Positions 1 through 64,000 of a stretch of DNA of 64,000 bases are shown piece after piece. The DNA comes from an uncultured Candidatus Saccharibacteria bacterium (lineage in GTDB: Bacteria; Patescibacteriota; Minisyncoccia; 2-02-FULL-40-12; GWA2-44-9). The notes beneath the pieces were generated by a model. That model was not told where the DNA came from. It did no database searches and worked only from the letters and a program-made list of their open reading frames with translations. Every line of letters begins with the position of its first letter. The first letter of the stretch is position 1. A program made the position numbers and the translations under genes. Where the stretch lies: assembly GCA_964491455.1 (NCBI GenBank), contig CAZBFM010000001.1, positions 564,903 to 628,902 of the forward strand. The letters run 5' to 3'.

Positions 1-96
1 AGTTGCAACGAGAAATGCCGCACCAACAACAATCCACATGCGTGGATTCTCTTTAAAAAACTCTCTGATGCGTCGTACTACATCCATCATCTTCAT
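1..96 (-). CDS. hypothetical membrane protein, N-terminal part only (gene runs off the window start)
   Basis: Minus-strand ATG at 94-96 gives MKMMDVVRRIREFFKENPRMWIVVGAAFLVAT..., hydrophobic. No stop before the window edge. Confidence 0.3.
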   Translation of the reverse strand, partial: MKMMDVVRRIREFFKENPRMWIVVGAAFLVAT

Positions 97-147
97 TAAT
101 ACTACTTCTTTATCGGATTAATTACATCACCACTTTTGCACAGGGGA

Positions 148-825
148 CTACATTTTCACCAAGGTTGCCTGAATCGCGATGCGCTTGTAGTTGGTGCCAA
201 CGGGATAACAACTGATCAAGAGGAGTGTAGAGCCAGGAGCATTCTCGAGTGCGGTGAGTCGCTCGTCGCGCTCAAAAGGATTGAAAATAATCGACTGCGT
301 CATCTCATAGACAAAGGTGCGATTGTCGTCGTACTGCACATAGAAGCGATCACCGACCGCAAGCTTGCTCAAGAGCGCAAAGACGGCGCCATAATTGCCG
401 TTGTACCACGGATATGCAGAACTATGACCGAGTACAATCGCAACACCCGGGAGCCCTGGTTTTGCCGTGTCGCTGTAGTGCACCACGCCGCGTTCTAGGC
501 TCTTATAAATCACGTCATTATCGTTGGGCACATTGAACACGAGGGGAGCATTGACGCCAATCTTATCGATCACAATTCGCGCAGAATTCGTGAGCGGCTT
601 TTCTTCTACCTTATCGGAAATCGGCAGGAGTCGGATTGCATCACCAAGCGAGTCCTTGGTAGTGATAGAGTTGGGAGCAAGTGAGTACTGCAGGCTCTTT
701 TCAACGAAACGAATGTTGAGCAAGAGAAACGCACCCACAAAGGTGAGAATAAAAATCGCAAACAAACGAAACGCAATCACGCGACCCCGATGGTGTAAAC
801 GCATCACCATAAGTATAGCAAACAA
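148..825 (-). CDS. sortase family transpeptidase
   Basis: 225-aa protein with an N-terminal TM anchor, a conserved His (VAIVLGHSS) and a catalytic Cys in a TLxTC-like context (TLLLISCYPVG). Lies directly downstream of a surface-protein gene on the same strand. Confidence 0.8.
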   Translation of the reverse strand: MFAILMVMRLHHRGRVIAFRLFAIFILTFVGAFLLLNIRFVEKSLQYSLAPNSITTKDSLGDAIRLLPISDKVEEKPLTNSARIVIDKIGVNAPLVFNVPNDNDVIYKSLERGVVHYSDTAKPGLPGVAIVLGHSSAYPWYNGNYGAVFALLSKLAVGDRFYVQYDDNRTFVYEMTQSIIFNPFERDERLTALENAPGSTLLLISCYPVGTNYKRIAIQATLVKM

Positions 826-872
826 AAACCACTCCGTAGAATGGAGTGGTTTTTGTTTGCATCGGTCGGCGA

Positions 873-2132
873 TTACTTTTTGAAGTTCAAACCGGTCGAT
901 TGCGTAAGTCGAGCAATCTCAACGCGTGCCAATCGATTCTGGAATCGAAGCGTGCGCGTGTAGGCAGCGTAGGCAGCAGTCGCCAGCGCAGCAAGAAGAA
1001 GGGATACCATGACTGAATCAGCAGGACCCGTTTTCACTGAAGAAACACTCGTGATGACTGCATTCTGACCAAGCACTATCGGCAATGATGCGGATATTGT
1101 GCTCATAGAATCTGCGCGAGCCTGTGCAATCGAGTAGACAGTCGTCATGGTTGAGGCTGGTACATACGCGCCATCGACACGGACGGAGAATTTGACTACC
1201 GACGCACTGTAGGGAGACACGGTGCCGATATAAATGCCAGTTGAGGTGACGCCATCAGCAACAACGGTGCCGTTGAGTGTGGTGGATCCGGAGATATAGT
1301 TCAATCCTGCTGGAAGCTGATCCGTAACATACGCATTATACAAGGAGCTGCCATTGGTCGAGCGCACACGAATAATCAAATCAAGCGTGTCCCCACCACG
1401 AGCACTCACAATCGCATACTCACCACTCTGACCACGTGTCACATTGCGACCCGTTTCTGCGATCGTCATGTGCGCATACGGCGCTGGAGTAGGAGTCGGA
1501 GTAACGTAGGAATTACCATAGACTGTCACGCCACACGTCACGGTCTGATACCCGCTGGTAACAGTAACATTACGATTGACCGCGTAGTTTGCGTAGTTAT
1601 AGTAGCGAGTGACAAAGTTTGAGTAGTTGCCATACGTTGGCGACCCCTCAGATGTGTACCATGAGTAGTTGCCATTTCCGCCCCATGCATTGAAGGAGAC
1701 GAGATCACCAGAGTTTGCATATGACGTCACTGCAGAGCAGTAGAGCGTACCATCATATGGAGTTGGCGTAGGAGTTGGTGTTCCGCAGGTAGAGTTCACG
1801 TACACCGTTGCGGTTGCAACCGCGTAGCCACCAGTCGTATTCGTGCCGGTGATAGTATAGGTTGCTGTCTGTGTAGGATAGACATACCGCTCGCCATAGG
1901 GGAGCACCGAGCCGATACCCTGATCAATCCAGACGCTTGTTGCATCCGTCGAAGACCATGCGATTCGCACAGGCTGGCCGGAGCAAACACTCGCCGGGGA
2001 AGCGGTGATTGCTACTGATGCCAAAAGGACATCCGCCGCAAAAACCGGAGCCGAGACAACAAGTCCCATGACCGCTACAAGGATTGATACGATGACGCGC
2101 TGCGTCAATGATGGGGTGGTGTTCATATGCAT
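873..2132 (-). CDS. cell-surface protein with Thr/Pro linkers, DUF11-like repeat domain and a C-terminal sorting-signal-like tail
   Basis: Signal peptide, TPTPTPTP linkers, and a repeat domain around LDLIIRVRSTNGSSLYNAYVTDQLPAGLNY. The C-terminus has VKTGP, a hydrophobic stretch, then a long Arg/Lys-rich tail. Co-directional with the sortase at 148..825. Confidence 0.65.
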   Translation of the reverse strand: MHMNTTPSLTQRVIVSILVAVMGLVVSAPVFAADVLLASVAITASPASVCSGQPVRIAWSSTDATSVWIDQGIGSVLPYGERYVYPTQTATYTITGTNTTGGYAVATATVYVNSTCGTPTPTPTPYDGTLYCSAVTSYANSGDLVSFNAWGGNGNYSWYTSEGSPTYGNYSNFVTRYYNYANYAVNRNVTVTSGYQTVTCGVTVYGNSYVTPTPTPAPYAHMTIAETGRNVTRGQSGEYAIVSARGGDTLDLIIRVRSTNGSSLYNAYVTDQLPAGLNYISGSTTLNGTVVADGVTSTGIYIGTVSPYSASVVKFSVRVDGAYVPASTMTTVYSIAQARADSMSTISASLPIVLGQNAVITSVSSVKTGPADSVMVSLLLAALATAAYAAYTRTLRFQNRLARVEIARLTQSTGLNFKK

Positions 2133-2241
2133 GTAATGTGGTTATAAACCTCCTGCACAAAGGTGCAAGCAGGTCACTCACTAGATAATCATTATATACT
2201 ACTAGATAATATATGTCAATAGCCCTCAATCGCTCAAATAC

Positions 2242-2270
2242 TTGACAAAACAAGGTTTTTAGCTTACAAT
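2242..2270 (+). promoter_or_regulatory. sigma70-type promoter (TTGACA-17 nt-TACAAT) for the lipoprotein gene
   Basis: Perfect -35 TTGACA (2242-2247) and -10 TACAAT (2265-2270) with a 17-nt spacer. RBS AAGGAG at 2305-2310 precedes a TTG start at 2317. Confidence 0.6.
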
Positions 2271-2316
2271 TAGAGCCTATCGTAGCTCATGGTGAGCTGC
2301 GCAAAAGGAGAGTACC

Positions 2317-2808
2317 TTGAAAAAACTAGTTTTCGCCGCCGTGCTCCTGGCGATGATTTCGCTAGGAGCGTGCACCGGTCCCTGCAACGGCTGCGCACCT
2401 GGCTCGGGCCCGTCATCGTATGCCCCGACACCCACGCCGCGGCCGAGCGCGACACCAGCGCCAACGGCTACGCCAGCGCCGACGGCAACGCCTGCGCCGA
2501 CGCCCGTGCCGACGGCTACGCCAGTGCCGACCGCGACGCCTGCTCCGAACTGCACCTACGCAGTACAGGAGAGCCCTCAAAACTTCACCTATCAAGGTGG
2601 GAACGGTGGCTTCTCGGTCAGCGCCAGTCGCTCTGACTGCAGCTGGGGCGCCACTTCGAACGTAGGATGGATTGCCATCACCTCCAATTCGCAGGGGAGA
2701 GGTAATGGGTCGGTGACCTATTCGGTGGGTGGCAACGGCGCAGGCGCACGCACGGGCACGATCAGCGTTGCTGGAAAAGTCGTAGTAGTTGTCCAGCAGG
2801 GCAGGTAA
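2317..2808 (+). CDS. lipoprotein with Pro/Thr-rich linker and C-terminal Ig/BACON-like beta domain
   Basis: Signal peptide ending in the lipobox LGAC, a (TPAPTA)n linker, and a Cys/Gly-rich beta-strand domain. TTG start with a good SD. Confidence 0.65.
2425..2548 (+). repeat. in-frame tandem nucleotide repeat encoding a [10 protein letters not shown] linker
   Basis: Imperfect ~18-nt tandem units (acgccagcgccgacggct...) inside the lipoprotein CDS. The spurious Arg-rich ORFs on other frames come from this repeat. Confidence 0.7.
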
Positions 2809-2853
2809 GTGCTCATGGAGGTTCATCGTCGTCGATGCGCCTCCTTTTTTTAT

Positions 2854-2884
2854 ACAAAAAAAGGAGTCTCCGAAGAGACTCCTT
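2854..2884. terminator. rho-independent terminator of the minus-strand gene, flanked by A and T tracts
   Basis: A-tract, then GGAGTCTC-cgaa-GAGACTCC hairpin. On the minus strand this reads hairpin plus TTTTTTT, i.e. the terminator of the 2889..3998 gene. The plus gene ending at 2808 has a weaker 5-bp GGAGG...CCTCC stem before its own T-run. Confidence 0.6.
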
Positions 2885-2888
2885 ACGA

Positions 2889-3998
2889 CTACTTCGCCCA
2901 GAAGTTGAGCGTAACGCGTCCGTAGTACCGACCCGGATATTCGAATCCGATCACGGTTACCGCATAGCTGGCGCGGCTTCCGAGTGGTCCGGTAAATCCA
3001 ACACCAGCGCCACCCATCGGAAACGCAGATGCACTCATCAGCTCCCGAGCGGAAACTTTCTTAGTCACCGAAACGATAGTGCTTCGCGTTGTTCGCTGAT
3101 GGGCATCACCAACAATACGACCGACACCTGCACTGATGGATATCATCGGCTGGATGCCATGGCCACGGCCAACCGGAATCCTGAAATCACCCTCGATTCT
3201 CGCTCCCCACACGTTGACATTGGAGAGCGCCGTAGTCTCGATATCGAGGCCGCATGATGGGCACTGATATCGGGAAAACGAACCTTCGTAGATTGACTTT
3301 CGAGCAACGGTGAATCGCCACACCGTTGACGTTGGCGTGCCACGAGCAACGCCGATGTCGAAGTCTCGTCCCTGCATGCAAATCGTGCGACCAGTCATCG
3401 ACTCGAGGGCGCCACCCAGCGGCCGAGAGTCGAACTCGCCAATCATCGCACTCCCGGTGATACCCCACACAGGTATTGAGCTTTCTGGTGTGGGGACACG
3501 AGTGGGCGCGAGTGATTCGACCACTCTTCGCTCAGGCTTAGGTGATGACTGCAATTCAATGGTCCTTTGTGGAACCTCTTGATAGCTCGGGACTATCTGC
3601 ACGGGTTGCAACGGGGGAGCGATAGTGACGCCGTAGACGGGATTGCCACAATCATCACGAGCATAGAGCTGAAGCGACCCATCAGGCAGTCGATACGCCC
3701 GGAAGTAGGTGCCTTCACGTTGCGCAACGTACTTCTCGCCCCCGACCACCAGCATGCGGATGCACTGTGCGGACTCCAGCTGGACGCGGATCCTGTCGAC
3801 TCCGTTGACGGGATTTTTCGCGTTCAGGCCGAAGTACCGCGGCTCGTAATAGCGAAACTCGCCCGACTGCAAGGCCCCGTTGCAGGCAGCCAACGTAGAA
3901 AAGGTGTTCGGAGCGACCGGCGTGGTTGCATACGCATGATCCGACCATCCGATGACCAGACAGAACACACAAGCGAGAACGGCAAGCACTTTTTTCAT
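2889..3998 (-). CDS. secreted hypothetical protein
   Basis: 369 aa with a clear signal peptide (MKKVLAVLACVFCLVIGWSDHAYA) and no recognisable domain. Confidence 0.55.
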   Translation of the reverse strand: MKKVLAVLACVFCLVIGWSDHAYATTPVAPNTFSTLAACNGALQSGEFRYYEPRYFGLNAKNPVNGVDRIRVQLESAQCIRMLVVGGEKYVAQREGTYFRAYRLPDGSLQLYARDDCGNPVYGVTIAPPLQPVQIVPSYQEVPQRTIELQSSPKPERRVVESLAPTRVPTPESSIPVWGITGSAMIGEFDSRPLGGALESMTGRTICMQGRDFDIGVARGTPTSTVWRFTVARKSIYEGSFSRYQCPSCGLDIETTALSNVNVWGARIEGDFRIPVGRGHGIQPMISISAGVGRIVGDAHQRTTRSTIVSVTKKVSARELMSASAFPMGGAGVGFTGPLGSRASYAVTVIGFEYPGRYYGRVTLNFWAK

Positions 3999-4141
3999 GA
4001 AATCTCCTTTTGAGATGTATTGGTAAATAGCTAGAAATTGAGATAGCTATAATACATCATATATTATAGATGGTCAATACTCGAGAGCGCTAGCACCTTG
4101 TAAAACTGATAAGAATCGGGTATACTATCTTGGTCAAGACT

Positions 4142-4213
4142 GCTCTTGTCGTTCAATGGATAGGACGCTAGCTTGCGGAGCTAGCAATGTAGGTTCGATT
4201 CCTACCGAGAGCA
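4142..4213 (+). tRNA. tRNA-Arg (anticodon GCG)
   Basis: Hand-folded cloverleaf: acceptor GCTCTTG/CGAGAGC, anticodon stem CTAGC/GCTAG with loop TTGCGGA, and T-arm GTAGG-TTCGATT-CCTAC. The D-loop AATGGATA resembles the two other Arg tRNAs here. CCA is not encoded. Confidence 0.6.
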
Positions 4214-4216
4214 CAA

Positions 4217-4654
4217 ATGGAAACACCCGCGCCGTCACACGCGCTTTACACCTGCAGCCTCAAGCTCATTCTACGCAGAGGGGACGCATACCTCGTATTA
4301 CGCGACGCGGAAGGATATATCGACCTACCTGGTGGGCGCATCGACAACGATGAACGCTCGATTTCCATCCCGGAAATTCTCCAACGTGAAATCACCGAAG
4401 AGCTTGGAAGTGCGCTTCAGTATCAACTTGGAGCGCCCGCGTTCCAGTTTCGAAGAGACTTCGATACCGACGATACCCATGTATTGGTGTCAGTGTATTT
4501 CGCTGATTACCTCTCTGGCGATATTCAATTATCGGACGAGCACAAAACAGCACAGTGGCTCACCAAAGAAGAGCTCCATTTTCGCGAGAGCGATTTTCGT
4601 CAGCATGAAGAGTATCTCGCGTTCCAGAACTTTGCTCGTACATACGGCCAGTAG
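4217..4654 (+). CDS. NUDIX hydrolase
   Basis: Nudix box GGRIDNDERSISIPEILQREITEELG. Confidence 0.8.
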   Translation: METPAPSHALYTCSLKLILRRGDAYLVLRDAEGYIDLPGGRIDNDERSISIPEILQREITEELGSALQYQLGAPAFQFRRDFDTDDTHVLVSVYFADYLSGDIQLSDEHKTAQWLTKEELHFRESDFRQHEEYLAFQNFARTYGQ

Positions 4655-4659
4655 AGATT

Positions 4660-5298
4660 CTACGCGATACCTCCATCTCGTGGCTTGCGAATAAAATACT
4701 GAACGAGGGGAATTTTGTGATCACCCTCAGGAATGTATTGCGAAAGCACCGCATGGAGTTGGTGTGGATCTTGATCTCCGAGGGGTAATCGAAAATGGGG
4801 GAGGAATCTCTTTTCCGACTGAAGGCTGAGCTCTAGCGTTTCGTCGGGCATGCGATGAATATGAAACGATGAAAACGAGGCATGCTCGTGCCGCTGACCG
4901 TCAATCTCTACGCCGCGATGATCCACTGACACTGAAATCGGGGATCCAAAATGCTCACGCAATTCAAGCGCAGCTGCGCCAAACAACAAAACAAAGAAGG
5001 GGACGAAGCTTTGCTGCCAGATCGCGATAAGGATTCCAATGCCCACGATACTCATAGACACAATGAAATGCCTCTTGCGCGCTTCACCGACCAGTGGGTG
5101 GTGGGCGGTCCACGATGCTGTTGTTGGTAAATCAAGCATCATCGCATCAGTATCAAAATCGCGCACCTGCGGCATCGCCTCGATGATCGGCTCCTCGGAC
5201 GGCAAGTGAGTAAGCGCTTGGCGCCCCTCACGAGGAACCTCAGAGGTGGCCTCCACGAGACCCAGCTGGCGATTCTTGAGATCAAGCATATTGCTCAT
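4660..5298 (-). CDS. hypothetical membrane protein
   Basis: 212 aa with a central hydrophobic hairpin (IVSMSIVGIGILIAIWQQSFVPFFVLLFGAAAL) and no known domain. Confidence 0.45.
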   Translation of the reverse strand: MSNMLDLKNRQLGLVEATSEVPREGRQALTHLPSEEPIIEAMPQVRDFDTDAMMLDLPTTASWTAHHPLVGEARKRHFIVSMSIVGIGILIAIWQQSFVPFFVLLFGAAALELREHFGSPISVSVDHRGVEIDGQRHEHASFSSFHIHRMPDETLELSLQSEKRFLPHFRLPLGDQDPHQLHAVLSQYIPEGDHKIPLVQYFIRKPRDGGIA

Positions 5299-5359
5299 GT
5301 GTCACAAGTATACACCAAAATATAAAAACAGAATGCCGTAGCATTCTGTTTTCTTGATG

Positions 5360-5446
5360 CGGTGGGGGTGAGATTCGAACTCACGATACGGTTACCCGTA
5401 TGTCGCATTTCAAGTGCGGTGCCTTAAACCACTCGGCCACCCCACC
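5360..5446 (-). tRNA. tRNA-Ser (anticodon TGA)
   Basis: Type-II tRNA with a long variable arm. Acceptor GGTGGGG/CCCCACC, anticodon loop CTTGAAA, discriminator G73. Confidence 0.8.
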
Positions 5447-5460
5447 ACCAACACTGACTG

Positions 5461-5547
5461 CGGAAGCGGGAGGATTCGAACCTCCGATGGGGTTACCCCC
5501 ATGCCACATTTCGAGTGTGGTGCCTTCAACCACTCAGCCACGCTTCC
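5461..5547 (-). tRNA. tRNA-Ser (anticodon CGA)
   Basis: Type-II tRNA. Acceptor GGAAGCG/CGCTTCC, anticodon loop CTCGAAA, discriminator G73. Confidence 0.8.
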
Positions 5548-5607
5548 ACTGAACGCGAATTGTACCACTTTTAGTGGCTTTTATCAATTATCTTGCAGTC
5601 GTACCAA

Positions 5608-6357
5608 TTAGTAGTAGATCTCCTTACGAGGGGGATACTTGGCGATGATATCGAATGCCTCTTGCGCGGTGTCCACGAGGTGGTAGAGCTCCATGTCTTC
5701 CTTGTCGATACCCTGATACTTATCAAACACAGTGTCTTTGATATACGCCAAGAGAGGGGCCCAGAAATCTTTACCCACCAAAATAAGCGGCACCGACTCG
5801 CGATCAATCTTGTGTGTCTGCACCAGCGTAACCAGCTCGAAAAATTCGTCGAGCGTGCCAAATCCTCCCGGGAAAAACACATACGCTTGCGCGGTGTAAA
5901 ACAGCATCACCTTACGCACAAAGAAATAGTAGAACGGTTGTGTCTTGGTCAGGTACGGATTACTGCGCTGTTCGAAGGGGAGGCGAATGGTAATACCGAT
6001 GCTTTCACCACCAGCCTCATAGGCGCCACGACTGCCGCCCTCCATGATACCGGGGCCACCACCGGTGACGACGCCGATTTTCTTTTTGGCCAGCATTCCA
6101 CCGAGCTCGCGTGCAACCTGGTACCATTTGTTCTCTGCGGTGAATCGCGCTGAACCGAGAAACGAGACTGTGTTTTTGTAGTCGGTGATAAATTGCCATC
6201 CATCGACGAATTCCGCCATGATGCGAAATACGCGCCAGTGAAAACTGGACCGAAAATCCAGTGGCATATCCTTCATCTCTTGCTCCAACGGCAACTTCGA
6301 TGCCGGAAGATTCATCGTGCCCTTTTTGTCCTCGTCCATGTCAATAGTATACCACAA
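5608..6357 (-). CDS. LOG family protein (cytokinin riboside 5'-monophosphate phosphoribohydrolase-like, TIGR00730)
   Basis: Motifs GVVTGGGPGIMEGG and PGGFGTLDEFFE. Confidence 0.8.
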   Translation of the reverse strand: MWYTIDMDEDKKGTMNLPASKLPLEQEMKDMPLDFRSSFHWRVFRIMAEFVDGWQFITDYKNTVSFLGSARFTAENKWYQVARELGGMLAKKKIGVVTGGGPGIMEGGSRGAYEAGGESIGITIRLPFEQRSNPYLTKTQPFYYFFVRKVMLFYTAQAYVFFPGGFGTLDEFFELVTLVQTHKIDRESVPLILVGKDFWAPLLAYIKDTVFDKYQGIDKEDMELYHLVDTAQEAFDIIAKYPPRKEIYY

Positions 6358-6429
6358 GCGCCCCGCGAGATGCGGAGCGCTTGTGTGTTGGTGGGCTGCT
6401 CGATGAGATTCGGTGAGAATTCGAATAAC

Positions 6430-6819
6430 TCAACGATTGATTCGCTCCATCTCTCCCCATGGATGCGGCGCCTCCTTAGCTTCTTTCAGTTCTCTCCAGT
6501 GCAACCTTCCATATTCAAAATAACGTTCTATTTTTTCTCTACCGCCTCCGCGATTTTCGGAATGAGCCTTAAGCTCACTAATTTCTTCAAAAATTTCCGG
6601 ATGAACTTCAGCGATCCACTTTGCAATTTCCCATCCCTCCATTTTTCCTTCTCCCAAGTCATTATCAAAATCAAGCGACTCTATTTTTTCTCCACGAGTG
6701 AGAGCCTCCTCAAGCGCCCCCTTAAACTCTTCAAAATCTCGAACGCCAACATATCCCTCAGGGACCTGTCTATTTGGCATTCCTGGTTCGTTCATTTGAT
6801 CGTCCAAAAAGATTTTCAT
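6430..6819 (-). CDS. hypothetical protein (start trimmed to avoid tRNA-Ala)
   Basis: The ORF to 6912 overlaps the tRNA-Ala gene, so the internal start MKIFLDDQMNEPG at 6819 was chosen. Acidic protein with no recognised domain. Confidence 0.45.
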   Translation of the reverse strand: MKIFLDDQMNEPGMPNRQVPEGYVGVRDFEEFKGALEEALTRGEKIESLDFDNDLGEGKMEGWEIAKWIAEVHPEIFEEISELKAHSENRGGGREKIERYFEYGRLHWRELKEAKEAPHPWGEMERINR

Positions 6820-6850
6820 AATTGTGTATGCTTTTAGACTAACAGAATTG

Positions 6851-6921
6851 TGGACCCACGGGGAGTCGAACCCCGACTTCATCCATGCCATGGATGCGTG
6901 ATACCGCTTCACTATGGGCCC
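6851..6921 (-). tRNA. tRNA-Ala (anticodon GGC)
   Basis: G3:U70 wobble in the acceptor stem (GGGCCCA/TGGGTCC), anticodon loop ATGGCAT, A73. No CCA. Confidence 0.75.
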
Positions 6922-7020
6922 AAGCGTTCGTTAGGCCCAATATGTGCTCATAGGAGGCCCAATGCGTTTGAAAAAATATCACAAAAAATGTACCCTAGCA
7001 AGGTACTTCATTCATCCGTC

Positions 7021-7092
7021 GCCCCCGTAGCTCAACGGATAGAGCAGACCCGTCCTAAGGGTACGATGGAGGTTCGATTCCTTTCGGGGGCA
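7021..7092 (+). tRNA. tRNA-Arg (anticodon CCT)
   Basis: Acceptor GCCCCCG/CGGGGGC, anticodon loop GTCCTAA, T-loop TTCGATT. No CCA. Confidence 0.75.
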
Positions 7093-7101
7093 CACATCAG
7101 C

Positions 7102-8538
7102 ATGTTAGAAATTCATCCGAAAGTCGCCGAGATTCTCTCTACCCTCGAAGATGCAGGGCACCCTTCATATATAGTAGGGGGCTGTGTTCGCGATCGCCTC
7201 ATGGGCAACCATCCAACGGATTGGGACATCACGACCAGTGCGCGACCGGAGCAAATTCAGGCGCTCTTTCCGGATCACTTCTACGATAATGCGTTTGGCA
7301 CCGTTACCATCAAAACACGTGACGATGATCCCATCGTGCGCACTGTACAGGTAACGCCATTTCGCACTGAAAGCGACTACACCGATAAGCGACACCCCGA
7401 CGTCATCGCATTTGCCGACACCGTCGAGGAGGATTTATCACGTCGTGATTTTACCGTGAATGCCATTGCTGTTCGCCAGAATGGCGACATCGTCGATCCC
7501 TACAACGGCCAAGCCGACATCAAGGCGCGCACACTCCGAGCGGTAGGGAAGGCAACTGATCGATTTGAGGAAGATGCCCTGCGCATGATGCGAGCGGTAC
7601 GATTTGCGACTTCGCTTAATTTTGTGATTGAAGATGAAACACTCAAAGCGATCACGACGCACGCCGGCTCGCTGAAAGATATTTCGATGGAGCGCGTGCG
7701 CGACGAGCTCACCAAAATCATCGACACATCACGAGCATTCGAGGGAATCCAACTTCTCGAAGATGTTGGTCTTCTGAAGTATATCATCCCCGAATTGCGT
7801 GAGGGCCTTGGCGTAGAGCAAAATCTGCACCACATCTATTCCGTCTGGGAGCACAATCTGCGCACCATGAAATACGCGTCGGAAAAAAAGTATTCGTTCG
7901 CCGTTCGCATGGCGTGCCTCTTGCACGATGTCGGCAAGCCGCGCACCAAACGGGGACAGGGGCGACACTGCACCTTCTACGCCCACGACTCCGTTGGTGG
8001 CAGTATGACCAAGCTCATTATGGAGCGCCTCAAGTATCCAAAAGAGTTAAGCGAAAAAGTCGCCCTTCTGGTGCGCTATCATATGTTCTACTACAGCGTC
8101 GGTGAAGTGACGGAGTCATCCGTACGACGACTCATCGCAAATGTCGGGCTCGAGAATATCGATGATCTATTACGTCTCCGCGAAGGGGATCGCATCGGAT
8201 CAGGCACGCCTAAGGCAGTGCCCTACAAGCTCCGCCACCTCAAATACATGATCGACAAGGTGAGTCACGATGCCATCTCGGTGAAGATGCTCAATGTCGA
8301 CGGGAAGGAAATTATGGAAGCACTCGCTATGCCACCCGGTCCAAAACTTGGCCTCATTCTCAATTCGCTGCTCGCCGAAGTGCTCGATGACCCAACGCTC
8401 AACGAGAAAGAAGCCCTCCTCAAGCGCGCAAAGAAGCTCGATGCAAAGTCTCCCGAGGAACTCACAAGTGCGCTGGAACGCATCAAGAAAGCACTCGATG
8501 ACGAAGAGCAGGAGCGTATGAAGAAGTACTACGTGTAA
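7102..8538 (+). CDS. cca: CCA-adding tRNA nucleotidyltransferase with HD domain
   Basis: Motifs GGCVRDRLMG...DWD of the polymerase-beta nucleotidyltransferase head, plus an HD domain (LLHDVGK). The ORF extends upstream across the tRNA, so the start MLEIHPK at 7102 was chosen. Confidence 0.85.
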   Translation: MLEIHPKVAEILSTLEDAGHPSYIVGGCVRDRLMGNHPTDWDITTSARPEQIQALFPDHFYDNAFGTVTIKTRDDDPIVRTVQVTPFRTESDYTDKRHPDVIAFADTVEEDLSRRDFTVNAIAVRQNGDIVDPYNGQADIKARTLRAVGKATDRFEEDALRMMRAVRFATSLNFVIEDETLKAITTHAGSLKDISMERVRDELTKIIDTSRAFEGIQLLEDVGLLKYIIPELREGLGVEQNLHHIYSVWEHNLRTMKYASEKKYSFAVRMACLLHDVGKPRTKRGQGRHCTFYAHDSVGGSMTKLIMERLKYPKELSEKVALLVRYHMFYYSVGEVTESSVRRLIANVGLENIDDLLRLREGDRIGSGTPKAVPYKLRHLKYMIDKVSHDAISVKMLNVDGKEIMEALAMPPGPKLGLILNSLLAEVLDDPTLNEKEALLKRAKKLDAKSPEELTSALERIKKALDDEEQERMKKYYV

Positions 8539-8541
8539 ATC

Positions 8542-8567
8542 AAAAAGATCCCGCCAGGGATCTTTTT
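8542..8567. terminator. bidirectional intrinsic terminator
   Basis: AAAAAGATCCC-gcca-GGGATCTTTTT, a perfect 11-bp stem with A and T tracts. Confidence 0.7.
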
Positions 8568-8581
8568 GATTGTTGCCATAT

Positions 8582-8618
8582 GTCGGGCCGCCGAGAATCA
8601 AACTCAACGGGGCTTCAT
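8582..8618 (-). other. partial degenerate copy of the tRNA-Pro 3' segment (acceptor 3' strand plus T-arm)
   Basis: atgtcgggccgccgagaatc is identical to the tRNA-Pro 3' end plus its trailing nucleotides, then diverges (caaactcaacgggg versus gaactcggtc). Confidence 0.6.
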
Positions 8619-8641
8619 TTCTTTCATTTTTCGCATCAATG

Positions 8642-8712
8642 TCGGGCCGCCGAGAATCGAACTCGGTCTTCATGAACCCGAATCATGCGTACGACCGGTA
8701 TACTACGGCCCG
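8642..8712 (-). tRNA. tRNA-Pro (anticodon CGG)
   Basis: C1:G72 acceptor (CGGGCCG/CGGCCCG), anticodon loop TTCGGGT, T-loop TTCGATT, A73. No CCA. Confidence 0.75.
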
Positions 8713-8739
8713 CCATTACGACGAAAAATGTAAAAGCCC

Positions 8740-8767
8740 GTCGTGCGTGAAATCGTTCACGCACGAC
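8740..8767 (-). terminator. 12-bp perfect hairpin followed on the minus strand by a T-rich tract
   Basis: GTCGTGCGTGAA-atcg-TTCACGCACGAC, with GGGCTTTTACATTTTT after it on the minus strand. Sits between the upstream tRNA-Pro 5' pseudo-fragment and the intact tRNA-Pro. Confidence 0.5.
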
Positions 8768-8811
8768 CTTCATGAACCCGAATCATGCGTACGACCGGTA
8801 TACTACGGCGC
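8768..8811 (-). other. 44-nt perfect direct repeat of the tRNA-Pro 5' portion (nt ~4-46), a pseudo-tRNA fragment
   Basis: cttcatgaacccgaatcatgcgtacgaccggtatactacggc is identical to 8668-8711. It lacks a T-arm and a 3' acceptor strand. Confidence 0.7.
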
Positions 8812-8853
8812 GCTTTCGCACTTGAAAGCCGCACTATCATACCATGGAAATCA

Positions 8854-9375
8854 CTAGTCTTCCAGCTCTGTCCGAGAGCTGTCTTCAAGGTTGAGATGCT
8901 CATTGAGATCGTTGAGTTCGCTCTCGAAGTCCTCCTCCGCAGCACCATCCGACTGATCCTCTATGTCTTCTGTCGTATACTCGTCTTCATCAATAGAGAG
9001 CTGCTGATCACGCACGCCATCTTCATCATCAATCATGCGCTGCATGTGCTCCATCTCAATATCCAAACGCTGTTCGTCGTCTCGAATGAGCGATGTCTGG
9101 ATACGATCATTTACTGCTACGCGAAAATCGTACAGCGCATCCCCGGGATCCGCGAATTGTGCTGACACTCCCGTTGCGCTACCAGCGATGATAAGACCAC
9201 CAACAAAGGCCGCAATACTATGGCGTCCAATCCATCCAACTGCCTGTGAAAAAAATCCGTTCATGGGACGATTCGAAAGCGCGAATGCGTGGAGTCGAGA
9301 CCGCACGGCAGAACGCTCCTTCGGGGTAAGGGTTAAACGTTTGTACTCTGCAATAAAATTATCTGGAATTGTCAT
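8854..9375 (-). CDS. putative anti-sigma factor (single TM, acidic extracytoplasmic tail)
   Basis: 4-nt overlap with the upstream ECF sigma gene. Cytoplasmic N-terminus, one TM (HSIAAFVGGLIIAGSATGV), then an Asp/Glu-rich C-terminus. Confidence 0.5.
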   Translation of the reverse strand: MTIPDNFIAEYKRLTLTPKERSAVRSRLHAFALSNRPMNGFFSQAVGWIGRHSIAAFVGGLIIAGSATGVSAQFADPGDALYDFRVAVNDRIQTSLIRDDEQRLDIEMEHMQRMIDDEDGVRDQQLSIDEDEYTTEDIEDQSDGAAEEDFESELNDLNEHLNLEDSSRTELED

Positions 9376-9869
9376 ACGTGAAGTAATGCTCTCAACTGCT
9401 CTAGTCCGCGAGTGATCCGGGTTGAAATCACCGACTCCTTCAATCCCGTGATCATCGCAATCTCACGAGGCATGAGCTCATCGAGAAGCCGCATCGTCAC
9501 AACATCACGATAATTTGGCTCGAGCTGTTGCAGAACGCGGATAACATGCTGGCTCGTGGCTCCAAGAAGGGGATCAATAGCTTGCGGATCTGAGATATCA
9601 AACCCTTCCTCTCGAATACTATCTAGCGACTGCGCAACTGCCTTGCGGCTATGATCAATGAGCGCGTTGCGAGCGGTCGAATAGAGGAATGGCCGCATGA
9701 GCCGAATACTTCGACCACGCTGTAGGTGCTTCCATGCCCGGACGAACGTGTCTTGCATGAGATCGAGCGCAAGATCACGTTGTCCGGTTTGGGCATAACA
9801 AAATCGGAAGATGGCGTCGGCGTGCTCATCATAGGCCGCAAGAAAGCGCTCTTCCAATTGCAACGACAT
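9372..9869 (-). CDS. RNA polymerase sigma-70 factor, ECF subfamily
   Basis: Region 2 and region 4 features (DLMQDTFVRAWKHL and VVTMRLLDELMPREIAMITGLKESVISTRITRGLEQLR). Confidence 0.85.
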   Translation of the reverse strand: MSLQLEERFLAAYDEHADAIFRFCYAQTGQRDLALDLMQDTFVRAWKHLQRGRSIRLMRPFLYSTARNALIDHSRKAVAQSLDSIREEGFDISDPQAIDPLLGATSQHVIRVLQQLEPNYRDVVTMRLLDELMPREIAMITGLKESVISTRITRGLEQLRALLHV

Positions 9870-9875
9870 ACGTGA

Positions 9876-10451
9876 TTACGGAGTCGCTGTCGGTGTTGGC
9901 GTAGCAACTTTCGACATGCCGCGAGTAGCCACAATCACATCCACGAGTGACTTGTGAGCATCGCGAATCTTATCGGTGACCGTTTTATGAATTTCGCGAG
10001 TTGCTGCGGTGAGCTCGGCATTCGTCTTACCATCCGTCACCATTTGCGCCAACGATACCTTCGCTGCATCGAGCGCCGACTGAGCGGCTGTGATTGCCGC
10101 ATTAGCGGTCACCATGAGTGCCTCTGGCTTCGTTGTGTCCTTACCAGCCGCCTTGAGCTTTGCCAATCGCTCTGTGCTTTTCCTTGCGAGTTCTTTTTCG
10201 CGATTGATGAGTTTCTGGAGACGCTCTGCAGAATTCTTCCAGAATTTCGTGAGACGCTCTTTCTGTTGCGTGGCCTTCTTTTCATCTAACTTCGCTCGAA
10301 GCTCCTGCTTCTTTGCGTCGACTTTTTCTCTCACTTCGCCACGCACCTCCTGGCGTTCCTGACGAGCTTCTCCCTCTCTGGCAAATGCCGGGGCAACAGA
10401 TCCACCAAGCACGACACCGAGGGTAAGCATTGATACGATGTGTTTATTCAT
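9876..10451 (-). CDS. secreted coiled-coil protein
   Basis: Signal peptide (LGGSVAPAFA) followed by Glu/Lys/Arg-rich heptad sequence. It is the first gene of the sigma/anti-sigma operon. Confidence 0.55.
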   Translation of the reverse strand: MNKHIVSMLTLGVVLGGSVAPAFAREGEARQERQEVRGEVREKVDAKKQELRAKLDEKKATQQKERLTKFWKNSAERLQKLINREKELARKSTERLAKLKAAGKDTTKPEALMVTANAAITAAQSALDAAKVSLAQMVTDGKTNAELTAATREIHKTVTDKIRDAHKSLVDVIVATRGMSKVATPTPTATP

Positions 10452-10634
10452 ACGGAATAGTATAGCTAATATCGTTACAGAGTGTAAGACGTATCAGATT
10501 GCAAATCCTTACAGGACTAGCAGAAACAGCCTATTTATGGTACTTTCCCATGGATTCGGCGGGCCCCTATGAATACATACGCGGCCCGACATTCGCACGA
10601 GTATGATGTAAGCAATTCTATTCGATGCTCGCTT

Positions 10635-10707
10635 GGGCCCATAGCTCAGCTGGTAGAGCGCGTCATTCGCATTGACGAGGTCAGGAGTTCGATTCTCCTT
10701 GGGTCCA
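10635..10707 (+). tRNA. tRNA-Ala (anticodon CGC)
   Basis: G3:U70, anticodon loop TTCGCAT, T-loop TTCGATT, A73 followed by CC. Confidence 0.75.
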
Positions 10708-10744
10708 CCGTTTGCACTCTAACAATTCAAACAAGGAAGCAATC

Positions 10745-11854
10745 ATGCAAAGCGAAAAAGCGTTTACTTCGTATCGATTCTGCGAAGGAAGAACCGGCAT
10801 AGGTCAGGCAGTGCGGTTTACCTGCCGACCAGATGAAGCAGAACAGGTTGGTGCATTCTTACGAGATAAAATTCGCACGATTGATCGACCAATGACCGGT
10901 CGCACGAGGAATATCGCTCATGGAACATACGGGCGATACACGCGCTACAACATCAAACAACACGACTATGCTGGTGGGGGAAGCGGATATATCGAGGTAC
11001 TCGAAATACAAGATCCCCCTGAAGAACGCCATGGAATAGTAATCTTTAATTACGACTTTCAGAGAGGCGCTTCATTTTCTGAATGGGAAACACTCGGACA
11101 AGCTCGCAAGGCGTGGGATCATTTCTTGAGAGGCTCAAATCCGAATAAGGAGTTTCCTAAGCTTCCTGGTTTTAAACGCCTCGTCCTCTGCGGCGCTCTG
11201 ACTCCTTGGTTTTACGCGTTTGGCGAAGAGCACCTTATTGGCGATTATGCATTCCCAGACGGACTTCAAGATGATGCAGTGTATCGTTTTGGACGGCAAT
11301 TTGTTCTCACTGATCGGGAAAACAACCCAACCGTTAAAACGTGCATGGGAACTCGATTAATTACTCGAAAAAGCGAGCGCCATCCATACAAGGAAGAGAT
11401 GTTCCGGGTTGTTTATTGGGATGATGGTAGCTACTGGGATGAACACGCCAGCTGGGATACACTCGGTCACCCGCGCCCGCTCGAAGCAGGGGAGCTCTGG
11501 ATCACTGAAGCGATTGATAAGTTTCGAGCACTCCTGGCGGGTAAGTCTACTGCGTTTTCAATCGACTTTTCGGATGGATCTAAGTTCTCCGGAAAACTAG
11601 TACAAAAACGCCCTCGTGTGCCATGCGCTGAAGGTGAATACTTCGCAACCGTGCACGTCAAAGGAGAAAAGAAGCCACGAACTGGAGTGGTTGGTGACTT
11701 TATTCCAACACCCGAGACGCCCGATATCGTGTCGTATATAACGAAAAGATTTACCGATAAAGGGAATGAAGTTGAGAGGATTAAGGTCAAAGCTAATAAA
11801 ACAAAGAAAAACGGAAAAAAGTGGGCTGGTGTTTTCTTTCGACCACCTCAATAA
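10745..11854 (+). CDS. hypothetical protein with no recognisable domain, encoded immediately 3' of tRNA-Ala
   Basis: 369 aa. ATG at 10745 preceded by AAGGAAG. The TTG at 10712 sits too close to the tRNA to be the likely start. Confidence 0.55.
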   Translation: MQSEKAFTSYRFCEGRTGIGQAVRFTCRPDEAEQVGAFLRDKIRTIDRPMTGRTRNIAHGTYGRYTRYNIKQHDYAGGGSGYIEVLEIQDPPEERHGIVIFNYDFQRGASFSEWETLGQARKAWDHFLRGSNPNKEFPKLPGFKRLVLCGALTPWFYAFGEEHLIGDYAFPDGLQDDAVYRFGRQFVLTDRENNPTVKTCMGTRLITRKSERHPYKEEMFRVVYWDDGSYWDEHASWDTLGHPRPLEAGELWITEAIDKFRALLAGKSTAFSIDFSDGSKFSGKLVQKRPRVPCAEGEYFATVHVKGEKKPRTGVVGDFIPTPETPDIVSYITKRFTDKGNEVERIKVKANKTKKNGKKWAGVFFRPPQ

Positions 11855-11860
11855 TCTGTT

Positions 11861-11896
11861 GCCGTCTGGAGCATCTGAGCTTCCGACGGTTTTTTA
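11861..11896 (+). terminator. intrinsic terminator
   Basis: GCCGTCTGGAGC-atctga-GCTTCCGACGGT followed by TTTTTT. Confidence 0.55.
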
Positions 11897-12010
11897 TTCA
11901 TAAAACCACCGCCCGAACTTCGCAGCGAGTAGGGAGCGATAATTGACGTATGCATTATAAATGCTATAATATTTATATTCAGCCGCAGCACATTCCCAAA
12001 GGAGTCTCTC

Positions 12011-12781
12011 ATGAAGTGGCCATCGTGTCTTACGCTTATCCGACATGACGTTTCAGCGTTCAACAATCTACGCGCAAAAAAGGCGCGCAGCCCTCTCTAT
12101 CAGCAGTTCATGACGGCATGGAGTGCTGACCCAGCATCCGAAGAAACGAGAGCGCTTGCAGGGCAAGTCCAGAGCGACTTCGCGCTTGGAGTGGGGGATG
12201 CAAACACACCTCTCGCCGATGACACAGGAGCGCTCGCGATCGAAACCGGCAGAGAGTTACCACGGTACATCGCGCTGCCAGACGTGATATTCACGTCGCC
12301 ATATGTGCGGACCCAAGAGACGCTTCGTTTTCTGAAGATCGGCTGGCCAAGCCTGGCGTCGGTACCCACGATCATCGACGATCGCGTCCGTGAGCAGGAG
12401 CATGGGCTCGCGCTTCTGTACAACGACTGGCGTGTTTTCCATGCACTCCATCCCGATCAGCGCAAGCTATTTGAAATGGAGGGCCCTTACTGGTATCGGT
12501 ACCCCCAGGGCGAATCTGCGGCGGACACACGCGCTCGAAACCGTGAGTTTCTGTCGATGTTGATTCGCGAATTTCGCCGTAAGAAAGTGCTGGTGATCAC
12601 TCACCACCTTCACATTCTTGCTGCAATCGCCAATCTCGAGCGGCTCAGCCCTGAAAGATTCATCGAAATGGATCGCGATGAGAAGCCGCGAAACTGCGGT
12701 GTCACCATCTTCAAGGGAGACTCCACCTTGGGGAAAAACGGCCGACTTGTTCGCGCGGCATACAATCTTCAGTTGTACTAG
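12011..12781 (+). CDS. histidine phosphatase family protein (phosphoglycerate-mutase-like fold)
   Basis: N-terminal LIRHD catalytic motif (an RHG variant) and a later ITHH motif. SD AAAGGAG lies upstream. Confidence 0.65.
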   Translation: MKWPSCLTLIRHDVSAFNNLRAKKARSPLYQQFMTAWSADPASEETRALAGQVQSDFALGVGDANTPLADDTGALAIETGRELPRYIALPDVIFTSPYVRTQETLRFLKIGWPSLASVPTIIDDRVREQEHGLALLYNDWRVFHALHPDQRKLFEMEGPYWYRYPQGESAADTRARNREFLSMLIREFRRKKVLVITHHLHILAAIANLERLSPERFIEMDRDEKPRNCGVTIFKGDSTLGKNGRLVRAAYNLQLY

Positions 12782-12788
12782 TCGTTTC

Positions 12789-12817
12789 ACCGGAAGCTCA
12801 TCGCTTCCGGTTTTTTT
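12789..12817 (+). terminator. intrinsic terminator
   Basis: ACCGGAAGC-tcatc-GCTTCCGGT followed by TTTTTTT. Confidence 0.7.
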
Positions 12818-12854
12818 ATTTCTCTATACATTTTTCTGCTATACTCAGCGCGAT

Positions 12855-14819
12855 ATGAATTCGATTCTGGATGGACTCAATGCGAAGCAGATTGAAGCGG
12901 TCACCACTATTGAGGGGCCGGTTTTGGTTATCTCGGGGCCCGGCTCCGGCAAGACGCGAGCACTGACGCACCGCATCGCGCACTTGATAACATCGGGCAT
13001 TCCTGCATCGGCAATTCTGGCGGTCACCTTTACCAATAAAGCCTCCAAAGAAATCCGAGAGCGCGTCCACAAGCTTCTAGGGACGCGAGCCTCGCAACCA
13101 ACACTTGGGACGTTTCACTCGTTGGGGCTCCGCATCATGCGTCGTCACGCCGAAAAACTCGGCTACGGCACGAACTTTACCATCCTCGACTCCAGTGATC
13201 AGCAGACACTCATGCGACGCATCATCGCTGATTTTGAACTTGACCCGAAGCGCCACACGCCGGGGGGAATGCTGAGTAAGGTGCAAAAGCTCAAAACGGA
13301 CCTCATCCACTATCGCGACTACAGTGGCACCGGATACACAGAAAAGATCGTCGCGCGACTCTACAGCGCATACCAATCCAAGCTCGAAGCTATGAACGCG
13401 GTAGATTTTGGCGACCTCATTATGTTGCCCGTGCGACTCTTTCGAGAACATCCTGATGTGCTCGCTCAATACCAGCAACAGTGGAAGTATCTCCTCGTCG
13501 ATGAGTATCAGGACACCAGCCACGACCAATATACACTCATCGGCATGTTGGCCGCGCAGCACGGCAATCTGTTCTGCATAGGTGATGACGCGCAGTCGAT
13601 ATATTTGTTCCGCCAAGCCGACATTCGCAACATCCTCAACTTCCAACGCGACTGGCCAAAGGGAAAGATTATTTTGCTCGAACAAAATTATCGCTCAACC
13701 AAAACCATTCTGGCGGCGGCGCAAGCGGTGATTTCAAATAACAAATCTCAAATTCCCAAAGACCTCTGGACCGAGAATGGGGAAGGGGATGCCATCGCCG
13801 TTACCGAGACCGTCAATGAGCGTCACGAAGCACAATACCTCATCGAGACCATCCGCAATCTCCAGAAGAAACGCTACACGCTTTCCGATGTTGCGGTGCT
13901 CTACCGAACGCATGCACAAAGCCGCGCACTCGAAGAACAGCTCGTGCGCGAAGGGGTGCCGTATCGCATTGTGGGAGGCATTCGATTCTATGAGCGTCGT
14001 GAAGTCAAAGATATTCTTGCCTACGCGCGACTCCTGCACAACGGCGCTGATGTAGTGAGCATGGAACGTATCGCCAACGTGCCCACGCGAGGCATTGGAA
14101 AGACCACCGTCGATAAGCTCATGAATATCGATGCGCCCGACCGTATCGCCGCAGTAGGCATGCTCGCCTCTGAATTTCCGCCCACGGGAAGAACCGGGAA
14201 AGCGCTATCGGGATTTCACGTGATGATGGTCAAATTACAGCGACTCGCTCAAACGGCAAAACCGAGCGAACTATTGAAAGAAATTCTCAAGCAAACCAAA
14301 TATGAAGAATATCTGCGCTCACCAAAGAGTATCGACGCAGAAAATGTAGAAGATCGCATTGAAAACGTGCGCGAACTTCTCACGGTGGCAAAAAAATACG
14401 ATGAAGCTGGGCCCGCAGGGTTGGGTCAACTCCTCGAAGAGGTGGCGCTCCTGCAAGACACTGACACGCTCGCCGCAGGAGACAGCGCGGTTACGCTCAT
14501 GTCGATGCACGCAGCCAAGGGCCTCGAATTTCCAGTGGTATTCATCTGCGGCATGGAAGAGGGACTCTTTCCACACAGCAGAACGATCTATTCACCTCAT
14601 GAGCTAGAGGAGGAGCGACGGCTCTGCTATGTCGCCGTCACCCGAGCAAAAGAGAAGCTCTTCGTTAGCATGGCAAAATGGCGTACCATTTATGGGTCGC
14701 GTCACGCAAACATACCGTCACGGTTTCTCGATGAGATACCAGCGCGCCTGCTCGCCTGGCACAAATTGGAACTTGAAGACATACCAGATCGAGAAGAGCG
14801 CATCTACTATGACGACTAA
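12855..14819 (+). CDS. uvrD: ATP-dependent DNA helicase UvrD/PcrA
   Basis: Walker A GPGSGKTRALTHRIA, DEYQDT, and the C-terminal helicase motifs (VTRAKEKL). The start at 12855 (MNSILDG) was chosen inside a longer ORF. Confidence 0.9.
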   Translation: MNSILDGLNAKQIEAVTTIEGPVLVISGPGSGKTRALTHRIAHLITSGIPASAILAVTFTNKASKEIRERVHKLLGTRASQPTLGTFHSLGLRIMRRHAEKLGYGTNFTILDSSDQQTLMRRIIADFELDPKRHTPGGMLSKVQKLKTDLIHYRDYSGTGYTEKIVARLYSAYQSKLEAMNAVDFGDLIMLPVRLFREHPDVLAQYQQQWKYLLVDEYQDTSHDQYTLIGMLAAQHGNLFCIGDDAQSIYLFRQADIRNILNFQRDWPKGKIILLEQNYRSTKTILAAAQAVISNNKSQIPKDLWTENGEGDAIAVTETVNERHEAQYLIETIRNLQKKRYTLSDVAVLYRTHAQSRALEEQLVREGVPYRIVGGIRFYERREVKDILAYARLLHNGADVVSMERIANVPTRGIGKTTVDKLMNIDAPDRIAAVGMLASEFPPTGRTGKALSGFHVMMVKLQRLAQTAKPSELLKEILKQTKYEEYLRSPKSIDAENVEDRIENVRELLTVAKKYDEAGPAGLGQLLEEVALLQDTDTLAAGDSAVTLMSMHAAKGLEFPVVFICGMEEGLFPHSRTIYSPHELEEERRLCYVAVTRAKEKLFVSMAKWRTIYGSRHANIPSRFLDEIPARLLAWHKLELEDIPDREERIYYDD

Positions 14820-15588
14820 CATTCGAGTAACCGCAAAAAAATCGCTTGGACAAAACTTTCTCGTCAACGAGGGTGTACTTGATCGGATTATCGCAGCGGC
14901 ATCCATAACCTCAACGGACACCATCGTCGAGATAGGGCCGGGGACTGGAGCGCTCACTCAGCGACTCGCTGCCACAGGCGCTCGTGTTCTTGCGCTCGAG
15001 AAAGACCGTCGACTCATAGAGCCTCTCAAAGAATCCTTTGCTGCAGCTGGTCACGTCTCCATCGCAGAAGCTGATGTTCTCGCCTGGCAACCACCGTTCA
15101 CCGCTGGCACCTACAAAGTAGTCGCCAATATTCCATACTACCTCACCTCAAATCTATTACGTCGCATGCTTGAATTGTGGCCATCGCCGTCAAAAGCAAT
15201 CCTCATGGTGCAATATGAAGTCGCTAAGCGCATGATGGCGCGCCCAACTGATATGAATCTTTTGGCGCTGTCAGTGCAACTATTCGCTCGTCCGTCGCTA
15301 GTGATGCGCGTGTCTCCGGGAAGCTTCCGCCCTGCACCCGATGTTGATTCGGCGGTGATATCGCTGGTCATTGACACACTCACAGATGAGCAAAAAAAAC
15401 GTAACACTCGCATCCTCGCCCTTGCGAGGCCTGCATTTGGTCAAAAACGAAAGCAACTCAAGACGACTATCGCATCGGACATCCTCAAATCAGCCAACAT
15501 CTCACCAACCGCACGCCCGCAAGAACTCTCGGTGGACGACTGGATTCGTATCGAGCGAGCATCGAATAGATATGCACATGAAGTGTAG
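14809..15588 (+). CDS. rsmA: 16S rRNA (adenine1518/1519-N6)-dimethyltransferase RsmA/KsgA
   Basis: LGQNFL, VVEIGPGTGALT and NIPYY motifs. The start overlaps the uvrD stop. Confidence 0.9.
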   Translation: MTTNIRVTAKKSLGQNFLVNEGVLDRIIAAASITSTDTIVEIGPGTGALTQRLAATGARVLALEKDRRLIEPLKESFAAAGHVSIAEADVLAWQPPFTAGTYKVVANIPYYLTSNLLRRMLELWPSPSKAILMVQYEVAKRMMARPTDMNLLALSVQLFARPSLVMRVSPGSFRPAPDVDSAVISLVIDTLTDEQKKRNTRILALARPAFGQKRKQLKTTIASDILKSANISPTARPQELSVDDWIRIERASNRYAHEV

Positions 15589-15625
15589 ATTTTCTGCGCT
15601 TCAATCGTGCTAGAATTGCTAGTAT

Positions 15626-16540
15626 ATGAGTGGAAGAATAAAACTCCTACTCGCTCTTTTAGCCGCGGGTGCCGGCCTGACTTTTTGGTACTCAACACGC
15701 TCTCTCTTCGCTGACACGCCAGCAAGCGCAACGATCGCAAAGACCTTCACAGCCGACGCGACGTGTAGCGATCAAGATGGTGATGGCCTTTGCGATTATG
15801 ATGAAACCTATTGGTCTACGGATTTTAACAATCCCGACTCTGATGGTGACGGATTTAAAGATGGGGAAGAGGTGCTCTCGGGACATGATCCCGCAAAGGC
15901 TGGCCCCGATGATGCTATTCGCAAACAAGAAAACCTCACGCAAAAAGCAGGAAAGATGATATTGGGTGCAATGCTGACCGGTGACATCGCCGACAATAGT
16001 GCGACCTATGAAGCATCCGTCCAAAAATTAATCGATCTACTATTCCAGCAATATGACGCGAACACAGCGATCGACCTGGATTCTATTGTTAAAGCTCCCG
16101 CGGGAAGCGCGAGCACAATCCAATACAGTGCCGCGATGTCACGCATCCTCACGCAAATGATGCCTGAAATTCAGGCAAATGAGCTCGCCGTTCTAGAAAC
16201 GATTCGTGATATTCAAATCGAAGACTTGCCCCGCCTCGATACAAGCAGCCCGGAGAAGTACGCGGCATTCATTCATGCAATTGATAATGAAATCAGCGCA
16301 TACAACGAACGCGTCAACGCGATCAAGTCCGTTCGAGTGCCCACATCGCTTGTCTCGTTTCACACATCGCTCATTCAGTATCTCCGCGGTGCCCAACAGC
16401 AATACCGAATGATACGCACCATCACGAAAGACCCCGTGCAGGGGCTCTTGTCGCTCCAAGTGCTTCATACGCTAGTCTCAGAAACATCGGCGCAAATAAC
16501 GGAATCGTTCACGAGACAGGTAACAAGTGCACTCCCATGA
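15626..16540 (+). CDS. membrane-anchored protein with thrombospondin-type-3-like Ca-binding repeats
   Basis: N-terminal TM, then DQDGDGLCDYDE and DSDGDGFKDGEE repeats. First gene of a co-directional cluster. Confidence 0.5.
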   Translation: MSGRIKLLLALLAAGAGLTFWYSTRSLFADTPASATIAKTFTADATCSDQDGDGLCDYDETYWSTDFNNPDSDGDGFKDGEEVLSGHDPAKAGPDDAIRKQENLTQKAGKMILGAMLTGDIADNSATYEASVQKLIDLLFQQYDANTAIDLDSIVKAPAGSASTIQYSAAMSRILTQMMPEIQANELAVLETIRDIQIEDLPRLDTSSPEKYAAFIHAIDNEISAYNERVNAIKSVRVPTSLVSFHTSLIQYLRGAQQQYRMIRTITKDPVQGLLSLQVLHTLVSETSAQITESFTRQVTSALP

Positions 16541-18153
16541 GAACTTCTCGACTTACCTCCACGACACTTCTCATCCTCTACGTGTGCGCGTTTACGTATC
16601 TTGGCGCGCTGCTGGGACTAACACTCACTCGTGCAGCTCAACCAATCGAATTTAAAAATGGCCAACCACCAAGTAGCTTGAGCGTCGGACAAATTATTGC
16701 AGAAGCAGGACTCAATGGGGGCAAGTATCAGGCATGCAAAGGGGATATCTTTACGCTCTTTCAAGGGCAACTCGACAAAAAACTTACGAGAGTCGCCACT
16801 GAATTAGTCTCTGACGCATTACGCGCATACAAAGATCAAATGGCTTCGTATCTTGTATGCCGCGCTGAAAGCTTCCTTAATAATTTGTGCGTTTTTGGTA
16901 GCTGCGCAGGAGGAGGCATTGATTGCAAGAAGCCGATTGCAAGTGATGTGACATCATATCTCAAATTAAATTGGAAGGACTCTCTCAAGTCATCATTTTT
17001 AGCGAGCTGCACATCTCTTTACGCACTCAAATTCACTGGCGACACCGTGGACCAAAACATCCTTGAAAACGGCCCCGGTGGCGCTCCCGCCTATGCGACG
17101 AACTGGATTGAGACCGCCAACACAGCCTCAGATAAAGAGGGGAAGCGGCGATTCTGGACAATTCTGTCTAACACGAAGATTTGCCCGTATTTCAAGGAAG
17201 AAGTGTATCGCTATTTTGAAGTTCCTAGAGAATACATCGAGACTCCTCCACTCATGAACGCTTCTGACATGCAGGTGTCTGCTGATACTCCATTTACTCT
17301 TGTAGGCGGATGCACACTTCCTACGCAAGAGTTCGATACAGGTTCCTACGAATTTCTCTCCAAACTCATCGAGCCTCAGAATAACTTTAACGGCTTTGTG
17401 AGATTAGCCGAGGAAGAACAAAAGAAGCAACGAGAAGCAGCCGTATCCGCTGCCAAAGAACAACTGATTGCCGGTGGGGGATTTCTACCCACGTACGCGT
17501 CGGGAAGTTGCAACGAGGATCCGAACGGTAAGTGCATTAGCTACGGTGGCATCGCATTGCCACCGGGTGCAGTTCGGGACTCTCGTATGGCAGATATTAC
17601 GGCAAATTATAATAAGATGCTCCAATCAAATGGAGAGAATTATGTTGGCATGACCGACCTCGGTGCGCGCTTGCAAGTCCGTATCTTGGGGCTCATGAAC
17701 AAACCGCTTCCACTCAAGCTTGAGCTTGGCTCCGAATTTGATGAAGCAAACTTTACTCCCATTGCCACTCCCGTTACTGGCACCAACCCCAATGATCCAA
17801 CATGCACCGGTGGCAACGCGCAATGCACCTGCGTCAAAGACAATCCAGACGCCCAGAGGATCGCCTCGAGCATTCTTGCTCCGGCGATTGAGCGCGCCCG
17901 GTCCAAGCACCCCGAATTTTTTGTGACTGGGTCAAGCCAAATTGCGCCAGGCGTCGATTACCGCCTCGTACTTGCGGCCATCTGCAGCGACTTCAGCGCT
18001 GTTTGCGCTCCTCATCCAAACCAAGACGATGAAATTGTTATTATCAGCGCCGATGGCCTGACCATTTCCTACGATGTCATCACTGGAGATGGCTACGCAC
18101 GCACCGATGGGGGAGCCCCCGTAGCGCAATGTGAGCCTGGTATTCAAAACTAG
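16537..18153 (+). CDS. Cys-rich secreted/membrane-anchored hypothetical protein
   Basis: 538 aa with an N-terminal TM or signal, many Cys and no known domain. 4-nt overlap with the upstream gene. Confidence 0.5.
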   Translation: MRTSRLTSTTLLILYVCAFTYLGALLGLTLTRAAQPIEFKNGQPPSSLSVGQIIAEAGLNGGKYQACKGDIFTLFQGQLDKKLTRVATELVSDALRAYKDQMASYLVCRAESFLNNLCVFGSCAGGGIDCKKPIASDVTSYLKLNWKDSLKSSFLASCTSLYALKFTGDTVDQNILENGPGGAPAYATNWIETANTASDKEGKRRFWTILSNTKICPYFKEEVYRYFEVPREYIETPPLMNASDMQVSADTPFTLVGGCTLPTQEFDTGSYEFLSKLIEPQNNFNGFVRLAEEEQKKQREAAVSAAKEQLIAGGGFLPTYASGSCNEDPNGKCISYGGIALPPGAVRDSRMADITANYNKMLQSNGENYVGMTDLGARLQVRILGLMNKPLPLKLELGSEFDEANFTPIATPVTGTNPNDPTCTGGNAQCTCVKDNPDAQRIASSILAPAIERARSKHPEFFVTGSSQIAPGVDYRLVLAAICSDFSAVCAPHPNQDDEIVIISADGLTISYDVITGDGYARTDGGAPVAQCEPGIQN

Positions 18154-18155
18154 AT

Positions 18156-20846
18156 ATGAATTTTCGCAAGGCATCTTCTATTATTCTGCTTCTTCTGATC
18201 ATCATCTGGCCTCAACCAGCGCACGCATTTGGCGAGGGGGCGATGGCGACCGTTTTGAGCGTTTTTAATGCCGTCATTGAAATTATTCAAGCGGCAATTG
18301 TGAAGCTTCTTATTACGTCGGGTCAACTCCTTCAAGACGTCATCCATCTTGAGATGTCGTACGGGGGAGCAGCTGTCTATATGGTCTGGAAAATCTTTCG
18401 CGATATTTGCAATTCGCTGTTTATCATCTTTTTCATCATCATCGCCTTTAGTACCATCTTCAACTCTATCGCCCCGAAAGGCTTAAAGCCCTATTTCTGG
18501 AAGGAAGCGCTCACCAATGTCATCTTGGCTGCGATTTTGATTAATTTTAGTCTCCCCATTGGGCAGGCGATGATATGGGCTGGCAACGCATCTGGTAGCT
18601 ATATGCTCAAGGCAATAGGAGTTGGCGATTTTGGCAAAAAAATTGCCGAAAATCTCAATTTTGCCGCTGTCATTGCTGGAACAAGCGCACAGCAATATCC
18701 CACCGTTTCTGTAGACTTTCCGGAATCGAGCAATCTTTCCGCTGCCAACCTCACTGGCGTTCAGTCTTGGGTAGCTGCATCGCAATACGACACAGCACTT
18801 GGCCAGGCAGCACGCGCTGCAATACCCGTTATGAAAAAGTGTCTGGAAGCGAATCGTCCGCCAGTGGAATGCTACAACGAGGGAGTCGCTATGCATAAAA
18901 ATGAATTGATAGTTGCCGCCGACAAAGACGCCAAGGCAAAAGCGGCGGCGGAAAAAGCGCAAGCTGATTACGACGCTTGTATGAATCCATCATCGCCGAA
19001 TCGAGATAGCGTCGTCGTAAAAAATTGCGGTGAAAAACCACCTTCCGCTCCTAGCTCCGACTACCTAATGGACGCCGGGCAGTATACTCGTTTCTTTGGA
19101 TCTATGCTTCTCACTGGAAAGTGGGCAATCACCGCGCCCTCGGGCCCCACAGACTTAGACGGGCAGGTGAGTTTATTACTAAGTAATATCCTTCATCTCA
19201 TAATGATGCTTGCCATCGTATTGTCGTTTTCATCGATCATCATCTTCCAGGTTGCGCGTATTCCTGCGGGATGGTTTCTCCTCTCATCGTCGGCAATGGC
19301 ATTTTTTTCGATAGCTATGCCAGGCTCAACTCTCTTTGGTAAGTGGCGCGATAATATGATTGGATGGGCACTCTTTACGCCGCTCTATCTTTTTGTGATT
19401 TATATTGGATTGTTTGTGCTCGAACAACGAGGCACGCTTTTGGCAAGCATGAGCAACGCTCAGATGCCATTTTTCATGGGTAAACTGGGAATTGTACTCT
19501 TCTACTTCATCACGGCATTTATTTTCATGCGTGGTGCGAAGTGGGCACAAGAAACGGCATTCGGGTATAGCAAGATGGCGGGCACAGCATTTGGCGCAAT
19601 CGCGTCGAGGATGGGTGTCGATGAGAAGTCCAACTTTGGCCTCACAACAGCGGCGGGTGGTCTAGCGAAGTATTCTGGCGCACAAGGAGCCTACGAGTCC
19701 GTGAAAGCCACGGGCGAGGCACGCATCGCAAAGATGAAGCAGGGGATCTCTGACAGCTCGTTTTTGGCAATGCCTTCTTATTTGCGATCTAAAACCTATG
19801 CTGAAAAACTTGCTGAGGGCAAAGCCGCGATGGGAGTGCGCGGCGCGGATGCCGAAGTGGATAAATTCCTTCAAGAAAGGATCAAGGGTCACAAAGAAAG
19901 AATTGAATACGAGGCAGATAAAATCACTGATAAAACTAAGAAAACCGCCTATCTTCAATCTCAACTCAACAGCGGAAATCGCGATGTAGCGCTGGCCGCT
20001 GGCGAGATACTCCTCAAGCAAGGGAAGCTCACCCCAGCTCAAATCTCTATGCTTTCTGGTAAGTATGGAGACATTTCTCAGGTCGCTAAGAAAGAATTCC
20101 AGAAGCGAGTCACTGAGCAATCCAAGAAAGATGCGCGCAAATTGGTCCCAGCAAATTTTGCAGAACTACTAGAGCGCGTAAAAGTAGCTGGAAAATCAGA
20201 AGACAAACGGGCATTCCTTGAAGCTGGTTTATCAGGAGAGATAGGCCAGATGAAGCTATCCGGTGCAGACTTATTAGCGCTCACGGGTGAAATGGATAGC
20301 GTCGAAGACAAACGGGCATTCCTTGAAGCTGCCACTAAAACCGGCCGCAACAAAGTAACTGCCATTGAAACTATGGCCAACCTTGGGCTCATAACGGATC
20401 GAAATGGTGTTAAAACTTCTGCGGCTGAAGCGATTGAAGACCGTGCGAAATCTTTATCAGATGTAGATCTACTGGATGCAGAAGAGTACTTTCATGCCGG
20501 AGGGAAGCCCATGTCTCCAGTATTGAAGGAGAAAATGAAGCAATCAATTAAGAATCCGGAAAAGTTTGGTCAAATTATAAGAAACGTCTCGGGTCCAGAT
20601 CAGCAACTACGAATACTCGATGAATTTTCAGATATAAAACACGCTAGTTCAATTGCGCGACGGGACGTTAAAGAACTTGAAAAGAAAGAGCGGAAATACG
20701 CGAAAGGAATCAAGCAATTACAAAAGAAGGCTGATAAATTGGTCGGTGCTAAGAAGAAACGAATAGAAGACTGGATTGAGGATTTGGAGGTAAAACGAAG
20801 CGAAATGAAGGAAGAGATGCAGAAAAAGAAAAAAGAAATAACTTAA
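18156..20846 (+). CDS. polytopic membrane protein, VirB6/TrbL-like (putative), with Lys-rich coiled-coil C-terminus
   Basis: At least 7 predicted TM helices in the first ~480 aa, then a long charged or coiled-coil tail ending KKKKEIT. Lies 1.5 kb upstream of virB4. Confidence 0.45.
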   Translation: MNFRKASSIILLLLIIIWPQPAHAFGEGAMATVLSVFNAVIEIIQAAIVKLLITSGQLLQDVIHLEMSYGGAAVYMVWKIFRDICNSLFIIFFIIIAFSTIFNSIAPKGLKPYFWKEALTNVILAAILINFSLPIGQAMIWAGNASGSYMLKAIGVGDFGKKIAENLNFAAVIAGTSAQQYPTVSVDFPESSNLSAANLTGVQSWVAASQYDTALGQAARAAIPVMKKCLEANRPPVECYNEGVAMHKNELIVAADKDAKAKAAAEKAQADYDACMNPSSPNRDSVVVKNCGEKPPSAPSSDYLMDAGQYTRFFGSMLLTGKWAITAPSGPTDLDGQVSLLLSNILHLIMMLAIVLSFSSIIIFQVARIPAGWFLLSSSAMAFFSIAMPGSTLFGKWRDNMIGWALFTPLYLFVIYIGLFVLEQRGTLLASMSNAQMPFFMGKLGIVLFYFITAFIFMRGAKWAQETAFGYSKMAGTAFGAIASRMGVDEKSNFGLTTAAGGLAKYSGAQGAYESVKATGEARIAKMKQGISDSSFLAMPSYLRSKTYAEKLAEGKAAMGVRGADAEVDKFLQERIKGHKERIEYEADKITDKTKKTAYLQSQLNSGNRDVALAAGEILLKQGKLTPAQISMLSGKYGDISQVAKKEFQKRVTEQSKKDARKLVPANFAELLERVKVAGKSEDKRAFLEAGLSGEIGQMKLSGADLLALTGEMDSVEDKRAFLEAATKTGRNKVTAIETMANLGLITDRNGVKTSAAEAIEDRAKSLSDVDLLDAEEYFHAGGKPMSPVLKEKMKQSIKNPEKFGQIIRNVSGPDQQLRILDEFSDIKHASSIARRDVKELEKKERKYAKGIKQLQKKADKLVGAKKKRIEDWIEDLEVKRSEMKEEMQKKKKEIT

Positions 20847-20849
20847 TTC

Positions 20850-21365
20850 ATGAATCCAGAGATAGTAGCCGAAAAAATACCAGCGCCGTTCATCTGTCTT
20901 TTGATGGGGAGGGACGCGGATGAACAATATCTGCTTTCTGCCGCTTTCCTAGCGCTCGATGATTCTGAGCAAGAGATTCTAGTCGGGGAAAGTACTGTCA
21001 AAGAAATTGCAACCTGGATTTCGAGTGGTTTATTACCTCAAACCCATGCGGTCGCGATAGCAAAAATCATAGGAATGCTAGCATTAGAAGACGACATCTC
21101 CCCGGGCGCACTTCCTCAAATTCTCGATAGCATCGGCATTCAATCTGCGGCAAAGTTAATTCTCTCTGAAAAGATAACTCAACTCGTTCAGCCATTCCTT
21201 GAAGACACGAACGAATTTGAACCCGAAACACCTCCTTCGCAGTCCCTTAATTCGACACCAACCATCGCGCCGCTGTCGCCGCTTAGAACATCGAAGCCTG
21301 TGCCCGTGCCACCTCCGCCAAACCGTACTACAATAGACCTACGAGATAAGAAATTAACACCGTGA
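20850..21365 (+). CDS. hypothetical protein (Pro-rich C-terminus)
   Basis: 171 aa, tightly packed between the TrbL-like and VirB3-like genes. Confidence 0.45.
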   Translation: MNPEIVAEKIPAPFICLLMGRDADEQYLLSAAFLALDDSEQEILVGESTVKEIATWISSGLLPQTHAVAIAKIIGMLALEDDISPGALPQILDSIGIQSAAKLILSEKITQLVQPFLEDTNEFEPETPPSQSLNSTPTIAPLSPLRTSKPVPVPPPPNRTTIDLRDKKLTP

Positions 21366-21679
21366 GATTTCAAGTCCCACAATTTATTGATACCGAGACC
21401 AAGCTCATTGGGCCTTTCACGTTAATGCAGTTTTTGTTTGTAGCTGGCGGCGTGAGCCTACTTTCGGTTGTGTGGATACTCTTCAACGGCATTTTGTTTG
21501 CCATTCTCGCGCTCCTCATCGCTGCATTTTTTGGCTCACTCGCATTCTTGCGTATCGATGGGCAGCCATTTCTCAATTATTTAGCCTACATGTTGGCGTA
21601 TGCGCTTGGCTCTAAGAGGGCAGTGTATCAAATCAAGCAGGAACCGAATCAATTTACTCCACCCACGCATGGCAACTGA
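21362..21679 (+). CDS. small two-TM membrane protein, VirB3-like (putative)
   Basis: 105 aa with two TM helices. Encoded immediately upstream of virB4 with an 11-nt overlap, as virB3 is in T4SS operons. Confidence 0.4.
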   Translation: MRFQVPQFIDTETKLIGPFTLMQFLFVAGGVSLLSVVWILFNGILFAILALLIAAFFGSLAFLRIDGQPFLNYLAYMLAYALGSKRAVYQIKQEPNQFTPPTHGN

Positions 21680-22307
21680 AACCTCTACAACCGATCTCAT
21701 TCAAATTCAGGAATTGCGTGATGGGGTGCTTATCCTTAAAGACGGGTCGTTACGCGCCGTGGTCAAGATATCGGCAATCAATTTTGAGCTTCGCTCAAGC
21801 GATGAACAGCAAGCAATCCTGCAGCAGTTTGGGGCGTTTATGAATTCCATTGATTTTCCAATACAAATGGTTGCTCATTCTCGTCGATTCGATATTACTA
21901 CCTACCTCGCTAATCTTGAATCGGCTACGCAAGGTCTCACCAACGACCTCCTGAAGGTGCAGTCGGGGGAGTATGCAAGATTTGTTCGCGAATTGTCAGA
22001 GCTCGCCAATATCATGCAAAAGAATTTCTACGTCGTACTCCCTATGGAGGTCACAGCAACATCCGAAAGTACGGGATTCTTTGGAGGCATCAAGGAGATG
22101 TTTAAGAAAACACAAAGAGCACAATCGCTCTCGTCAGACCAGCTCGCCCTGTTTCGCTCTCAGCTCCAGCAACGCGCTGACCTGATATTAGGAAGCGTCT
22201 CTGGTATGGGCCTGAAGGGCTCTATGCTTGAGCAGGAAGAGCTCGTAGCTCTGTTCAATGATGTCTACAACCCCGTTGTACCCGCCGCACCTCAACCTAA
22301 CGCGTAA
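21669..22307 (+). CDS. virB4: VirB4/TrbE N-terminal domain fragment (ends at in-frame TAA 22305-22307)
   Basis: IQIQELRDGVLILKDGSLRAVVKISAINFEL..QQAILQQFGAFMNSIDFPIQM matches the VirB4/CagE N-terminal domain. It is in the same frame as the following ATPase ORF. Confidence 0.6.
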   Translation: MATETSTTDLIQIQELRDGVLILKDGSLRAVVKISAINFELRSSDEQQAILQQFGAFMNSIDFPIQMVAHSRRFDITTYLANLESATQGLTNDLLKVQSGEYARFVRELSELANIMQKNFYVVLPMEVTATSESTGFFGGIKEMFKKTQRAQSLSSDQLALFRSQLQQRADLILGSVSGMGLKGSMLEQEELVALFNDVYNPVVPAAPQPNA

Positions 22308-22310
22308 CCT

Positions 22311-24056
22311 ATGGAACTACCACCTGTCGGAGTATCTACAACACTTGCGCCCTCGGCAATAAAAATATCGCCCAACTTTTTGCAGGTCGGCGACAAATAC
22401 GCACGAACCATCTTTATAGCGACCTATCCGAGATTCTTAAATGCCAACTGGCTCTCGCCCATAGTGAACCTTGATAAGGTGCTCGATGTTTCGATTTTCG
22501 TAACACCGCAATCGACCGCCACTATGCTCAAGCAGTTGCGCGACCAGCTCACTCGCGTGCAATCTCAACTCATGGAAGAAGAGTCGGCGGGAAAAGTGAG
22601 AAACCCCATGCTTGAAACGGCAGTCGGTGACTTGGAATCGCTGCGTGATAGCCTTCAACAGGGGACCGAGCGATTCTTCCAGGTTGGACTCTACGTCACC
22701 ATGTATGAAAACAGCCTCCACGACCTCGACGAAACAGAGGGGAAGATAAAAAGCATACTCGATGGCCTCCTCGTGATTCCTAAGCAGACATCGTTTCGGA
22801 TGCTGGAAGGTTTTCTCACTACCTCGCCACTGGCCGATGATCGCATCCGTGCATTGACCCCGCTCAATACTCAACCCATCTCGTCGATGTTCCCGTTTGT
22901 GTCCAGCGACCTTACTTCCAACACGGGTATTCTATACGGTATCAACACCACCAATAACAGCATGGTGATATTTGATAGGTTCTCGCTTGAAAACGCAAAC
23001 TCCGTCATGTTTGCAAAATCAGGAGCCGGAAAAAGCTACACGGTGAAGCTTGAGCTTCTTCGCTATCTCTATCTGGGAACGCAGGTTCTCGTCATTGACC
23101 CTGAAAATGAGTATGGCTTTTTAGCGGATACTGTCGGAGGCACCAACGTTATAATCTCCATCAATTCCGATCAGCATATTAATCCGTTTGATTTACCAAC
23201 ACCGAAAGACGAAGAGTCTTGGAGTGACGTATTTAATTCGCATATCCTAAACTTAGCCGGACTCATGAAGCTCATCATGGGAGGGGGACTCACGCCCGAA
23301 GAAGAATCCATGCTCGATGAGGCGCTCATTCAAACATATGCGATTAAAGATATTGTGCCCGATTCAGATTTCTCCAAGCTTCCACCGCCTATCCTTTCTG
23401 ATCTTCACAACATTCTCTCCGGCATCACCGGCGCGGAGCGGATGGCAACACGTTTGGAAAAGTTTACCACGGGTACCTTTGCGGGCTTCTTGAATCATCC
23501 GACCAATGTACCACTCGATAATAACCTCGTTGTATTTGGTCTTCGTGACTTAGAGGACGAGCTCCGTCCAATCGCGATGTATTCGGTGCTTAATTATATC
23601 TGGGCGCAGGTGCGTCGTATACGAAAGAAGCGAATTCTCGTGGTAGATGAGGCGTGGGTACTCATGAAATACCAGACCGGTGCAGAATTCTTATTCAATA
23701 TCGCAAAGCGTGGACGTAAGTATTACTGCGGACTCTCGACGATCAGCCAAGACATTCCCGACTTCATGTCCACGCCGCAGGGGAAGGCAATCGTCACCAA
23801 CTCATCGATGCAAATGCTCATGAAACAATCACCCGCTTCCATCGATATCATTCAGCAAACGTTCAACCTTACCGATTCTGAGAAATTCTACCTCCTGGAA
23901 GCACGCGTAGGCTTTGGATTGTTCTTCCTCGGCGCTAACCACGTGGGCCTGCGAGTAATGGCTTCGTACGCAGAAGATCAAATCATCACATCCGATCCTC
24001 GTCAGCTTCTCGAGATAGAGAAGGCAAAAGAGGAGTGGGCTAAAGTAGGCAATTAA
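22311..24056 (+). CDS. virB4: VirB4/TrbE/CagE-family type IV secretion ATPase (C-terminal ATPase part)
   Basis: Walker A FAKSGAGKSYTVK, Walker B ILVVDEAW, and VGDKYARTIFIATYP at the start of the middle domain. Confidence 0.85.
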   Translation: MELPPVGVSTTLAPSAIKISPNFLQVGDKYARTIFIATYPRFLNANWLSPIVNLDKVLDVSIFVTPQSTATMLKQLRDQLTRVQSQLMEEESAGKVRNPMLETAVGDLESLRDSLQQGTERFFQVGLYVTMYENSLHDLDETEGKIKSILDGLLVIPKQTSFRMLEGFLTTSPLADDRIRALTPLNTQPISSMFPFVSSDLTSNTGILYGINTTNNSMVIFDRFSLENANSVMFAKSGAGKSYTVKLELLRYLYLGTQVLVIDPENEYGFLADTVGGTNVIISINSDQHINPFDLPTPKDEESWSDVFNSHILNLAGLMKLIMGGGLTPEEESMLDEALIQTYAIKDIVPDSDFSKLPPPILSDLHNILSGITGAERMATRLEKFTTGTFAGFLNHPTNVPLDNNLVVFGLRDLEDELRPIAMYSVLNYIWAQVRRIRKKRILVVDEAWVLMKYQTGAEFLFNIAKRGRKYYCGLSTISQDIPDFMSTPQGKAIVTNSSMQMLMKQSPASIDIIQQTFNLTDSEKFYLLEARVGFGLFFLGANHVGLRVMASYAEDQIITSDPRQLLEIEKAKEEWAKVGN

Positions 24057-24061
24057 CACCA

Positions 24062-25063
24062 ATGCCCGAGCAATTATCCCAACGCAGCGCCTCGCCACGG
24101 ATGACCGATATTCGGCCGCAGCAACTTCGTGCGCCTTCGATTCCATTGCCATCCCGCAGTGACCACGTTGCGTCCAGAAAAACTAGTTCATCTCAACTCA
24201 ATACAATCCTCGACGGCTATGATCATGCGACTGCACTTTTTGCATCCCTTCGAAGAACTCAGCAGGGAATCTCTAGCGCATATACACAGGTTCAAAAAGG
24301 TCACGCACGCGAAATGGACGACGCCTCACTCGATGCCGCACGAAAGGTAAAGAAACCCTCTAAGCTTCGGTATTCGCTCTTCATTTGGCTTTGTATTATT
24401 GCAGATACCGCTGGCGCGGCTCTCATAACCGGAGCTTTTGCGGCAGCCCCAGAAACGTTTGGAGTTGGCGCGGTTCTAGGAATTCTAGTAACGATATTGA
24501 TAACGATCATCATGTGGATTGGATCTAGAATTTTTCTAGGAAAACGAGCAAAGGAAGTAAAAGAACACATCGACCAGTTGCGAGAAAAATCAAAGGATCT
24601 TGCACGTGACATTCAGGTGGCACAACAACAATACAACAATCTGTTGACCTGGATGGGCACTGCGAAGAAAGAATTCCCTCAGCTGGCCTCGCAAGGAAGC
24701 GCGCTTATTGTAAAAGCAGGCGCTCTTGCACAGAAAACAAACATGATTAAATACTCTGGAAAAGCCATGATTTGGGTGAGTAACATCATAAAAAATCCTA
24801 TCTTCGTCCGCATCAGCGAGTTAATTCCTTTTTGGAATATATTGCCCTGGTGGACGATTGGCGCGGTAGCAACATACATCTCGCATAAGGCTGACTGGCG
24901 TGAGGCACAAGATATACTAAATGGTTATACGAGCGGCAAACAAGAAGTAATGAACACTACTAGCGCACTCTATAAAACGCGCCTTGCTCTGACTCAAGCA
25001 ATTTTCAAAAAGAATATCAATACATTAACTGCAAACCAACTTCATGAAGCGGCGACAACTTAA
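24062..25063 (+). CDS. hypothetical membrane protein of the T4SS-like cluster
   Basis: 333 aa with TM helices around residues 105-150 and a coiled-coil segment. No known domain. Confidence 0.5.
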   Translation: MPEQLSQRSASPRMTDIRPQQLRAPSIPLPSRSDHVASRKTSSSQLNTILDGYDHATALFASLRRTQQGISSAYTQVQKGHAREMDDASLDAARKVKKPSKLRYSLFIWLCIIADTAGAALITGAFAAAPETFGVGAVLGILVTILITIIMWIGSRIFLGKRAKEVKEHIDQLREKSKDLARDIQVAQQQYNNLLTWMGTAKKEFPQLASQGSALIVKAGALAQKTNMIKYSGKAMIWVSNIIKNPIFVRISELIPFWNILPWWTIGAVATYISHKADWREAQDILNGYTSGKQEVMNTTSALYKTRLALTQAIFKKNINTLTANQLHEAATT

Positions 25064-26201
25064 TTTTATGTCACCTTCGCCTCACTCTCTTCGCACTCTT
25101 CAAGTGAGCACCTTTGTCGTACTGGCAAGTTGCGTCGCGCTAGGATCTGCTCTCATAGGTAAGAACGGAGAGACCACAGATTTAACCGCTTCCATCGCTG
25201 ACGCCACCTCACCCTCAACGCCCACTACCTCAATCGAACCACCACGCGAGCGAACTCCAAAAGTAGTAAGTGAAAACACTGTTCTCTCGTCTGCGGTTGA
25301 CCAAGGTCGAGATTCAATACGATTCTTTGAGAAAGATACTGGCAAGTCATTTCGAGTTGATGTATCAAATCTCACAACCTCAATTATCTCCGCGGATAAG
25401 ATTATCGGTTTTCAAAGGGGAGCGTGGGTGCCACTCGCACAAGGCGCTCTTATCTTTGCTCGTGAGCCGTCTGGCGTTCGTGTAAAATACCTTCGCTTCA
25501 GTAATCAATCATCAATCACACTCGATAGTTCGTTTGTAGATGCAGCGGTTTCCCCAGATGGGCAGCGTGGGGCTTTCATTCAGGAAAACAACAATGATTC
25601 GCGCACGATCCTTACCGCAGCTCTTGATGGATCAAATCCGAGAGAATACCTCGTGACCCGCGCATCGGATATGCGTCTGTATTGGAAATCAAATGATGCG
25701 CTTTCATTTACCTCACGAAGATCGGACCATGCAGGCTATGACCTTACAATTGTTGACTCCGCACATATCTTGAGACAACTACTGACGAACAAGGAGAATC
25801 TTGAATTGTCTTGGTCGCCCGATGGGAAGCGTCTTTTGTACTCGTATTTTAGCCCAACTGATGGAGTTTCGTTGTGGATCTGGGATGAGAACACCGCAAT
25901 GAGCGCGCCACTTCTCGTACCGACGAGTGCACAGAAATGTGCATGGACTCCACAGGGGGATTCTATTGTCTGTGGTATTCCCGCAAAAAACACTCTCACT
26001 CGCGATATACCTGCCGATAAAACGGCAACGATAGATAATATCGAAGTCATCGACCCCACAACGAATGCGCGACGTCGTATATACACGGGCGTCCCTGGTC
26101 GTCTATTTGGAGTAACAAAACCGCTCGTAACAACGAGCGGGGAATACTTCGTTTTCACGAATATGTTTGACGCTCGGCTCTATGTAGTGCCACTACAATA
26201 A
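25044..26201 (+). CDS. secreted protein, TolB/WD40-like beta-propeller (putative)
   Basis: Signal peptide and repeated ...DG.R..Y....DG.S.W.W... blades (SPDGQRGAFIQ, SPDGKRLLYSY). Confidence 0.45.
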   Translation: MKRRQLNFMSPSPHSLRTLQVSTFVVLASCVALGSALIGKNGETTDLTASIADATSPSTPTTSIEPPRERTPKVVSENTVLSSAVDQGRDSIRFFEKDTGKSFRVDVSNLTTSIISADKIIGFQRGAWVPLAQGALIFAREPSGVRVKYLRFSNQSSITLDSSFVDAAVSPDGQRGAFIQENNNDSRTILTAALDGSNPREYLVTRASDMRLYWKSNDALSFTSRRSDHAGYDLTIVDSAHILRQLLTNKENLELSWSPDGKRLLYSYFSPTDGVSLWIWDENTAMSAPLLVPTSAQKCAWTPQGDSIVCGIPAKNTLTRDIPADKTATIDNIEVIDPTTNARRRIYTGVPGRLFGVTKPLVTTSGEYFVFTNMFDARLYVVPLQ

Positions 26202-26202
26202 C

Positions 26203-26661
26203 CTACGCAGACGGCTTAATAACGACACGCCGGAGCGGATCTTGTCCTACGCTTTCGGTGGAAAGATCACTATAGGAAGCAAGCTCAGTGTGCACAACAC
26301 GACGCTGATAGGATGTCATTGGCTCGAGAGCTTCGGAGCGCTTTGTCTGCTGAACACGCACGGCCGTCGCATGGACTATATCGATGAGTTGTTGTGTCTG
26401 TTCGGCGCGATAGTTATTGACATCAACGGTCACCGCTCGCTGATCAAGCTCATTACGAACTGCCACCATCCGTACGATATGCTCTAATGCTTTGAGGTTT
26501 TGCCCGTTCTTTCCGATAAGCAACCTTCCGTCCTCGGCAACGCTCAGCGCAACACGTACCGCTCCATTCTCAGCGGTAACCGACAGCTCGCAGGGGATTT
26601 GCATGCACGATGTTACGTGGCGAACAAATTCTTCGATTTTTTGTGTCGAGCTTGAGCTCAT
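26203..26661 (-). CDS. jag: Jag/KhpB RNA-binding protein (KH + R3H)
   Basis: KH-like LLIGKNGQNLKALEHI and R3H YQRRVVHTELA motifs. Lies 3' of yidC as in the canonical operon. Confidence 0.8.
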   Translation of the reverse strand: MSSSSTQKIEEFVRHVTSCMQIPCELSVTAENGAVRVALSVAEDGRLLIGKNGQNLKALEHIVRMVAVRNELDQRAVTVDVNNYRAEQTQQLIDIVHATAVRVQQTKRSEALEPMTSYQRRVVHTELASYSDLSTESVGQDPLRRVVIKPSA

Positions 26662-26675
26662 GTGGCAAGTATGCC

Positions 26676-27356
26676 TTATGAACGCCGTAAATACAACTGC
26701 TCACCAATTGACCAAAGCGAGGTGGTTACCCAATAGAGAGCGAGTCCCGCTGGCAAGTTCCAGCTAATCACAATAATCATCACCGGGAGCATATACATCA
26801 TCTGCTGACCGATAGCGGCCGTCTGCGGTGAAGAAGATTGACTTGCCATAGCGGTGCGCGCCTGGAAAAACTGGGTCACTCCTGCGAGTATGGCAAGGAT
26901 CGGATTTTTCGCACTAATATCGAGGACACCGAACATCATGTGATTTATCACGCCTGGGTGCGGCATAAATGAATACAGTAGATTGAGTGTCTCCGGTTTA
27001 AATATATTAAGAAACACCTGGTACACACCTATAAGAATAGGTAGCTGCAACAGCAGAGGGACGCAACCAGCTAGGGGATTAACTCCTTTTTCTTTATAGA
27101 GTGCCATCACCGCCTCAGATTGAGCGGTTGTATTTCCTTTATGTGTTTCTTTAAGTTTCTCTATATGCGGGGCTAGCTCCGCCATCGCTTTTTGTGACTT
27201 TGCTGTTTTGATCGAGAGTGGTAGTAGTGCGGCACGCACAACGACGGTCATCGCTATGATCGCAACGCCGAGATCATGAAATCCCAATGTCGAATACAGG
27301 AGAACTGTAAGGTTGAGGATGGGTTGATAAACAAGGGATGTGAATAAAGATTTCAT
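26676..27356 (-). CDS. yidC: membrane protein insertase YidC (short form)
   Basis: Conserved NPLAGCVPLLLQLPIL region and 5 TM helices. Confidence 0.9.
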   Translation of the reverse strand: MKSLFTSLVYQPILNLTVLLYSTLGFHDLGVAIIAMTVVVRAALLPLSIKTAKSQKAMAELAPHIEKLKETHKGNTTAQSEAVMALYKEKGVNPLAGCVPLLLQLPILIGVYQVFLNIFKPETLNLLYSFMPHPGVINHMMFGVLDISAKNPILAILAGVTQFFQARTAMASQSSSPQTAAIGQQMMYMLPVMIIVISWNLPAGLALYWVTTSLWSIGEQLYLRRS

Positions 27357-27586
27357 GTGGAGTGTGTTTGTTGTGCTACAAAAAATGAGTGACAGCCAGC
27401 AAAACGTCGAACCGCTTTCATGGTGCCAATAACAACACCGTGATTTTCAATAACAGAATATGCGTACTCAGAACAGGTTGGCCATGAACAGCATCCCGAA
27501 TACGCCGGCAACAAAAAGGGAGTGGCCACGCCACTTCGCGTAATCGCTTGATACAATCGAATACCCCTCAGGAGGATGTCCTTCAT
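27353..27586 (-). CDS. yidD: membrane protein insertion efficiency factor YidD
   Basis: CxxxPSCSEY signature (CSWPTCSEYA). Confidence 0.85.
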   Translation of the reverse strand: MKDILLRGIRLYQAITRSGVATPFLLPAYSGCCSWPTCSEYAYSVIENHGVVIGTMKAVRRFAGCHSFFVAQQTHST

Positions 27587-27927
27587 GACTGAAGGATACC
27601 AGATTTCTTGAGTAGCAGCATTAGCGTTGCTTCGAGTTCATCCTGAGAGTTCGGCGTACTACGAACAGTAACAAGGAGGGAATAGCCTGTGCGTATTTTA
27701 TGCTGCGCAATGAGGTGTCTCATACATTCTAATACTTTTCGCTTCATCTCGTTTCTCATGTGCGCCTTTGCAATGCCGCTCGACGGCACCACAACAGCAA
27801 CTCTATAGTCTGCGGTAGTAGGCTGAATTCGTAAGGAAAATCCCAGCACATTACTAGGACGCGTGGAAGAAAACAGCGTTGAAATATCTTTTGCCCGCTT
27901 TAGACGATGTCGTTTTGGGAGTGCCAT
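27583..27927 (-). CDS. rnpA: ribonuclease P protein component
   Basis: Basic 114-aa protein (LPKRHRLKRAKD...), positioned between rpmH and yidD. Confidence 0.85.
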   Translation of the reverse strand: MALPKRHRLKRAKDISTLFSSTRPSNVLGFSLRIQPTTADYRVAVVVPSSGIAKAHMRNEMKRKVLECMRHLIAQHKIRTGYSLLVTVRSTPNSQDELEATLMLLLKKSGILQS

Positions 27928-27978
27928 AATGAGATATCCACTCTAACAGCACACCGCCCCTTGTTGGGGCGGTGTTGA

Positions 27979-28116
27979 CTACACAGAAAGACGTGCTCGT
28001 CCCTTTGATCTCCGACGGGCGAGAACCTTCCGACCTGACTTTGTTTCCATACGAGAAAGAAACCCATGTTTGCGGCTCCGTTTCAGTTTCTTTGGGCGAA
28101 AGCGTGTAATTTTCAT
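27979..28116 (-). CDS. rpmH: 50S ribosomal protein L34
   Basis: Hand-translated 45 aa [45 protein letters not shown]. Not in the ORF track because it is under 60 aa. Confidence 0.85.
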
Positions 28117-28325
28117 AGCGTCGTTGTGTGATATGCGCACGTAAGCGCTTCAGTGAGAAGTCTACTATGTTTGATCATGCGAGTCAATATTTACCCGCAG
28201 TTTTCCACCTGTTATAAACACTCTATCAACTTATTGAGGTTTACTGTTCGCTTGAGAGAGTTTCATAGGACTGTATACTGGCGACACATGAGAAGCACGC
28301 GTATGATTTTTCTAATTCGTAATTC

Positions 28326-29708
28326 ATGACCACTGTTGCGCCTGATGACATTTGGAAAACAGTGCTTGGTGAAATGGAACTCTCTCTTTCACGTGCGCAC
28401 TTCACCACGTGGTTCAAAAACACCAATGTGGTCACACGAGATCAAAATTCTGTGACCGTTAGCGTCCCGAATGGATTTGTGAAGGAATGGCTCGAGAGTA
28501 AATATAATCGTCAGATACTCACATCGATTCGAAAGCTCTCAAATGAGATCCGCGAAGTAAAGTATATCGTGGGACAACCAAAACCGGAGCCTCTCCGCCA
28601 AGATATATCGAAGATTATTAGCGAGAAGGAGTTTCAGGAGCAGGTTACCTATGATCAGAGTCAAGACGTTGATAAGGTTACTCATTTAAATAAGAAATAC
28701 TCATTTGATTCCTTTATTGTTGGTGGATCAAATGAATTCACCTTTGCATGTTCTCAAGCTGTTGCTGCAAATCCCGGGAAAAACTATAACCCGCTCTTCG
28801 TGTATGGGGGAGTTGGTCTTGGAAAGACCCACCTCATTCAATCAATTGGCAACCAAGTTCTGCAACAGTGGGGTGACAAGAAAGTCCTCTATACAACAGG
28901 CGAAAAACTCACTGCCACTATTGTTGAATCGATTAAAAATCGGACCGTGGAAGACGTGAAGACACAATACTCGAAACTCGACCTACTCATCATCGATGAT
29001 ATTCAGTATATCGCTGGCAAAGACAAGACACAGGAAATTGTATTCACGATTTTCAATGAACTTCACAATCGGAATAAGCAGGTAGTATGCACTTCTGATC
29101 GACCACCAAAAGCAATCCCAGCAATCACAGAGCGTCTCCAGTCTCGACTCGAAGGGGGGATGCTCGCGGAGATTAATATGCCAGACTACGAGACGCGATT
29201 AGCAATCTTAAAAACAAAGAGCCAAGAGAAAAATTGTCCACTGACCGACGAAGCCCTTTCGTATATTGCTACGCACATCCAAAAGAATGTACGAGAACTC
29301 GAGGGTGCTCTTAATAGAGTTATCGCCATAGCACAGATCTATAATCGAGTTCCTGACGTGAAAGAGATTAAGAACATTCTGAATGCATACCTTGCAGTGC
29401 CATATAGGAAGACGTCCCCGCAAGTAATACTCAAGACAGTCGCGGATTTCTTTACTATTCCTGTAGCAGACCTCACAAAACGTAGTCGCAAGAAAGAAGT
29501 TGTAAAGCCACGGCAAATTGCTATGTACTTACTACGAGAGGAAATAAAACTTTCATTCCCCGAAATCGGCCAGAAACTTGGCGGACGTGATCACTCAACC
29601 GTAATTCACGCGTGCGAGAAGATACGTCGAGAAGAAGGTGTTGATGAGCCACTCAAAAATGAGCTCACCATGATTCGACAGAGGATTTACGATTCGTTTG
29701 AGCACTAA
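28326..29708 (+). CDS. dnaA: chromosomal replication initiator DnaA
   Basis: AAA+ Walker A GGVGLGKTHL and the C-terminal DNA-binding domain (RQIAMYLLRE...GGRDHSTVIHA). Confidence 0.95.
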   Translation: MTTVAPDDIWKTVLGEMELSLSRAHFTTWFKNTNVVTRDQNSVTVSVPNGFVKEWLESKYNRQILTSIRKLSNEIREVKYIVGQPKPEPLRQDISKIISEKEFQEQVTYDQSQDVDKVTHLNKKYSFDSFIVGGSNEFTFACSQAVAANPGKNYNPLFVYGGVGLGKTHLIQSIGNQVLQQWGDKKVLYTTGEKLTATIVESIKNRTVEDVKTQYSKLDLLIIDDIQYIAGKDKTQEIVFTIFNELHNRNKQVVCTSDRPPKAIPAITERLQSRLEGGMLAEINMPDYETRLAILKTKSQEKNCPLTDEALSYIATHIQKNVRELEGALNRVIAIAQIYNRVPDVKEIKNILNAYLAVPYRKTSPQVILKTVADFFTIPVADLTKRSRKKEVVKPRQIAMYLLREEIKLSFPEIGQKLGGRDHSTVIHACEKIRREEGVDEPLKNELTMIRQRIYDSFEH

Positions 29709-29943
29709 TCTAATAACCTGTTGATGAATAGGTCTTATCTCTGTTGATAGAACGCCTTCAATGCTCCATGAAGAGGCGTATCCCTAAAAGAACCCACAGA
29801 TACTCCCCAGCTATCCCAAAGTTATACACACAGCGATTCCATTGATTCGTCAGAGCCTGTCAGGATTTTCTCACTACGTATCCCCATATCCACACCCTTA
29901 GTAGTATGTAGTAGTATTACATTATCTTCTTACTAATTATCCG
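29709..29943. promoter_or_regulatory. putative oriC region (dnaA-dnaN intergenic) with DnaA-box-like 9-mers and an AT-rich stretch
   Basis: TTATACACA (29822-29830) and ATATCCACA (29886-29894) each differ from TTATCCACA at one position. The AT-rich run gtagtattacattatcttcttactaattat follows. Genes to the left run on the minus strand and genes to the right on the plus strand. Confidence 0.5.
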
Positions 29944-31035
29944 ATGAAGATCACCGTACACAAAGAAAGGCTCCAGAGAGTACTTGGATTTGTCGAAAGA
30001 GTGACGTCCCGGAATGCGACGCTTCCTATTCTGAGTAATATTCTTTTGGTGACTGAAAATGGGAGATTACGTGTATCTGCCACAAACCTTGAAGTTGGTG
30101 TTAGTTCACTCATTGGTGCTAAGGTTGAACAAGAGGGGAAGATTGCGGTCCCTGCGAAGACACTATCTGATTTTATTCGGGGTGTTTCAGAGGAGAGTAT
30201 TAGTCTAGAGCTTCGTCAGCAAACACTCTTAGTTCGTGCAGGACGGTACCGAACGACCATCCTATGCTTTGATGCGTCCGAATACCCTATTATTCCTAAA
30301 ATCGATGGGGGCGACGTATTTGAGTTGCCCGTGGAGGACCTCAAACTTCTTATCGAAACCGTTTCTGATTCCATAGCTTCTACTGATTCACGACCTGAAC
30401 TCGCAGGTGCGTTTCTTCGTTTTGATACCAACGGCGTAACAATGGCTGCTACAGATATCTTCCGACTCGCTGAGCACAGTCGCCCTGGTGTGTTCACTCG
30501 TACTGCAACTGCGATCATTCCACGAGGTGCTATTCATGAGCTTGGGCGCATCCTTGGAGGTATCGAGGGTATGCTACAGATACGCCTCGCTGAAAACCAG
30601 GTGTCATTCTCACATGATGAGTTTGAGGTTATCTCAAGGCTTATTGACGGAAAGTATCCTGATTACAAAAAGATTATTCCTGAGCACTCGCTTGCAAGAG
30701 TTCTCGTTCGACGTGATGAGATTGAGAATGCAGCAAAAGTAGCGGCACTCTTTTCTTCAAGTATTTCCGATATCAAGATAGAGTGCTCCAGTGAAGAGAT
30801 TTCAATTAGTGGCAAGAATTCCAGTAAGGGCGAGGCATTCGCTGGAGTGGAATCGAATTTAAAAGGGGAGTCATTTGATGTCTCGATGAATTTTCATTAC
30901 TTCCTCGATGGATTAAAGGTTATTCCTAGTGATAAGGTAGTCATGGAGTATACAGGTAAGGGGAGTCCGTTTGTGCTTCGACCAAACGCGGATGATACAC
31001 ATATTGTGTATTTGATTATGCCCTTAAGGAATTAG
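29944..31035 (+). CDS. dnaN: DNA polymerase III beta sliding clamp
   Basis: 363 aa with the typical N-terminus MKITVHKERL...LPILSNILL. Confidence 0.9.
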   Translation: MKITVHKERLQRVLGFVERVTSRNATLPILSNILLVTENGRLRVSATNLEVGVSSLIGAKVEQEGKIAVPAKTLSDFIRGVSEESISLELRQQTLLVRAGRYRTTILCFDASEYPIIPKIDGGDVFELPVEDLKLLIETVSDSIASTDSRPELAGAFLRFDTNGVTMAATDIFRLAEHSRPGVFTRTATAIIPRGAIHELGRILGGIEGMLQIRLAENQVSFSHDEFEVISRLIDGKYPDYKKIIPEHSLARVLVRRDEIENAAKVAALFSSSISDIKIECSSEEISISGKNSSKGEAFAGVESNLKGESFDVSMNFHYFLDGLKVIPSDKVVMEYTGKGSPFVLRPNADDTHIVYLIMPLRN

Positions 31036-31044
31036 TCTCCATGT

Positions 31045-31326
31045 ATGTTTAAATCGATTAAGGGTTCACTTACTCGAAAGGAAGAAGATTTACAAAGTCA
31101 GAGTAGCGTAGCCGTGTTGGTTCGACAGGCGGTATATAGCTACCTCAGAGATAATTACCCTGAAATCCTTGTAACAGTTGGCGTTCGGTATCAACCAGAG
31201 GAGAGGTTGCTAACGATATCTACGCCATCAAAGACACTCGCGGGTGAGCTTACTATGAATGCAGGCGAGATTCGAGCGTATTTGACTGCTCACAATATAC
31301 GCGTAGATCGAATTATTACGCGTTGA
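31045..31326 (+). CDS. small protein downstream of dnaN (DUF721/DciA-like?)
   Basis: 93 aa. Placement right after dnaN is typical for DUF721-type proteins, but sequence evidence is weak. Confidence 0.35.
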   Translation: MFKSIKGSLTRKEEDLQSQSSVAVLVRQAVYSYLRDNYPEILVTVGVRYQPEERLLTISTPSKTLAGELTMNAGEIRAYLTAHNIRVDRIITR

Positions 31327-31328
31327 GT

Positions 31329-33458
31329 TTACAGACCTGATCTGTGCTGCACCGCCCATTCCCAGTTCTGAAACTGAGGGTCGCTTTCTGGCGTTTCGGG
31401 AGTGAGTCCTTGTGGATTGTCTTTTGAAACTAAAAATAGGATCGAATGATCTGAGGGTACTCCGTTCAATACAGGATGAGAGGCGATAATAGGGTCTGGG
31501 ATGATAAAAGATTCAGAAGGGGTACCAGAGAGCGCTTTGGACATAAAAGCGTTCCACAGAGGTCCTGCGGCGCTTATACCAGCACCCGCAGCTGTCATCG
31601 ACTGATTGCGATTGTTACCAACCCAGACACCAACTGCTAATGTGGGAGAATATCCAACAACCCATGCGTCACGATTCTCTTGGGTTGTACCTGATTTTGC
31701 CGCGACGTCGCGTCCAGAAATAAATAAAGCATTTGCATTTCCAAACGCTGCGGCTCGCGCCGGGTTATCACTGAGAACATCATTCATGAGGCGAGCCGTT
31801 TGTGCATCAAGAACTCGCTCGGGTTTTATTTGGCGTTCTTCTAAGATGGAGCCGTTGTTAAGTTCAATTTTCTGAATAAAACCCCAAGGAACGCGAACTC
31901 CATCGTTGGCAAAGACTCCATATGCAGATACTAAATCTACAGGACGAACTTCTGCGCCTCCTAGTACAAGCGATAATCCAAAACGTGAACGGTCGGTGAG
32001 TGTTGTGATACCCATACGAGTAGCGAGATCGATAACCGTATCAATGCCAGCAAGATAGAGCGTCTTTACTGATGTTGTATTGAGCGATCTCGCAAGCGAT
32101 TGGCGCATTGATACTGGTCCAGAATAGGAGCCAGAGTAATTCTTTGGATGATAACAGGCTTGGCCAGTTGGATCTTTTGTTTGCGAGGCATCGGGTGAAC
32201 AGAGGGGATTAAATTCTGTTTTTACATCCCACAGGATAGTACTGTCGGGGTATCCCTTCTGAAACGCAGCTGCGTAAGCGAATGGCTTAAATGCAGAACC
32301 GGGCTGACGTTGTGCGAGGGCAACATTGAAGTTTCCTTCATTTGCTACATCGAAGTAGTTCGCAGAACCAACAAGAGCTCGAACTTCGCCAGTTTTTGGA
32401 TCGATAGCTACAAGTGAGGCGTTGTTGGCTTTGTATTTCTCAGCATTAATCTTTGCGTACTTTGCTACGAGCTCTTCTGCGCTCTTTTGCATCTCGGCAT
32501 CGAGTGTGGTGATTATCTTGAATCCACCACTTGATACAATGTCCTTTCCATATTTTTGCGTAACATAATCGCGCGCCATGATCACAAAGTGTGGGGCAGC
32601 GAGACCGCTGGATTTTGCTTGAAACACGAGCTGCTCCTTTACGGCATTCTGATACACATCTTCAGTGATGAATCCTAATTGACGCATGCGACTAAGAACA
32701 TAATCCTTGCGGCCAAGAAGTTCATCGACATGAGAGCCGTAGGGGGATAAATACGAAGGTCGTTGCACGAGTGATGCCAGGAGAGCGCTTTGCGCTACTG
32801 AAAGATCTGATGCTGGAACCTTAAAGTATGTTTGGCTGGCAGATTCTATGCCATACGCATTGTCGCCGTAGGGAACTTGATTGAGGTACATCTCAAAGAT
32901 CTTGTCTTTTGTGTAGCGTTGCTCCACCTCGATAGCGAGGATCAATTCCTGAACTTTGCGGGTAAGATTCTTTTCACGACCAACGAGCGCATTGCCAACA
33001 AGTTGCTGGGTTAAGGTTGAACCGCCACCGGAACCAAAACCTTGTGAGATGTTCTGAAGAAGGGAACGAGCAAATCCACGAACATCGAATCCATGATGTG
33101 AATAGAATCGACTATCCTCAACGGCAAGTGTTGCATTCTTAATATTGATACTAATATGGTCAAAATCAACGACTGTGCGACGTTCTTCATCGTAGATGTC
33201 GTAGAGCACCGTAGTACCTGTTCTGTCGTAGATTTTTGTTGATTCTTTAATTTGACGTGAAACAATAGATTCAGGATCGGGAACTTTACTCTTCGCGTAG
33301 AGCACAAATAATGAAACACCAATAACACCGAGCGTGATAATCCACGCAGTGAGTGTGGCGATACTTGTAACCCACGATTTCCATGATGGAGCGCTACGGC
33401 GAATCGACCGTAGTAAGGAGGAAACCTTAAACTTCTTGGAGTAGGATGTGGTCTTCAT
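31329..33458 (-). CDS. class A penicillin-binding protein (glycosyltransferase GT51 + transpeptidase)
   Basis: GT51 motifs EDSRFYSHHGFD and GGSTLTQQL, plus transpeptidase SGSAFKPF (SxxK) and KSGTT (KTG). Confidence 0.9.
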   Translation of the reverse strand: MKTTSYSKKFKVSSLLRSIRRSAPSWKSWVTSIATLTAWIITLGVIGVSLFVLYAKSKVPDPESIVSRQIKESTKIYDRTGTTVLYDIYDEERRTVVDFDHISINIKNATLAVEDSRFYSHHGFDVRGFARSLLQNISQGFGSGGGSTLTQQLVGNALVGREKNLTRKVQELILAIEVEQRYTKDKIFEMYLNQVPYGDNAYGIESASQTYFKVPASDLSVAQSALLASLVQRPSYLSPYGSHVDELLGRKDYVLSRMRQLGFITEDVYQNAVKEQLVFQAKSSGLAAPHFVIMARDYVTQKYGKDIVSSGGFKIITTLDAEMQKSAEELVAKYAKINAEKYKANNASLVAIDPKTGEVRALVGSANYFDVANEGNFNVALAQRQPGSAFKPFAYAAAFQKGYPDSTILWDVKTEFNPLCSPDASQTKDPTGQACYHPKNYSGSYSGPVSMRQSLARSLNTTSVKTLYLAGIDTVIDLATRMGITTLTDRSRFGLSLVLGGAEVRPVDLVSAYGVFANDGVRVPWGFIQKIELNNGSILEERQIKPERVLDAQTARLMNDVLSDNPARAAAFGNANALFISGRDVAAKSGTTQENRDAWVVGYSPTLAVGVWVGNNRNQSMTAAGAGISAAGPLWNAFMSKALSGTPSESFIIPDPIIASHPVLNGVPSDHSILFLVSKDNPQGLTPETPESDPQFQNWEWAVQHRSGL

Positions 33459-33487
33459 CGGTGTAAATATACCACAAAAATTGAGTA

Positions 33488-33516
33488 TTTACAATGATTT
33501 CATGAATCTGTACAAT
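33488..33516 (+). promoter_or_regulatory. promoter TTTACA-17 nt-TACAAT ending ~7 nt before the tyrS ATG (leaderless transcript likely)
   Basis: -35 at 33488-33493 and -10 at 33511-33516. No SD precedes the ATG at 33523. Confidence 0.45.
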
Positions 33517-33522
33517 ACATCT

Positions 33523-34665
33523 ATGAACCACCACGAACGAATGAGTGCGGCCGAACAACTCCTACGACGGCGCCTGGAAAACGTGTATCCAAATCGTGAT
33601 GCATTTATTTCGCGAATTGCATCCGAAGAGAAGCTCACCTTTTATCTCGGTATTGATCCAACAGGTTCAGAGCTTCATCTTGGGCATACTATTCCGTTGC
33701 TCGTACTTCGTGATCTTGCAAAACTCGGCCACGAAATCATCTTACTTATTGGAGACTTTACGGCGCGCATTGGTGACCCTACAGGAAAGAGCTCTGCTCG
33801 GGTAGCGCTCAGTACTGAAGAGGTGGAAGCTAATATGAACTCGTACGTCCAGCAAGTAGAAAAGATTCTTGAACCTGGAACGTTCCGGGTTGTCTATAAT
33901 AGTGAATGGTTAAGTCGCTTGACAATGAGCGAGGTTATTCGTCTTACAAGTCATGTGACTGTTCAGCAAATGATTCAGCGAGATATGTTTCAAGAGCGAC
34001 TCACAGCTGAAAAGCCTATTTATCTGAATGAATTCCTATACCCACTCTTGCAGGGGTATGATTCCGTCGCTCTTCAGACTGACGGAGAAGTTGGAGGTAA
34101 CGATCAAACCTTTAACATGCTCATGGGGCGGGAGCTTGAACGAGCAATTCTAGGAAAAGAAAAACTGGTACTCGCTACACGACTCCTTGTGAATAGTGCT
34201 TCGGGAAAGAAGATGAGTAAAACGGAAGGATCTATTATTTCTGTGAATGATTCCGCTCAAGAAATTCGACGTAAAGTACTTTCGTTTGACGACAACATGA
34301 TTCGTGAATTATTCCTATTATGTACCGACATTTCGGAGGGAGAAATTTCCAACTGGCAGCGCGAAGGGGAGGCACCAGTACAACCTCGAGAGGCGAAAGA
34401 AGCGCTTGCAGCTGCTCTTATACGAACATATCAAGGGGAGGGTGCTGTGGGTGAGGCGGCGGCTCCGATTCCTACTGAGGCGGCGGATACACTGGTGCAA
34501 TTCTTAAAAGAAAATGGCATCTCCAATTCTTCAACAACGGCAAAGGCATTGATTGATCAGGGTGCGGTAATGGTAAATGGGGTCGTTGAGAAAGGGTGGA
34601 ATGTTGAGATTAAAAGCGGGGATGAAATTCACGTCGGAAAAGGAAAACGATTTCATGTGAAGTAA
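33523..34665 (+). CDS. tyrS: tyrosyl-tRNA synthetase
   Basis: HIGH-type motif HLGH, KMSKT, and a C-terminal S4-like domain. The start is uncertain: alternatives are ATG 33502 or GTG 33448. Confidence 0.85.
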   Translation: MNHHERMSAAEQLLRRRLENVYPNRDAFISRIASEEKLTFYLGIDPTGSELHLGHTIPLLVLRDLAKLGHEIILLIGDFTARIGDPTGKSSARVALSTEEVEANMNSYVQQVEKILEPGTFRVVYNSEWLSRLTMSEVIRLTSHVTVQQMIQRDMFQERLTAEKPIYLNEFLYPLLQGYDSVALQTDGEVGGNDQTFNMLMGRELERAILGKEKLVLATRLLVNSASGKKMSKTEGSIISVNDSAQEIRRKVLSFDDNMIRELFLLCTDISEGEISNWQREGEAPVQPREAKEALAAALIRTYQGEGAVGEAAAPIPTEAADTLVQFLKENGISNSSTTAKALIDQGAVMVNGVVEKGWNVEIKSGDEIHVGKGKRFHVK

Positions 34666-34666
34666 T

Positions 34667-34695
34667 AAAAACCCCGGTACATGACCGGGGTTTTT
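34667..34695. terminator. bidirectional intrinsic terminator
   Basis: AAAAACCCCGGT-acatg-ACCGGGGTTTTT. Confidence 0.75.
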
Positions 34696-34701
34696 ATTAT
34701 G

Positions 34702-34869
34702 CTAGGCTGCGACCTCTTCGTCGTCCTCATCATCTTCGTCCTCGTCCTTTTCGTCCTCATCATCTTCGTCCTCGTCTTCGTCTTCCTCATCTTTGTCGAT
34801 ATCATCAAATTCTTCCTCCTCTTCAACAACTGGTTCGTCTTGAGCGAACAATATCGTTTCTTCGTCCAT
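34702..34869 (-). CDS. possible small, extremely acidic protein (55 aa; about 45 of 55 residues Asp/Glu)
   Basis: Hand translation: MDEETILFAQDEPVVEEEEEFDDIDKDEEDEDEDEDDEDEKDEDEDDEDDEEVAA. The DNA is an internally repeated GAGGACGAAGATGATGAGGACGA unit. It could be non-coding. Confidence 0.3.
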   Translation of the reverse strand: MDEETILFAQDEPVVEEEEEFDDIDKDEEDEDEDEDDEDEKDEDEDDEDDEEVAA

Positions 34870-34972
34870 AGCAATAACTCTTCAGAGATAGCGTGACGCA
34901 CACGAGGAGCGGTACGCGCATCTTTGATGAATCTTGATTATGGCATGTATTGTATCTTCACACATGACGATG

Positions 34973-35446
34973 TCAATATGTTTTTGCAGTTGCACAGCAG
35001 AGCGCAAGCGCGAGACCATCTGCTGCGTCATCGGGGGATACCTTGACCTTAATTCGAAGGAGCATTTGAATCATGTCTTGCATTTGCCGTTTCGTTGCTT
35101 TTCCGTGCCCGCACACGGTGAGCTTTACCTGTTGGGGTGTGAATTCTAATACAGGAATTCCCATTTGTTTTAGTACTAACATGATGACACCACGCATCTC
35201 AGATACAGACATAACCGTCCGCTGGTTGTTCATAAAGAATAATCGCTCAACACCAGCGCTGTCTGGTTTGTATTCTTCAATAAGCGCTCGAAGGTTTGCC
35301 GCTGTTGCAGCTTTATCTTCAGAGGCTTGCACACCCGGGTTTTCAATGATGCCCCAGGCGAGTGACTGAAATGAGCCCCGATGTTCTTCGATGATCCCAT
35401 ACCCAATACGCGTAGTGCCTGGATCGATGCCAAGGTAGCGCGTCAT
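34973..35446 (-). CDS. ruvC: Holliday junction resolvase RuvC
   Basis: N-terminus YLGIDPGTTRIGYGI and the catalytic acidic residues. Confidence 0.9.
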   Translation of the reverse strand: MTRYLGIDPGTTRIGYGIIEEHRGSFQSLAWGIIENPGVQASEDKAATAANLRALIEEYKPDSAGVERLFFMNNQRTVMSVSEMRGVIMLVLKQMGIPVLEFTPQQVKLTVCGHGKATKRQMQDMIQMLLRIKVKVSPDDAADGLALALCCATAKTY

Positions 35447-36147
35447 GAAAGGTCGGCATTGGTTACTACGGATTGCACGTCGTCGTGATCATCGATTGCT
35501 TCGAGGAATGCAAGAACCTTTTCTTTTGTAGTTGAGTCTTCAAGCGTAATCCAAGTTGTGGGGGAGAGTTCTATTTCAGATTCCATAACTATTGATCCAA
35601 GCGATGCCTTTACTGCTTCAAAATTCTCGGGCGTTGTCGTCACGAGAACCTCATCCTGCTCAACTGATACATCGTCTGCTCCTGCATCGATGGCAGATAA
35701 TTGCATAGCCTCATTCGTTGTTGCGGGAAGGTGAATGTATCCTGCTTTATGAAACATCCACATTACCGCCCCCTGGCCAGCCATATGAGCGCCGAATGTG
35801 CCCGCTAGCTTCTTGAGGTCATTGATGGTGCGATTGCTGTTGTTGGTGATTGCAGATACGATGAATGCGGTATTTGCGGGGCCAATGAATTCAATTTGTA
35901 TTTCATATAACGCCTCGGCGTCTTTATCGGTGACTCTTCGAATGGCACGTTGAATGTTCTCGTTGGGCATATTAACCGCACGAGCGCGTTCAATCTCTCC
36001 CTTGAGACGGAGGTTCGTTGAGGGGTCGGGATTGGCTCGAGCGGCAATGGAGATTGCCTGCGCTAGCTTGCCGAAAATCTTGCCTTTCTTTGAATCGGCA
36101 ATCGCTTTCTTGTGCTTAATTTGTGACCACTTTGAATGACCGGACAT
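35443..36147 (-). CDS. yebC: YebC/PmpR family DNA-binding transcriptional regulator
   Basis: N-terminus MSGHSKWSQIKHKKAIADSKKGKIF. Confidence 0.9.
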   Translation of the reverse strand: MSGHSKWSQIKHKKAIADSKKGKIFGKLAQAISIAARANPDPSTNLRLKGEIERARAVNMPNENIQRAIRRVTDKDAEALYEIQIEFIGPANTAFIVSAITNNSNRTINDLKKLAGTFGAHMAGQGAVMWMFHKAGYIHLPATTNEAMQLSAIDAGADDVSVEQDEVLVTTTPENFEAVKASLGSIVMESEIELSPTTWITLEDSTTKEKVLAFLEAIDDHDDVQSVVTNADLS

Positions 36148-36174
36148 AGCGAACCAAGAATACCCGAGGTTGCG

Positions 36175-37197
36175 TTAGAAATCCAGGTCGAGTGTGTCGG
36201 GGCTTGGAACGCCAATATGATCACGCCCAGCTTGTGTGATAACCCTGCCCTTCGTGGTACGAGCGATAAATCCTAAGCGCATAAGGTAGGGTTCATAAAC
36301 GTCTTCAATAGTTGTCTCTTCTTCTGATACCGTTGCCGCGATCGATTTAAGACCCACAGGGCCACCCGCAAACGTCACTGCGATAGTGCGTAGAATTTTG
36401 CGGTCCGTTTCCTCAAGTCCTTGTGGATCAACTTCGAGCATCGCCAACGCCGTTGTCGCGGTTGCCTCATCTACGGTGGTAATATTGTGTACTTGAGCAT
36501 AATCGCGAACGCGCTTGAGGAGGCGATTGGCGACACGTGGAGTGGCTCGAGCGGAGCGGGCGATAAGACTGAGTGCTGGTTGTGTGATTACTAGCCCGAG
36601 TAAGGATGCTGAACGCGTGATGATGCGCTCGATTTCTAGTGGCTCGTAGTATTCGAGTCTAAAATTTGAACCGAACCGCGAACGAAACGGAGCAGAAAGC
36701 ATGGAGATCTTTGTTGTTGCCGCTACGAGTGTGAAGTGGGGCAGATCAATCTGCAGGGTCTTTGCGGCGTTACCCTTTCCAATGACGATATCGAGCTTAA
36801 AATTCTCCATAGCTGGATAGATAACCTCTTCAACCATCTTATTGAGACGATGCACCTCATCGATGAAGAGGACGTCACCATCCGATAGTCCGGTGAGGAT
36901 AGAGCCGACATCACCAGCCTTTTCAAGGGCCGTCCCGGACGTCATACGGAGGTTGCTATTGAGCTCTTTAGCAACGAGGTATGCGAGGGTGGTCTTTCCA
37001 AGACCCGATGGACCATGAAAGAGGATGTGCTCAGGAGTTTCGTTGCGCTTTCTGGCCGCTCCTAGCACAATACGTAGGTTTTCCTTTGTTTTTTCTTGTC
37101 CGATGTATTCACTGAAATCTCTTGGTCGCAGGGTAAGATCAAGAACTTGGTCGTCTTGACCAACGAAGGGCTCGGTTTGAGGGGTCTTGACATTCAT
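36175..37197 (-). CDS. ruvB: Holliday junction branch migration helicase RuvB
   Basis: Walker A GPSGLGKTTLA and Walker B LFIDEVHRL. Confidence 0.95.
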   Translation of the reverse strand: MNVKTPQTEPFVGQDDQVLDLTLRPRDFSEYIGQEKTKENLRIVLGAARKRNETPEHILFHGPSGLGKTTLAYLVAKELNSNLRMTSGTALEKAGDVGSILTGLSDGDVLFIDEVHRLNKMVEEVIYPAMENFKLDIVIGKGNAAKTLQIDLPHFTLVAATTKISMLSAPFRSRFGSNFRLEYYEPLEIERIITRSASLLGLVITQPALSLIARSARATPRVANRLLKRVRDYAQVHNITTVDEATATTALAMLEVDPQGLEETDRKILRTIAVTFAGGPVGLKSIAATVSEEETTIEDVYEPYLMRLGFIARTTKGRVITQAGRDHIGVPSPDTLDLDF

Positions 37198-37292
37198 ATA
37201 AAAATAGAATAGAATAGTAGTAGCAGCCCAGGTAAAGGGTCAGTGCTTTTTTCTTTGTTTGGTAACCCTCGCCAGGGTTTCGTAGTCTCAAA

Positions 37293-37458
37293 GGACCTCT
37301 ATAATCTGTAGGCAACTGAGTCCAATGCTCCACGCACGACGACTCAGTCGGGATACTCTCTTAGCTCGGAAGATTTGGTTTCGACTGGATCTCTCCTCGG
37401 AATTATCCTGTCCCGCGGCCCTATGGTTGCGGATCTTGCCTACAGGTTATAAAGGTCC
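37293..37458. ncRNA. candidate structured RNA, or a MITE-like element, closed by a 21-nt long-range inverted repeat
   Basis: GGACCTCTATAATCTGTAGGC (37293-37313) pairs with GCCTACAGGTTATAAAGGTCC (37438-37458), 20 of 21 positions including one G-U pair. An internal 8-bp hairpin ACTGAGTC...GACTCAGT is also present. Confidence 0.3.
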
Positions 37459-37492
37459 TTTTCGCTGCTCCAGCGCCCTGCAGAGGGCTGCC

Positions 37493-39178
37493 TTAACCTA
37501 GCACTCTATGAATCTCCTCGATTGATGTGACTCCATCAATCAACTTTAGGTACCCGTCTTGCACCATCGTGACCATCCCTTCTTTGATTGCCAGGTCACG
37601 AATGTCTGTAACGGATGCCTCGTCTAAAATAAGTCGCTCCATAGCTCTGGTCACTTCAAACACCTCATACACTCCCACACGACCCTTGTAGCCGATTGAA
37701 TTGCACTCTGCGCACCCGCCAGGTCCATACAATGTCACGGTATCGAGCTTTGGAAGAGAGAATCGCTCCGCGATAGGGGAGATCTGTGCTGAGAGTTTTT
37801 GGGAATCTGCCTCCGAGAGTGTGACTGGTTTTTTGCAGTGTTCGCAAAGACGGCGAACGAGTCGTTGACCCATCGCCATTGTGAGCGCTGGGGCGACTGT
37901 GTCCGGCCGAACGCCGATATCAACGAGACGAGGTATGGTGCCAGCGGCGTCGTTAGTGTGAATCGTTGAGAGCACCATGTGACCCGTGAGAGCGGCTTCA
38001 AGGGCGATACTCGCTGTTTCGAGGTCGCGGATTTCACCGATGAGAATAATGTCGGGGTCTTGTCGTACGATTGCGCGTAGCCCTCCCGCGAATGTATAGC
38101 CCTTCGATGGTTCTACTTGGGTTTGGTTGACTCCCTTGATGTGATACTCGATAGGATCTTCCACGGTGATGATCTTCATATCGGGAGTGTTGAGGAAGTT
38201 CAAAAATGCATAGAGTGTCGTGGTTTTTCCAGAACCTGTGGGTCCGGTGGTGAGGAGGGTGCCTTGTGGGCGCGCGAGCAGTTCTTTCACTTTCTCGAGT
38301 ACGTCAGTACGCATGCCAAGGTCTTCAAGTTTTGCTTGAATGCCACGAGGGTCGAGCAAGCGCATCACAATAGACTCACCATATTCACTCGGAAGAACAG
38401 AAACACGAACTTCGATAGCGATGTCACTTTGACGGATGGTGAATCGGCCATCTTGCGGCGCCTTGGTGATGTTGAGCTTCATCTTGGAGAGCACTTTAAC
38501 GCGGCTCAACACGCGCTGATATCGCTCCTTATCAATTGTAGCGACTTCATGGAGAAGACCATCGAGACGATAGCGGAGACGTACAAGGTCTGATTCTGGT
38601 TCGAAGTGAATATCCGACGAGCGAGTCGCGAGTGCGCCAGCGATGAGCATTTCAAATAATTCAGTGACGGGAATATCAGCGAGCTTTGTTTTGATATCGG
38701 TGATAGTCTTGATTGACTGTGATGCTTTTGCAAGCGCGGCGTCATCAACATCAATAGCGCCCACCTCGAATACATCAGCGGTGGTGATGGTCGCGTAGCG
38801 TTGCCAAATCGACTCCATGGTGCGGAGGTCTACGATGAGGATCTTATTGGTGGGATATTGAGTGGTAATACTCGAAATGACCTCTTGCGCCTCTGGTGTG
38901 CGTGGGTCGAGCGCGGCAATTATCGCTGTCGCTGCTTGTACTTGAATGAGCGCAACGCCAGATGCGCGAGATTGGCTTTCTGGTACGTGCTTGAGAGCTG
39001 ATTGGTCTACAAGGAGTGCGTGAGAATCGAGAAAGGGCAAGCCAAGTTCTGTGGCGAGAGCTTGCGCGGTGCGAGTTTGCTCGTGTTCACTGATCTGTGC
39101 GAGCTTCTTATCGAGCTCAGCCGAGGCGTTGTTGGTGGTAGGGGGGACGGTGTTCGTCGACATATCTGAAGCCACCAT
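37493..39178 (-). CDS. pilB: GspE/PilB-family secretion ATPase (type IV pilus assembly ATPase-like)
   Basis: Walker A TGPTGSGKTT, Asp box, Walker B ILIGEIRD, and the C-terminal tetracysteine (CEHC...CAEC). Confidence 0.85.
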   Translation of the reverse strand: MVASDMSTNTVPPTTNNASAELDKKLAQISEHEQTRTAQALATELGLPFLDSHALLVDQSALKHVPESQSRASGVALIQVQAATAIIAALDPRTPEAQEVISSITTQYPTNKILIVDLRTMESIWQRYATITTADVFEVGAIDVDDAALAKASQSIKTITDIKTKLADIPVTELFEMLIAGALATRSSDIHFEPESDLVRLRYRLDGLLHEVATIDKERYQRVLSRVKVLSKMKLNITKAPQDGRFTIRQSDIAIEVRVSVLPSEYGESIVMRLLDPRGIQAKLEDLGMRTDVLEKVKELLARPQGTLLTTGPTGSGKTTTLYAFLNFLNTPDMKIITVEDPIEYHIKGVNQTQVEPSKGYTFAGGLRAIVRQDPDIILIGEIRDLETASIALEAALTGHMVLSTIHTNDAAGTIPRLVDIGVRPDTVAPALTMAMGQRLVRRLCEHCKKPVTLSEADSQKLSAQISPIAERFSLPKLDTVTLYGPGGCAECNSIGYKGRVGVYEVFEVTRAMERLILDEASVTDIRDLAIKEGMVTMVQDGYLKLIDGVTSIEEIHRVLG

Positions 39179-39240
39179 ACGCGAGAGCTTTGTTTTGTAA
39201 ACGGATTTTTGTGGACAACGTCATGCACATGTCTGAGGTG

Positions 39241-39269
39241 TTGACCATATGGCAATGATTTGCTATTAT
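39241..39269 (+). promoter_or_regulatory. promoter TTGACC-17 nt-TATTAT upstream of nusA, followed by a leader hairpin
   Basis: -35 at 39241-39246 and -10 at 39264-39269. A GAGGTCC...GGGCCTC hairpin lies in the ~70-nt leader. Confidence 0.5.
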
Positions 39270-39339
39270 ATTTGTAACGACGAGGTCCACGAGAGTGGGC
39301 CTCGAATTGTAGAGAGTAACAATTTAATAACAATTTAAG

Positions 39340-40584
39340 ATGATAGACATCAAGCAGTTCATGTCAGCGATCAAGCAGATTGCAGAAGAGAAGGGCATTG
39401 CGCAGGAGAGTGTATTGGACACCGTAGAAGCTGCACTCGCGGCCGCATACAAGCGCGACTACGGCAAGAAGGGACAGATTATTAAAGTGAAGCTCAATGC
39501 CGAAACCGGCGCCATGGATATCACCCAGACCCACTATGTTGTGGAGGGTTTTGACGAGGAAGGATATATCACGGGAGCACTTCCAGAGAAGGTAACCCAA
39601 GACCGCATCGATATCGTCGATATGCAGCGTCAGCGCGAGGCAGGGCAGGCGATTACCGGTGATCAGGAAATGACCGCCGAGGGTACCATCCGAGTGAAGT
39701 TCAACCCCGAAAAGCACATGACGCTTGAGGATGCAAAGAAGCACCAGAAGAAGATTGCTATTGGCGACGAAGTAGTTGAGGTGCTCGAGGCAAAGGAAGA
39801 CTTCGGTCGTATTGCCGCACAAACCGCAAAGCAGGTTGTTATTCAACGTCTCCGTGAGGCAGAGCGCGGAGCGGTCATGGCAGAGTATCGTGGCAAAGAG
39901 GGCACACTCGTGAGCGGTATGGTGCAGCGTCGCGAAGGGCCATTGGTGTTTGTTGACCTCGGAAAGACCAACGGGCTGCTTCCTGTGGCTGAGCAGATGC
40001 CATCAGACCATTATCGCATTGGGCAGCGCCTTCGCTTCTATATTGTAAAAGTAGAGGATAGTGCGCGTGGTCCTGTGATTGTGCTTTCGCGCGCGCATCA
40101 AAATCTCGTTCGTGAGCTCTTCCGTATGGAGGTGCCTGAAATTGATGGTGGCGCTGTGGCGGTTATGGGTATCGCGCGCGAGCCAGGTAGTCGCACGAAG
40201 ATTGCCGTCGCCTCAACGCAGGAAGGGGTTGACCCGATTGGATCACTTGTTGGACAGCGTGGTGTCCGCGTGCAGACGGTCATCAATGATTTGGGTGGAG
40301 AGAAGATTGATATCATTCAATACGATGAAGACGCGGCGAAATTTATTGCTAACGCATTGTCTCCTGCAAAGATTATGCAGGTGAACCTCACTGATATGGA
40401 TCATAAGGTTGCGCTTGCCGAGGTCGCTGATGATCAGTTCTCGCTCGCTATTGGAAAGGGCGGTCAGAATGTTCGTCTTGCTGCAAAGATCACCGGATGG
40501 AAGATTGATGTGCGTAGCCCAAAGGAGGTTGCATCATCTGATATCGAGGTGCCAGCTGTCGATGCGGTTGAGGCTGCAGAGTAA
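39340..40584 (+). CDS. nusA: transcription termination/antitermination factor NusA
   Basis: N-terminal domain, an S1 domain (GTLVSGMVQRREGPLVFVDLG) and two KH domains (SLAIGKGGQNVRLAAKITGW). Confidence 0.9.
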   Translation: MIDIKQFMSAIKQIAEEKGIAQESVLDTVEAALAAAYKRDYGKKGQIIKVKLNAETGAMDITQTHYVVEGFDEEGYITGALPEKVTQDRIDIVDMQRQREAGQAITGDQEMTAEGTIRVKFNPEKHMTLEDAKKHQKKIAIGDEVVEVLEAKEDFGRIAAQTAKQVVIQRLREAERGAVMAEYRGKEGTLVSGMVQRREGPLVFVDLGKTNGLLPVAEQMPSDHYRIGQRLRFYIVKVEDSARGPVIVLSRAHQNLVRELFRMEVPEIDGGAVAVMGIAREPGSRTKIAVASTQEGVDPIGSLVGQRGVRVQTVINDLGGEKIDIIQYDEDAAKFIANALSPAKIMQVNLTDMDHKVALAEVADDQFSLAIGKGGQNVRLAAKITGWKIDVRSPKEVASSDIEVPAVDAVEAAE

Positions 40585-40596
40585 TCACTTGTACGC

Positions 40597-41880
40597 ATGA
40601 ATATCACTACCACTACGGTCACGCCGTTCACCTTAAAGGCCAGCATCGAGCTCGATGCGACTGAATTGAAGAAGTTTATCGACGAAGCCAAGCAACGTAT
40701 CGCGCAGGATGTTACCGTTGAGGGTTTCCGGAAGGGGAAGGCGCCACAGCATCTCGTGGAGAAACAGGTACATCCTGAGGCAATTGCAAGTACTGCGCTT
40801 GAACTGGCTCTCGAGGCGAGCTTTAGCGATGCCGCTCAAAAAGAAGGATGGGATATAGTCCGAACATCAGACTTGAACGTTGAGAAAAACGATGCCACGG
40901 GATTACAGTATTCGATACAGGTGCACATCTGGCCGCCCGTTACACTCCCTGATTTGGCGGATGTGCGCATAGCACCCAAAGCAATCGACGTGAGCGAGCA
41001 GGAGATTGATGAGGCGCTTGATACTGTGCGCAATATGCGCGCAACGTTTCTTGATAAGACGGAGGCTGCATTGGAGGGGGATCGATGTGAAGTCGATTTC
41101 GATGCCTCTATGGATGGCGCCGTCATTGAGGGAGGATCAAGTCGCAATCATCCCTTGGTGATTGGAGGGAAAAACTTCATGCCGGGATTTGAGGAGCAAC
41201 TCGTCGGGCTTGCACCGGGAGAGACAAAGCAATTTACACTCACTGCTCCGGAGGATTATTACGAGAAAAAGCTCGCAGGAAAGGTTGTTGATTTCTCGGT
41301 AACCATGCGGAAGGTGCAGGCAGTGTTGAAGCCCGTTGCTGACGATGCATTTGCCGCATCGCTGGGCTCGTTTACCTCGATGGCGCAGCTGCGTGACAGC
41401 CTCCGAGAGGGGATCACCAAGGAGAAACAAGGAAAGGAGCAGCAACGAACTCGCTTGGCTGTTCTTGATGCGATCATCGAGAAAGCATCTGTGCCTGCCC
41501 CTGAAGATCACGTAAAGGCTGAGCTTGATGATATGGTGCATCGCTTTGGCCACGATCTTCAGGAGCGTGGAACTGACTTGAGTATGTATCTTGCGCGCAT
41601 GAAGAAAACAGAAGATGATCTCCGCAAAGACTGGACGCCAGAGGCTCAACGACAGGTGAAGATTCGACTGGTCTTACGCGAAGCGGCTAAGTCGCACAGC
41701 ATTACCGTATCACCCGAAGAGCTTGAAACAACGCTCAATCAAACCGTAGCTGAGCTCATCCGGCAGGGGCGTGCAACTGAAGATCAAATGGATCCACAAC
41801 GACTGCGCACGGCGCTGCTTGAGCGTATGCTTACCGACCGTACGTTGGAATTTCTCGAGAAGACGTGCGTTGTGGCATAG
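40597..41880 (+). CDS. tig: trigger factor
   Basis: GFRKGKAP signature in the N-terminal ribosome-binding domain, and a central PPIase domain (NFMPGFEEQLVG). Confidence 0.9.
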   Translation: MNITTTTVTPFTLKASIELDATELKKFIDEAKQRIAQDVTVEGFRKGKAPQHLVEKQVHPEAIASTALELALEASFSDAAQKEGWDIVRTSDLNVEKNDATGLQYSIQVHIWPPVTLPDLADVRIAPKAIDVSEQEIDEALDTVRNMRATFLDKTEAALEGDRCEVDFDASMDGAVIEGGSSRNHPLVIGGKNFMPGFEEQLVGLAPGETKQFTLTAPEDYYEKKLAGKVVDFSVTMRKVQAVLKPVADDAFAASLGSFTSMAQLRDSLREGITKEKQGKEQQRTRLAVLDAIIEKASVPAPEDHVKAELDDMVHRFGHDLQERGTDLSMYLARMKKTEDDLRKDWTPEAQRQVKIRLVLREAAKSHSITVSPEELETTLNQTVAELIRQGRATEDQMDPQRLRTALLERMLTDRTLEFLEKTCVVA

Positions 41881-41925
41881 TTGTGCACCGTTGTGACATG
41901 AGGCGTCGGTCCGTATACTAGGAAC

Positions 41926-42300
41926 ATGTTTCAATCGTATCAGTACTCGCACCTCTTGCTTCGTTGCGGTATCGCATTTGTGTTTTTCTGGTTGGGAGTT
42001 GAAAAGTTCATGCAACCTGCCACATGGGTCGGATCCTCGGTGCCACATTGGATTCAGGCGGCAACAGCTACTGTGGGGATGAGTGCGGCGAATGTGTTTG
42101 TGCTTACGGGTATCTTCCAGATACTCATCGCGACGAGTCTTGCTACGGCATTTTTTGAGCAATGGTTTGCGCCAGCAGGTGTGTTCTTTCTTGTCTGTTC
42201 ATTGTTTGCGTCAGACATATCACAGACAACTGCATACGATGTCGGACTTATCGCCTGCTTGCTTGCTCTGCTTTTGTGGCCGCATCGTCGGTATAGTTAG
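41926..42300 (+). CDS. small 4-TM membrane protein (DoxX-like?)
   Basis: 124 aa, hydrophobic. Confidence 0.4.
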   Translation: MFQSYQYSHLLLRCGIAFVFFWLGVEKFMQPATWVGSSVPHWIQAATATVGMSAANVFVLTGIFQILIATSLATAFFEQWFAPAGVFFLVCSLFASDISQTTAYDVGLIACLLALLLWPHRRYS

Positions 42301-42309
42301 TATCTCGTT

Positions 42310-43473
42310 ATGACCGATATCTATCTCGACAACGCAGCGGCAACACCGCTCGCGCCTCAAGCGCGCCGCGCGATGTTGCAAGCAACGAAGAGCTATGGCA
42401 ATCCATCGTCATTTAACGACGCCGGTCGCGCAGCTGCCGGCGTACTGCAACAGGCACGAGTCTCGGTGGCGAAATTTCTACACGCTCGTGAAGACGAGAT
42501 TGTATTCTGCTCTTCGGGTTCTGAGGCAAACGCTCTCGCGCTTGGCGGCGTCGTGCGAGAGCGGGGAGAGGGCGCGATTGTCACTGCTCCGACGGAGCAT
42601 TTGTCGGTGCTCGAAACATGTCAGGAGCTACAACGCGAGGGATACGAGATGCGTTTTGTGAGTGTCGATGAGGTAGGGCGGGTTCGTGTCGAGGATGTTG
42701 TGGCGATGCTCTCAACGGATGTGACCGTTGTGTCGTTGATGTATGCAAATAATGAGATCGGTACGATTCACGACATAGCCCGTATCGGCCGTGCAATCAC
42801 ACAGTGGAGAAAATCACGCAATTCGTCCTACCCCTTATTTCATGTTGATGCTTGCCAGGCGACGACGACGCTTCCCATGGATGTACAGCGCCTTGGGGTG
42901 GACCTTTTGACTCTCAATGGTGCGAAGGCGTATGGACCGCACGGAAGTGCAGCTCTCTTTGTGCGGCGAGGTGTGAGCTTAAGGGAGCTCGTGAGGGGTG
43001 GCTCGCAAGAGCGAGGGCGACGAGCGGGTACTGAAGATGTCGCTGGCGCGAGTGGTTTGGCGTCTGCGCTGATGCTCATTACTCCTGACGATGCGACACA
43101 TCTAGAGCAGCTCCGAGATTATTTTATCGATGAAATTATGACGCATGTTGTCGATGTGCGTATCAATGGCCCCATCGGACGTGAGCGTTCGCCGAGCAAC
43201 ATTCATATTTCAATTCCCGGATGCACTAGTGAAGAGCTTCTTTTGGAGCTAGATCGTCTTGGCGTCCATGCTGGTTCTGGTTCGGCGTGTACCGCTCACC
43301 GCGTAGAGCCATCGCACGTGTTGGTGGCGATCGGGACGCCTGCAGTGTATCTTGAAGGGGCGTTGCGGTTTTCACTAGGGAGGTCGACAACCAAAAAAGA
43401 CCTCGCGAGGGTTGCGAAAGCACTCCCTGGAATCATTGAGCGCATTCGCTCTCGCAAGGCGAGAGCTTCTTGA
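42310..43473 (+). CDS. cysteine desulfurase (class V aminotransferase, NifS/IscS-like)
   Basis: N-terminus IYLDNAATTPL, a PLP-Lys region, and the active-site HAGSGSACT loop. Confidence 0.85.
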   Translation: MTDIYLDNAAATPLAPQARRAMLQATKSYGNPSSFNDAGRAAAGVLQQARVSVAKFLHAREDEIVFCSSGSEANALALGGVVRERGEGAIVTAPTEHLSVLETCQELQREGYEMRFVSVDEVGRVRVEDVVAMLSTDVTVVSLMYANNEIGTIHDIARIGRAITQWRKSRNSSYPLFHVDACQATTTLPMDVQRLGVDLLTLNGAKAYGPHGSAALFVRRGVSLRELVRGGSQERGRRAGTEDVAGASGLASALMLITPDDATHLEQLRDYFIDEIMTHVVDVRINGPIGRERSPSNIHISIPGCTSEELLLELDRLGVHAGSGSACTAHRVEPSHVLVAIGTPAVYLEGALRFSLGRSTTKKDLARVAKALPGIIERIRSRKARAS

Positions 43474-43521
43474 GTCGTATCGTTTTTTGTGCTACAGTAT
43501 TGCCGGTTTGATCATTCACGA

Positions 43522-43593
43522 GTCCCCGTAGCTCAACGGATAGAGCAGCAGCCTTCGAAGCTGTTGATGGGGGTTCGATTCCCTCCGGGGACA
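43522..43593 (+). tRNA. tRNA-Arg (anticodon TCG)
   Basis: Acceptor GTCCCCG/CGGGGAC, anticodon loop CTTCGAA, D-loop AACGGATA. No CCA. Confidence 0.75.
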
Positions 43594-43615
43594 CACTCCG
43601 GCACGCACATTTCAT

Positions 43616-43691
43616 CCGCCCTTAGCTCAGTTGGTAGAGCTGCTCCCTCTTAAGGAGAAGGTCCCTGGTTCGAATCCAGGAGGGCGGACCA
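43616..43691 (+). tRNA. tRNA-Lys (anticodon CTT), CCA encoded
   Basis: Acceptor CCGCCCT/AGGGCGG, anticodon loop CTCTTAA, and a genomic 3' ACCA. Confidence 0.8.
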
Positions 43692-43698
43692 TCACAAA

Positions 43699-43730
43699 CA
43701 GAAAACACCCCGCGAGGGGTGTTTTCTGTT
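43699..43730. terminator. bidirectional intrinsic terminator (13-bp perfect stem)
   Basis: CAGAAAACACCCC-gcga-GGGGTGTTTTCTG with flanking A and T tracts. Serves the tRNA pair on the plus strand and the 3D-domain gene on the minus strand. Confidence 0.8.
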
Positions 43731-43733
43731 GGC

Positions 43734-44279
43734 TTACTTGATGACTTCAATCTGGACGAGGCGACGACCCAATTTAATAGCATCGGCCTTTGATTCAAAC
43801 CAGACGTCAACGTTCTTCTTGTACCGAGTGTTCATACGGTCTTCGACAACGAAGATCTTATCTCCAAAGAGAGAGGGGATCTTGATGGCGGTACCGAAGG
43901 GGAACATGTTAGTGGCAACGATACCATCACGGACGTGAGTACCTTTTGCTGTAATGAACGGACTGTCATCAGTCTGGCCCACCTCGGAGTTGTAAGCAGA
44001 CACTTCAACCATATAGTACTGACGAATAGTCTTTGCAGCGCCACCTTTGGGAGAGTTGATCGCGGCTATCGCATTACCAACGACGGTAGGCTGTTCATTG
44101 TCTTGAGCAGCACCCTGCGTGATAGAGGCGTAGAGAGAGTCGAAGGATCCGTTGCTGGCAACGTCCGAAGACGCAGCGTTAGAACGAAACCAATCGAGAA
44201 ATCCTGCCTGCGCAGATGTCGTGGTAAGGAGCGAGATTGCAATGAGCGATACGACCAGAATGTGCTTTCGCGTATTCAT
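43734..44279 (-). CDS. secreted 3D-domain (MltA-like) cell-wall-binding protein
   Basis: Signal peptide and a C-terminal 3D domain (GIVATNMFPFGTAIKIP...IFVVEDRMNTRYKKNVDVWFES...LGRR). Confidence 0.7.
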   Translation of the reverse strand: MNTRKHILVVSLIAISLLTTTSAQAGFLDWFRSNAASSDVASNGSFDSLYASITQGAAQDNEQPTVVGNAIAAINSPKGGAAKTIRQYYMVEVSAYNSEVGQTDDSPFITAKGTHVRDGIVATNMFPFGTAIKIPSLFGDKIFVVEDRMNTRYKKNVDVWFESKADAIKLGRRLVQIEVIK

Positions 44280-44537
44280 GGTGTTTCCGTCTACGATAGA
44301 GGGGTGAGTCGTTTCTGCCTATGCAGGACGGCTCTCCAGAATCGTTACAGGCGGCGTTGCAATCCAGCTCTTTATCAGGGGAGAGGAATTAAAAAATGGC
44401 CTACTTGAGCCATATATTAGTACCTCTATTACTCACTGGATTGTACATACAGTATAGCAAATATAGAGCAAAAAGTCAATAGCTGCGTACCATCACGAAA
44501 AGATGCAAAAACGCCCCTTTTGAGGCGTTTTATGGTG

Positions 44538-44608
44538 AGCGGGTAAGGGGAGTCGAACCCCTTTCTGGTCCTTGGCAAGGACCCATAATACCGGTATACG
44601 ATACCCGC
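44538..44608 (-). tRNA. tRNA-Gly (anticodon GCC)
   Basis: Anticodon loop TTGCCAA and U73 discriminator. An own promoter TTGATT-16 nt-TATACT lies at 44622-44649 on the minus strand. Confidence 0.75.
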
Positions 44609-44675
44609 AACTACGAAAGACAGTATACCACGAAGATGGAGCGAATCAATATCCAGGAGCTTGAGGGTGTGGGCG

Positions 44676-44884
44676 ATGTATGTGTCGCATAATTATCTTG
44701 TCGCACAATATAGAATACCTTGATCGGATGTGGATACCGAGTGGGGACTAGTATCGTGTCGCAAAATGAATTCTAGTGATGATGATCTGTGGACATGCGT
44801 AGCTGATAACTGACATGTCGCAAAATGGAAGTTTGTGTATCTGTTGTGTGGATACCGAGTGGGGAATACTATCGTGTCGCAAAA
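44676..44884. repeat. cluster of five GTCGCA(A/C)AAT-type motifs including two 38-bp direct repeats
   Basis: GTCGCA at 44684, 44700, 44757, 44817 and 44876. tgtggataccgagtggggaNtaNtatcgtgtcgcaaaa occurs at 44729-44766 and 44847-44884 with 36 of 38 positions identical. Confidence 0.6.
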
Positions 44885-44921
44885 GAAAACCACCCGATAA
44901 TGGATGGTTTTCTTGGTATTT

Positions 44922-44993
44922 GTGCCGGGCCCCAGAGTCGAACTGGGCACGCCTGCCTCTTCAGGGCAGCGCTCTACCGATGAGCTAGCCCGG
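44922..44993 (-). tRNA. tRNA-Phe (anticodon GAA)
   Basis: Anticodon loop CTGAAGA, A73, and -10 TACAAT 13 nt upstream. Confidence 0.8.
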
Positions 44994-45086
44994 CAGCTAT
45001 GACTATTGTATCCCTTCGCGCCTATGCGCTTGTGGGTACTTGGCCAGCCACTCTCTTCAGGATGCTGAATATTGAGTGGCCAAGTG

Positions 45087-45160
45087 TGGGCGATATAGGA
45101 CTCGAACCTATAACCTTCTCAACGTCAATGAGACGCTCTAGCCAATTGAGCTAATCGCCC
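45087..45160 (-). tRNA. tRNA-Val (anticodon GAC)
   Basis: Anticodon loop TTGACGT, A73. Confidence 0.75.
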
Positions 45161-45249
45161 GTATCTGATTGTTGTTCCGTGCGCCTATGCGCGTGTGGGT
45201 ACTTGGCCAGTATCCTGCCTCAACATACAGAACAAAGAGTGACCAAGTG

Positions 45250-45333
45250 TGCGCGGGAGAGGACTTGAACCTCCATGCCCTTGCGGGCGCTACCACCTCA
45301 AGGTAGTGCGTCTGCCAGTTTCGCCACCCGCGC
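45250..45333 (-). tRNA. tRNA-Leu (anticodon GAG)
   Basis: Type-II tRNA with long variable arm, anticodon loop TTGAGGT, A73. Confidence 0.75.
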
Positions 45334-45373
45334 ATCTATCGCTATACATTCAACTGCCGGCATAGCATAGCGC

Positions 45374-45402
45374 AAAAGCCCACCTTTTTCAAGGTGGGCT
45401 TT
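45374..45402 (-). terminator. intrinsic terminator of rplS
   Basis: AAAAGCCCACCTT-tttc-AAGGTGGGCTTT. The minus-strand reading is followed by TTTTGCG. Confidence 0.7.
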
Positions 45403-45411
45403 GGGGGAGGA

Positions 45412-45825
45412 CTAGGAGGTGGCCTCTTCGGTCGCCGGGGCTTCCTCGGCTGCGATTGATGCGACGGATGCCTCTGAGCGGGTCTTGCGGCGGATCTCTT
45501 TGGCGGTCTTGTCGCGGAGGTAGTACATCTTTGCTCGGCGAGTGCGTCCTGCTTTGACGACTTCGATCTTATCGATGGAAGGAAGGCGCAGTGGGTAGAC
45601 TTTTTCGACGCCATAGCCACCGATAGAGCGACGGACGGTCATTGTGGCGCCGGCCTCATCACCGTGCTTGCGGGCGATGATAATACCCTCGAAGATCTGG
45701 TTCTTTCCCTTTTCTCCTGCTTTGAGACGCTGGTGTACCCGTACTGTCATGCCGACCTTAAGGTCCGCATATTTGCTTGCGGGGTTGTGCTTGTCTGCGA
45801 ATGTAGAAATGATTTGCTGGGACAT
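45412..45825 (-). CDS. rplS: 50S ribosomal protein L19 (with C-terminal Ala/Glu-rich extension)
   Basis: Conserved core KVGMTVRVHQRLKAGEKGKNQIFEGIIIARKHG...YGVEKVYPL. Confidence 0.9.
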   Translation of the reverse strand: MSQQIISTFADKHNPASKYADLKVGMTVRVHQRLKAGEKGKNQIFEGIIIARKHGDEAGATMTVRRSIGGYGVEKVYPLRLPSIDKIEVVKAGRTRRAKMYYLRDKTAKEIRRKTRSEASVASIAAEEAPATEEATS

Positions 45826-45843
45826 GGGATTTGAAATGTCTGG

Positions 45844-46536
45844 CTATTGTAGCGTATCTAATACTTTTTGTAAAGGCTCTGGAAGGTCGGCTTCTAGGCG
45901 CATAGAAGTGCCTGACGGGGTGGTGAGTTCGAGCTTCCAGGCGTGCAAAAAGGGTCGATCAAGACCGAGGGTCTCTTTGCCAGGGGAGTAGAGCGGGTCG
46001 CCAACGATAGGGGTCCCGATTGCTTTGAGGTGGGCCCGAATTTGATGGGTACGACCCGTGCGAGGCATGCATTCGATGAGCGAATAACCATCGAAGCGAC
46101 GAGTGACTTTGTAGTCGGTAATAGCAGTACGCTCTACGAGGTCTCGAGTCCCGTGTATGTGGGTTGTTGTTTTGGCGCCAACCCGTCCGACGGGCATATC
46201 AATAGTGCCTGAAGCTTCTTTTGGTGTTCCATGTGCTAGTGCAAGGTAGGTTTTACGAATCTTGTGATCGTGAAAAAGGGACTTTAGGTATTCAAAACTC
46301 TTTTGATTTATTGCTAGCAGCATAACCCCTGAAGTGTCGCGGTCGAGACGATGCACTATTCCAGGGCGCAGAGGGTCTTCGCCGACGCCACTCATTTCCG
46401 GCCAGCGCTCAATGGCAAGATCGGCCAGAGTAATCTGGGGGTCATCTTGAGATGTTTTATGCACGGTAAGACCGGGCGGCTTATCGATGGCCACAAAATC
46501 GGAGTCTTCGTAGATGACGGAGAGGTCTAGAGCCAT
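45844..46536 (-). CDS. RluA-family pseudouridine synthase
   Basis: Catalytic motif HRLDRDTSGVMLLA. Confidence 0.85.
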   Translation of the reverse strand: MALDLSVIYEDSDFVAIDKPPGLTVHKTSQDDPQITLADLAIERWPEMSGVGEDPLRPGIVHRLDRDTSGVMLLAINQKSFEYLKSLFHDHKIRKTYLALAHGTPKEASGTIDMPVGRVGAKTTTHIHGTRDLVERTAITDYKVTRRFDGYSLIECMPRTGRTHQIRAHLKAIGTPIVGDPLYSPGKETLGLDRPFLHAWKLELTTPSGTSMRLEADLPEPLQKVLDTLQ

Positions 46537-46973
46537 AGGATGAAATTGATTGCGATCAATACGGTAAAGACGAAAGCCTCATATCGCGAGAAAAATCCAA
46601 CGGGTCCTCGGATGTTCACTGCTTGAAAGGGGTAGAATGGCCAATAGTCGGCAGAATCGAGTGCGTCGAGTAGGAGGTGTCCCAGATGAGAGAATGATAT
46701 AGTGGCGGCGTAGAGGGGAGCGAAAAGCAACGAAAATGCCATGATCAGCGAGAGAGTGAATACAGAATGTAGGTGTCCGCGTTGTCCGCTATACGGATCC
46801 TCGGTCTGGGTAATGGTTTTCCAAAACAATCTAGGATCTTTGAGGACTCCGTGGTGATAGTAAACTCCAAGATGATCGACGTCGATAAGCGCGGATGCCA
46901 CAAGTGCAAGGATGGGTTGGCCAGTGATGGCACCAATTATGCCACCGAGTGCAAGGTGAGTCGGGAGGGTCAT
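46527..46973 (-). CDS. membrane-bound metal-dependent hydrolase-like protein (YdjM/DUF457-like?)
   Basis: 148-aa polytopic membrane protein with His-rich motifs (DVDHLGVYYHHG, HLGHLLLD). Confidence 0.4.
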   Translation of the reverse strand: MTLPTHLALGGIIGAITGQPILALVASALIDVDHLGVYYHHGVLKDPRLFWKTITQTEDPYSGQRGHLHSVFTLSLIMAFSLLFAPLYAATISFSHLGHLLLDALDSADYWPFYPFQAVNIRGPVGFFSRYEAFVFTVLIAINFILWL

Positions 46974-46982
46974 GTTTGAGGG

Positions 46983-47056
46983 TGGGCGCTGAGGGATTCG
47001 AACCCCCGACCTACTCGGTGTAAACGAGTCGCTCTAACCAACTGAGCTAAGCGCCC
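46983..47056 (-). tRNA. tRNA-Val (anticodon TAC)
   Basis: Anticodon loop TTTACAC, A73. Confidence 0.75.
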
Positions 47057-47151
47057 TTTTCGGACACAGGATTATGCTACTTTTTGAGAGATTTAGCAAG
47101 CAATAATAAAACCGAGGATGGAGCCTCGGTTGCACATGCGCTATTTAGTGG

Positions 47152-47457
47152 CTATTTGAAAGCAGCGAAGTAGCCAGCGATTTCCTTGCGAAAATCAGGA
47201 TGGCACAACTGCAGGATGAGGTCCTCGGGCACGCCTATGTCCAGAGCATCAAACGCGGTGTTGAAAACCACATTTACGCGTTCTTCGATGACCGCGACGT
47301 TGAAGGCGGAGATGTGGCCGTCGACCAGAAGTGCGTACCTCTCCGAGGCCGCTTCGAGCGCGGCTACTGCCTTTTTTTGAGGCTCATTGAGGGATTCAAT
47401 GAGGAGTTGAGCCTGGTACCGATCTGGATTGAGCAATCGAAGAAAGAACCTGCCCAT
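47152..47457 (-). CDS. hypothetical protein (start trimmed to clear tRNA-Ile)
   Basis: Internal Met chosen (MGRFFLRLLNPDRY...). The ORF to 47613 overlaps the tRNA. A plus-strand alternative ORF at 47200..47469 is equally unsupported. Confidence 0.3.
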   Translation of the reverse strand: MGRFFLRLLNPDRYQAQLLIESLNEPQKKAVAALEAASERYALLVDGHISAFNVAVIEERVNVVFNTAFDALDIGVPEDLILQLCHPDFRKEIAGYFAAFK

Positions 47458-47579
47458 ACGATCGAGTAGCTTCACGAGACCTCCTTGGTAAATGACTAAA
47501 AATATAATAACAGCAAATATTATATGAGTCAAATCACGCACACAAGTCCGACACCGGGGAGGTATCGGACTTGTTATGG

Positions 47580-47653
47580 TGGGCCCGCCTGGACTCGAAC
47601 CAGGGACATCCAAGGTATAAGCTTGGCGCTCTAACCAGCTGAGCTACGGGCCC
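47580..47653 (-). tRNA. tRNA-Ile (anticodon TAT)
   Basis: Anticodon stem CCAAG/CTTGG with loop CTTATAC, A73, and standard D and T arms. Confidence 0.65.
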
Positions 47654-47660
47654 AAGGAGC

Positions 47661-49517
47661 CTACGCCTTCACGGGAGATGGTTCTCCTATGAGGGCATAG
47701 AATTCATCCTGTTCTATCGTCTCTTTTTCGATGAGATGAGCCGCTATCTTTTTGAGCTGCTCCATCTTACTGGTGATAATACCACGAGCGGTTTCGATTG
47801 CACTCTGCACGAGCGCAAGTACTTCTGCATCGATGAGCTGGGCAACGTGCTCACTATAGTTGCGTTCGTGCATGAGCTCTCGACCCAAAAAGATGGATTC
47901 GTGTGTTTCGCCGTACGAGAGTGGGCCGAGCTTTTCGGACATGCCGTATTGCGTCACCATGCGACGAGCAAGATCAGACGCCACGCGAAGGTCGTTGGAC
48001 GCGCCCGTGGTCAGCTCATTGAAGATGATTTGTTCAGATGCGTAGCCGCTCAACAGCACTGCAAGCTCTGCTTGGAATTCTGATTTGGTTTTGAGGTATT
48101 TATCCTGACTCGGGAGCTTGAGTGTGTAGCCACCTGCGCGACCACGAGAGATAATGCTGACCTTGTGGACGGGGTCTGAGTAGGGGAGTGATGCCGCTAC
48201 AATAGCGTGTCCGGCTTCGTGGTATGCCGTTACTTCTTTTTCCTTTTTGGATAGGACGTGCGAACGACGCTCAGGCCCGAGCATGACCTTCTCGATGGAT
48301 TCAACAAGATTTTCCTGGGAGACATCATCACGGCCTTTGCGTGCCGCTAAGATAGCTGCCTCATTGACGAGGTTGGCGAGGTCGGCACCGGAAAAGCCGG
48401 GTGTTCGCTCTGCAATGACGCGCATATTGATATCGGGAGCCATGGGCTTACCCTTGGAATGAATCGTGAGCACAGCGATGCGGTCTTCGAGGGAGGGCTC
48501 ATCGAGGATGATGCGTCGATCGAAGCGGCCAGGACGCAAGAGCGCTGGATCAAGAATATCGGGGCGGTTGGTCGCTGCCATAATGATGACGGCATCATCG
48601 GTGTCAAAGCCATCCATCTCAACGAGAATTTGGTTGAGTGTTTGCTCACGTTCATCATTGCCGCCACCAATGCCGGCGCCTCGCTGTCGGCCAACGGCAT
48701 CGATTTCATCTACGAATACAATCGCTGGCGCTACGCGCTTGGCCGTCTCGAATGTATCTCGAACGCGATTGGCGCCCACTCCCACAAACATCTCCACAAA
48801 CTCAGAACCGGATACATAGAAGAAGGGTACGCTAGCTTCATTGGCAACCGCTTTTGCGAGGAGTGTCTTTCCGGTACCAGGGGAGCCAACAAGGAGTACG
48901 CCGCGAGGAATGCGAGCGCCAAGACGATGAAACTTCTTTGGGTCTTTGAGGAATTCGACGATTTCAGTTACTTCTTCTTTCGCCTCGATCAAGCCAGCGA
49001 CGTCTTTGAAGGTAATATCCTTGTCGGACGCATTCATGCCGGCGAGCTTGGCGCGGGTTTTCCCAAAGGAGAACGCCTGTGACGATCCTTGTTTTGCCTG
49101 GCGATAGGTGAACCAAAAGAGCCCAACGATAAGGATGATGGGGAGGAGTATGGGGAGGTAATTGGCGAGAAAGACGCCTAGTCCTGTGGGGTCTTTTACT
49201 TCTACTTTCACTGCGGTGAGTTTTTCTTTGACAACGCCAGCGTTGACGAGGGTCTCAAAGATGGAGATTGAAAGTTCTTTTTGAGCGGAAAACTTTGTAT
49301 CGTCCGTTGCGGTGATTGCAATCTGATCTCCGCGCACCGTGATGTCTTTGATGGTGCCCGAGTTTACTTTTGAAACTAATTCACTGATAGCAATGGGTGT
49401 GACGGGTGTGACGGGCTGTGCAAACAACGACGCTGCAAACGCGAGGCTGATGAGGATTGCGAAAACGATGCCAATGGAGCGGATGATTTGTCTCATATGT
49501 GGAGGGTATCCTACCAT
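47661..49517 (-). CDS. ftsH: ATP-dependent zinc metalloprotease FtsH
   Basis: AAA+ Walker [16 protein letters not shown], an SRH region, and the HEAGHA zinc site. Confidence 0.95.
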
Positions 49518-49628
49518 GGAAACGATGCAACGGCAATCGGTTAAAAATTGACAAAATGATAATATATTAGTATGGTAGTGGCGATTTCTAGTCGTTTAAC
49601 AACGAAAAGACGAACGAAGGAGTACGGC

Positions 49629-50900
49629 ATGTCAGACGTCACATTTACATCGTGGGGCAGTGCAAATAGCATTGGCCCGAGTTGTCATGTGCTCAATTTT
49701 GGCGGATATCGTGTCGGTATCGATTACGGAGCTGGTCTGCGTCCGCACGATAGTGAGCCAGCATTCGAAGGCGAGCTGGATGCGCTACTACTGACGCATG
49801 GTCATCGTGATCACGTTGGTATGGTTCCGCGCGCTATCGCTCGCTGGCCCAAGATGTTGTGTTGGGCAACGAAGGAAACGCGCGAGCTTGCGCTTTGGAT
49901 TTGGGAAGATGGGATGAAGATCGAAACCCGTGAACAGCGGGCGCATCTCTTCTCTGCTGATGATATCCAGCGCGCATTCAATCGAACGCAGAAGATGATT
50001 CCCGGAACTCCATTGCGACTCACCAAGGAGCTTACGGTTACCCCGTTTTCCGCGGGGCACATCCTGGGAGCGGTTGGACTAATCTTCTCGTATCGCGGCG
50101 AGCAGTATATCGCGACGGGAGATATCGGCCTGAAGGATCACGGATTCATCTCACGGGCAGTGCTGCCAAAGTTTGAGCGGACACGCCTGCTGATCACCGA
50201 ATCTACGTATGCTGGCATTCGCACCACTAAGTCACGTCAGCAGATTGAGCACGAGTTTCTCAAGGCTGTCTGGTCAGTGATGGATGACGGTGGGCGGGTG
50301 CTTATTCCTACACTGGCAATCGATCGCATGCAGGAGATGTATCAGATTCTCCATGAAGCGGGCATCGATAAGAAGTGGGATTTGTGGGTCGTTGGTGGTG
50401 CCACGCCGACGGAAATCTATCGTCGGTACGCGCCTGATACTAAGCTTCTTACTACAATGCAGCGTTTCCGTGATATGCACCATCAGTTTCGTGTTCAGAA
50501 ATCGGAAAAGCCAGTCATTGTGCTGGCAAGCTCGGGAATGCTCGTCGAAGACACGCCTTCGTATGCGTGGGCGACGACACTGCTCCATGAGCCGGGAAGC
50601 GCGATCTTCATGGTCAACTGGCAGGATCCCTGTGAATTCGGAGGAAGGATCCTCGCGACTGGGCAGGGTTGCTTGGTTGAGGCGGCCGATGGCTACATCG
50701 CCAAGCGCTGCCGTGTTGAGCGATTTGATTTCTCGACGCACGCGAAGCAGGATGAGCTCGATGAGATTGTTCGAAGACTCAACCCTGATCGCATCATTCA
50801 CGTGCACGGTGAGAACGAACGCATCGATGAGTTCCTTTCGACGGCGCCCGATGCGTCTCGTCGAATCAAGGCGCTCGTAGGCGTAGAGATCCCCGTCTAA
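49629..50900 (+). CDS. MBL-fold beta-CASP family ribonuclease (RNase J/CPSF-like, putative)
   Basis: HGHRDHVG metallo-beta-lactamase motif and beta-CASP-like motifs downstream. Start at 49629 with SD AAGGAG 6 nt upstream. Confidence 0.7.
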   Translation: MSDVTFTSWGSANSIGPSCHVLNFGGYRVGIDYGAGLRPHDSEPAFEGELDALLLTHGHRDHVGMVPRAIARWPKMLCWATKETRELALWIWEDGMKIETREQRAHLFSADDIQRAFNRTQKMIPGTPLRLTKELTVTPFSAGHILGAVGLIFSYRGEQYIATGDIGLKDHGFISRAVLPKFERTRLLITESTYAGIRTTKSRQQIEHEFLKAVWSVMDDGGRVLIPTLAIDRMQEMYQILHEAGIDKKWDLWVVGGATPTEIYRRYAPDTKLLTTMQRFRDMHHQFRVQKSEKPVIVLASSGMLVEDTPSYAWATTLLHEPGSAIFMVNWQDPCEFGGRILATGQGCLVEAADGYIAKRCRVERFDFSTHAKQDELDEIVRRLNPDRIIHVHGENERIDEFLSTAPDASRRIKALVGVEIPV

Positions 50901-50904
50901 CGCA

Positions 50905-50932
50905 ACACCCCCGCTTGAGCGGGGGTGTTTTT
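50905..50932 (+). terminator. intrinsic terminator
   Basis: ACACCCCCGC-ttga-GCGGGGGTGT followed by TTTT. Confidence 0.75.
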
Positions 50933-50950
50933 GTGTGTCGCTGTCGCTTG

Positions 50951-52030
50951 TTAGGCGGCGGCTTGCTCGAGTGTCAAGATGAGCTTGTGGTCCTTGGAGT
51001 CGATGTTCACAATGGCGCAGTCATATTCTTTGCCAATCGTGACTACATCGGTTGCAACGCGTCCACCAAATTCTGTCGTTGGAAGAAGTCCAACAATATC
51101 TTCATTGAGCTTCACGAACGCGCCGTTGCTTCGAATCTTGATGACGGTGCCACGTACCTTCTGGCCGACTTTGAAGGCCTCATCAACGGTGAGCCATGGG
51201 TCGGGACGGAGCGCTTTGAGCGAGAGAGCTACGCGACCACCATCGAGACTGATAATTTTTGCTTTAACGCTTTCACCGCTGTGGAGAATCTGACGAGGGT
51301 CTTCGACGAACTTCCAATCGATTTCGCTGGAGTGAATGAGACCATCGAGGTTGTCCGTGAGGCGAACGAATGCACCGAAATCAGTGACTTCTGTGATGAC
51401 ACCTTCAACGGTATCGCCAAGTGCGAGCTTCGTGATTTCGCCTTTCGCCGCTTCCTCTTGGATGGCTCGCTCGGAGACGATGAGCTTATTCTCTTGCTCG
51501 CTGTAATCGAGGATCTTCACCTTGAATGGCTGACCTTTGAATTTTTGGAGAGCCTGTACGATTTTGGTTGTGTCGCCACCCTCTACCTTCGGGTAGTGCT
51601 CGCTGGAGAGCTGGGAGAGCGGTAAGAAGCCTTGGACACCTTCTACTTGAACAATGAGTCCACCTTTGTTGATGTTGCTGATGATGGTGGTCATAACGGT
51701 CCCTGCATCACGAAGTTCTTTGATACGCTGCCAGGAAGTCGTTAATTGAGCGGCTTTGAGTGAAAGCTCACGATAGCCATTCTCGTTTTCGAGCTCTAAG
51801 AGCACAGCAGATACTTCTTCGCCTGGCTTGAGGGCCTTGATTCGATCTGGATTATCATAAAACTGACCTGGGTACACGATACCGATACCTGCTGTCCCCA
51901 AATCGATGGTGACGCTGGATTTTGAAGCGCTAATCACTTTACCTGAGAGGATCTGACCTGCTCGGGGAAGCTGGAATTCCTCTTTTGCGAGAAGATCCTT
52001 CATTGTCTTGCCTGATGCTGATGTTGCCAT
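50951..52030 (-). CDS. rpsA: 30S ribosomal protein S1 (four S1 domains)
   Basis: Repeated S1-domain pattern (G..v.G.V..i...GafV.L.....Gl.h.se). Confidence 0.8.
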   Translation of the reverse strand: MATSASGKTMKDLLAKEEFQLPRAGQILSGKVISASKSSVTIDLGTAGIGIVYPGQFYDNPDRIKALKPGEEVSAVLLELENENGYRELSLKAAQLTTSWQRIKELRDAGTVMTTIISNINKGGLIVQVEGVQGFLPLSQLSSEHYPKVEGGDTTKIVQALQKFKGQPFKVKILDYSEQENKLIVSERAIQEEAAKGEITKLALGDTVEGVITEVTDFGAFVRLTDNLDGLIHSSEIDWKFVEDPRQILHSGESVKAKIISLDGGRVALSLKALRPDPWLTVDEAFKVGQKVRGTVIKIRSNGAFVKLNEDIVGLLPTTEFGGRVATDVVTIGKEYDCAIVNIDSKDHKLILTLEQAAA

Positions 52031-52151
52031 AATAAAAATATATCTCTCCGTCGCGGCTTAGACGACTCTCGAGACTGGGGCACAATATACATGATAAATT
52101 AGGTTTTTGCAAGAGTTGAATAATGCTCCGAATGCTGGTACGATATGGGCA

Positions 52152-52790
52152 ATGAATATCTCCTGGTACGGACATCGTTGTATTCGCATTGAAGCAAAAG
52201 AGGGCACCGTTCTTGTCGATCCATTTGATCCGAAGGTTGTCGGTATGCGCGGCCCTACTATCAAGGATGATCTCGTTTTATTGAGTGATGGCGCGCCCGA
52301 CCAAGAGGTCCTCGAGCGTATCAATGACGAGGCATTTATCATTCGCGGTGCGGGAGAATACGAGCGCCGCGGCATTGCCGTGCGTGGGATTCAGGCATAT
52401 GCAGATTCTCAAGAAGGGCGTGAGTTGGGGCTGGCTACTATCTATACTATTATCGCAGAGGAGGTTTCCGTGTGCCATCTTGGCGCCTGTGGGCAGGGGA
52501 AATTAACACCCGAGCAGCTCGAGGTTATTGGCGATCCCGATATTCTCATTATCCCTGTTGGTGGGCAGAGTGCGTTGGATGCAAAAGTTGCAGCCGAGTT
52601 TGCATCGCAGATAGAGCCCAAGATTATTATTCCTATACAATTTGCAGTTGATGGCGCAAAATACGAGGCTGATTCCGTGGAGAAGTTCGTGAAGGAAGTC
52701 GGTCTCACTCCGCAATATGTTGACTCATTCCGCGTCGCAAAGAAGCAACTTCCGACCGATCAGACGCAACTCATTATCATTAACGCGTAA
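52152..52790 (+). CDS. UPF0173-type MBL-fold metal-dependent hydrolase
   Basis: N-terminus MNISWYGHRCIRIE is typical for this family. Start 52152 chosen over the upstream TTG. Confidence 0.65.
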   Translation: MNISWYGHRCIRIEAKEGTVLVDPFDPKVVGMRGPTIKDDLVLLSDGAPDQEVLERINDEAFIIRGAGEYERRGIAVRGIQAYADSQEGRELGLATIYTIIAEEVSVCHLGACGQGKLTPEQLEVIGDPDILIIPVGGQSALDAKVAAEFASQIEPKIIIPIQFAVDGAKYEADSVEKFVKEVGLTPQYVDSFRVAKKQLPTDQTQLIIINA

Positions 52791-52795
52791 GGAGG

Positions 52796-53140
52796 ATGTC
52801 GATTATTCACGAGATTCACCAGCAGCATCCTACGGTTCGTCGAGCGCTTTTTTTGTTGTCGCTCGTCATCTCGGTATCTGCGGTTGGATTTTTCACCGCG
52901 TCATCCGTGCAGCAGGCGATCTATTTTGGTATGCACTCTGATCCCGCAGAGCAAGAAGCATTTCTTGCTGCGCGAGAAGCGGGGAGGCCGCAGCCGCTCG
53001 CCGCGATATCAAAAGCTACGGGTTCATTGATCGCCAGCATTGGCTCGCTTATTGGATGGGATACCAATGCCGGCTTTGACAGCAACGAGAAGTCAAGCAA
53101 TACTCAAGGCGGCGTATATCTGCTTCCGTTGTCGGAGTAG
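52796..53140 (+). CDS. small membrane protein, hypothetical
   Basis: 114 aa with one N-terminal TM. Confidence 0.4.
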
Positions 53141-53154
53141 TCTTTTTTCATTTT

Positions 53155-55626
53155 ATGGTCAAAAAAGTTACACAACCAACCGTCCCCGCTGTTGTACAGC
53201 AAACTCCCATTCGAGAAATTACGACGGAGATTCAAAAATCATATCTCGAGTATGCGATGTCGGTCATCGTTGCGCGTGCTCTTCCTGATGTTCGTGACGG
53301 ATTAAAGCCGGTGCACCGGCGTATTCTGTGGGGCATGTGGGAGTCGGGCAATACTGCAGGTGCAAAACTTAAGAAGTCTGCTAGTACCGTCGGAGATGTC
53401 ATGGGTAGGTATCATCCGCATGGAGACGCAGCTATCTATGATTCCTTGGTGCGTATGGCACAGGATTTTTCGTTGCGATATCCATTAGTGCAAGGGCAAG
53501 GAAACTTTGGCTCTATCGATGGAGATGGTGCGGCTGCTATGCGTTACACCGAGGCTCGTTTGGCGCGCATTAGCGACGAGATGCTCGGCGATATCGAAAA
53601 GGACACCGTGGACTTTAGACCGAACTACGACGGATCACGAAAAGAGCCGTCCGTGCTTCCTGCGAAGATTCCAAACCTTCTTATTAATGGATCGATGGGT
53701 ATTGCCGTTGGTATGGCGACCAACATTCCTCCACATAATCTCTCGGAGGTGCTCGATGGACTCGTTCACTTGATAGAGCATCCCGAGTCGGACGTGAAAG
53801 AGTTGATGAATTTTATCAAAGGACCTGATTTTCCGACCGGAGGCTCCATCTACAACGAAAAAGATATTCTCAACGCTTACGCCACTGGTCGTGGTCCCGT
53901 TATATCTCGAGGTACCGCAGAGATCACGGAAGGAAAGCGAGGCCAGCAGATTATTATCACTGAAATTCCGTATCAGGTTATCAAGTCGGATCTTATTATT
54001 AAGATCGCCGATCTCGTCAAAGAGAAGCGACTTGAGGGGATCCGCGATATTCGCGACGAGTCGGATAGGCAGGGAATGCGCGTTGTGATCGAGCTTAAGC
54101 AGGACGCTTTCCCAAAGAAGGTGCTCAACTCGCTCTATAAATGGACCGAGCTTCAAAAGACGTTTCACTTCAATATGCTAGCGCTGTCTGATGGTATTCA
54201 GCCGCAGACCATGGGCCTCAAGGTGATACTTGAGAAGTTCATTGAGCATCGACAGATTGTGGTGCGACGACGAAGTGCGTATGAGCTTGCACGGGCGTTG
54301 GAGCGCGCGCATATCTTGGAGGGCCTCAAGAAGGCGCTCGACCATATCGATGAGATTATTAAGGTCATCAAGCAGTCGCCGACACGTGAAGAGGCGTTTG
54401 TGAATTTGATGAAGCGATTCAAGTTTTCTGATCGCCAAGCTAATGCGATTTTGGAAATGCGATTGCAGTCACTCGCCGGTCTTGAGCGCAAGAAGATCGA
54501 AGACGAACTCAAGGCAAAGCGCTTGATCATTGCGGAACTTGAAGAGCTTCTCAAGTCGGTCAAAAAACTCTCAGGCGTTGTGAAGCAGGAATTTCTTGAG
54601 ATGCGACAGAAGTATGGCGATGAGCGTCGAACGCGAGTTATTAAGAGCGCACTGCGAGAGATTGGCGATGAAGAGCTTGTACCAGAAGAAGACGCCCTCT
54701 TTATGATTACTCTGGGCGGCTACATCAAGCGTCTTCCACCGGATGAGTTGCGCGCACAGAAGCGGGGTGGAAAGGGAGTCGGTGGTATCGCCACCAAGGA
54801 GGAGGATATTGTGAGTCATTTCTTCCTTGCGAATACACACGACAATATCCTATTCTTTACCAATTCTGGAAAGGTATTTCAGATACTGGGATATGAAGTT
54901 CCTGAAGCGAGTCGCCAAAGCAAGGGGCGCGCCATTACGAATTTCTTGCAAGTCACCACTGCGGATTCAATTACCGCAGTAGTTCCGCTTTCGAAGGCAA
55001 AAGAGCAGAAGCAAAAGAGCCAATTCCTGTTTATGGCGACTACGAATGGCATTATTAAGAAGGTTGCCATGGACTCATTCGATAACGTGCGACGAAATGG
55101 CATTCTCGCTATTAATCTTAAGGGCGATGACAAGCTTGGATGGGTGTTGCCAACCTCGGGAACTGATCAGGTTATTATGACAACAGCCACGGGATCAGCA
55201 ATTCGTTTTGCCGAAAAAGATGTGCGTCCTATGGGTCGGTCTGCGGCGGGCGTGCTTGGTATGCGCCTCGAGAAAGACGACAAGCTTGTCGGAGCTGACG
55301 TGGTTCCATCGAATGCAGATAAGGGATTGAGCTTGATGGCGGTTATGGCAAATGGTTATGGAAAGCGGACTGGGTTGAAGGAGTATAAGGTGCAACACCG
55401 AGGAGGCGTAGGGATACTAACCGCAAATATTACATCGAAAACAGGGAAGCTCGTCTCGGCCCATGTTACAAGCGAGGAGAACGAAGAGTTTGTAGCGGTA
55501 TCAAAAAAGGGACAAGTCATTCGCACGGCTATCACAGAAGTTCCCATGTTGGGGCGCGCTACTCAGGGTGTGCGTATCATGCGCTTGGACGGACAAGATG
55601 AGGTTGCATCGGTTGTGCTCTTCTAG
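53155..55626 (+). CDS. gyrA: DNA gyrase subunit A
   Basis: Active-site region [10 protein letters not shown] and the C-terminal beta-pinwheel repeats. Confidence 0.95.
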
Positions 55627-55687
55627 CTACTAATTTATACACACAACGCCCCGAATGAACGGGGCGTTGTGGTACCATAGAGTGTAT

Positions 55688-56236
55688 ATGGTTCAATCTC
55701 TCACTTCGGGTGCAGTTTTTGATACGCAGCGTGTCGTATCAATGATTGGAATAACATCCGGAAGTAAAGCTACTGATCTAGGATGCGGCTCAGGATACGT
55801 AACCATCGCGCTAGCACGAGCGGTGGGGCCTCAGGGTTTGGTGACCGCAGTGGACGTAATGGAGGAGCCCCTGCAGGCCGTTCGCACCAAGGCGGAAGCG
55901 GGTGGGTTCAAGAATGTTATCGCAGTACGTGCGAATCTCGAAGTGTACGGTAATACCAAACTCGCAGATGCAAGTCAGGACTACTCTGTATTGGCAAATG
56001 TCTTGTTTCAGTCAACTCAAAAAGATCATATTCTCGCTGAGGCGGTTCGTATTTTGAAGCCCGGAGGCACCCTCGCAATCATTGACTGGAAGAAAGGGAA
56101 GCCTGGGTTCGGTCCTCCTGATGCGTTGCGATCCGACGAGGAGACTCTCAAGACGCTCGGTGTTGCCGCTGGCGCTCACTTTGAGCGCACTATTGATGTG
56201 GGCGAGTATTACATTGGCCTCTTATTTAAGAAATAG
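55688..56236 (+). CDS. class I SAM-dependent methyltransferase
   Basis: Motif I DLGCGSGYVTIALA. The start is placed after the gyrA 3' hairpin at 55643-55670. Confidence 0.7.
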   Translation: MVQSLTSGAVFDTQRVVSMIGITSGSKATDLGCGSGYVTIALARAVGPQGLVTAVDVMEEPLQAVRTKAEAGGFKNVIAVRANLEVYGNTKLADASQDYSVLANVLFQSTQKDHILAEAVRILKPGGTLAIIDWKKGKPGFGPPDALRSDEETLKTLGVAAGAHFERTIDVGEYYIGLLFKK

Positions 56237-56240
56237 TCTC

Positions 56241-57569
56241 ATGAATATTACATCTATCCTTACCGACTCACGAAAGCTCACCTATATACTGGGCGCCTCG
56301 ATCGCGCTCTTGGTTTTTTTGGCGTTTTTATTCGTGCTCTCTAATTCCCTTGGTAATAGCACGGCCATATCTGCTGACCTCGTAGTGTGGGGGGTGTTTG
56401 ATGATGCCGCAGCTTTTCAAGAGTCTATCAGCGCATTTGAGGGTGCCAATAAGGGTATTAAAGTTTCGTACAAAATGTTTAAGCCGCAAGAGTATGAGCA
56501 GGCGGTGCTCAACGCGCTCGCAGCTGGAACGGGTCCAGATGTCTGGATGATTCATCATACGTGGCTTCCTAAGCACGCGGACAAACTCATCTCGATGCCG
56601 GCGGTTGCACCGGGACAAAAGGGGCCACTGATGACGCTGCGACAGTATCAGGATTTGTTTGTAGATGTTGCGCAGCAAGATCTCGTTGTTGACGGCAAGA
56701 TTTACGGGATGCCGCTGTACGTCGATACGCTTGCGCTCTACTACAACAAGGATATATTTGCGTCTTCGGGTATCGCTCAACCACCTGCGACATGGGCGAC
56801 CTTTTTGGACGACGTAAAAAAGATCACAACCTATGATGACAGCAGGAACATCACACGATCCGCGGTAGCCCTGGGAACAGCCCGCAATATTAATCGCGCA
56901 ACCGATATATTGATGATGCTTATGTTGCAATCTGGCGTGCGCATGACTGATGCTGACAATGCACAGGCTTCATTTGCTCGAGCCGTCGACGGTACTCCCG
57001 TGGGAGAAAACACGCTACAATTCTTTACTGATTTCGCAAATCCTCAGCGAGTATCATACACGTGGAACGATTCGATGGATTACTCGTTTGATGCTTTTAT
57101 TGCGGGCACAACAGCGATGATGATCAACTACGAGCACCAAATCCCGGCGCTGCGAAAGGCAGCCCCACGACTTCATTGGGCTGTTGCGCCTGTGCCTCAA
57201 GCATCGCTTGCTGATGTCCGTACCTATGCAAACTATTGGCCACTTGTTGTTTCGGCAAAAACAAAGTCTCCGGATGCTGCATGGAGCTTTGTGCATTACA
57301 TGACGGCCGGGGATGGCGCGATTGCGTATTTGAATGCATCAGGACGGCCTGCGGCTCGCAAGGATCTCATCGAACAGCAGAAGTCGGATCCCGATCGAGG
57401 GGTGTTTGCTGAGCAGGCATTATCTGCGCGATCGTGGTATCAGGTTGACTCGGCAGCGATAGAAACAATTTTTGCCGAGATGATTGACGGTGTAAATCTT
57501 GGAAAACAAACAATATCACAGGCATTGAAGGCCGCAGATGCGCGCGTGTCTGTGTTGATGTCGCGCTAA
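56241..57569 (+). CDS. ABC transporter extracellular solute-binding protein (family 1, sugar-type)
   Basis: N-terminal TM or signal and the family-1 fold. No permease or ATPase is adjacent. Confidence 0.7.
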   Translation: MNITSILTDSRKLTYILGASIALLVFLAFLFVLSNSLGNSTAISADLVVWGVFDDAAAFQESISAFEGANKGIKVSYKMFKPQEYEQAVLNALAAGTGPDVWMIHHTWLPKHADKLISMPAVAPGQKGPLMTLRQYQDLFVDVAQQDLVVDGKIYGMPLYVDTLALYYNKDIFASSGIAQPPATWATFLDDVKKITTYDDSRNITRSAVALGTARNINRATDILMMLMLQSGVRMTDADNAQASFARAVDGTPVGENTLQFFTDFANPQRVSYTWNDSMDYSFDAFIAGTTAMMINYEHQIPALRKAAPRLHWAVAPVPQASLADVRTYANYWPLVVSAKTKSPDAAWSFVHYMTAGDGAIAYLNASGRPAARKDLIEQQKSDPDRGVFAEQALSARSWYQVDSAAIETIFAEMIDGVNLGKQTISQALKAADARVSVLMSR

Positions 57570-57578
57570 CGGTACCCC

Positions 57579-58742
57579 ATGAAAGGATTACGCTTACCAT
57601 TACTCTTCATAGCGATTATCGGGTTGGCTCTTGGGCCTACGGTGGTTTCTGCGGCTGATTTTCTTCCTATCGTAAAATGCGGAGCAACAGGGCAGGCGCC
57701 ATGTACGCCGTGCGATATTTTTGGATCGCTCAAGAATATTATCGATTTTATTCTCAAGGGAGTTACAGGTCCGGTCGCTGCGTTTATGATTGTCTATTCT
57801 GGCGGCATGATGCTTCTGGGTGGAGGGAAACCCGAACTCTATAGTGAGGGCAAGAAGATGCTCACGAACACACTTATTGGTGTCACGATCATTCTGCTTG
57901 CGTGGGTAGTGACTAATTTCTTGATTCGCGCACTCATGCCGGGAGTGTCGACGGGCTCGTCTTGGTTTGAGTTTTCGTGTCCTGCGAGCTTATCTGCTAT
58001 CGCACCAATCGACACGACGCTGCCAAGTCCAGTTCCTAGTACAGCGGCTGACGGCTCCACTCCTGCTGCGCCCCCAACCACGAAGCCTTCGTATGCGGGT
58101 ATCTTGTGCCCAATTAGTGACAAGATAAATACATGCAGCACAGACTATGTGTGCCAAGGATGTCCAGAGTATAGAAATGCTGGATATTTTACAAAATATG
58201 GTGCAGACGCGAGAATCCTCGAGGCCATCATGGCAGTGGAGTCCTCCTGCGGAAGCGCGGGGTCGTTGGTGAGTAGTGCGCAAGCTTACGGTATAATGCA
58301 GCTTAAGACAGACACTGCCAATAAGCATGTGCAGCAGTGTCAGATCTATAAGCTGGGGGATGACGGTCAGCCACTACGAAATACAAAAACAGGACAATTT
58401 GTGTATGAGACGATTACTCCTGCGTGGTTGCTAAATAAAAATAACTTCGAAAAAAGTGTTTGCTTGGCAGCGATGGAGGTGCGCGCGGTCAAGGGCATAT
58501 GCAACAATGATATTCGAAATATTGCCGCTGGATATAATTCTGGACCTGGATGGTGCAAGATTAGCAAGGACTGTGCACAAATGCCGAGTTGTGGGGGTGG
58601 TGTGATGCGCGCCTGGGAGTGTCCATGGGATAACGCAACGCACACTGTATGTAACGAAACCCGTGAAGGTGGGGGGCTCATTGAAACGAAGCGGTACGCA
58701 CCGAAGGTCGCGACGCTAGCAACCTGCGCAAATCCAAAATGA
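57579..58742 (+). CDS. fusion of an N-terminal pilin-like two-TM domain (paralog of the 59365-60672 array) with a C-terminal SLT lytic transglycosylase domain
   Basis: N-terminus VYSGGMMLLGGGKPELYSEGKKMLTNTLIGVTIILLAWVV aligns with the four downstream paralogs. C-terminus has EAIMAVESSCGS...YGIMQL (SLT catalytic Glu-Ser and the GxMQ motif). Confidence 0.65.
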   Translation: MKGLRLPLLFIAIIGLALGPTVVSAADFLPIVKCGATGQAPCTPCDIFGSLKNIIDFILKGVTGPVAAFMIVYSGGMMLLGGGKPELYSEGKKMLTNTLIGVTIILLAWVVTNFLIRALMPGVSTGSSWFEFSCPASLSAIAPIDTTLPSPVPSTAADGSTPAAPPTTKPSYAGILCPISDKINTCSTDYVCQGCPEYRNAGYFTKYGADARILEAIMAVESSCGSAGSLVSSAQAYGIMQLKTDTANKHVQQCQIYKLGDDGQPLRNTKTGQFVYETITPAWLLNKNNFEKSVCLAAMEVRAVKGICNNDIRNIAAGYNSGPGWCKISKDCAQMPSCGGGVMRAWECPWDNATHTVCNETREGGGLIETKRYAPKVATLATCANPK

Positions 58743-59350
58743 AATATCTCCTGGTAATCGTTCTAGTGTCTGGATTGTTCATGCCTTTGTTGGCGTATGC
58801 TGAGAGCCTCTCCTACGATGAGGCGTATGGTAATTATTTGTATCAGTTTCACTTGAGCGTCTCGGGCACAACCCTGACGAGCAATGAGATCTACGATATC
58901 TTGACCGGGGATGTGCCAGCGATTCCTCGAGGCGATTGGTCGGTGATGGTCACTAATAGTCGCGGCGAAAAATTGTATTCGCAATTCTTCGACGCAGCGA
59001 AGCTTGCAGCTCAAGGCGGAGACTTTACCATTCCGTATCAAAATAGTGGAACAGAGGCGATTTTTAAAAACAGTACTGGCGTTACCGCTCTCTCTATTGA
59101 TTTAACGGGCAGTAGGGTGTGCGATGATAATGGAGTATGCTACGCAGACGCTGGAGAGAACTCTTATAACTGTCCCGGTGACTGTGGAGCTATAGCAGCG
59201 CAGCCTGCGCTGCAAGTGGCCACCGTTGGTGCTCAGATCCCGCTGTCGAGTAGGATTGGGGAGGTTGTGATGAAGCTGGCATTTGGGGTGGCGGGTATCC
59301 TTATAATCACCGGCGTTGCGCAATCGCTGGACAGGCGCCGAAGGGCATAG
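58739..59350 (+). CDS. secreted protein with C-terminal TM anchor and RRRR tail
   Basis: Signal peptide. C-terminus is LAFGVAGILIITGVAQSLDRRRRA. 4-nt overlap with the upstream gene. Confidence 0.5.
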   Translation: MKYLLVIVLVSGLFMPLLAYAESLSYDEAYGNYLYQFHLSVSGTTLTSNEIYDILTGDVPAIPRGDWSVMVTNSRGEKLYSQFFDAAKLAAQGGDFTIPYQNSGTEAIFKNSTGVTALSIDLTGSRVCDDNGVCYADAGENSYNCPGDCGAIAAQPALQVATVGAQIPLSSRIGEVVMKLAFGVAGILIITGVAQSLDRRRRA

Positions 59351-59364
59351 GATAATGACGAGGC

Positions 59365-59637
59365 ATGGCTTCTTACTCTATCGTTAATCCTCTTGGAGTT
59401 GATAATCTAGAAGATATTTTTAAGCTTCTTAGTGGGCGTTTGTTGGATGTCGTGATTCCTATTGCTGTGCTGCTCTATCTGTATGCGGGCTTTCTGTTGC
59501 TCACTGCAGCTGGGAATACTAAGAAAGTAGATGAGGCTAAGACTACATTCAAGAATACCTCGCTAGGTCTGTTGGTCATTTTAATTGGAGCTGGATTCGT
59601 CGATTTGATACGAAGCATTCTCAATGCGACTACCTAA
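59365..59637 (+). CDS. small two-TM pilin-like protein (TrbC/VirB2-like, paralog 1)
   Basis: 90 aa with two TM helices and a central charged loop (NTKKVDEAKTTFKNTSLG). Confidence 0.55.
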   Translation: MASYSIVNPLGVDNLEDIFKLLSGRLLDVVIPIAVLLYLYAGFLLLTAAGNTKKVDEAKTTFKNTSLGLLVILIGAGFVDLIRSILNATT

Positions 59638-59932
59638 TACACTATTGTCGGGAGTAACACTTACTGCTGCTGGAAGCAGTGGCTTTACCTACGATAAGCT
59701 CATTGCAATCCTCAATAATCTTGGTGATACGTTTCGTGCCTTTGGGCTGACATTGGCTACAGCCGTGGTGGTGTATTATGGATTTCAGATGGCTCTTTCA
59801 CGGGGCGATGCTGCAAAGTTTACCAAAGCAAAAGAGCACCTCATGATCGCAGCTCTGGGTGCAGCTATTGTATTTGGGATCGATACTATTATTGCAACTG
59901 TTCGGTATTTTGCGGACACGCTTACAAGCTAA
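59624..59932 (+). CDS. small two-TM pilin-like protein (paralog 2)
   Basis: VVVYYGFQMALSRGDAAKFTKAKEHLMIAALGAAIVFG. Confidence 0.55.
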   Translation: MRLPNTLLSGVTLTAAGSSGFTYDKLIAILNNLGDTFRAFGLTLATAVVVYYGFQMALSRGDAAKFTKAKEHLMIAALGAAIVFGIDTIIATVRYFADTLTS

Positions 59933-59952
59933 TTTTCTGATATACTTATTTT

Positions 59953-60300
59953 ATGAAACTCAAGCATATACTTTCGATCCAAGTCGCAATAGGAGCGCTC
60001 TTGACCATGACTTCATCGATTGTCCTAGCTGCCGGGGAGGCCCTAACACTTGAAAAGGTGGTTGGGCTCATTACCGACGGCATTACTGTCTTGATTGGGC
60101 TTGCAGTGACGGTGACCATCGGCATTCTCGTATATGGAGGATTTCAGATGGCGTATTCACGTGGAGAAAAAAAAGATTTCGATGCGGGAAAAGAGACTAT
60201 TAAAAATGCATCCATTGGTTTATTGGTCATCTTGGGGGTTGGAATAATAATCGCTACAATAAGCAGTATCGCGCAGAATCCATCGAGTATTGTGCGCTAG
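59953..60300 (+). CDS. small two-TM pilin-like protein (paralog 3)
   Basis: Signal peptide and ILVYGGFQMAYSRGEKKDFDAGKETIKNASIGLLVILGVG. Confidence 0.55.
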   Translation: MKLKHILSIQVAIGALLTMTSSIVLAAGEALTLEKVVGLITDGITVLIGLAVTVTIGILVYGGFQMAYSRGEKKDFDAGKETIKNASIGLLVILGVGIIIATISSIAQNPSSIVR

Positions 60301-60315
60301 AAGGGGGGTGCTACT

Positions 60316-60672
60316 ATGAAAAACATAAAACAATATATTTCTGTATTAGGGACGGCGCTAGCATCAACAGTTACAGCACATGCTGCGCAGTTGGGTTTAC
60401 CCAAGGCACCGGCAACGGGCACTACAACAGCATTGACTGGTCAAGGGGTTGTCAATATAATCACGGATGCTGTTAATTTGCTTGTTGGAGTTAGTACGGT
60501 GATTGCGGTTGGTGTGTTTGTGTACGGAGCAATTTTGTTCACTCTTCTTGAGAAAGCAGATGATGGAAAGAAAAAGATGCAGAATGCTGCATGGGGGTTG
60601 TTTTGGATTTTAGCGATAGGTCTTGGTATCAACACTATTTCTGAGTTGATCAAAAGAGGTCTCGCTATATAG
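60316..60672 (+). CDS. small two-TM pilin-like protein (paralog 4)
   Basis: Signal peptide and VFVYGAILFTLLEKADDGKKKMQNAAWGLFWILAIGLG. Confidence 0.55.
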   Translation: MKNIKQYISVLGTALASTVTAHAAQLGLPKAPATGTTTALTGQGVVNIITDAVNLLVGVSTVIAVGVFVYGAILFTLLEKADDGKKKMQNAAWGLFWILAIGLGINTISELIKRGLAI

Positions 60673-60701
60673 CCGGGTAGTATTCATAGCTATGAATAAC
60701 C

Positions 60702-60726
60702 AAAAACCCGCTCTGCGGGTTTTTGG
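60702..60726 (+). terminator. intrinsic terminator after the pilin-like array
   Basis: AAACCCGC-tct-GCGGGTTT followed by TTT. Confidence 0.7.
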
Positions 60727-60778
60727 TTTGTAGTCGATCGCCCTCTTTCATACATACAGAATATTGAGTGGCCACGTG

Positions 60779-60862
60779 TGCTGGGGAGAGGACTTGAACC
60801 TCCACGGGATTGCTCCCACCAGCTCCTAAGGCTGGCGCGTCTGCCAATTTCGCCACCCCAGC
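60779..60862 (-). tRNA. tRNA-Leu (anticodon TAG)
   Basis: Type-II tRNA, anticodon loop CTTAGGA, A73. Its 3' trailer carries the conserved CTTGGCCACTCAATATT motif. Confidence 0.75.
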
Positions 60863-60901
60863 AGGGGTAGATGTGTCGCGGACGCATCGTAGCACAGAAA
60901 G

Positions 60902-61306
60902 CTACTTGAGCTCAATCTTGAGGCGCTTGGTCTTGGCTTTCTCGAGAGTCGGGAGACGGATCGTGAGGATGCCATTTTTCATACTGGCTTTGGCTGCGTC
61001 AGCGTCGACTTCTTCGGGTAAAATGATAGAGCGAGAGAATGGACCCCAATAGAGCTCCTGATAGTAGTAGCTATTCTGACGGACTTTGGTTTCCGGTTGA
61101 CGAGCGCCTTTGATGGTGACCATGTCATTGAGAATGGTGATGTCGAGGTCTGGTGCGGTCGCTCCGGCAATGGTGGATTGAATAACAATGTCGCCATCAT
61201 CGCGATAGACATCGACGGTAAGGGATCCCTCCGTTTGTTCTTGGGGCTCTTTGCGAGCGGATGCTAGCTGTATGTCGAGCTCCTCGTCGTTGGGTATGTA
61301 GGGCAT
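60902..61306 (-). CDS. Hsp20/alpha-crystallin family small heat-shock protein
   Basis: Alpha-crystallin domain with the C-terminal GILTIRLP and I-x-I-like tail. Confidence 0.85.
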   Translation of the reverse strand: MPYIPNDEELDIQLASARKEPQEQTEGSLTVDVYRDDGDIVIQSTIAGATAPDLDITILNDMVTIKGARQPETKVRQNSYYYQELYWGPFSRSIILPEEVDADAAKASMKNGILTIRLPTLEKAKTKRLKIELK

Positions 61307-61310
61307 GAGA

Positions 61311-62042
61311 TTAGACTATGGTTGGAGTTACGTTCCCGTCTCGTTCTTTCATTTTATCAAACAATGTCGATACCAGAAAGGCCATAGCAATCAACAGGAC
61401 GGTGGAATAGAAAAGACTGGCGGAATGCTGCGCTTGCGAGATGAAGAGATTGAACACCCAGTGGAAGAGGGTGGCGAGTCCGAGGCCGACAATAAAGAGC
61501 GCCTTGCGGTGGTCAAAGTAATACCATGCCATAGCGATGAAGTAGCCTAAGAGCGCCGATGAGAGCGCGTGCAGGAGTGTGGCGCCCGCAAAACGGAGAC
61601 CCCAAATACTCAACGTTGCAGAAAAGCCATCACCGATGACGCGATTGATGACGAGGATATTCTCCATCGCGGCAAAACCCAGTGCGGCGGTTAGCATGTA
61701 GATCATTGCATCAACGGGTTCGTCGAAGTCGGGAGAACGAAGTACGACAAAGAAGACGGCGAGATATTTTACGACCTCCTCAACAAATGCTGCCCAGAGA
61801 TAAAAAACGGGGCCGTTGGTGGCAGTATCTGCGGCAATCCCAAAGAGGCGCGCAGCAAATGACGCAAACATGAGTTGGAGTGCGATGGCGAGGGGAGACA
61901 AGATGATGCCCAATAACAGCACCTTGGTGATGAGGACTTTTGGCTCGGGATGGGAGTCCTTCTGGAGCCAATACCACAACCAAATCAAGCTAGGCAGAAT
62001 TCCCAGGAGAACGAGCAACATATACGGCCCGAGCGAAAACAT
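61311..62042 (-). CDS. prsW: PrsW-family intramembrane protease (putative)
   Basis: EExxK-type motif AAFVEEVVKYL and FAAMEN motif in a polytopic membrane protein. Start trimmed to 62042. Confidence 0.6.
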   Translation of the reverse strand: MFSLGPYMLLVLLGILPSLIWLWYWLQKDSHPEPKVLITKVLLLGIILSPLAIALQLMFASFAARLFGIAADTATNGPVFYLWAAFVEEVVKYLAVFFVVLRSPDFDEPVDAMIYMLTAALGFAAMENILVINRVIGDGFSATLSIWGLRFAGATLLHALSSALLGYFIAMAWYYFDHRKALFIVGLGLATLFHWVFNLFISQAQHSASLFYSTVLLIAMAFLVSTLFDKMKERDGNVTPTIV

Positions 62043-62067
62043 TATCCAAAGTATACCACGAAAGACG

Positions 62068-64000
62068 CTAGATGGTCTTCTGCGGCCACGACTGCACCAT
62101 AAGCATATCGTTGCGTGCCTCACCAAAGAGGCGGCCCCAGATATCTTCGGTGACAAACGGTGCGAATGGGTGAATGAGTTTTAGTGTGTTCGTGAGGCAC
62201 CACACGAGAATGTGCTCGGTTGATGATTTGAGCTGTTCATCAGCGAGTTGTGGCTTTGATGCTTCTAGGTAGATGTCAGCAAGCTCTTTCCAGGTGAATT
62301 GGTAGACCTGATTTGCGGCTTCATGGAGCACATGTCGGTCGAGATTGCTGGTGACATCTGCGATAGTTGTCTCGAGTGCGCTCAAGATGGCGCGATCTGC
62401 GTCAGTGGCTGCGGAGGGTTGTGTCGTTGCGTATGACTTGAGCTGCTCGACGGGAACTGAAAGTAATACGAATCGGGTGATGTTCCAGAGTTTATTGGCA
62501 AAATGCTTGTAGGCGCGAACTTTGTCTTCTGAGATTCGACTATCGGTGCCCGGTGTGTTGCCGACGATGAGTGCCATACGTCCCGCGTCGGCGCCAAAGG
62601 TTCGAGCAATATCGATAGGATCGATGCCATTGCCGAGAGACTTGGACATCTTGCGACCTTGGGCATCGCGCACCGTGCCATGAAGATAGACTGTTTTAAA
62701 CGGTATTTGATTGATGGCATAGCCGCTCATCAAGATCATGCGAGCAACCCAAAAGAAAATAATCTCGTAGCCTGTCTCGAGGACATCGGTGGGGTGATAC
62801 AGCTTGAGATCAGGAGTCTCATCAGGCCATCCGAGTGTAGAAAACGTCCAAAGACCTGAGCTGAACCACGTATCAAGCGTGTCGGAGTCTTGTGTCCATC
62901 CATCGCCCGATGGCTCTTCGCCCACAGCGATCTCTTCGTTGCGATACCACACAGGAATGCGGTGGCCATACCAAATCTGACGAGAGATGCACCAGTCGCT
63001 CAGGTTGTCGATCCAGTGGAAGTATGTCTTTCCCCAATGCTCGGGAATGATGCGTATGCGTTCATCTGCGACGGGTTCGCGCATGAGCTCTTTGAGGGTC
63101 TTGTCGCGAGAGGGTATATTTTTGTTGACATCAATAAACCACTGCAGTTTGGGGAGTGGCTCAACGATGCCACCGGTGCGTTCTGCTGTGGCTACATTTT
63201 GCTGGATTGGCTCTGCATTTTCGAGGAGACCCTCTTGAGTAAGCCATGCGACGACCAGTTCGCGCGCCTCGGTGACCTTCTTGTCTTTGAGTGGCCCATC
63301 AACAATGATGCGTGCAAATTCATTGATGACCTGCACAACGGGTAACTGGTGTCGCTGAGCCATCGCCCAGTCAATCATGCTGTGTGCTGGGGTGACACCA
63401 AGTGCGCCCGTGCCAAAGGTGGGGTCCACTTCTTTGTCGGCAATGATTTTGATGTGAAGTGGGGCGCCACAAAAGACAACATCATATTCCTTTCCGATGT
63501 ATTGTTGGTAGCGCTCATCATCGGGATGTACAGCGACGCCTGTGTCGCCAAGTTTTGTTTCTGGTCGAGTGGTCGCAATAGCAATGGGGAAGTCTTTGGA
63601 ATACTTAAATGTCCAGAGAGTTGCGGGGCGCTGTTCGTGCACAACTTCATCGTCGGAGATCGTCGTTTGCCCTTTTGGATCCCAGTTCACAATGCGATTG
63701 CCGCGATAAATAAGGCCATCGTCGTACATGCGCTTGAACATGGTGCGAACAGCGCGATTTCTTGGTTCATCGAGCGTGAATGCTTCTCGGGACCAGTCGC
63801 ATGACGCGCCCATAACTTTCATCTGCGAGGTGATGGTAGCATGGCTTTCTGCGGCAAACGCCTCAACGCGACGCAGAAGCTCCTCTCGTCCCAAGTCGTG
63901 ACGGGATTTGCCTTCTTGTTTGTAGATATCCTTTTCCACGCGAGATTGAGTTGCGATGGCTGCATGGTCGGTTCCCGGTAACCAGAGTGTGCGACGTCCT
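62068..64000 (-). CDS. valS: valyl-tRNA synthetase, 5' end beyond the window
   Basis: KMSKSLGN motif and anticodon-binding domain. The reading frame stays open to the window edge and encodes ...LPGTDHAAIATQ, the class I region after HIGH. Confidence 0.9.
   Translation of the reverse strand, partial: GRRTLWLPGTDHAAIATQSRVEKDIYKQEGKSRHDLGREELLRRVEAFAAESHATITSQMKVMGASCDWSREAFTLDEPRNRAVRTMFKRMYDDGLIYRGNRIVNWDPKGQTTISDDEVVHEQRPATLWTFKYSKDFPIAIATTRPETKLGDTGVAVHPDDERYQQYIGKEYDVVFCGAPLHIKIIADKEVDPTFGTGALGVTPAHSMIDWAMAQRHQLPVVQVINEFARIIVDGPLKDKKVTEARELVVAWLTQEGLLENAEPIQQNVATAERTGGIVEPLPKLQWFIDVNKNIPSRDKTLKELMREPVADERIRIIPEHWGKTYFHWIDNLSDWCISRQIWYGHRIPVWYRNEEIAVGEEPSGDGWTQDSDTLDTWFSSGLWTFSTLGWPDETPDLKLYHPTDVLETGYEIIFFWVARMILMSGYAINQIPFKTVYLHGTVRDAQGRKMSKSLGNGIDPIDIARTFGADAGRMALIVGNTPGTDSRISEDKVRAYKHFANKLWNITRFVLLSVPVEQLKSYATTQPSAATDADRAILSALETTIADVTSNLDRHVLHEAANQVYQFTWKELADIYLEASKPQLADEQLKSSTEHILVWCLTNTLKLIHPFAPFVTEDIWGRLFGEARNDMLMVQSWPQKTI

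What the first reader, a model, noticed from the sequence alone, without database searches (positions are those of the whole stretch)
148..2132. Sortase with an adjacent surface protein carrying a non-canonical sorting-signal-like C-terminus
The surface protein (DUF11-like repeats, TP linkers) ends with VKTGP, 18 hydrophobic residues, and an unusually long, ~35-aa Arg/Lys-rich tail. It is co-transcribed with a sortase. There is no LPXTG or LAXTG. An LPIVLG sequence lies 20 aa upstream of the TM. The sortase may recognise a divergent motif, or the tail may serve another anchoring role.
Basis: partly seen in the sequence, partly recalled or inferred. Interest (0 to 1): 0.5.

Follow-up and report, generated by a model that had tools for sequence, protein, structure and literature searches.

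The report
Patescibacterial sortase with non-LPXTG sorting tag
A tiny-genome (CPR/Patescibacteria) bacterium encodes a sortase next to surface proteins whose C-terminal tag replaces the classic LPXTG motif with [V/I]-x-T-G-P and adds an unusually long, conserved cytoplasmic tail. No curated family model tested here matches this tag.

Summary
Window 873..2132 (-) encodes a 419-aa secreted protein made of three Ig-like domains, the last a DUF11/CLIPPER domain. Window 148..804 (-) encodes a 218-aa membrane-anchored sortase with an intact His-Cys-Arg triad.

The C-terminus (SVKTGPADS, a transmembrane helix, then a 28-aa tail ending LNFKK) belongs to a conserved, fixed-length module of about 50 aa. 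Its consensus is [VI]-x-T-G-P-[GA]-[DE], a 17-aa membrane span, Y-x-x-Y-T-[RH]-[ST]-x-x-[FY]-[RK]-R-[RH]-E, about 12 residues, then [DN]-F-[RKS]-x. A profile of the module finds 270 protein clusters among 1.84 billion representatives. In nearly all of the best 150 the match is at the extreme C-terminus. No LPXTG occurs.

Three more proteins with the tag lie directly downstream of the sortase, just past the window edge. In 57 Patescibacteria loci the tag lies next to this sortase clade, and its residues change with sortase divergence. LPIVLG is only the last beta-strand of the DUF11 domain.

Verdict: a new variant of sortase sorting signals, inferred from comparison and not tested biochemically. 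The role of the long tail is unknown.

The parts
873..2132 (-). Gene for the 419-aa surface protein, the 'major' sortase substrate. Layout: signal peptide, Ig-like domain, TP linker, Ig-like domain, TP linker, DUF11/CLIPPER domain, C-terminal sorting module.
   Evidence: ORF. DUF11/TIGR01451 hits. 93 homologues, all those named from Patescibacteria. AF2 model with three beta-sandwiches at aa 39-113, 131-205 and 222-354.
2031..2132 (-). Signal peptide (aa 1-34, ...SAPVFA|AD). The cleavage site is inferred by eye from the A-x-A rule.
   Evidence: Sequence. N-terminal hydrophobic helix at aa 12-20 and low pLDDT over aa 1-34. Aligned signal peptides in homologues.
1071..1469 (-). DUF11/CLIPPER (CnaA-like Ig) domain, aa 222-354. 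Its last strand contains LPIVLG (window 1068..1085).
   Evidence: Pfam/TIGR01451. AF2 strand E346-354 at pLDDT about 85. Distant homologues show an alternating strand pattern here, such as NPVSITIG and NQVNVNVG, rather than LPxTG.
876..1043 (-). C-terminal sorting module, aa 364-419. It comprises SS-VKTG-PADS (predicted sortase site T368|G369), a transmembrane helix (aa 370-392), and a 28-aa cytoplasmic tail with a helix at aa 395-411 ending LNFKK.
   Evidence: Conservation. Profile search giving 270 clusters with the match C-terminal. AF2 helices, with aa 358-369 disordered.
1023..1037 (-). VKTGP, an instance of the family motif [VI]-x-T-G-P.
   Evidence: In 148 representatives: P3 is V or I in 96%, T-G in 100%, P2' is Pro in 76%, and none has LPxTG.
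148..804 (-). Sortase gene (218 aa from MRLHH). It has an N-terminal membrane anchor and an extracytoplasmic catalytic domain with H127, C199 and R208.
   Evidence: PF04203 at 71 bits. Invariant LGHSSAYPWY, L[IL]SCYPVGT and R in 20 homologues. AF2 plus Foldseek to sortase structures at E 6e-11. Start codon set by alignment.
818..860 (-). Intergenic hairpin (18-bp stem, 7-nt loop, flanking A- and U-runs) resembling an intrinsic terminator, lying after the surface-protein gene.
   Evidence: dG -37.3 kcal/mol, z -8.3. The structure is conserved with different sequence in 12 loci.
812..820 (-). TGnTATACT, an extended -10-like element 7 nt upstream of the sortase ATG. It suggests a separate, near-leaderless sortase transcript.
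   Evidence: Conserved position and sequence in L001-L011 and L030. This is an inference, not a tested promoter.
2191..2219 (-). Perfect sigma-70-type consensus (TTGACA-17-TATAAT) upstream of the surface-protein gene.
   Evidence: 12 of 12 matches.
1..96 (-). First 32 codons of the next substrate gene (771 aa, cut by the window edge). Two further tagged genes follow beyond the window.
   Evidence: Translation MKMMDVVRRIREFFKENPRMWIVVGAAFLVAT is identical to L001:4082-6397. L001 shows proteins of 771, 671 and 404 aa ending in xxTGPG[DE], a membrane span, and ...DFRS.

Best explanation
This is a Patescibacteria-specific sortase system whose substrates carry a non-LPXTG C-terminal sorting module.

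Proposed mechanism:
1. The 419-aa protein is exported through Sec.
2. It is held in the membrane by its C-terminal helix, with the 28-aa tail in the cytoplasm.
3. The flexible linker S-V-K-T368|G369-P-A-D is presented at the outer membrane face.
4. The neighbouring sortase is N-terminally anchored, with its catalytic domain outside and a His127-Cys199-Arg208 triad. It cleaves between T and G.
5. The sortase transfers the ectodomain to an envelope amine. The most likely acceptor is a peptidoglycan precursor, since a class A PBP is encoded in the window. A lysine of another subunit is the alternative.
6. The same sortase serves the three co-directional downstream proteins, which carry the same module.
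7. The roughly 50-aa remnant, with its conserved Y-T-R-[ST]..F-R-R-x-E and terminal [DN]-F motifs, stays in the membrane and probably has a second role. Candidates are substrate retention or recognition, or sensing of the cleaved peptide.

Shown here: the genes, the fold, the triad, the conserved module, the gene linkage and the co-variation.

Inferred: cleavage at T|G, the acceptor, and the tail's role.
For: Sortase identity:
- Pfam hit.
- Invariant H, C and R in homologues.
- AF2 model matching solved sortases at Foldseek E 6e-11, probability 1.0.

The module is a conserved unit:
- T-G is invariant, P3 is V or I in 96%, P2' is Pro in 76%, and position +4 is D or E in 79%.
- The distance from T-G to the C-terminus is 46-54 aa.
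- [DN]F lies in the last 6 residues in about 95%.
- 270 clusters among 1.84e9 representatives, with the match C-terminal in nearly all of the best 150.

Linkage to the sortase:
- Four tagged genes flank one sortase in this organism.
- There are 65 tag hits in 842 kb of sortase neighbourhoods, 64 of them on the sortase strand.
- Every locus whose sortase scores at least 190 bits has at least one tag hit, except L023.
- The residue after T-G shifts with sortase divergence.
- More distant sortases sit next to [VI]xTG tags with a different long tail.

Topology: T-G lies in a disordered linker directly before a predicted membrane helix.

Precedent for V at P3 with cleavage at T|G: EVPTG and QVPTG pilins of S. 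pyogenes (PMC3019223).

A peptidoglycan acceptor is plausible because a transglycosylase/transpeptidase PBP lies at window 31329..33458.
Against: - There is no biochemical or proteomic evidence of cleavage.
- The T-G invariance is partly enforced by how I located the motif. However, alignments A2 and A4 independently give invariant T and G.
- Only neighbourhoods were examined, not whole genomes. Tagged genes far from a sortase, or LPXTG proteins elsewhere in this genome, cannot be excluded.
- The tail's mean net charge is only +2.8 and ranges from -3 to +8. It is therefore not a classic positive stop-transfer tail.
- The sortase fits none of the curated classes A-F, so its specificity cannot be read from homology.
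Confidence: 0.75

Rival explanations
1. The cluster is a sortase-assembled pilus or fibre. The strongly expressed 419-aa protein would be the shaft subunit, polymerised by the sortase through T368 to a lysine of the next subunit. The three downstream tagged proteins would be tip, accessory or basal subunits. This is a sub-variant of the main explanation, not exclusive of it.
For: - One sortase sits with four Ig-domain substrates, like pilin islands.
- The sortase is closest in sequence and structure to pilin-specific class C sortases.
- The first gene has a consensus promoter and a terminator hairpin after it, as major-subunit genes often do.
- The ectodomain has only 2 lysines in 332 aa. One of them, K314, is conserved in 31 of 34 homologues.
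- V at P3 is known from the S. pyogenes pilin motif EVPTG.
Against: - K314 is R or E in 3 of 34 homologues, so it is not an invariant nucleophile.
- No YPKN-like pilin motif was seen.
- The sortase has no DP[FWY] lid and no C-terminal anchor, both typical of class C.
- Class C is only marginally ahead of classes D, E and A in Foldseek.
- Lysine poverty is shared by other secreted proteins of the window, at 1.8-2.4% K.
Confidence: 0.3
2. The C-terminal module is a permanent membrane anchor whose conserved cytoplasmic tail docks to an intracellular partner. It is not cleaved, and the neighbouring sortase acts on other proteins.
For: - The tail is long, conserved in sequence and length, and predicted helical. 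This is unlike the short basic tails of classical sorting signals.
- No cleavage data exist.
Against: - An invariant T-G sits exactly at the outer membrane boundary, in a disordered linker.
- The tag is tightly linked, on the same strand, to one sortase clade and co-varies with it.
- No alternative LPXTG-type substrate is present near any of these sortases.
- Relatives with the same VKTG[AP] motif have ordinary short tails, for example P0055, P0058, P0060 and L055.
Confidence: 0.12
3. The tag is processed by a different enzyme, such as an exosortase-, archaeosortase- or rhombosortase-like intramembrane protease. Sortase adjacency would then be coincidental.
For: The tripartite architecture (motif, membrane span, charged tail) is shared with PEP-CTERM, PGF-CTERM and GlyGly-CTERM tags. 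TGPG[DE] is Gly- and Pro-rich like some of these motifs.
Against: - No polytopic protease gene was seen in the clusters. The only other recurrent neighbour, found in distant loci, is a CAP-domain membrane protein.
- No NCBIfam or Pfam sorting-domain model matches.
- Sortase adjacency holds across about 30 loci.
Confidence: 0.05

Closest known systems
LPXTG cell-wall sorting signal with housekeeping sortase (S. aureus SrtA paradigm)
   Same: - An N-terminally anchored sortase with a His-Cys-Arg triad.
- The substrate has a signal peptide and a C-terminal tripartite signal: a motif containing T-G, a hydrophobic span, and a charged tail.
- The predicted scissile bond is T|G.
   Different: - P4 and P3 are not Leu-Pro. 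P3 is V or I and P4 is variable.
- Pro follows the Gly.
- The tail is about 28 aa with conserved motifs (YTR[ST]..F.RR.E and a terminal [DN]F) rather than 5-10 basic residues.
- The module has a fixed length.
- The LPXTG models do not match.
- The sortase falls below all class A-F cut-offs.
S. pyogenes pilin signals (E/Q/V)(V/P)PTG processed by the pilus sortase Spy0129 (PMC3019223)
   Same: - Valine at P3 with cleavage between Thr and Gly.
- Many family members here read Q-V-P-T-G exactly.
- The sortase is encoded among its Ig-domain substrates.
   Different: - Spy0129 is a class B sortase. The sortase here gave no class B match and is nearest to class C.
- P2 is variable here (P, Q, K, A or S).
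- The long conserved tail has no counterpart in S. pyogenes.
- The host is Patescibacteria rather than Firmicutes.
Class C pilin-specific sortases and pilin gene clusters (A. oris SrtC-1 2xwg, GBS SrtC1, C. diphtheriae SrtA)
   Same: - These are the best sequence-profile and structural matches.
- One sortase sits with several Ig-like (CnaA-type) substrates in one cluster.
   Different: - No DP[FWY] lid motif. A conserved DAIRLLP stands in that region instead.
- No C-terminal membrane anchor.
- The NCBIfam class C score is 35.5 against a cut-off of 160.
- No recognisable pilin-motif lysine.
Sensing of the membrane-retained C-terminal peptide left by sortase A in S. gordonii (as summarised in PMC11326707)
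   Same: It gives a precedent for the post-cleavage remnant of a sorting signal having a function of its own. That could explain why the tail here is conserved.
   Different: No sensor kinase was seen next to these clusters. The idea is an analogy only and was not tested.

Membership tests
Sortase superfamily (PF04203) | Profile match above the curated threshold | tested here: met
   PF04203 at 71 bits against a cut-off of 26.6, covering profile positions 1-125 of 125.
Sortase superfamily (PF04203) | Catalytic His, Cys (TLxTC-like) and Arg conserved | tested here: met
   Invariant LGHSSAYPWY (His), L[IL]SCYPVGT (Cys) and R in 20 homologues. In the 218-aa protein these are H127, C199 and R208.
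Sortase superfamily (PF04203) | Eight-stranded beta-barrel sortase fold | tested here: met
   AF2 catalytic domain at pLDDT about 85-94. Foldseek matches to more than 100 sortase chains, the best being 2xwg at E 6e-11 and probability 1.0.
Sortase classes A-F (NCBIfam class models) | Score above the class-specific cut-off | tested here: not met
   Best scores were class D 40.5 against 165, class F 40.0 against 166, class C 35.5 against 160, and class E 32.2 against 160. There was no class A or class B hit. The generic TIGR01076 model scored 36.1 against 39.35.
Class C (pilin-polymerising) sortase | Lid with a DP[FWY] motif over the active site, and a C-terminal membrane anchor | tested here: not met
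   No DPW, DPF or DPY occurs in the sequence. The protein ends 8 residues after the catalytic Arg, with no C-terminal hydrophobic segment. Nearest structures are class C, but classes D, E and A follow closely.
LPXTG-type sorting signal (TIGR01167 / Gram_pos_anchor) | LPXTG (or LAXTG, LPXTA, NPQTN) pentapeptide before the membrane span | tested here: not met
   The sequence reads SVKTG. None of 148 family representatives has LPxTG. No sorting-domain model matched at E up to 10.
LPXTG-type sorting signal (TIGR01167 / Gram_pos_anchor) | Hydrophobic span followed by a charged C-terminal tail, on a protein with an N-terminal signal peptide | tested here: met
   Transmembrane helix at aa 370-392. 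The tail has 7 basic and 1 acidic residue. Signal peptide at aa 1-34.
LPXTG-type sorting signal (TIGR01167 / Gram_pos_anchor) | Cleavage after Thr and amide linkage to peptidoglycan or a pilin lysine | not testable with these tools
   This needs a peptide cleavage assay or mass spectrometry of the mature protein.
DUF11 / CLIPPER (PF01345, TIGR01451) | Profile match and a CnaA-like beta-sandwich | tested here: met
   TIGR01451 at 33.1 bits against a cut-off of 24. Pfam at 22.9 against 24.6, just below threshold. AF2 beta-sandwich at aa 222-354 with pLDDT about 85-92. 51 of 76 tag-bearing proteins match DUF11.
DUF11 / CLIPPER (PF01345, TIGR01451) | Intramolecular Lys-Asn isopeptide bond | not tested
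   The first strand reads MTIAETGRN, with no lysine. The CLIPPER paper notes that some DUF11 domains lack the bond. I did not analyse this further.

The most novel reading that the evidence does not exclude
Patescibacteria use a lineage-specific sortase pathway with a fixed-length module of about 50 aa. Its outer part ([VI]xTGP[GA][DE]) would be the transpeptidation site. Its conserved cytoplasmic tail (YTR[ST]..FRRxE ... [DN]F) would be a second, intracellular recognition or signalling element, for example docking to the sortase's conserved MRLHxRxR N-terminus or reporting that processing is complete. The four-gene cluster would build a covalently linked, lysine-poor Ig-domain fibre used for attachment to host cells.
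Probability: 0.25. Interest if true: 0.75.

Novelty: new variant of a known kind. Interest (0 to 1): 0.55.

Why it matters
Sortases are reported in more than half of CPR/Patescibacteria genomes (PMC6744442). In the papers I could search, nobody has said what these sortases recognise. LPXTG-based annotation misses these substrates: they are labelled 'DUF11 domain-containing' or 'hypothetical'.

A defined tag would let the sortase-dependent surface proteome of these episymbiotic, mostly uncultured bacteria be predicted. These proteins are likely candidates for host attachment.

The tag would also widen the known sequence space of sortase recognition, with V or I at P3 and Pro at P2'. This is of interest for sortase-based protein ligation.

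A conserved 28-aa cytoplasmic tail on a sorting signal raises a testable question: does the part left behind after cleavage do something?

Tried and rejected
1. LPIVLG as a cryptic LPXTG. Rejected. It is the last beta-strand of the DUF11 domain (AF2 strand 346-354). In distant homologues it becomes NPVSITIG or NQVNVNVG, an alternating strand pattern.
2. Assigning the sortase to classes A-F. All NCBIfam class models fall far below cut-off. PDB profile and Foldseek searches favour class C only marginally, and the lid and C-terminal anchor are absent.
3. Curated sorting-domain models for the tag. None matched in NCBIfam or Pfam at E up to 10.
4. Literature. Six full-text searches found no description of a CPR sortase motif. 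The 2026 'Pam pilus' of CPR is a donor-strand-exchange system in other classes and is unrelated.
5. Foldseek search with the whole surface-protein model. It returned only generic tandem Ig hits such as integrin legs, adhesins and BcpA, at TM-scores of 0.26 or less.
6. A second sortase or a second tagged protein in the window. HMM searches found only one of each. The ORF at 58685..59350 has a C-terminal membrane span plus RRRRA but no T-G motif and no profile hit.
7. K314 as an obligatory pilin lysine. It is not invariant, at 31 of 34.
8. Lysine depletion as a substrate-specific signal. It is shared with other secreted proteins.
9. Rfam. Only tRNAs were found.
10. Taxonomy of tag-bearing clusters. 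Few carry names, and those that do are Patescibacteria.
Full report
**1. What is in the window**

Two co-oriented minus-strand ORFs occupy the stated interval.

The first, 873..2132, encodes a 419-aa protein.
- It has an N-terminal signal peptide (…SAPVFA|AD).
- It has two TPTPTP-type linkers.
- It has one DUF11/CLIPPER domain: TIGR01451 at 33.1 bits against a cut-off of 24, and Pfam DUF11 at 22.9 against 24.6.
- An AlphaFold2 model built on 34 homologues shows three beta-sandwich domains at aa 39-113, 131-205 and 222-354. A disordered stretch follows at aa 358-369, then two helices at aa 370-392 and 395-411.

The second ORF is a sortase.
- Pfam PF04203 scores 71 bits against a cut-off of 26.6.
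- Alignment with 19 homologues, typically of 218 aa, places the true start at MRLHH, window 804.
- The alignment shows an N-terminal membrane anchor and invariant His (LGHSSAYPWY), Cys (L[IL]SCYPVGT) and Arg.
- The AF2 model matches solved sortases at Foldseek E 6e-11 and probability 1.0.

The organism is a Paceibacterota (Parcubacteria, CPR) bacterium. A 99% identical locus comes from MAG Gw_Eff_bin_126. The same protein is recorded on a 652,729-bp contig.

**2. The C-terminus is a conserved module**

The protein ends …LPIVLGQNAVITSVSS-VKTG-PADSVMVSLLLAALATAAYAAY-TRTLRFQNRLARVEIARLTQSTGLNFKK. It contains no LPXTG or LAXTG.

Of the 93 homologues returned, 64 share this architecture. The distance from T-G to the C-terminus is nearly constant, at 50 aa in most.

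A 60-position profile of this region (A2) was searched against 1.84 billion representative proteins.
- It found 270 clusters at E ≤ 1e-3 and 102 at E ≤ 1e-10.
- In nearly all of the best 150 the match lies at the very C-terminus.

On 148 representatives the motif statistics are as follows.

| Feature | Value |
|---|---|
| P3 | V or I in 96% |
| P2 | variable (P, Q, K, A, S) |
| T-G | invariant |
| P2' | Pro in 76% |
| Next position | G or A |
| Position +4 | D or E in 79% |
| T-G to end | 46-54 aa |
| [DN]-F within last 6 residues | about 95% |
| Tail | mean 28 aa, net charge +2.8 |
| LPxTG | none |

T and G are also invariant in two independent MAFFT alignments.

Of 76 tagged proteins scanned, passenger domains are mostly Ig-like stalk domains: DUF11 in 51, PKD in 22, bMG10 in 9 and fn3 in 6. 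No Pfam or NCBIfam model matches the module.

**3. Linkage to the sortase**

A contig from the same organism (L001) extends past window position 1. It shows three more co-directional genes after the sortase, encoding proteins of 771, 671 and 404 aa. The window holds the first 32 codons of the 771-aa gene at 96..1. All three proteins end in xxTGPG[DE], a membrane span, Y..YT[RH][ST]..Y.RRE, then ...DFRS.

A scan of one genome per species found 57 loci with relatives of the sortase, all but one labelled Patescibacteria or unclassified 'bacterium' MAGs; the exception is a 2.5-kb contig binned to a Lutibacter MAG (L044). Local HMM searches over these loci, L001 and the window (842 kb in total) gave 65 tag hits.
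- 64 of them lie on the sortase strand, usually directly adjacent.
- Every locus whose sortase scores at least 190 bits carries at least one tag hit, except L023.
- The window itself holds exactly one sortase and one tag.

The residue after T-G tracks sortase divergence.

| Sortase score against A1 | Sequence after T-G |
|---|---|
| ≥ 400 bits | TGP |
| ~ 315 bits | TGA |
| ~ 250-275 bits | TGT |
| ~ 190-215 bits | TGS, TGG, TGA, TGT or TGI |

Still more distant sortases (Portnoybacteria and others) sit beside large proteins ending GEVLGA[SA]T[VI]xTG[PAF], a membrane span, and a different tail of about 45 aa ending RFK[QK]VY[WLF].

No genuine LPXTG-type tail occurs among 1863 ORFs of at least 100 aa in this material.

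**4.

- *LPIVLG.* It spans aa 350-355 and is the final beta-strand of the DUF11 domain (AF2 strand 346-354). In distant homologues it is an alternating strand pattern. It is not a sortase motif.
- *Tail length.* The tail is 28 aa, not about 35.
- *Domains.* There is one DUF11 domain plus two other Ig-like domains.
- *Co-transcription.* This is doubtful.
  - A perfect 18-bp hairpin with a U-run lies between the genes (window 818..860; dG -37.3 kcal/mol, z -8.3).
  - It is followed by TGnTATACT 7 nt before the sortase ATG.
  - In 12 related loci a strong hairpin of different sequence and the same TGnTATACT, 6-7 nt before the ATG, recur at this position.
  - A perfect TTGACA-17-TATAAT lies upstream of the surface-protein gene.
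  - The picture is a strongly expressed first gene with a terminator or attenuator, then a separately (perhaps leaderlessly) transcribed sortase and accessory genes. This is an inference from sequence.

**5. Mechanism proposed**

The protein is exported by Sec and retained by the C-terminal helix with the tail inside the cell. The disordered linker presents S-V-K-T|G-P at the membrane surface. The sortase Cys199 attacks the T368-G369 bond, and the acyl-enzyme is resolved by an envelope amine.

A peptidoglycan acceptor is plausible, because the window encodes a class A PBP at 31329..33458.

V at P3 with cleavage at T|G has an experimentally established precedent in the EVPTG and QVPTG pilins of S. 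pyogenes (PMC3019223). Many family members here read Q-V-P-T-G.

The invariant FNPF in the predicted beta6/beta7 loop and a conserved DAIRLLP in the linker before beta1 are candidate specificity or lid-like elements. This is inference only.

A conserved tail argues for a second function. A precedent for functional post-cleavage C-peptides exists in S. gordonii (PMC11326707). The sortase's own cytoplasmic N-terminus (MRLHxRxR) is also conserved. I could not test docking because no structure-prediction jobs remained.

**6. Wall anchor or pilus?**

Points in favour of a pilus:
- the four-substrate, one-sortase layout
- the nearest structural neighbours are class C pilin sortases
- the expression architecture described above
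- a lysine-poor ectodomain, with 2 K in 332 aa against a window mean of 5.76% (p ≈ 6e-7), and K314 conserved in 31 of 34 homologues

Points against:
- K314 is not invariant
- there is no lid motif and no C-terminal anchor
- other secreted proteins in the window are also lysine-poor

I rate polymerisation at about 0.3, as a sub-variant of the main explanation.

**7. Comparison with what is known, and novelty**

The enzyme belongs to the sortase superfamily but reaches none of the curated class A-F thresholds. The tag has the classical tripartite logic but fails the defining LPXTG feature and matches no curated sorting-domain model.

Méheust et al. (PMC6744442) reported that sortases are widespread in CPR. 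They gave no motif, and I found none described elsewhere in the searchable literature.

I therefore class this as a new variant of a known kind. All functional steps beyond gene content, fold, conservation and linkage are inferred.

Noticed in passing
window 812-860 (minus strand); L001-L011 and L030 intergenic regions: A structure-conserved terminator-like hairpin is followed immediately by TGnTATACT, 6-7 nt before the sortase ATG. This suggests a near-leaderless sortase mRNA and a separately terminated major-subunit transcript.
   Followed up: partly
window 1-96 (minus); L001:4082-9703; homologues in L003-L010, L013, L015, L030: The three downstream substrates lack a classical signal peptide. 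Instead they have a basic N-terminus, a membrane helix, and then a conserved motif G-F-[ST]-[LF]-[DEQ]-[VIF]-x-R-F-F-A. The G-F-T-L-[DE] part resembles the type IV prepilin cleavage motif but lies after the helix, not before it. Its meaning is unknown.
   Followed up: partly
L013, L019, L034, L035 and L051 (checked by Pfam); similar ~300-350-aa membrane ORFs directly upstream of the sortase in many other loci: In loci with more divergent sortases, a protein of about 300-350 aa sits directly upstream of the sortase. The five tested have a CAP (PF00188) domain; all have C-terminal membrane helices. No such gene lies next to the sortase in the window's clade.
   Followed up: partly
L034, L038, L043, L045, L051, L054: A second family of long-tailed tags lies next to distant sortases. 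It reads GEVLGA[SA]T[VI]xTG[PAF], a membrane span, and a basic tail of about 45 aa ending RFK[QK]VY[WLF].
   Followed up: no
window 873-2132 and its homologues (alignment A3): The ectodomains are extremely lysine-poor, typically with 2 K in 330-480 aa. The two recurring lysines are K314 in the DUF11 domain and K367 at P2 of the motif. Other secreted proteins of the window (2317-2808 and 2889-3998) are also lysine-poor, at 1.8-2.4% against a 5.8% mean.
   Followed up: partly
window 148-804 (sortase aa 55-61 and 174-177): A conserved DAIRLLP lies in the low-confidence linker where class C sortases carry their lid. An invariant FNPF lies in the predicted beta6/beta7 loop. The cytoplasmic N-terminus MRLHxRxR is also conserved, which is unusual for a simple signal anchor.
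   Followed up: no
window 2317-2808 (+) and 2242-2270 (+): A divergently transcribed lipoprotein-like gene encodes a cysteine lipobox-like N-terminus, a long PT-rich linker, and a weak BACON-like domain. An 11-of-12 sigma-70 consensus lies back-to-back with the surface-protein promoter.
   Followed up: no
window 22311-24056, 37493-39178, 57579-58742, 58685-59350: These regions hold other envelope machinery. They include a TraG/VirB4-like P-loop ATPase, a PilB/T2SSE ATPase, and a protein combining a T4SS-pilin domain with an SLT lytic transglycosylase domain. A cysteine-rich 221-aa ORF follows, with a C-terminal membrane span plus RRRRA but no T-G motif.
   Followed up: no
window 28326-29708 and 16 tRNA genes (for example 5359-5547 and 43522-47653): dnaA lies in the window, so the replication origin region is probably nearby. 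The tRNA density is high, with 16 genes in 64 kb, including tRNA-Ile(UAU).
   Followed up: no
L044 (contig JBAZGP010000581.1): A 2.5-kb contig binned to a Lutibacter MAG carries the CPR-type sortase and CAP-protein pair. This is probably a binning error rather than occurrence outside Patescibacteria.
   Followed up: no

Follow-up and report, generated by a model that had tools for sequence, protein, structure and literature searches.

Why would an intact tRNA gene be enclosed on both sides by incomplete copies of itself? The question is raised by a tRNA-Pro(CGG) gene in the window analyzed here, that is, the whole 64-kb stretch of DNA, which is core chromosome (dnaA, dnaN, yidC, gyrA, ftsH, nusA, tig, tyrS, and leuS) of a Paceibacterota/Yanofskybacteria-like member of the Patescibacteria. 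The original prediction described a minus-strand tRNA-Pro(CGG) gene with partial copies of its own 3' and 5' segments, an arrangement that ARAGORN, Rfam, and repeat searches bear out, and took the copies for the attL/attR footprint of a departed mobile element, with a decayed duplicate or recombination scar as its fallback. We find no element at the locus and read the copies as tRNA pseudogene fragments that local recombination probably produced by duplicating part of the tRNA-Pro(CGG) gene.

Two complementary halves around an intact tRNA-Pro(CGG) gene

The locus occupies an intergenic gap of 315 nt between a 173-aa gene (stop codon at 8854 to 8856) and the convergent cca gene (ending at 8538), in a neighborhood that comprises the CCA-adding enzyme, an ECF sigma factor with two small unknown proteins, tRNA-Ala, and UvrD. 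The intact gene (71 nt; 8642 to 8712, minus strand) was located by both ARAGORN and Rfam (start at 8641/8642), scores 52.9 bits against an Rfam threshold of 29 bits, and does not encode CCA; its sequence is the same as that of the single-copy genes of five relatives (L003, L005, L059, L061, and L152). At gathering thresholds, Rfam reports only tRNAs across the whole window, and at E values up to 10, it reports nothing beyond the inner tRNA between 8480 and 8900. Among the parts of the locus, only this inner tRNA-Pro(CGG) is likely to be functional.

Upstream lies X' (8768 to 8812, minus strand), a copy of tRNA nt 1 to 45 recovered by repeat search and by blastn-short (E = 2.4e-19 in the 64-kb window), which contains the acceptor 5' strand, the D-arm, the anticodon arm with CGG, and the first 3 nt of the variable loop. 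The repeat (8668 to 8713 versus 8768 to 8813) matches at 45 of 46 nt, the sole mismatch falling at 8810 (tRNA nt 3, G>C), after which nt 1, 2, and -1 match again. The upstream copy announced in the original prediction is thus real, but its longest perfect run is 42 nt (8768 to 8809, tRNA nt 4 to 45), not 44 nt.

Downstream lies Y' (8580 to 8607, minus strand; repeat search and blastn-short), which runs from the T-arm to the 3' end and includes the T-stem (with two G-U pairs), the T-loop, the acceptor 3' strand, the discriminator A, and the trailer bases CAT. It was foreseen as a degenerate copy of the 3' end plus trailer, and so it proves: the repeat (8580 to 8605 versus 8639 to 8664) matches at 25 of 26 nt (E = 3.2e-6 in the 64-kb window), the CAT trailer bases are present, and beyond Y', a weak similarity runs on to ATGAAG at 8613 to 8618. 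Its T-loop carries a C56>T change in the window, the C being unchanged in L059, a contig from another sample.

Noncoding spacers of 55 nt (X' to gene) and 36 nt (gene to Y') separate the pieces from the intact copy, and the direct repeats stand 100 nt (X') and 59 nt (Y') apart. Because X' ends with ATGAAG and ATGAAG precedes Y', the two together cover the whole tRNA: they are complementary halves of one gene, held apart by ~150 nt that contain one full tRNA along with a leader and a trailer of its own. When the 16 tRNAs of the window were compared, no partial copies were seen beside the others.

The outer pieces sit at the ancestral promoter and terminator positions, in direct orientation and adjoining their parent gene. 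In the outgroup L061 (cca 84% identical in amino acids), which has a single gene in the same orientation, the 5' flank aligns with the sequence upstream of X' (score of 18.5, versus 3.0 ± 1.6 for shuffles) and not with that upstream of the intact tRNA (1.5); likewise, its 3' flank aligns with the sequence downstream of Y' (20.0, versus 2.8 ± 1.6 for shuffles) and not with that downstream of the intact tRNA (3.5). Since the L061 flanks align outside X' and Y', the pieces occupy the end positions of the ancestral single gene. Both are probably nonfunctional as tRNA, and the duplication is probably functionless.

On the promoter side, the sequence contains an extended -10-like box, TGGTATGAT (8836 to 8844, minus strand), which lies 20 nt past the stop codon of the 173-aa gene and 23 nt ahead of X'; a generic promoter scan missed it because there is no good -35. 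Homologous boxes precede the single gene at equal spacing in L061 (TGATATGAT) and in the relatives L003 and L152 (TGCTATAGT), L059 has one as well (TGGTATGCT), and the pattern TGGTAnnnT is present in most relatives. From these matches, we infer that the box is a promoter driving the whole unit. The distal leader that follows (8813 to 8835, minus strand) has its match in the single-gene leader of L061. On the other side, a bidirectional terminator-type hairpin (8538 to 8571, both strands; 15 bp, 100% complementary) is common to cca and the tRNA unit and is conserved in L003, L061, L059, and L152, where changes preserve stem pairing. Only 8 nt separate it from Y' (after CAT), and the half from T-arm to discriminator ends 11 nt from it.

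Group I introns, which fold as ribozymes and interrupt the gene at position 35/36, are common in Patescibacteria tRNA genes (PMC13011429). The present locus belongs to the same phylum and likewise has a tRNA gene interrupted by extra sequence, but the break falls at about nt 45/46, the interruption encloses a whole tRNA, and there is no ribozyme match in Rfam. An intron-containing or split tRNA is unlikely, given that no ribozyme is matched at E values up to 10 and that the halves are not intact: nt 3 of X' breaks an acceptor pair, Y' has the C56>T change in the window, and in a second lineage described below (L016 and L023), the 3' half is truncated.

Variation of the locus among strains

The contig L059, whose cca is 95.5% identical in nucleotides to that of the window, has the identical 315-nt intergenic layout with 25 substitutions. 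This bears on the possibility of an assembly artifact, whereby a strain mixture in a metagenome yields a chimeric, partly duplicated tRNA locus. The repeats are short, the source is probably a metagenome-assembled genome, and one independent contig (Logan contig L001) stops within X', a break that is expected because the repeat is longer than its k-mer. However, the whole layout recurs, with 25 SNPs of its own, in an independent assembly made from another sample, and the same architecture occurs in two further assemblies from a different lineage, so that an artifact is exceedingly improbable.

The differences between the window and L059 are unevenly spread. The tRNA (0 of 71 positions), the hairpin that follows X' (0/28), and the inner trailer (0/23) are unchanged, and substitutions fall in X' (3/46), Y' (3/37), and the proximal leader (4/27). 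X' thus drifts like a spacer and unlike the tRNA, which, in numbers this small, is suggestive of fragments evolving without the constraint of a functional gene. The mismatches of X' to the tRNA also differ between the two sequences (nt 16 and nt 45 in L059, nt 3 in the window), as fits a perfect copy in their common ancestor.

We refer to the window and L059 as clade A; in the strain tree, L152 and L003 (cca 93 to 94% identical in nucleotides) form the sister clade B. Both members of clade B have one gene, without X', Y', or the hairpin, and the arrangement is therefore strain variable. Their leader matches the inner leader of the window, and their trailer matches its outer trailer; neither they nor L061 have anything that corresponds to the inner trailer. 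Toward the end of the 173-aa gene, over its last ~220 nt, identity between the clades falls from 92 to 96% to 70 to 77%; the promoter and the distal leader are strongly different as well, and the 3' end of cca and the terminator remain 94 to 97% identical. Since the drop in identity reaches X', a tract of recombination with diverged DNA ends inside the tRNA locus. The donor sequence for the diverged tract was not found.

As a separate observation, L003 contains an additional 278-aa open reading frame (ORF) between cca and the terminator, outside the repeats, whose translation resembles a low-complexity coiled-coil protein.

Presence and absence among close relatives, together with a tract boundary at the junction, argue for duplication by recombination. 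Under this explanation, two diverged versions of the locus would have recombined, with one join falling inside the tRNA gene and out of register, either as a homology-anchored illegitimate join or by unequal exchange. The 5' half would have been kept 23 nt behind the promoter and the 3' half 11 nt before the terminator, and the left junction would afterwards have been remodeled into a perfect 12-bp palindrome. Transcription of the inner tRNA would begin at the promoter upstream of X' and run on across the fragment and the hairpin (a read-through that we infer since the stretch from the hairpin to the gene is too short to hold a promoter); the tRNA would then be released by RNase P and 3' processing, with CCA added by the enzyme encoded next door. 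As to the direction and number of the putative events, parsimony on the strain tree favors a gain in clade A; the clade B leader matches the inner leader of the window and not the L061-like outer one, however, so clade B could be a deletion derivative. Direct repeats make such an arrangement unstable, and single-gene relatives adjoin both of the lineages that have it.

Two general processes resemble what is proposed. Ordinary bacterial genome dynamics include the partial tandem duplication of genes, with later decay and deletion between the repeats, and the locus shares with this process direct repeats, a promoter on the upstream copy, drifting fragments, and sisters resolved to one gene; unlike in that process, the spacer in the window is not recognizable as a copy of the upstream leader, and a perfect palindrome of equal length, conserved in a distant lineage, stands in for the third that the upstream copy lacks. 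Comparing the spacer between X' and the tRNA with the sequence upstream of X' gave a P value of 0.9, so a clean tandem duplication of leader plus tRNA is not demonstrated in the window; nor is one of the trailer, for which a comparison of the inner with the outer copy gave a P value of 0.11. Homology-facilitated illegitimate recombination has been described in naturally transformable bacteria that take up diverged DNA, and here, similarly, a diverged tract starts in the neighboring gene (the would-be anchor) and ends at a putative out-of-register join that yields a partial duplication; the locus differs in that a second junction on the 3' side needs a separate explanation. The fallback in the original prediction is nearer the mark than its attL/attR reading: the arrangement is a partial duplication, it differs among strains, and its 5' edge falls where the recombination tract ends. 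Very small, streamlined Patescibacteria genomes, then, still carry strain-variable rearrangements from recombination with diverged DNA, and tRNA genes act as end points of recombination.

An integrase scar, in which one or two elements that targeted tRNA-Pro were lost and left the direct repeats behind as attL/attR-type remnants, draws on the fact that duplicated tRNA 3' ends are a classical mark of integration and that many tRNAs of the relatives have exact copies of their last 17 to 20 nt ~150 nt downstream. Fragments of tRNA genes beside intact ones, derived from integrating elements, have been reviewed for prokaryotes (PMC9897764), and the published cases include a 5' fragment: in the archaeon Caldiarchaeum, such a piece of tRNA-Thr is found 1.8 kb upstream of its intact counterpart, along with an insert that bears a recombinase (PMC3293823). 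Like these, X' and Y' are nonfunctional partial copies in direct orientation beside a live gene, with a 5' fragment possible in addition to the usual 3' one. They differ in that no element or recombinase lies between the copies in the window or in relatives, that the spacers measure 55 and 36 nt, and that both fragments are complementary halves enclosing the live copy.

Two of the checks proposed along with the original prediction, a comparison with relatives for an inserted element and a search for integrases, both came back negative. No integrase, resolvase, recombinase, or transposase family of Pfam matched any ORF of 130 aa or more across the 64 kb, and none of about 35 related loci contains an element: the sites in L003, L152, L061, and L005 are empty, and L059 shares the short layout with no element. 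Relatives have the same arrangement with never any element, which the original prediction had itself named as part of what would speak against its reading. Furthermore, precise excision removes repeats and would not leave them 36 and 55 nt away, the pieces are halves of one gene at ancestral flanks, a scar of this kind is not expected to include a 5' fragment, and a covariance model of an element linked to tRNA genes in the relatives finds nothing in the window. We consider an integrase scar very unlikely, and the attL/attR reading is not upheld. For annotation, this means that a tRNA gene with fragments of itself nearby is not necessarily the sign of a genomic island and that X' and Y' are better labeled as pieces of a pseudogene than as att sites. 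An integron-like reading of the junction motif GTTGAGT, which we take to resemble GTTRRRY, was likewise rejected (no integrase, poor fit at the left junction). A search of the literature yielded no description of this layout.

The hairpin and its counterpart in a second lineage

Next to X' on the side of the intact gene lies hairpin H (8740 to 8767, minus strand), a perfect 12-bp stem (8740 to 8751 pairing with 8756 to 8767) with a 4-nt loop and a folding energy of -20.9 kcal/mol. It has the position and length of the T-arm and acceptor 3' strand that the upstream copy lacks, and its loop and 3' arm (CGATTTC...CGAC) resemble, and align to, the promoter region of L152 and L003. The original prediction was right about the 12-bp perfect hairpin but not about a T-tract directly adjoining the stem: the sequence 3' of the stem is GGGCTTTTACATTTTT, in which four bases (GGGC) precede TTTT. 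An intrinsic terminator needs a U tract within 0 to 2 nt of its G+C-rich stem, and with GGGC in between, H is not a canonical one; a terminator scan of positions 8300 to 9100 found no terminator-like site. Nor is H a repeated palindromic element, as it occurs once in the window.

A comparable layout is present in L016 and L023, whose cca is ~60% identical to that of the window and in which the unit is inverted relative to cca. The order there is promoter, leader, copy of nt 1 to 45, 28-nt hairpin, GGGCTTTT, second leader, and tRNA, with the 3' half truncated. The hairpin and the following GGGCTTTT are homologous between the window lineage and L016/L023 (P < 0.0005), as is the end of the inner trailer (trailer of the window versus that of L023, P = 0.0005), and both spacer and trailer are significantly similar between the lineages. 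The tRNA itself differs from that of the window at five sites, and the nt 1 to 45 copy of L016 and L023 is 100% like their own tRNA. A relative of these two, L149, has a single gene with an L016-type leader and the shared trailer. The second leader of L023 is a diverged copy of its native leader (19 of 29 positions; P = 0.006 outside the repeat), and the distance from X' to the tRNA equals the length of leader plus tRNA; the layout there reads as a tandem duplication, the 3' third of whose upstream copy appears to have been lost to a palindrome.

L016 is a mosaic, in that its distal leader is 95% identical to that of L149 and the stretch from the hairpin to the start of uvrD is 99 to 100% identical to L023 (background, 80 to 88%), which indicates that the module moves between lineages by homologous recombination. 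In addition, a 19-nt palindrome, found only in L016 and its source contig, is inserted in its X'. Altogether, the layout is present in 4 of 27 tRNA-Pro(CGG) loci and beside none of 119 other tRNAs. A search of a metagenome collection with the fragment-hairpin junction TTCGGGTTCRTRWAGGTYGTG returned six matches and no new real case, namely the source contigs of L016 and L023 plus four chance hits that lack a tRNA. The same junction search of a viral collection returned a single chance match.

All 12 pairs of H are kept in the window, L059, L016, and L023, through three double compensatory changes and two wobble (G-U-type) changes across the four sequences, and preservation by way of three double changes exceeds the conservation expected from a pure scar. 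These changes pair only on the tRNA-sense strand and are among the arguments for a functional RNA, in which X' and the hairpin would be maintained as an RNA that acts in cis or by itself (as a mimic of tRNA-Pro, a decoy, or an attenuator ahead of the tRNA) and a leader-trailer helix would serve as a processing stem. The layout is shared, moreover, by two lineages whose cca genes are only ~60% identical, and X' matches the tRNA of its own genome at all five tRNA-variable sites.

The helix in question joins the proximal leader of the intact gene, GGGCTTTTACATTTTTCGTCGTAATGG (8713 to 8739, minus strand), whose 3' part is homologous to the L003/L152 leader, to the inner trailer, CATTGATGCGAAAAATGAAAGAAATGAAGCCCCG (34 nt; 8608 to 8641, minus strand). 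Their complementarity is significant (inverted-repeat test, P = 0.0045), the predicted duplex in the window reaches -24.1 kcal/mol (z score of -4.5), and the predicted fold of the whole transcript has a z score of -6.5. Strong leader-trailer pairing is found in the window, L059, L016, L023, and L149 (z scores of -3.3 to -8.9) but is absent from 16 other relatives (-1.7 to +1.3). Processing stems of the RNase III type, formed by leader and trailer, surround rRNA and some tRNA precursors. The predicted pairing here resembles them in extending the acceptor stem by ~17 to 30 bp and in that sequences that differ between lineages stay complementary; it departs from them in that most relatives have no such pairing around tRNA-Pro.

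Against a maintained function, L152, L003, and L149 manage without X' and the hairpin, the layout is confined to the few tRNA-Pro(CGG) loci counted above, X' accumulates substitutions at the intergenic rate, X' of L016 is disrupted by its palindrome, and the GGGCTTTT that follows H in the window reads TGGCATTT in L059. There is no Rfam match, the covariation comes from two independent lineages only, and the junction searches added no further real cases. On balance, we judge a functional RNA unlikely. Should the hairpin and the lineage-matched X' nevertheless be under selection, they would constitute an unusual tRNA-mimic leader.

Alternatively, the module may have arisen once, before the split of the window lineage from L016/L023, to be homogenized by gene conversion and lost repeatedly. 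The homology of the hairpin, GGGCTTTT, and the trailer motif across lineages (P < 0.0005 and P = 0.0005) speaks for such an origin, as does an X' that mirrors lineage-specific differences in the tRNA; deletion between repeats is easy, and single-gene relatives lie near both lineages. This history requires at least eight independent losses among the sampled relatives, however, and a recent event, with no conversion needed, agrees with both the strain tree and the near-perfect identity of X', with L016 showing transfer between lineages by recombination instead. We regard an ancient origin as unlikely, slightly more so than a functional RNA. Selection, gene conversion, and transfer could each account for the conserved hairpin and the lineage-matched X'.

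It is also conceivable, though unlikely, that the unit (the 5' two-thirds of a tRNA, a conserved hairpin, and a stem-embedded tRNA-Pro) is not junk and persists as an RNA device, or that it is a small cassette passed from one Patescibacteria lineage to another through recombination with the tRNA-Pro(CGG) genes already present there. If it were true, the fragment and hairpin could be a stable tRNA-mimic RNA or a gate on tRNA expression, and after release of the inner tRNA by RNases P and Z, the outer halves could stay paired as a two-piece, tRNA-like molecule. Partial duplication by recombination remains the reading that we prefer.

A tRNA-linked structured element in relatives

The relatives examined for these comparisons contain a different structure, which follows many different tRNA genes in L007 to L010, L014, L015, L019, and L064. 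It consists of a hairpin, a conserved structured core of ~110 nt that opens with an inverted copy of the tRNA's own T-loop and T-stem, and an exact direct copy of the last 17 to 20 nt of the tRNA. In most cases, this direct copy is situated ~150 nt past the tRNA 3' end, the distances being 121 nt in L015 and 97 and 211 nt in L019.

Neither Rfam, which has no match to the element, nor our search of the literature supplied a description of it, and all matches to its pattern in viral contigs are due to chance. A covariance model (R1, searched with cmsearch) detects 14 clear copies in relatives, at 38.7 to 132 bits, and has no match in the window, L059, L016, or L023, on which ground we rejected Y' as part of this element. 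Compensatory changes occur at 25 of the 35 predicted pairs, and G-U pairs outnumber A-C mismatches (23 versus 6), an excess that favors the tRNA-sense strand for the element. This undescribed element is separate from the main finding and may be a more interesting lead than the tRNA-Pro locus itself.

A structured element linked to tRNA genes in related loci

Among the loci from other genomes and contigs that we compared with the window (numbered with the prefix L), several carry a structured element linked to a tRNA gene. Copies lie on the plus strand at L008:4972-5101, L009:2583-2714, L010:1226-1355, L064:120-254, and L019:6226-6333 and 6340-6447, and on the minus strand at L007:950-1079, L009:2124-2260 and 5472-5603, L010:3553-3682, L014:837-966, 1597-1726, and 7647-7776, and L015:304-435; the window itself holds no copies. 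The element accompanies many kinds of tRNA gene (Ala, Ser, Pro, and Arg).

The first part of the element, located 3' of the tRNA, is a hairpin whose apex is kept in most copies (TGCCNTNTGGCA-like), and it is followed by a conserved core of ~110 nt that opens with an inverted copy of the host tRNA's own T-loop and T-stem. At its 3' end, the element repeats the final 17 to 20 nt of the host tRNA exactly and in direct orientation; this repeat is situated ~150 nt past the tRNA in most cases (121 nt in L015, and 97 and 211 nt in L019). Covariation is present in 25 of the 35 predicted pairs, and G-U pairs outnumber A-C combinations by 23 to 6, which favors the tRNA-sense strand. The element has no match in Rfam and is an undescribed structured element, which could be either an RNA that mimics the tRNA 3' end or a miniature insertion that targets tRNA genes.

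Orientation, spacing, and flanks of the tRNA-Pro(CGG) unit

The small tRNA-Pro(CGG) unit beside cca, the gene for the CCA-adding enzyme, flips repeatedly among relatives (L003-L023, L059-L064, and L149-L152, compared with window 8642-8712); the genes flanking it hold their orientation. Relative to cca, the unit is on the minus strand in the window, L059, L003, L152, L061, L008, L009, and L014 and on the plus strand in L004-7, L010-13, L016, L023, L060, and L062-64. The gap between tRNA-Pro and tRNA-Ala(CGC) ranges from 0 to 13 nt (L011, L012, and L021) up to 2.5 kb, and in the window's relatives it is occupied by a sigma/anti-sigma cassette.

Between cca and the tRNA unit is a bidirectional terminator (window 8538-8571), the stem of which is preserved across strains (the window compared with L003, L061, and L152) through changes in both arms (GATCCC/GGGATC versus GACCCC/GGGGTC). 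The sister strain L003 has an extra ORF between cca and this shared terminator (L003:1877-2712; ~278 aa, low-complexity/coiled-coil) that is missing from the window, L059, and L152.

Recombination tracts and a palindrome

In two genomes of a distant lineage that are otherwise 80 to 88% identical, a block of ~400 nt (L016:2720-3140 versus L023), spanning the hairpin, tRNA-Pro, tRNA-Ala, and the start of uvrD, is 98 to 100% identical; this block is a recombination tract of recent origin that has its anchor in tRNA genes. The ECF sigma factor gene (window 9372-9869) contains another between-strain recombination tract, a divergent stretch of ~300 nt just 75 to 86% identical to L059, the strain sharing the window's tRNA-Pro layout; the genes flanking it are 97 to 99% identical.

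The 5' tRNA-Pro fragment of L016 is interrupted between the D-arm and the anticodon arm by a perfect 19-nt palindrome (CCTGCCTGCCGCAGGCAGG, L016:2671-2689) that occurs neither in L023 nor elsewhere among the related loci compared. This palindrome, like hairpin H, the perfect 12-bp stem following the window's 5' fragment, points to the formation of short perfect palindromes at the tRNA-Pro locus.

Other features of the window

Large membrane proteins that lack annotation cluster at positions 15626-25063 with a VirB4/TraG-type ATPase (22311-24056), and a T4SS-pilin/SLT protein is encoded apart from them at 57579-58742; this is a type IV secretion-like apparatus, and the region that carries it is core chromosome. 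The window includes a tRNA-Ile with anticodon TAT, and only 2 of its 16 tRNAs encode the CCA end, namely, this tRNA-Ile(TAT) and tRNA-Lys(CTT) (47577-47653 and 43616-43691).

Follow-up and report, generated by a model that had tools for sequence, protein, structure and literature searches.

The nine genes at positions 15626-26201 of the window, i.e. the whole 64-kb stretch of DNA that was analysed, very probably form the core cluster of a vertically inherited, chromosomal type IV secretion system (T4SS) characteristic of Patescibacteria, which are ultrasmall and host-dependent; the organism is of the Paceibacteria type, and the system presumably serves exchange with a host cell upon contact. 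We assign a probability of roughly 85% to this reading. This kind of T4SS has already been published in 2023 and 2025 with the same inferences (PMC10633639, PMC12102498, PMC12857230). The open reading frames are co-directional and tightly packed without real intergenic space:

g1, 15626-16540, +, 304-aa exported or membrane-anchored protein with bacterial thrombospondin type-3 (Ca-binding) repeats
g2, 16537-18153, +, 538-aa Cys-rich protein with N-terminal anchor or signal, orphan family
g3, 18156-20846, +, 896-aa "extended VirB6"-like polytopic membrane protein
Replaced (hypervariable) cassette, 19851-21264, +, cytoplasmic tail of g3 (from ~aa 565) and most of g4
g4, 20850-21365, +, 171-aa soluble protein
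g5, 21362-21679, +, GTG start, 105-aa VirB3-like (PrgI family) two-TM protein
g6, 21669-22307, +, 212-aa TrsD/TraD-like protein, corresponding to the VirB4 N-terminal domain as a gene of its own
g7, 22311-24056, +, 581-aa VirB4 ATPase with middle and C-terminal P-loop domains
g8, 24062-25063, +, 333-aa membrane protein with 2-3 TM helices
g9, 25044-26201, +, 385-aa membrane-anchored extracytoplasmic TolB/PD40-type beta-propeller

The junctions from g1 to g9 measure -4, +2, +3, -4, -11, +3, +5 and -20 nt, so that half of them are overlaps of 4-20 nt and the other half gaps of 2-5 nt. A previous inspection of the letters only (the sequence-only reading) had proposed nine to ten coupled genes overlapping by 4-20 nt; the common direction stands, the number is nine and the overlaps hold for half of the junctions. 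Conservation was counted in 82 related loci, while the position of g4 was examined in 61 loci.

The ATPase encoded by g7 scored 344.7 bits (cutoff 325) against the NCBIfam family conju_CD1110, covering profile positions 190-733, and matched the Pfam families P-loop_TraG, AAA_10 and DUF87. Walker A (GAGKS) and Walker B (VVDE) motifs are legible in the translation, confirming the clear VirB4/TrbE ATPase that had been recognised previously. An FtsK/HerA identity of g7, named beforehand as a refuting outcome, was ruled out by the match to the CD1110 VirB4 family. More than 8000 homologues were retrieved, the nearest of which (50-100% identity) all stem from metagenome-assembled genomes of Patescibacteria, in agreement with the earlier view of a device common in small-genome episymbionts. 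Among 72,556 plasmids, the closest VirB4 is only 36% identical. The preceding gene g6 matched VirB4_plasma (positions 100-230; E 9e-10), CD1110 (positions 3-153) and TrsD (E 9e-7) of NCBIfam, and its orthologues carry precomputed Pfam TraC-like matches. A g6-type gene is separate from virB4 in 77 of the 82 loci, and in 59 of these it is in a different frame. VirB4 is truly split into two genes, encoding a TrsD-like N-domain (g6) and the ATPase (g7), which adds to the published description. Finally, g5 matched PF12666 PrgI (E 7.1e-10; 39.7 bits, cutoff 27), contains two hydrophobic helices and is present in 74/82 loci. The VirB3-like two-TM protein postulated upstream of the ATPase is thus there, but not immediately upstream, as the 212-aa g6 intervenes.

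A polytopic, VirB6-like membrane protein is encoded by g3. Its predicted topology comprises ~7 TM helices, reflected by 7 hydrophobic segments, within residues 1-460, a large extracytoplasmic loop (~160-340) and, in the cytoplasm, a helical tail of about 430 aa that is rich in Lys. These features and a total of 113 Lys and Arg residues fit the large VirB6/TrbL-like protein with a Lys-rich tail of the earlier description. No direct match to Pfam TrbL was obtained, and Foldseek returned no significant match for g3; both AF2 models are of moderate confidence only (pLDDT about 60). Identity to VirB6/TrwI of R388 and to DotA of Legionella Dot/Icm, which are inner-membrane channel or stalk-base proteins, amounts to 8-9%. 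Unlike these, g3 possesses a ~180-aa loop outside the membrane and the ~430-aa cytoplasmic tail, as found in "extended VirB6" proteins, and a VirB5 partner is not recognisable.

Comparison with the near-identical strain L088, whose DnaA, DnaN and VirB4 proteins are 99.3-99.7% identical to those of the window, revealed no nucleotide similarity across positions 19851-21264, whereas the flanks share 93-97% nucleotide identity. Hence, the tail of the VirB6-like protein together with g4 is a cassette that is swapped between near-identical strains; it is not described in PMC12102498. The g3 tail also contains a 28-nt perfect direct repeat (20199-20226 and 20304-20331). The helical N-terminal domain of g4 (~100 aa) is connected through a Pro-rich linker to a peptide at the C terminus that is conserved (TIDLRDKK in the window); searches of Pfam and the PDB gave no match. 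Proteins of a family whose length varies from 130 to 560 aa, ending in the motif N-[IV]-[IV]-[DN]-L-[RK] or DPYREP-E, occupy this position in 44 of the 61 loci examined; the window's g4 does not match the family HMM directly and was joined to the family via the protein of L001 and an alignment only.

Four further genes encode exported or membrane proteins. The repeats of g1 matched PF18884 TSP3_bac (E 2e-7) and, weakly, the repeat regions of MtsD and CglD, in line with the Ca-binding thrombospondin-type repeats noted before; a TSP3-type repeat is also the only PDB match of the family profile. The repeats are followed by a C-terminal, helical domain of unknown fold, and homologues occur at the same position in 24/82 loci. 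The protein encoded by g2 was correctly described as a Cys-rich exported protein of 538 aa: it has 17 Cys, many of which are invariant across the family, and one N-terminal hydrophobic helix. It represents a Cys-rich orphan family without known fold that is conserved in the cluster (29/82 loci at the same position); a search of 1.84 billion proteins gave 342 representatives (E<=1e-3). Neither the single sequence nor the profile matched Pfam, NCBIfam or the PDB, and no PDB match was found by Foldseek with the AF2 model (mean pLDDT 59.8). The g8 protein has a cytoplasmic N-terminal extension, a coiled-coil insert and 2-3 TM helices. Small proteins of its family with 2-4 TMs are encoded directly 3' of virB4 in 26/82 loci. 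An acidic residue of TM1 is conserved among them, as is the motif E-x-I-P...L-P; nothing in the PDB matched, and PrgL, PrgF and PrgG are not similar. The beta-propeller-like exported protein of the sequence-only reading is g9, which carries an N-terminal TM helix and matched PD40 (E 2e-5) and propeller_TolB (E 1.5e-5), its family profile matching the TolB beta-propeller with E 6e-17. It is present in 48/82 loci, where it mostly ends the cluster. The surface parts diverge very fast, being only 39-50% identical where VirB4 is 88-90% identical. The exported accessory proteins thus combine class-wide conservation with fast evolution; the text of PMC12102498 does not mention g1, g2, g8 and g9.

A second T4SS-related locus, absent from the sequence-only reading, is located at positions 57579-60672:

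p1, 57579-58742, +, 387-aa fusion protein in which a VirB2-like pilin domain is joined to a VirB1-like lytic transglycosylase, 18 Cys
p2, 58739-59350, +, 203-aa exported protein with C-terminal TM anchor, translationally coupled to p1
p3-p6, 59365-59637, 59624-59932, 59953-60300 and 60316-60672, +, four tandem VirB2-like pilin genes (PF18895)

The p1 protein matched PF18895 T4SS_pilin (aa 58-115; E 3.4e-8) and PF01464 SLT (aa 205-272; E 7.6e-9), with matches of the EmtA/MltC type. The p2 protein, whose gene overlaps p1 by 4 nt, is hydrophobic at both termini and had no family match in domain and profile searches; it may belong to the secretion system, to which it is tied by position only. The p3-p6 proteins form two-TM hairpins, share about 25% mutual identity and matched PF18895 with E 2.4e-5, 3.8e-6, 7.6e-5 and 8.9e-5, respectively; p4 also matched TrbC/VirB2 PF04956 (E 1.3e-4). 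The pilin profile aligned with an Mbov_0395-type pilin-like protein from a Firmicutes T4SS locus (hhalign P 97.3%, E 1.9e-11). In 43/82 related loci pilin-domain genes are found <10 kb from virB4, and in most of these pilin-domain fusion proteins are encoded 2-6 kb downstream of the virB4 start. Homology and adjacency in relatives therefore suggest a link between the two loci, which are 31 kb apart in the window. Consequently, the earlier picture of a stripped-down system holds in so far as the system is not a standard conjugative one, but it is less minimal than assumed, since pilins and a lytic transglycosylase are encoded elsewhere.

The arrangement in the window matches the Southlakia epibionticum genes SEML1_0006-0019 and the Patescibacteria VirB4 clade surveyed in 3,035 genomes (Quinonero-Coronel et al. 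2025, PMC12102498): genes for a VirB6-like protein, PrgI/VirB3, a separate TrsD-like protein and VirB4 come in this order, VirB2-like pilin arrays exist, virB4 has no adjoining relaxase or coupling protein, and dnaA, dnaN, rnpA, ksgA and rpmH, the neighbours named for Paceibacteria, are near. Unlike in the published systems, the pilin and lytic transglycosylase genes lie outside the cluster. Epibiotic growth of Southlakia requires both the pilin array and the T4SS genes, whose cluster likewise lacks relaxase and coupling protein (Wang et al. 2023, PMC10633639). By sequence, the system very probably descends from the T4SS of conjugative elements of monoderms (class MPF-FATA), for which pCF10, the TrsC-TrsD-TrsE type of pGO1/pSK41 and uncharacterised Pontibacillus and Embleya plasmid loci were compared. 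The CD1110 VirB4 family and the absence of the outer-membrane parts VirB7/9/10 are shared, and the order VirB6-x-VirB3-TrsD-VirB4 is common to Firmicutes and Actinobacteria plasmid systems. It is paralleled by PrgH-PrgI-PrgJ(-PrgK-PrgL) of pCF10 and matched by the Pontibacillus order pilin-like/TrbL-like/TraL-like/TrsD-like/VirB4/peptidoglycan hydrolase, the small pilin-like protein of which is homologous to the window's pilins. However, VirB4 identity is only 28-36%, the MPF-FATA conjugative systems have a T4CP and a relaxase, which the cluster lacks, and the cluster is a fixed chromosomal feature outside a mobile element. Domain and profile comparison detected neither a VirB8-like PrgL/TcpC protein nor an LPXTG adhesin in the window.

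We propose that g5 and g3 would provide the docking site for the ATPase, which would drive assembly of a pilin-based tube, for which the SLT domain would open a hole in the cell wall. Position, topology and conservation suggest that g1, g2 and g9 may form the wall-spanning and surface part, that g8 may be an additional membrane subunit and that g4 may act as cytoplasmic adaptor docking via its conserved C-terminal peptide. The machine would probably mediate contact-dependent exchange with the host cell, either bringing in host macromolecules or sending out proteins, rather than conjugation, and the fast-evolving surface parts and the swapped cassette could adjust it to particular hosts. A conduit hypothesis has been put forward for Patescibacteria T4SS (PMC12857230), and a cultivated relative was reported to take up RNA and to show tubular structures where it meets its host (bioRxiv 10.64898/2026.06.21.733656).

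It is unlikely that the cluster is instead a competence machine feeding nucleotides or DNA to a non-synthesising cell. Helicobacter pylori ComB and archaeal Ced, which serve import and not export, are also VirB4-based and lack relaxase and coupling protein, g7 locally matched the NCBIfam DNA-import protein CedB (E 5e-8), a UvrD/PcrA helicase is encoded just upstream, though ksgA intervenes, and in class ABY1 T4SS genes adjoin competence and recombination genes (PMC12102498). However, the CedB match is weak and confined to the P-loop region, and homologues of ComB7/8/9/10 or CedA are missing. Moreover, competence of cultured Patescibacteria relies on type IV pili, for which a separate PilB-type ATPase is encoded in the window, and on ComEC, and Southlakia deleted for comEC is viable though no longer transformable, whereas it cannot dispense with the T4SS (PMC12857230, PMC10633639). 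Comparably improbable is an adhesive pilus or surface structure that merely holds the cell on its host and transports nothing. Several divergent pilins, the adhesin-like exported parts (TSP3 repeats, beta-propeller, Cys-rich protein) with their rapid divergence and the lack of a substrate-recruiting coupling protein nearby would suit such a structure, but VirB4 and the VirB6-like channel are under strong constraint, a pure adhesin would have no evident use for a soluble cytoplasmic g4 with a conserved docking-like peptide, and in cultured relatives type IV pili are already credited with attachment (PMC12857230, PMC10633639).

The chromosomal setting bears on the remaining alternative. The cluster lies between ksgA and jag-yidC-rnpA-dnaA-dnaN beside oriC, the GC skew turning at about 28 kb. 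Domain searches found no relaxase, VirD4, VirB8/9/10 or VirB11 in any long ORF of the window, as stated by the sequence-only reading, and integrase, T4CP and repeat borders are absent from these 64 kb of a roughly 650-kb genome. A decayed or partial ICE, i.e. an ordinary fragment with relaxase and coupling protein outside the window, is favoured by the VirB4, PrgI and TrsD families, which are those of Gram-positive conjugative elements, by the nearest non-Patescibacteria systems, which are plasmid-borne (in one, T4CP and relaxase adjoin virB4), and by a GC content across 20-22 kb slightly below the flanks (0.455), but it is highly improbable because of the core-chromosome seat and the order kept in relatives, and relaxases occur in just 103/3,035 genomes (PMC12102498). 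Indeed, the gene-neighbourhood comparison that had been proposed earlier revealed the order UvrD-KsgA-cluster-Jag-YidC-RnpA-DnaA-DnaN with identical flanks in relatives whose VirB4 is 78-99% identical, supporting the previous view that this is not a standard conjugative T4SS. Vertical inheritance on the chromosome is likewise indicated by the sequences: the cluster core and its order are retained in 80 species-level genomes, and divergence of VirB4 tracks that of the housekeeping neighbours.

Nine open reading frames on the + strand make up the cluster at 15626-26201, and their junctions of -4, +2, +3, -4, -11, +3, +5 and -20 nt bear out the tight gene packing noted earlier from the sequence alone:

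15626-16540, +: g1, thrombospondin-repeat protein
16537-18153, +: g2, Cys-rich protein
18156-20846, +: g3, putative VirB6-like protein
20850-21365, +: g4, predicted soluble protein
21362-21679, +: g5, PrgI/VirB3-family protein
21669-22307, +: g6, TrsD-like protein
22311-24056, +: g7, VirB4-family ATPase
24062-25063, +: g8, small membrane protein
25044-26201, +: g9, membrane-anchored beta-propeller protein

The genes usually follow one another as g1-g2-g3-g4-g5-g6-g7-g8-...-g9 across 82 related loci, with recognisable homologues of g1 in 24, g2 in 29, g3 in 55, g5 in 74, g6 in 82, g8 in 26 and g9 in 48 of these loci. An alternative genetic code was rejected, the long open reading frames being intact under code 11. 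Promoter and terminator scans performed no better than on shuffled sequence, and a search of the cluster for tandem repeats was negative.

Profile-HMM searches, which the sequence-only reading had proposed as a check on its VirB3-, VirB4- and VirB6-like assignments, placed the VirB4 and PrgI proteins above the model cutoffs, while g3 lacked a direct Pfam match and was recognised as VirB6-like by profile alignment. The protein encoded by g7 (581 aa) matched NCBIfam conju_CD1110 with 344.7 bits (cutoff 325) over profile positions 190-733, and additionally P-loop_TraG, AAA_10, DUF87, TraC-F-type and VirB4_CagE. Its translation carries intact Walker A (GAGKS) and Walker B (VVDE) motifs, confirming that the ATPase of the cluster belongs to the VirB4 family. 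The preceding protein g6 (212 aa) matched the TrsD/TraD family, CD1110 positions 3-153 and, in the Mycoplasma VirB4 model, approximately positions 100-230; it thereby covers the N-terminal part of VirB4 that is absent from g7. A separate g6 adjoins virB4 in 77 of the 82 related loci, corresponding to the TrsD homologue of Patescibacteria type IV secretion systems (T4SS). In the window, g6 and g7 share one reading frame, which is split by a TAA and one codon (22305-22313). Because the split is found in 77 of the 82 loci, 59 of which have the two genes in different frames, we rejected the in-frame TAA as a sign of a pseudogene or decay or as a read-through site and regard the arrangement as a true, ancient gene split. 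Upstream of g6, g5 matched PF12666 PrgI of the VirB3 family (39.7 bits, cutoff 27) and has two TM helices. Thus, the VirB3-like protein previously placed next to VirB4 is indeed present, with only the TrsD-like g6 between it and the ATPase.

Seven hydrophobic helices lie within residues 1-460 of the g3 protein, which further has a Lys-rich tail and, outside the membrane, a loop of ~180 residues. Neither Pfam (E up to 1) nor sequence and profile searches against the PDB gave a direct match, and Foldseek of the g3 model against the PDB returned nothing significant. Comparison of the g3 family with the single sequences of PrgH and TcpH yielded weak matches only. A profile built from 45 family members aligned over 208 columns with a polytopic protein of an Embleya conjugative plasmid (hhalign P 97%, E 8e-11), whose gene is located just upstream of PrgI and which matches Pfam TrbL_4 (E 7e-6). 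The equivalent protein of a Pontibacillus plasmid has a TrbL match (E 2e-4), and its alignment with the g3 profile covers the same helix. Because of these profile alignments to plasmid proteins with TrbL matches, we assign g3, with moderate confidence, to the extended VirB6-like proteins and, at this level, accept the VirB6/TrbL-like polytopic protein that had been proposed. The AF2 models of g2 and g3 are moderately confident and their alignments shallow, as the word-indexed homologue search gave 17 and 6 matches, respectively. A perfect 28-nt direct repeat (20199-20226 and 20304-20331, 105 nt apart) lies in the Lys-rich tail of g3 and encodes an EDKRAFLEA motif, suggesting that the tail is internally repetitive.

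The remaining proteins of the cluster are treated here as accessory. The thrombospondin-type repeats described before were located in g1 and are bacterial thrombospondin type-3 (TSP3) repeats. The beta-propeller-like exported protein corresponds to g9, a membrane-anchored TolB/PD40-type beta-propeller, the family profile of which matched TolB with an E of 6e-17. Pfam and PDB matches are lacking for g2, g4 and g8. Of these, g2 contains 17 Cys residues, many of them invariant in close homologues, and belongs to a small orphan family with 342 representatives in 1.84 billion proteins. No Pfam, PDB or fold match was obtained for g2 by sequence, by profile or by Foldseek of its model against the PDB (non-significant), and Pfam searches on 41 diverse family members revealed no consistent domain. 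The g8 family consists of small proteins with 2-4 TMs encoded after virB4, in which an acidic residue of TM1 is conserved and an E-x-I-P...L-P motif recurs. No PDB match was found for g8 by sequence or profile, and its family profile scored a P of 0.2% against PrgL and was negative against PrgF and PrgG. Members of the g4 family are soluble and variable in length, with a helical N-domain, a linker rich in Pro and, at the C-terminus, a conserved peptide. The g4 protein of the window does not directly match the family HMM and is linked to it through the protein of a related locus (L001) and by alignment; it has no PDB match (sequence and profile) and no Pfam match at E up to 1. A VirB8-like (NTF2-fold) subunit was not detected by Pfam or NCBIfam in any cluster protein, and structure models covered g2 and g3.

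The sequence-only reading overlooked a second T4SS-related locus:

57579-60672, +: second locus, genes p1-p6, 31 kb from the VirB4 cluster
57579-58742, +: p1, 387 aa with 18 Cys, T4SS pilin domain fused to an SLT lytic transglycosylase (SLT E 7.6e-9)
within 57579-60672, +: p2, 203-aa exported anchored protein
within 57579-60672, +: p3-p6, four tandem VirB2-like pilin genes, 90-118 aa, ~25% mutual identity

Five PF18895 matches were obtained in this locus, and p4 matched TrbC/VirB2 as well. Accordingly, both the VirB1-like wall hydrolase and the VirB2-like pilins are encoded outside 15626-26201. Among the 82 related loci, 43 carry a pilin-domain protein within 10 kb of virB4, usually a fusion of 200-450 aa and in most cases 2-6 kb downstream of the virB4 start; evidently, the pilin genes moved out of the cluster in the lineage studied here. 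The pilin profile aligned with the 'Mbov_0395 pilin-like conjugal transfer protein' of a Pontibacillus T4SS locus (hhalign P 97.3%, E 1.9e-11); hence monoderm-type systems, too, can include pilin-like subunits. In this respect the window adds evidence for pilin-like proteins with relatives in Firmicutes T4SS loci. The Pontibacillus locus (L083; plasmid NZ_CP062975.1, 4462-14015) is the closest analogue outside Patescibacteria among those compared. It shows the same order of pilin-like, TrbL-like, TraL-like, TrsD-like and VirB4 genes, the last being followed by a gene for a 1,050-aa peptidoglycan endopeptidase, and its VirB4 is 34% identical to that of the window. This T4SS-like locus is unannotated, resides on an 898-kb plasmid classified as 'non-mobilizable' and adjoins flagellar genes.

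The cluster is embedded in core chromosomal genes. Upstream lie genes for a histidine phosphatase, the UvrD/PcrA helicase and KsgA, with ksgA directly adjoining; downstream and convergent are Jag/KhpB, YidC, YidD and RnpA, and beyond them DnaA, DnaN and a class A PBP. The rpmH gene was called in a near-identical strain (L088). Since the GC skew switches its sign at ~28 kb of the window, the cluster is placed ~2 kb from the replication origin, in agreement with the origin-proximal setting reported for Paceibacteria, in which virB4 is found near dnaA, dnaN, rnpA, ksgA and rpmH (PMC12102498). In several relatives, too, the UvrD-KsgA pair immediately precedes the T4SS cluster. The mechanically called reading frames of UvrD (TTG at 12618) and KsgA (ATG at 14629) overlap the respective upstream genes by ~160-190 nt (12618-15588); when aligned with relatives, both genes seem to start later, at ~12870 and ~14815, respectively.

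Could the cluster be an ordinary fragment of an integrative conjugative element? We rejected this possibility, as no integrase was found in the 64-kb window and no repeats flank the cluster, and relatives with 78-99% identical VirB4 possess the same flanking genes on both sides. Within the 64 kb, neither a relaxase nor a VirD4/TcpA-type coupling protein was found among open reading frames of 110 aa or more, and VirB8, VirB9, VirB10 and VirB11 are missing from all long frames, exactly as first noticed; the long frames include no integrase either. Together with the conserved flanks, this upholds the earlier view that the cluster is not a standard conjugative T4SS. The gene-neighbourhood comparison that had also been proposed showed gene order and flanks to be kept in relatives. 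The lineage of VirB4 was judged by sequence similarity: among the homologues listed, those bearing a name are Patescibacteria (Pacebacteria, Yanofskybacteria, Paceibacterota), and 80 species-level genomes have VirB4 copies with 50-68% identity, most labelled as Parcubacteria-group/Patescibacteria MAGs and the rest with other or no taxon label. The best match among 72,556 plasmids reached only 36% identity. Because of this distance and the flanks common to relatives, the cluster is most readily understood as a vertically inherited chromosomal feature.

Patescibacteria account for much of bacterial diversity and lead a life attached to other cells, and members of the class Paceibacteria have hardly been cultured. 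No T4SS other than that of Patescibacteria is known to be essential to the life of its carrier bacterium. An unusual Gram-positive-like T4SS with an essential pilin array, lacking relaxase and coupling protein, was described in Southlakia by Wang et al. 2023, and Tn-seq showed it to be essential for epibiotic growth of Southlakia epibionticum, the sole organism for which this was demonstrated (PMC10633639). In their analysis of 3,035 genomes, Quinonero-Coronel et al. 2025 found the VirB4 proteins of Patescibacteria to form a monophyletic clade within MPF-FATA; TrsD, PrgI/VirB3, VirB6 and VirB2-like pilins were encoded close to virB4, whereas relaxases were almost absent (PMC12102498). A pilus-conduit idea was put forward in a 2025 review (PMC12857230). 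According to a 2026 preprint, tubular structures are present at the host interface of a cultivated relative, which takes up host RNA (bioRxiv 10.64898/2026.06.21.733656). The overall interpretation of the sequence-only reading agrees with this published Patescibacteria T4SS and is supported; as the system is already published, it reflects current knowledge and adds nothing to it. The Patescibacteria T4SS being known together with its interpretation, the finding is ordinary as a discovery. The window offers a clean and complete Paceibacteria example, with a parts list and support for the VirB6-like assignment.

Parts list, topology, conservation and chromosomal setting were observed, and a working mechanism can be proposed alongside them. 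VirB4/TrsD, seated on VirB3 and VirB6, would power a pilin-based tube, which might pass the wall via a hole cut by the SLT domain, with g1, g2 and g9 as the putative wall-spanning and surface part. The task of such a machine would be contact-dependent exchange between bacterium and host cell, not conjugation. It might import host macromolecules, export proteins or serve for attachment only.

The components of the cluster differ strongly in conservation. Compared with relatives in which VirB4 is 88-90% and DnaA 94-95% identical, identities were 50-51% for g1, 39-41% for g2, 33-43% for g3 and 43% for g9, so that the surface and membrane components diverge far faster than the ATPase. In the near-identical strain L088 (protein identities of 99.3% for DnaA, 99.7% for DnaN and 99.3% for VirB4), positions 19851-21264, i.e. 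the g3 tail and most of g4, have zero nucleotide similarity. The cassette measures 1,755 bp in L088 and 1,414 bp here, and the g4 proteins 368 aa and 171 aa, respectively. Around it (18850-22200), nucleotide identity to L088 follows a gradient, with 55% at 19001-19150 in the extracytoplasmic loop of g3 and 83-92% over g5 and g6. The replacement was seen in one strain pair. We know of no diversity hotspot described inside the T4SS core of Patescibacteria, and the divergence pattern and the replaced cassette may be a new side observation. The cassette and the TSP3 and TolB-like genes are not mentioned in the text of the 2025 paper (PMC12102498). It is possible, if rather doubtful, that the g3 loop and tail, the swapped g4 as a putative adaptor, the orphan g2 family, the TSP3 protein and the TolB-like propeller form a host-specificity module, in which 19851-21264 is exchanged between strains by recombination, altering recognition or loading. 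If true, this would single out those proteins on which host range or substrate depends. The conserved, unassigned exported proteins and the replaced cassette are candidates for host recognition, and herein lies the residual value of the finding.

Elsewhere in the window, a PilB/GspE-type ATPase (37493-39178, - strand; T2SSE E 1e-122, MshEN domain) points to a separate type IV pilus system encoded in this part of the genome. A sortase gene lies beside a gene whose 419-aa product weakly matches a DUF11 repeat (148-2132, - strand), and the two may constitute a sortase-anchored surface protein pair. ARAGORN called a tRNA-Ile with anticodon UAU (47577-47653, - strand), confirmed as tRNA by Rfam, which reads AUA without the usual lysidine-modified CAU tRNA. 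In total the window contains 16 tRNA genes, several of them grouped at 43.5-47.7 kb.
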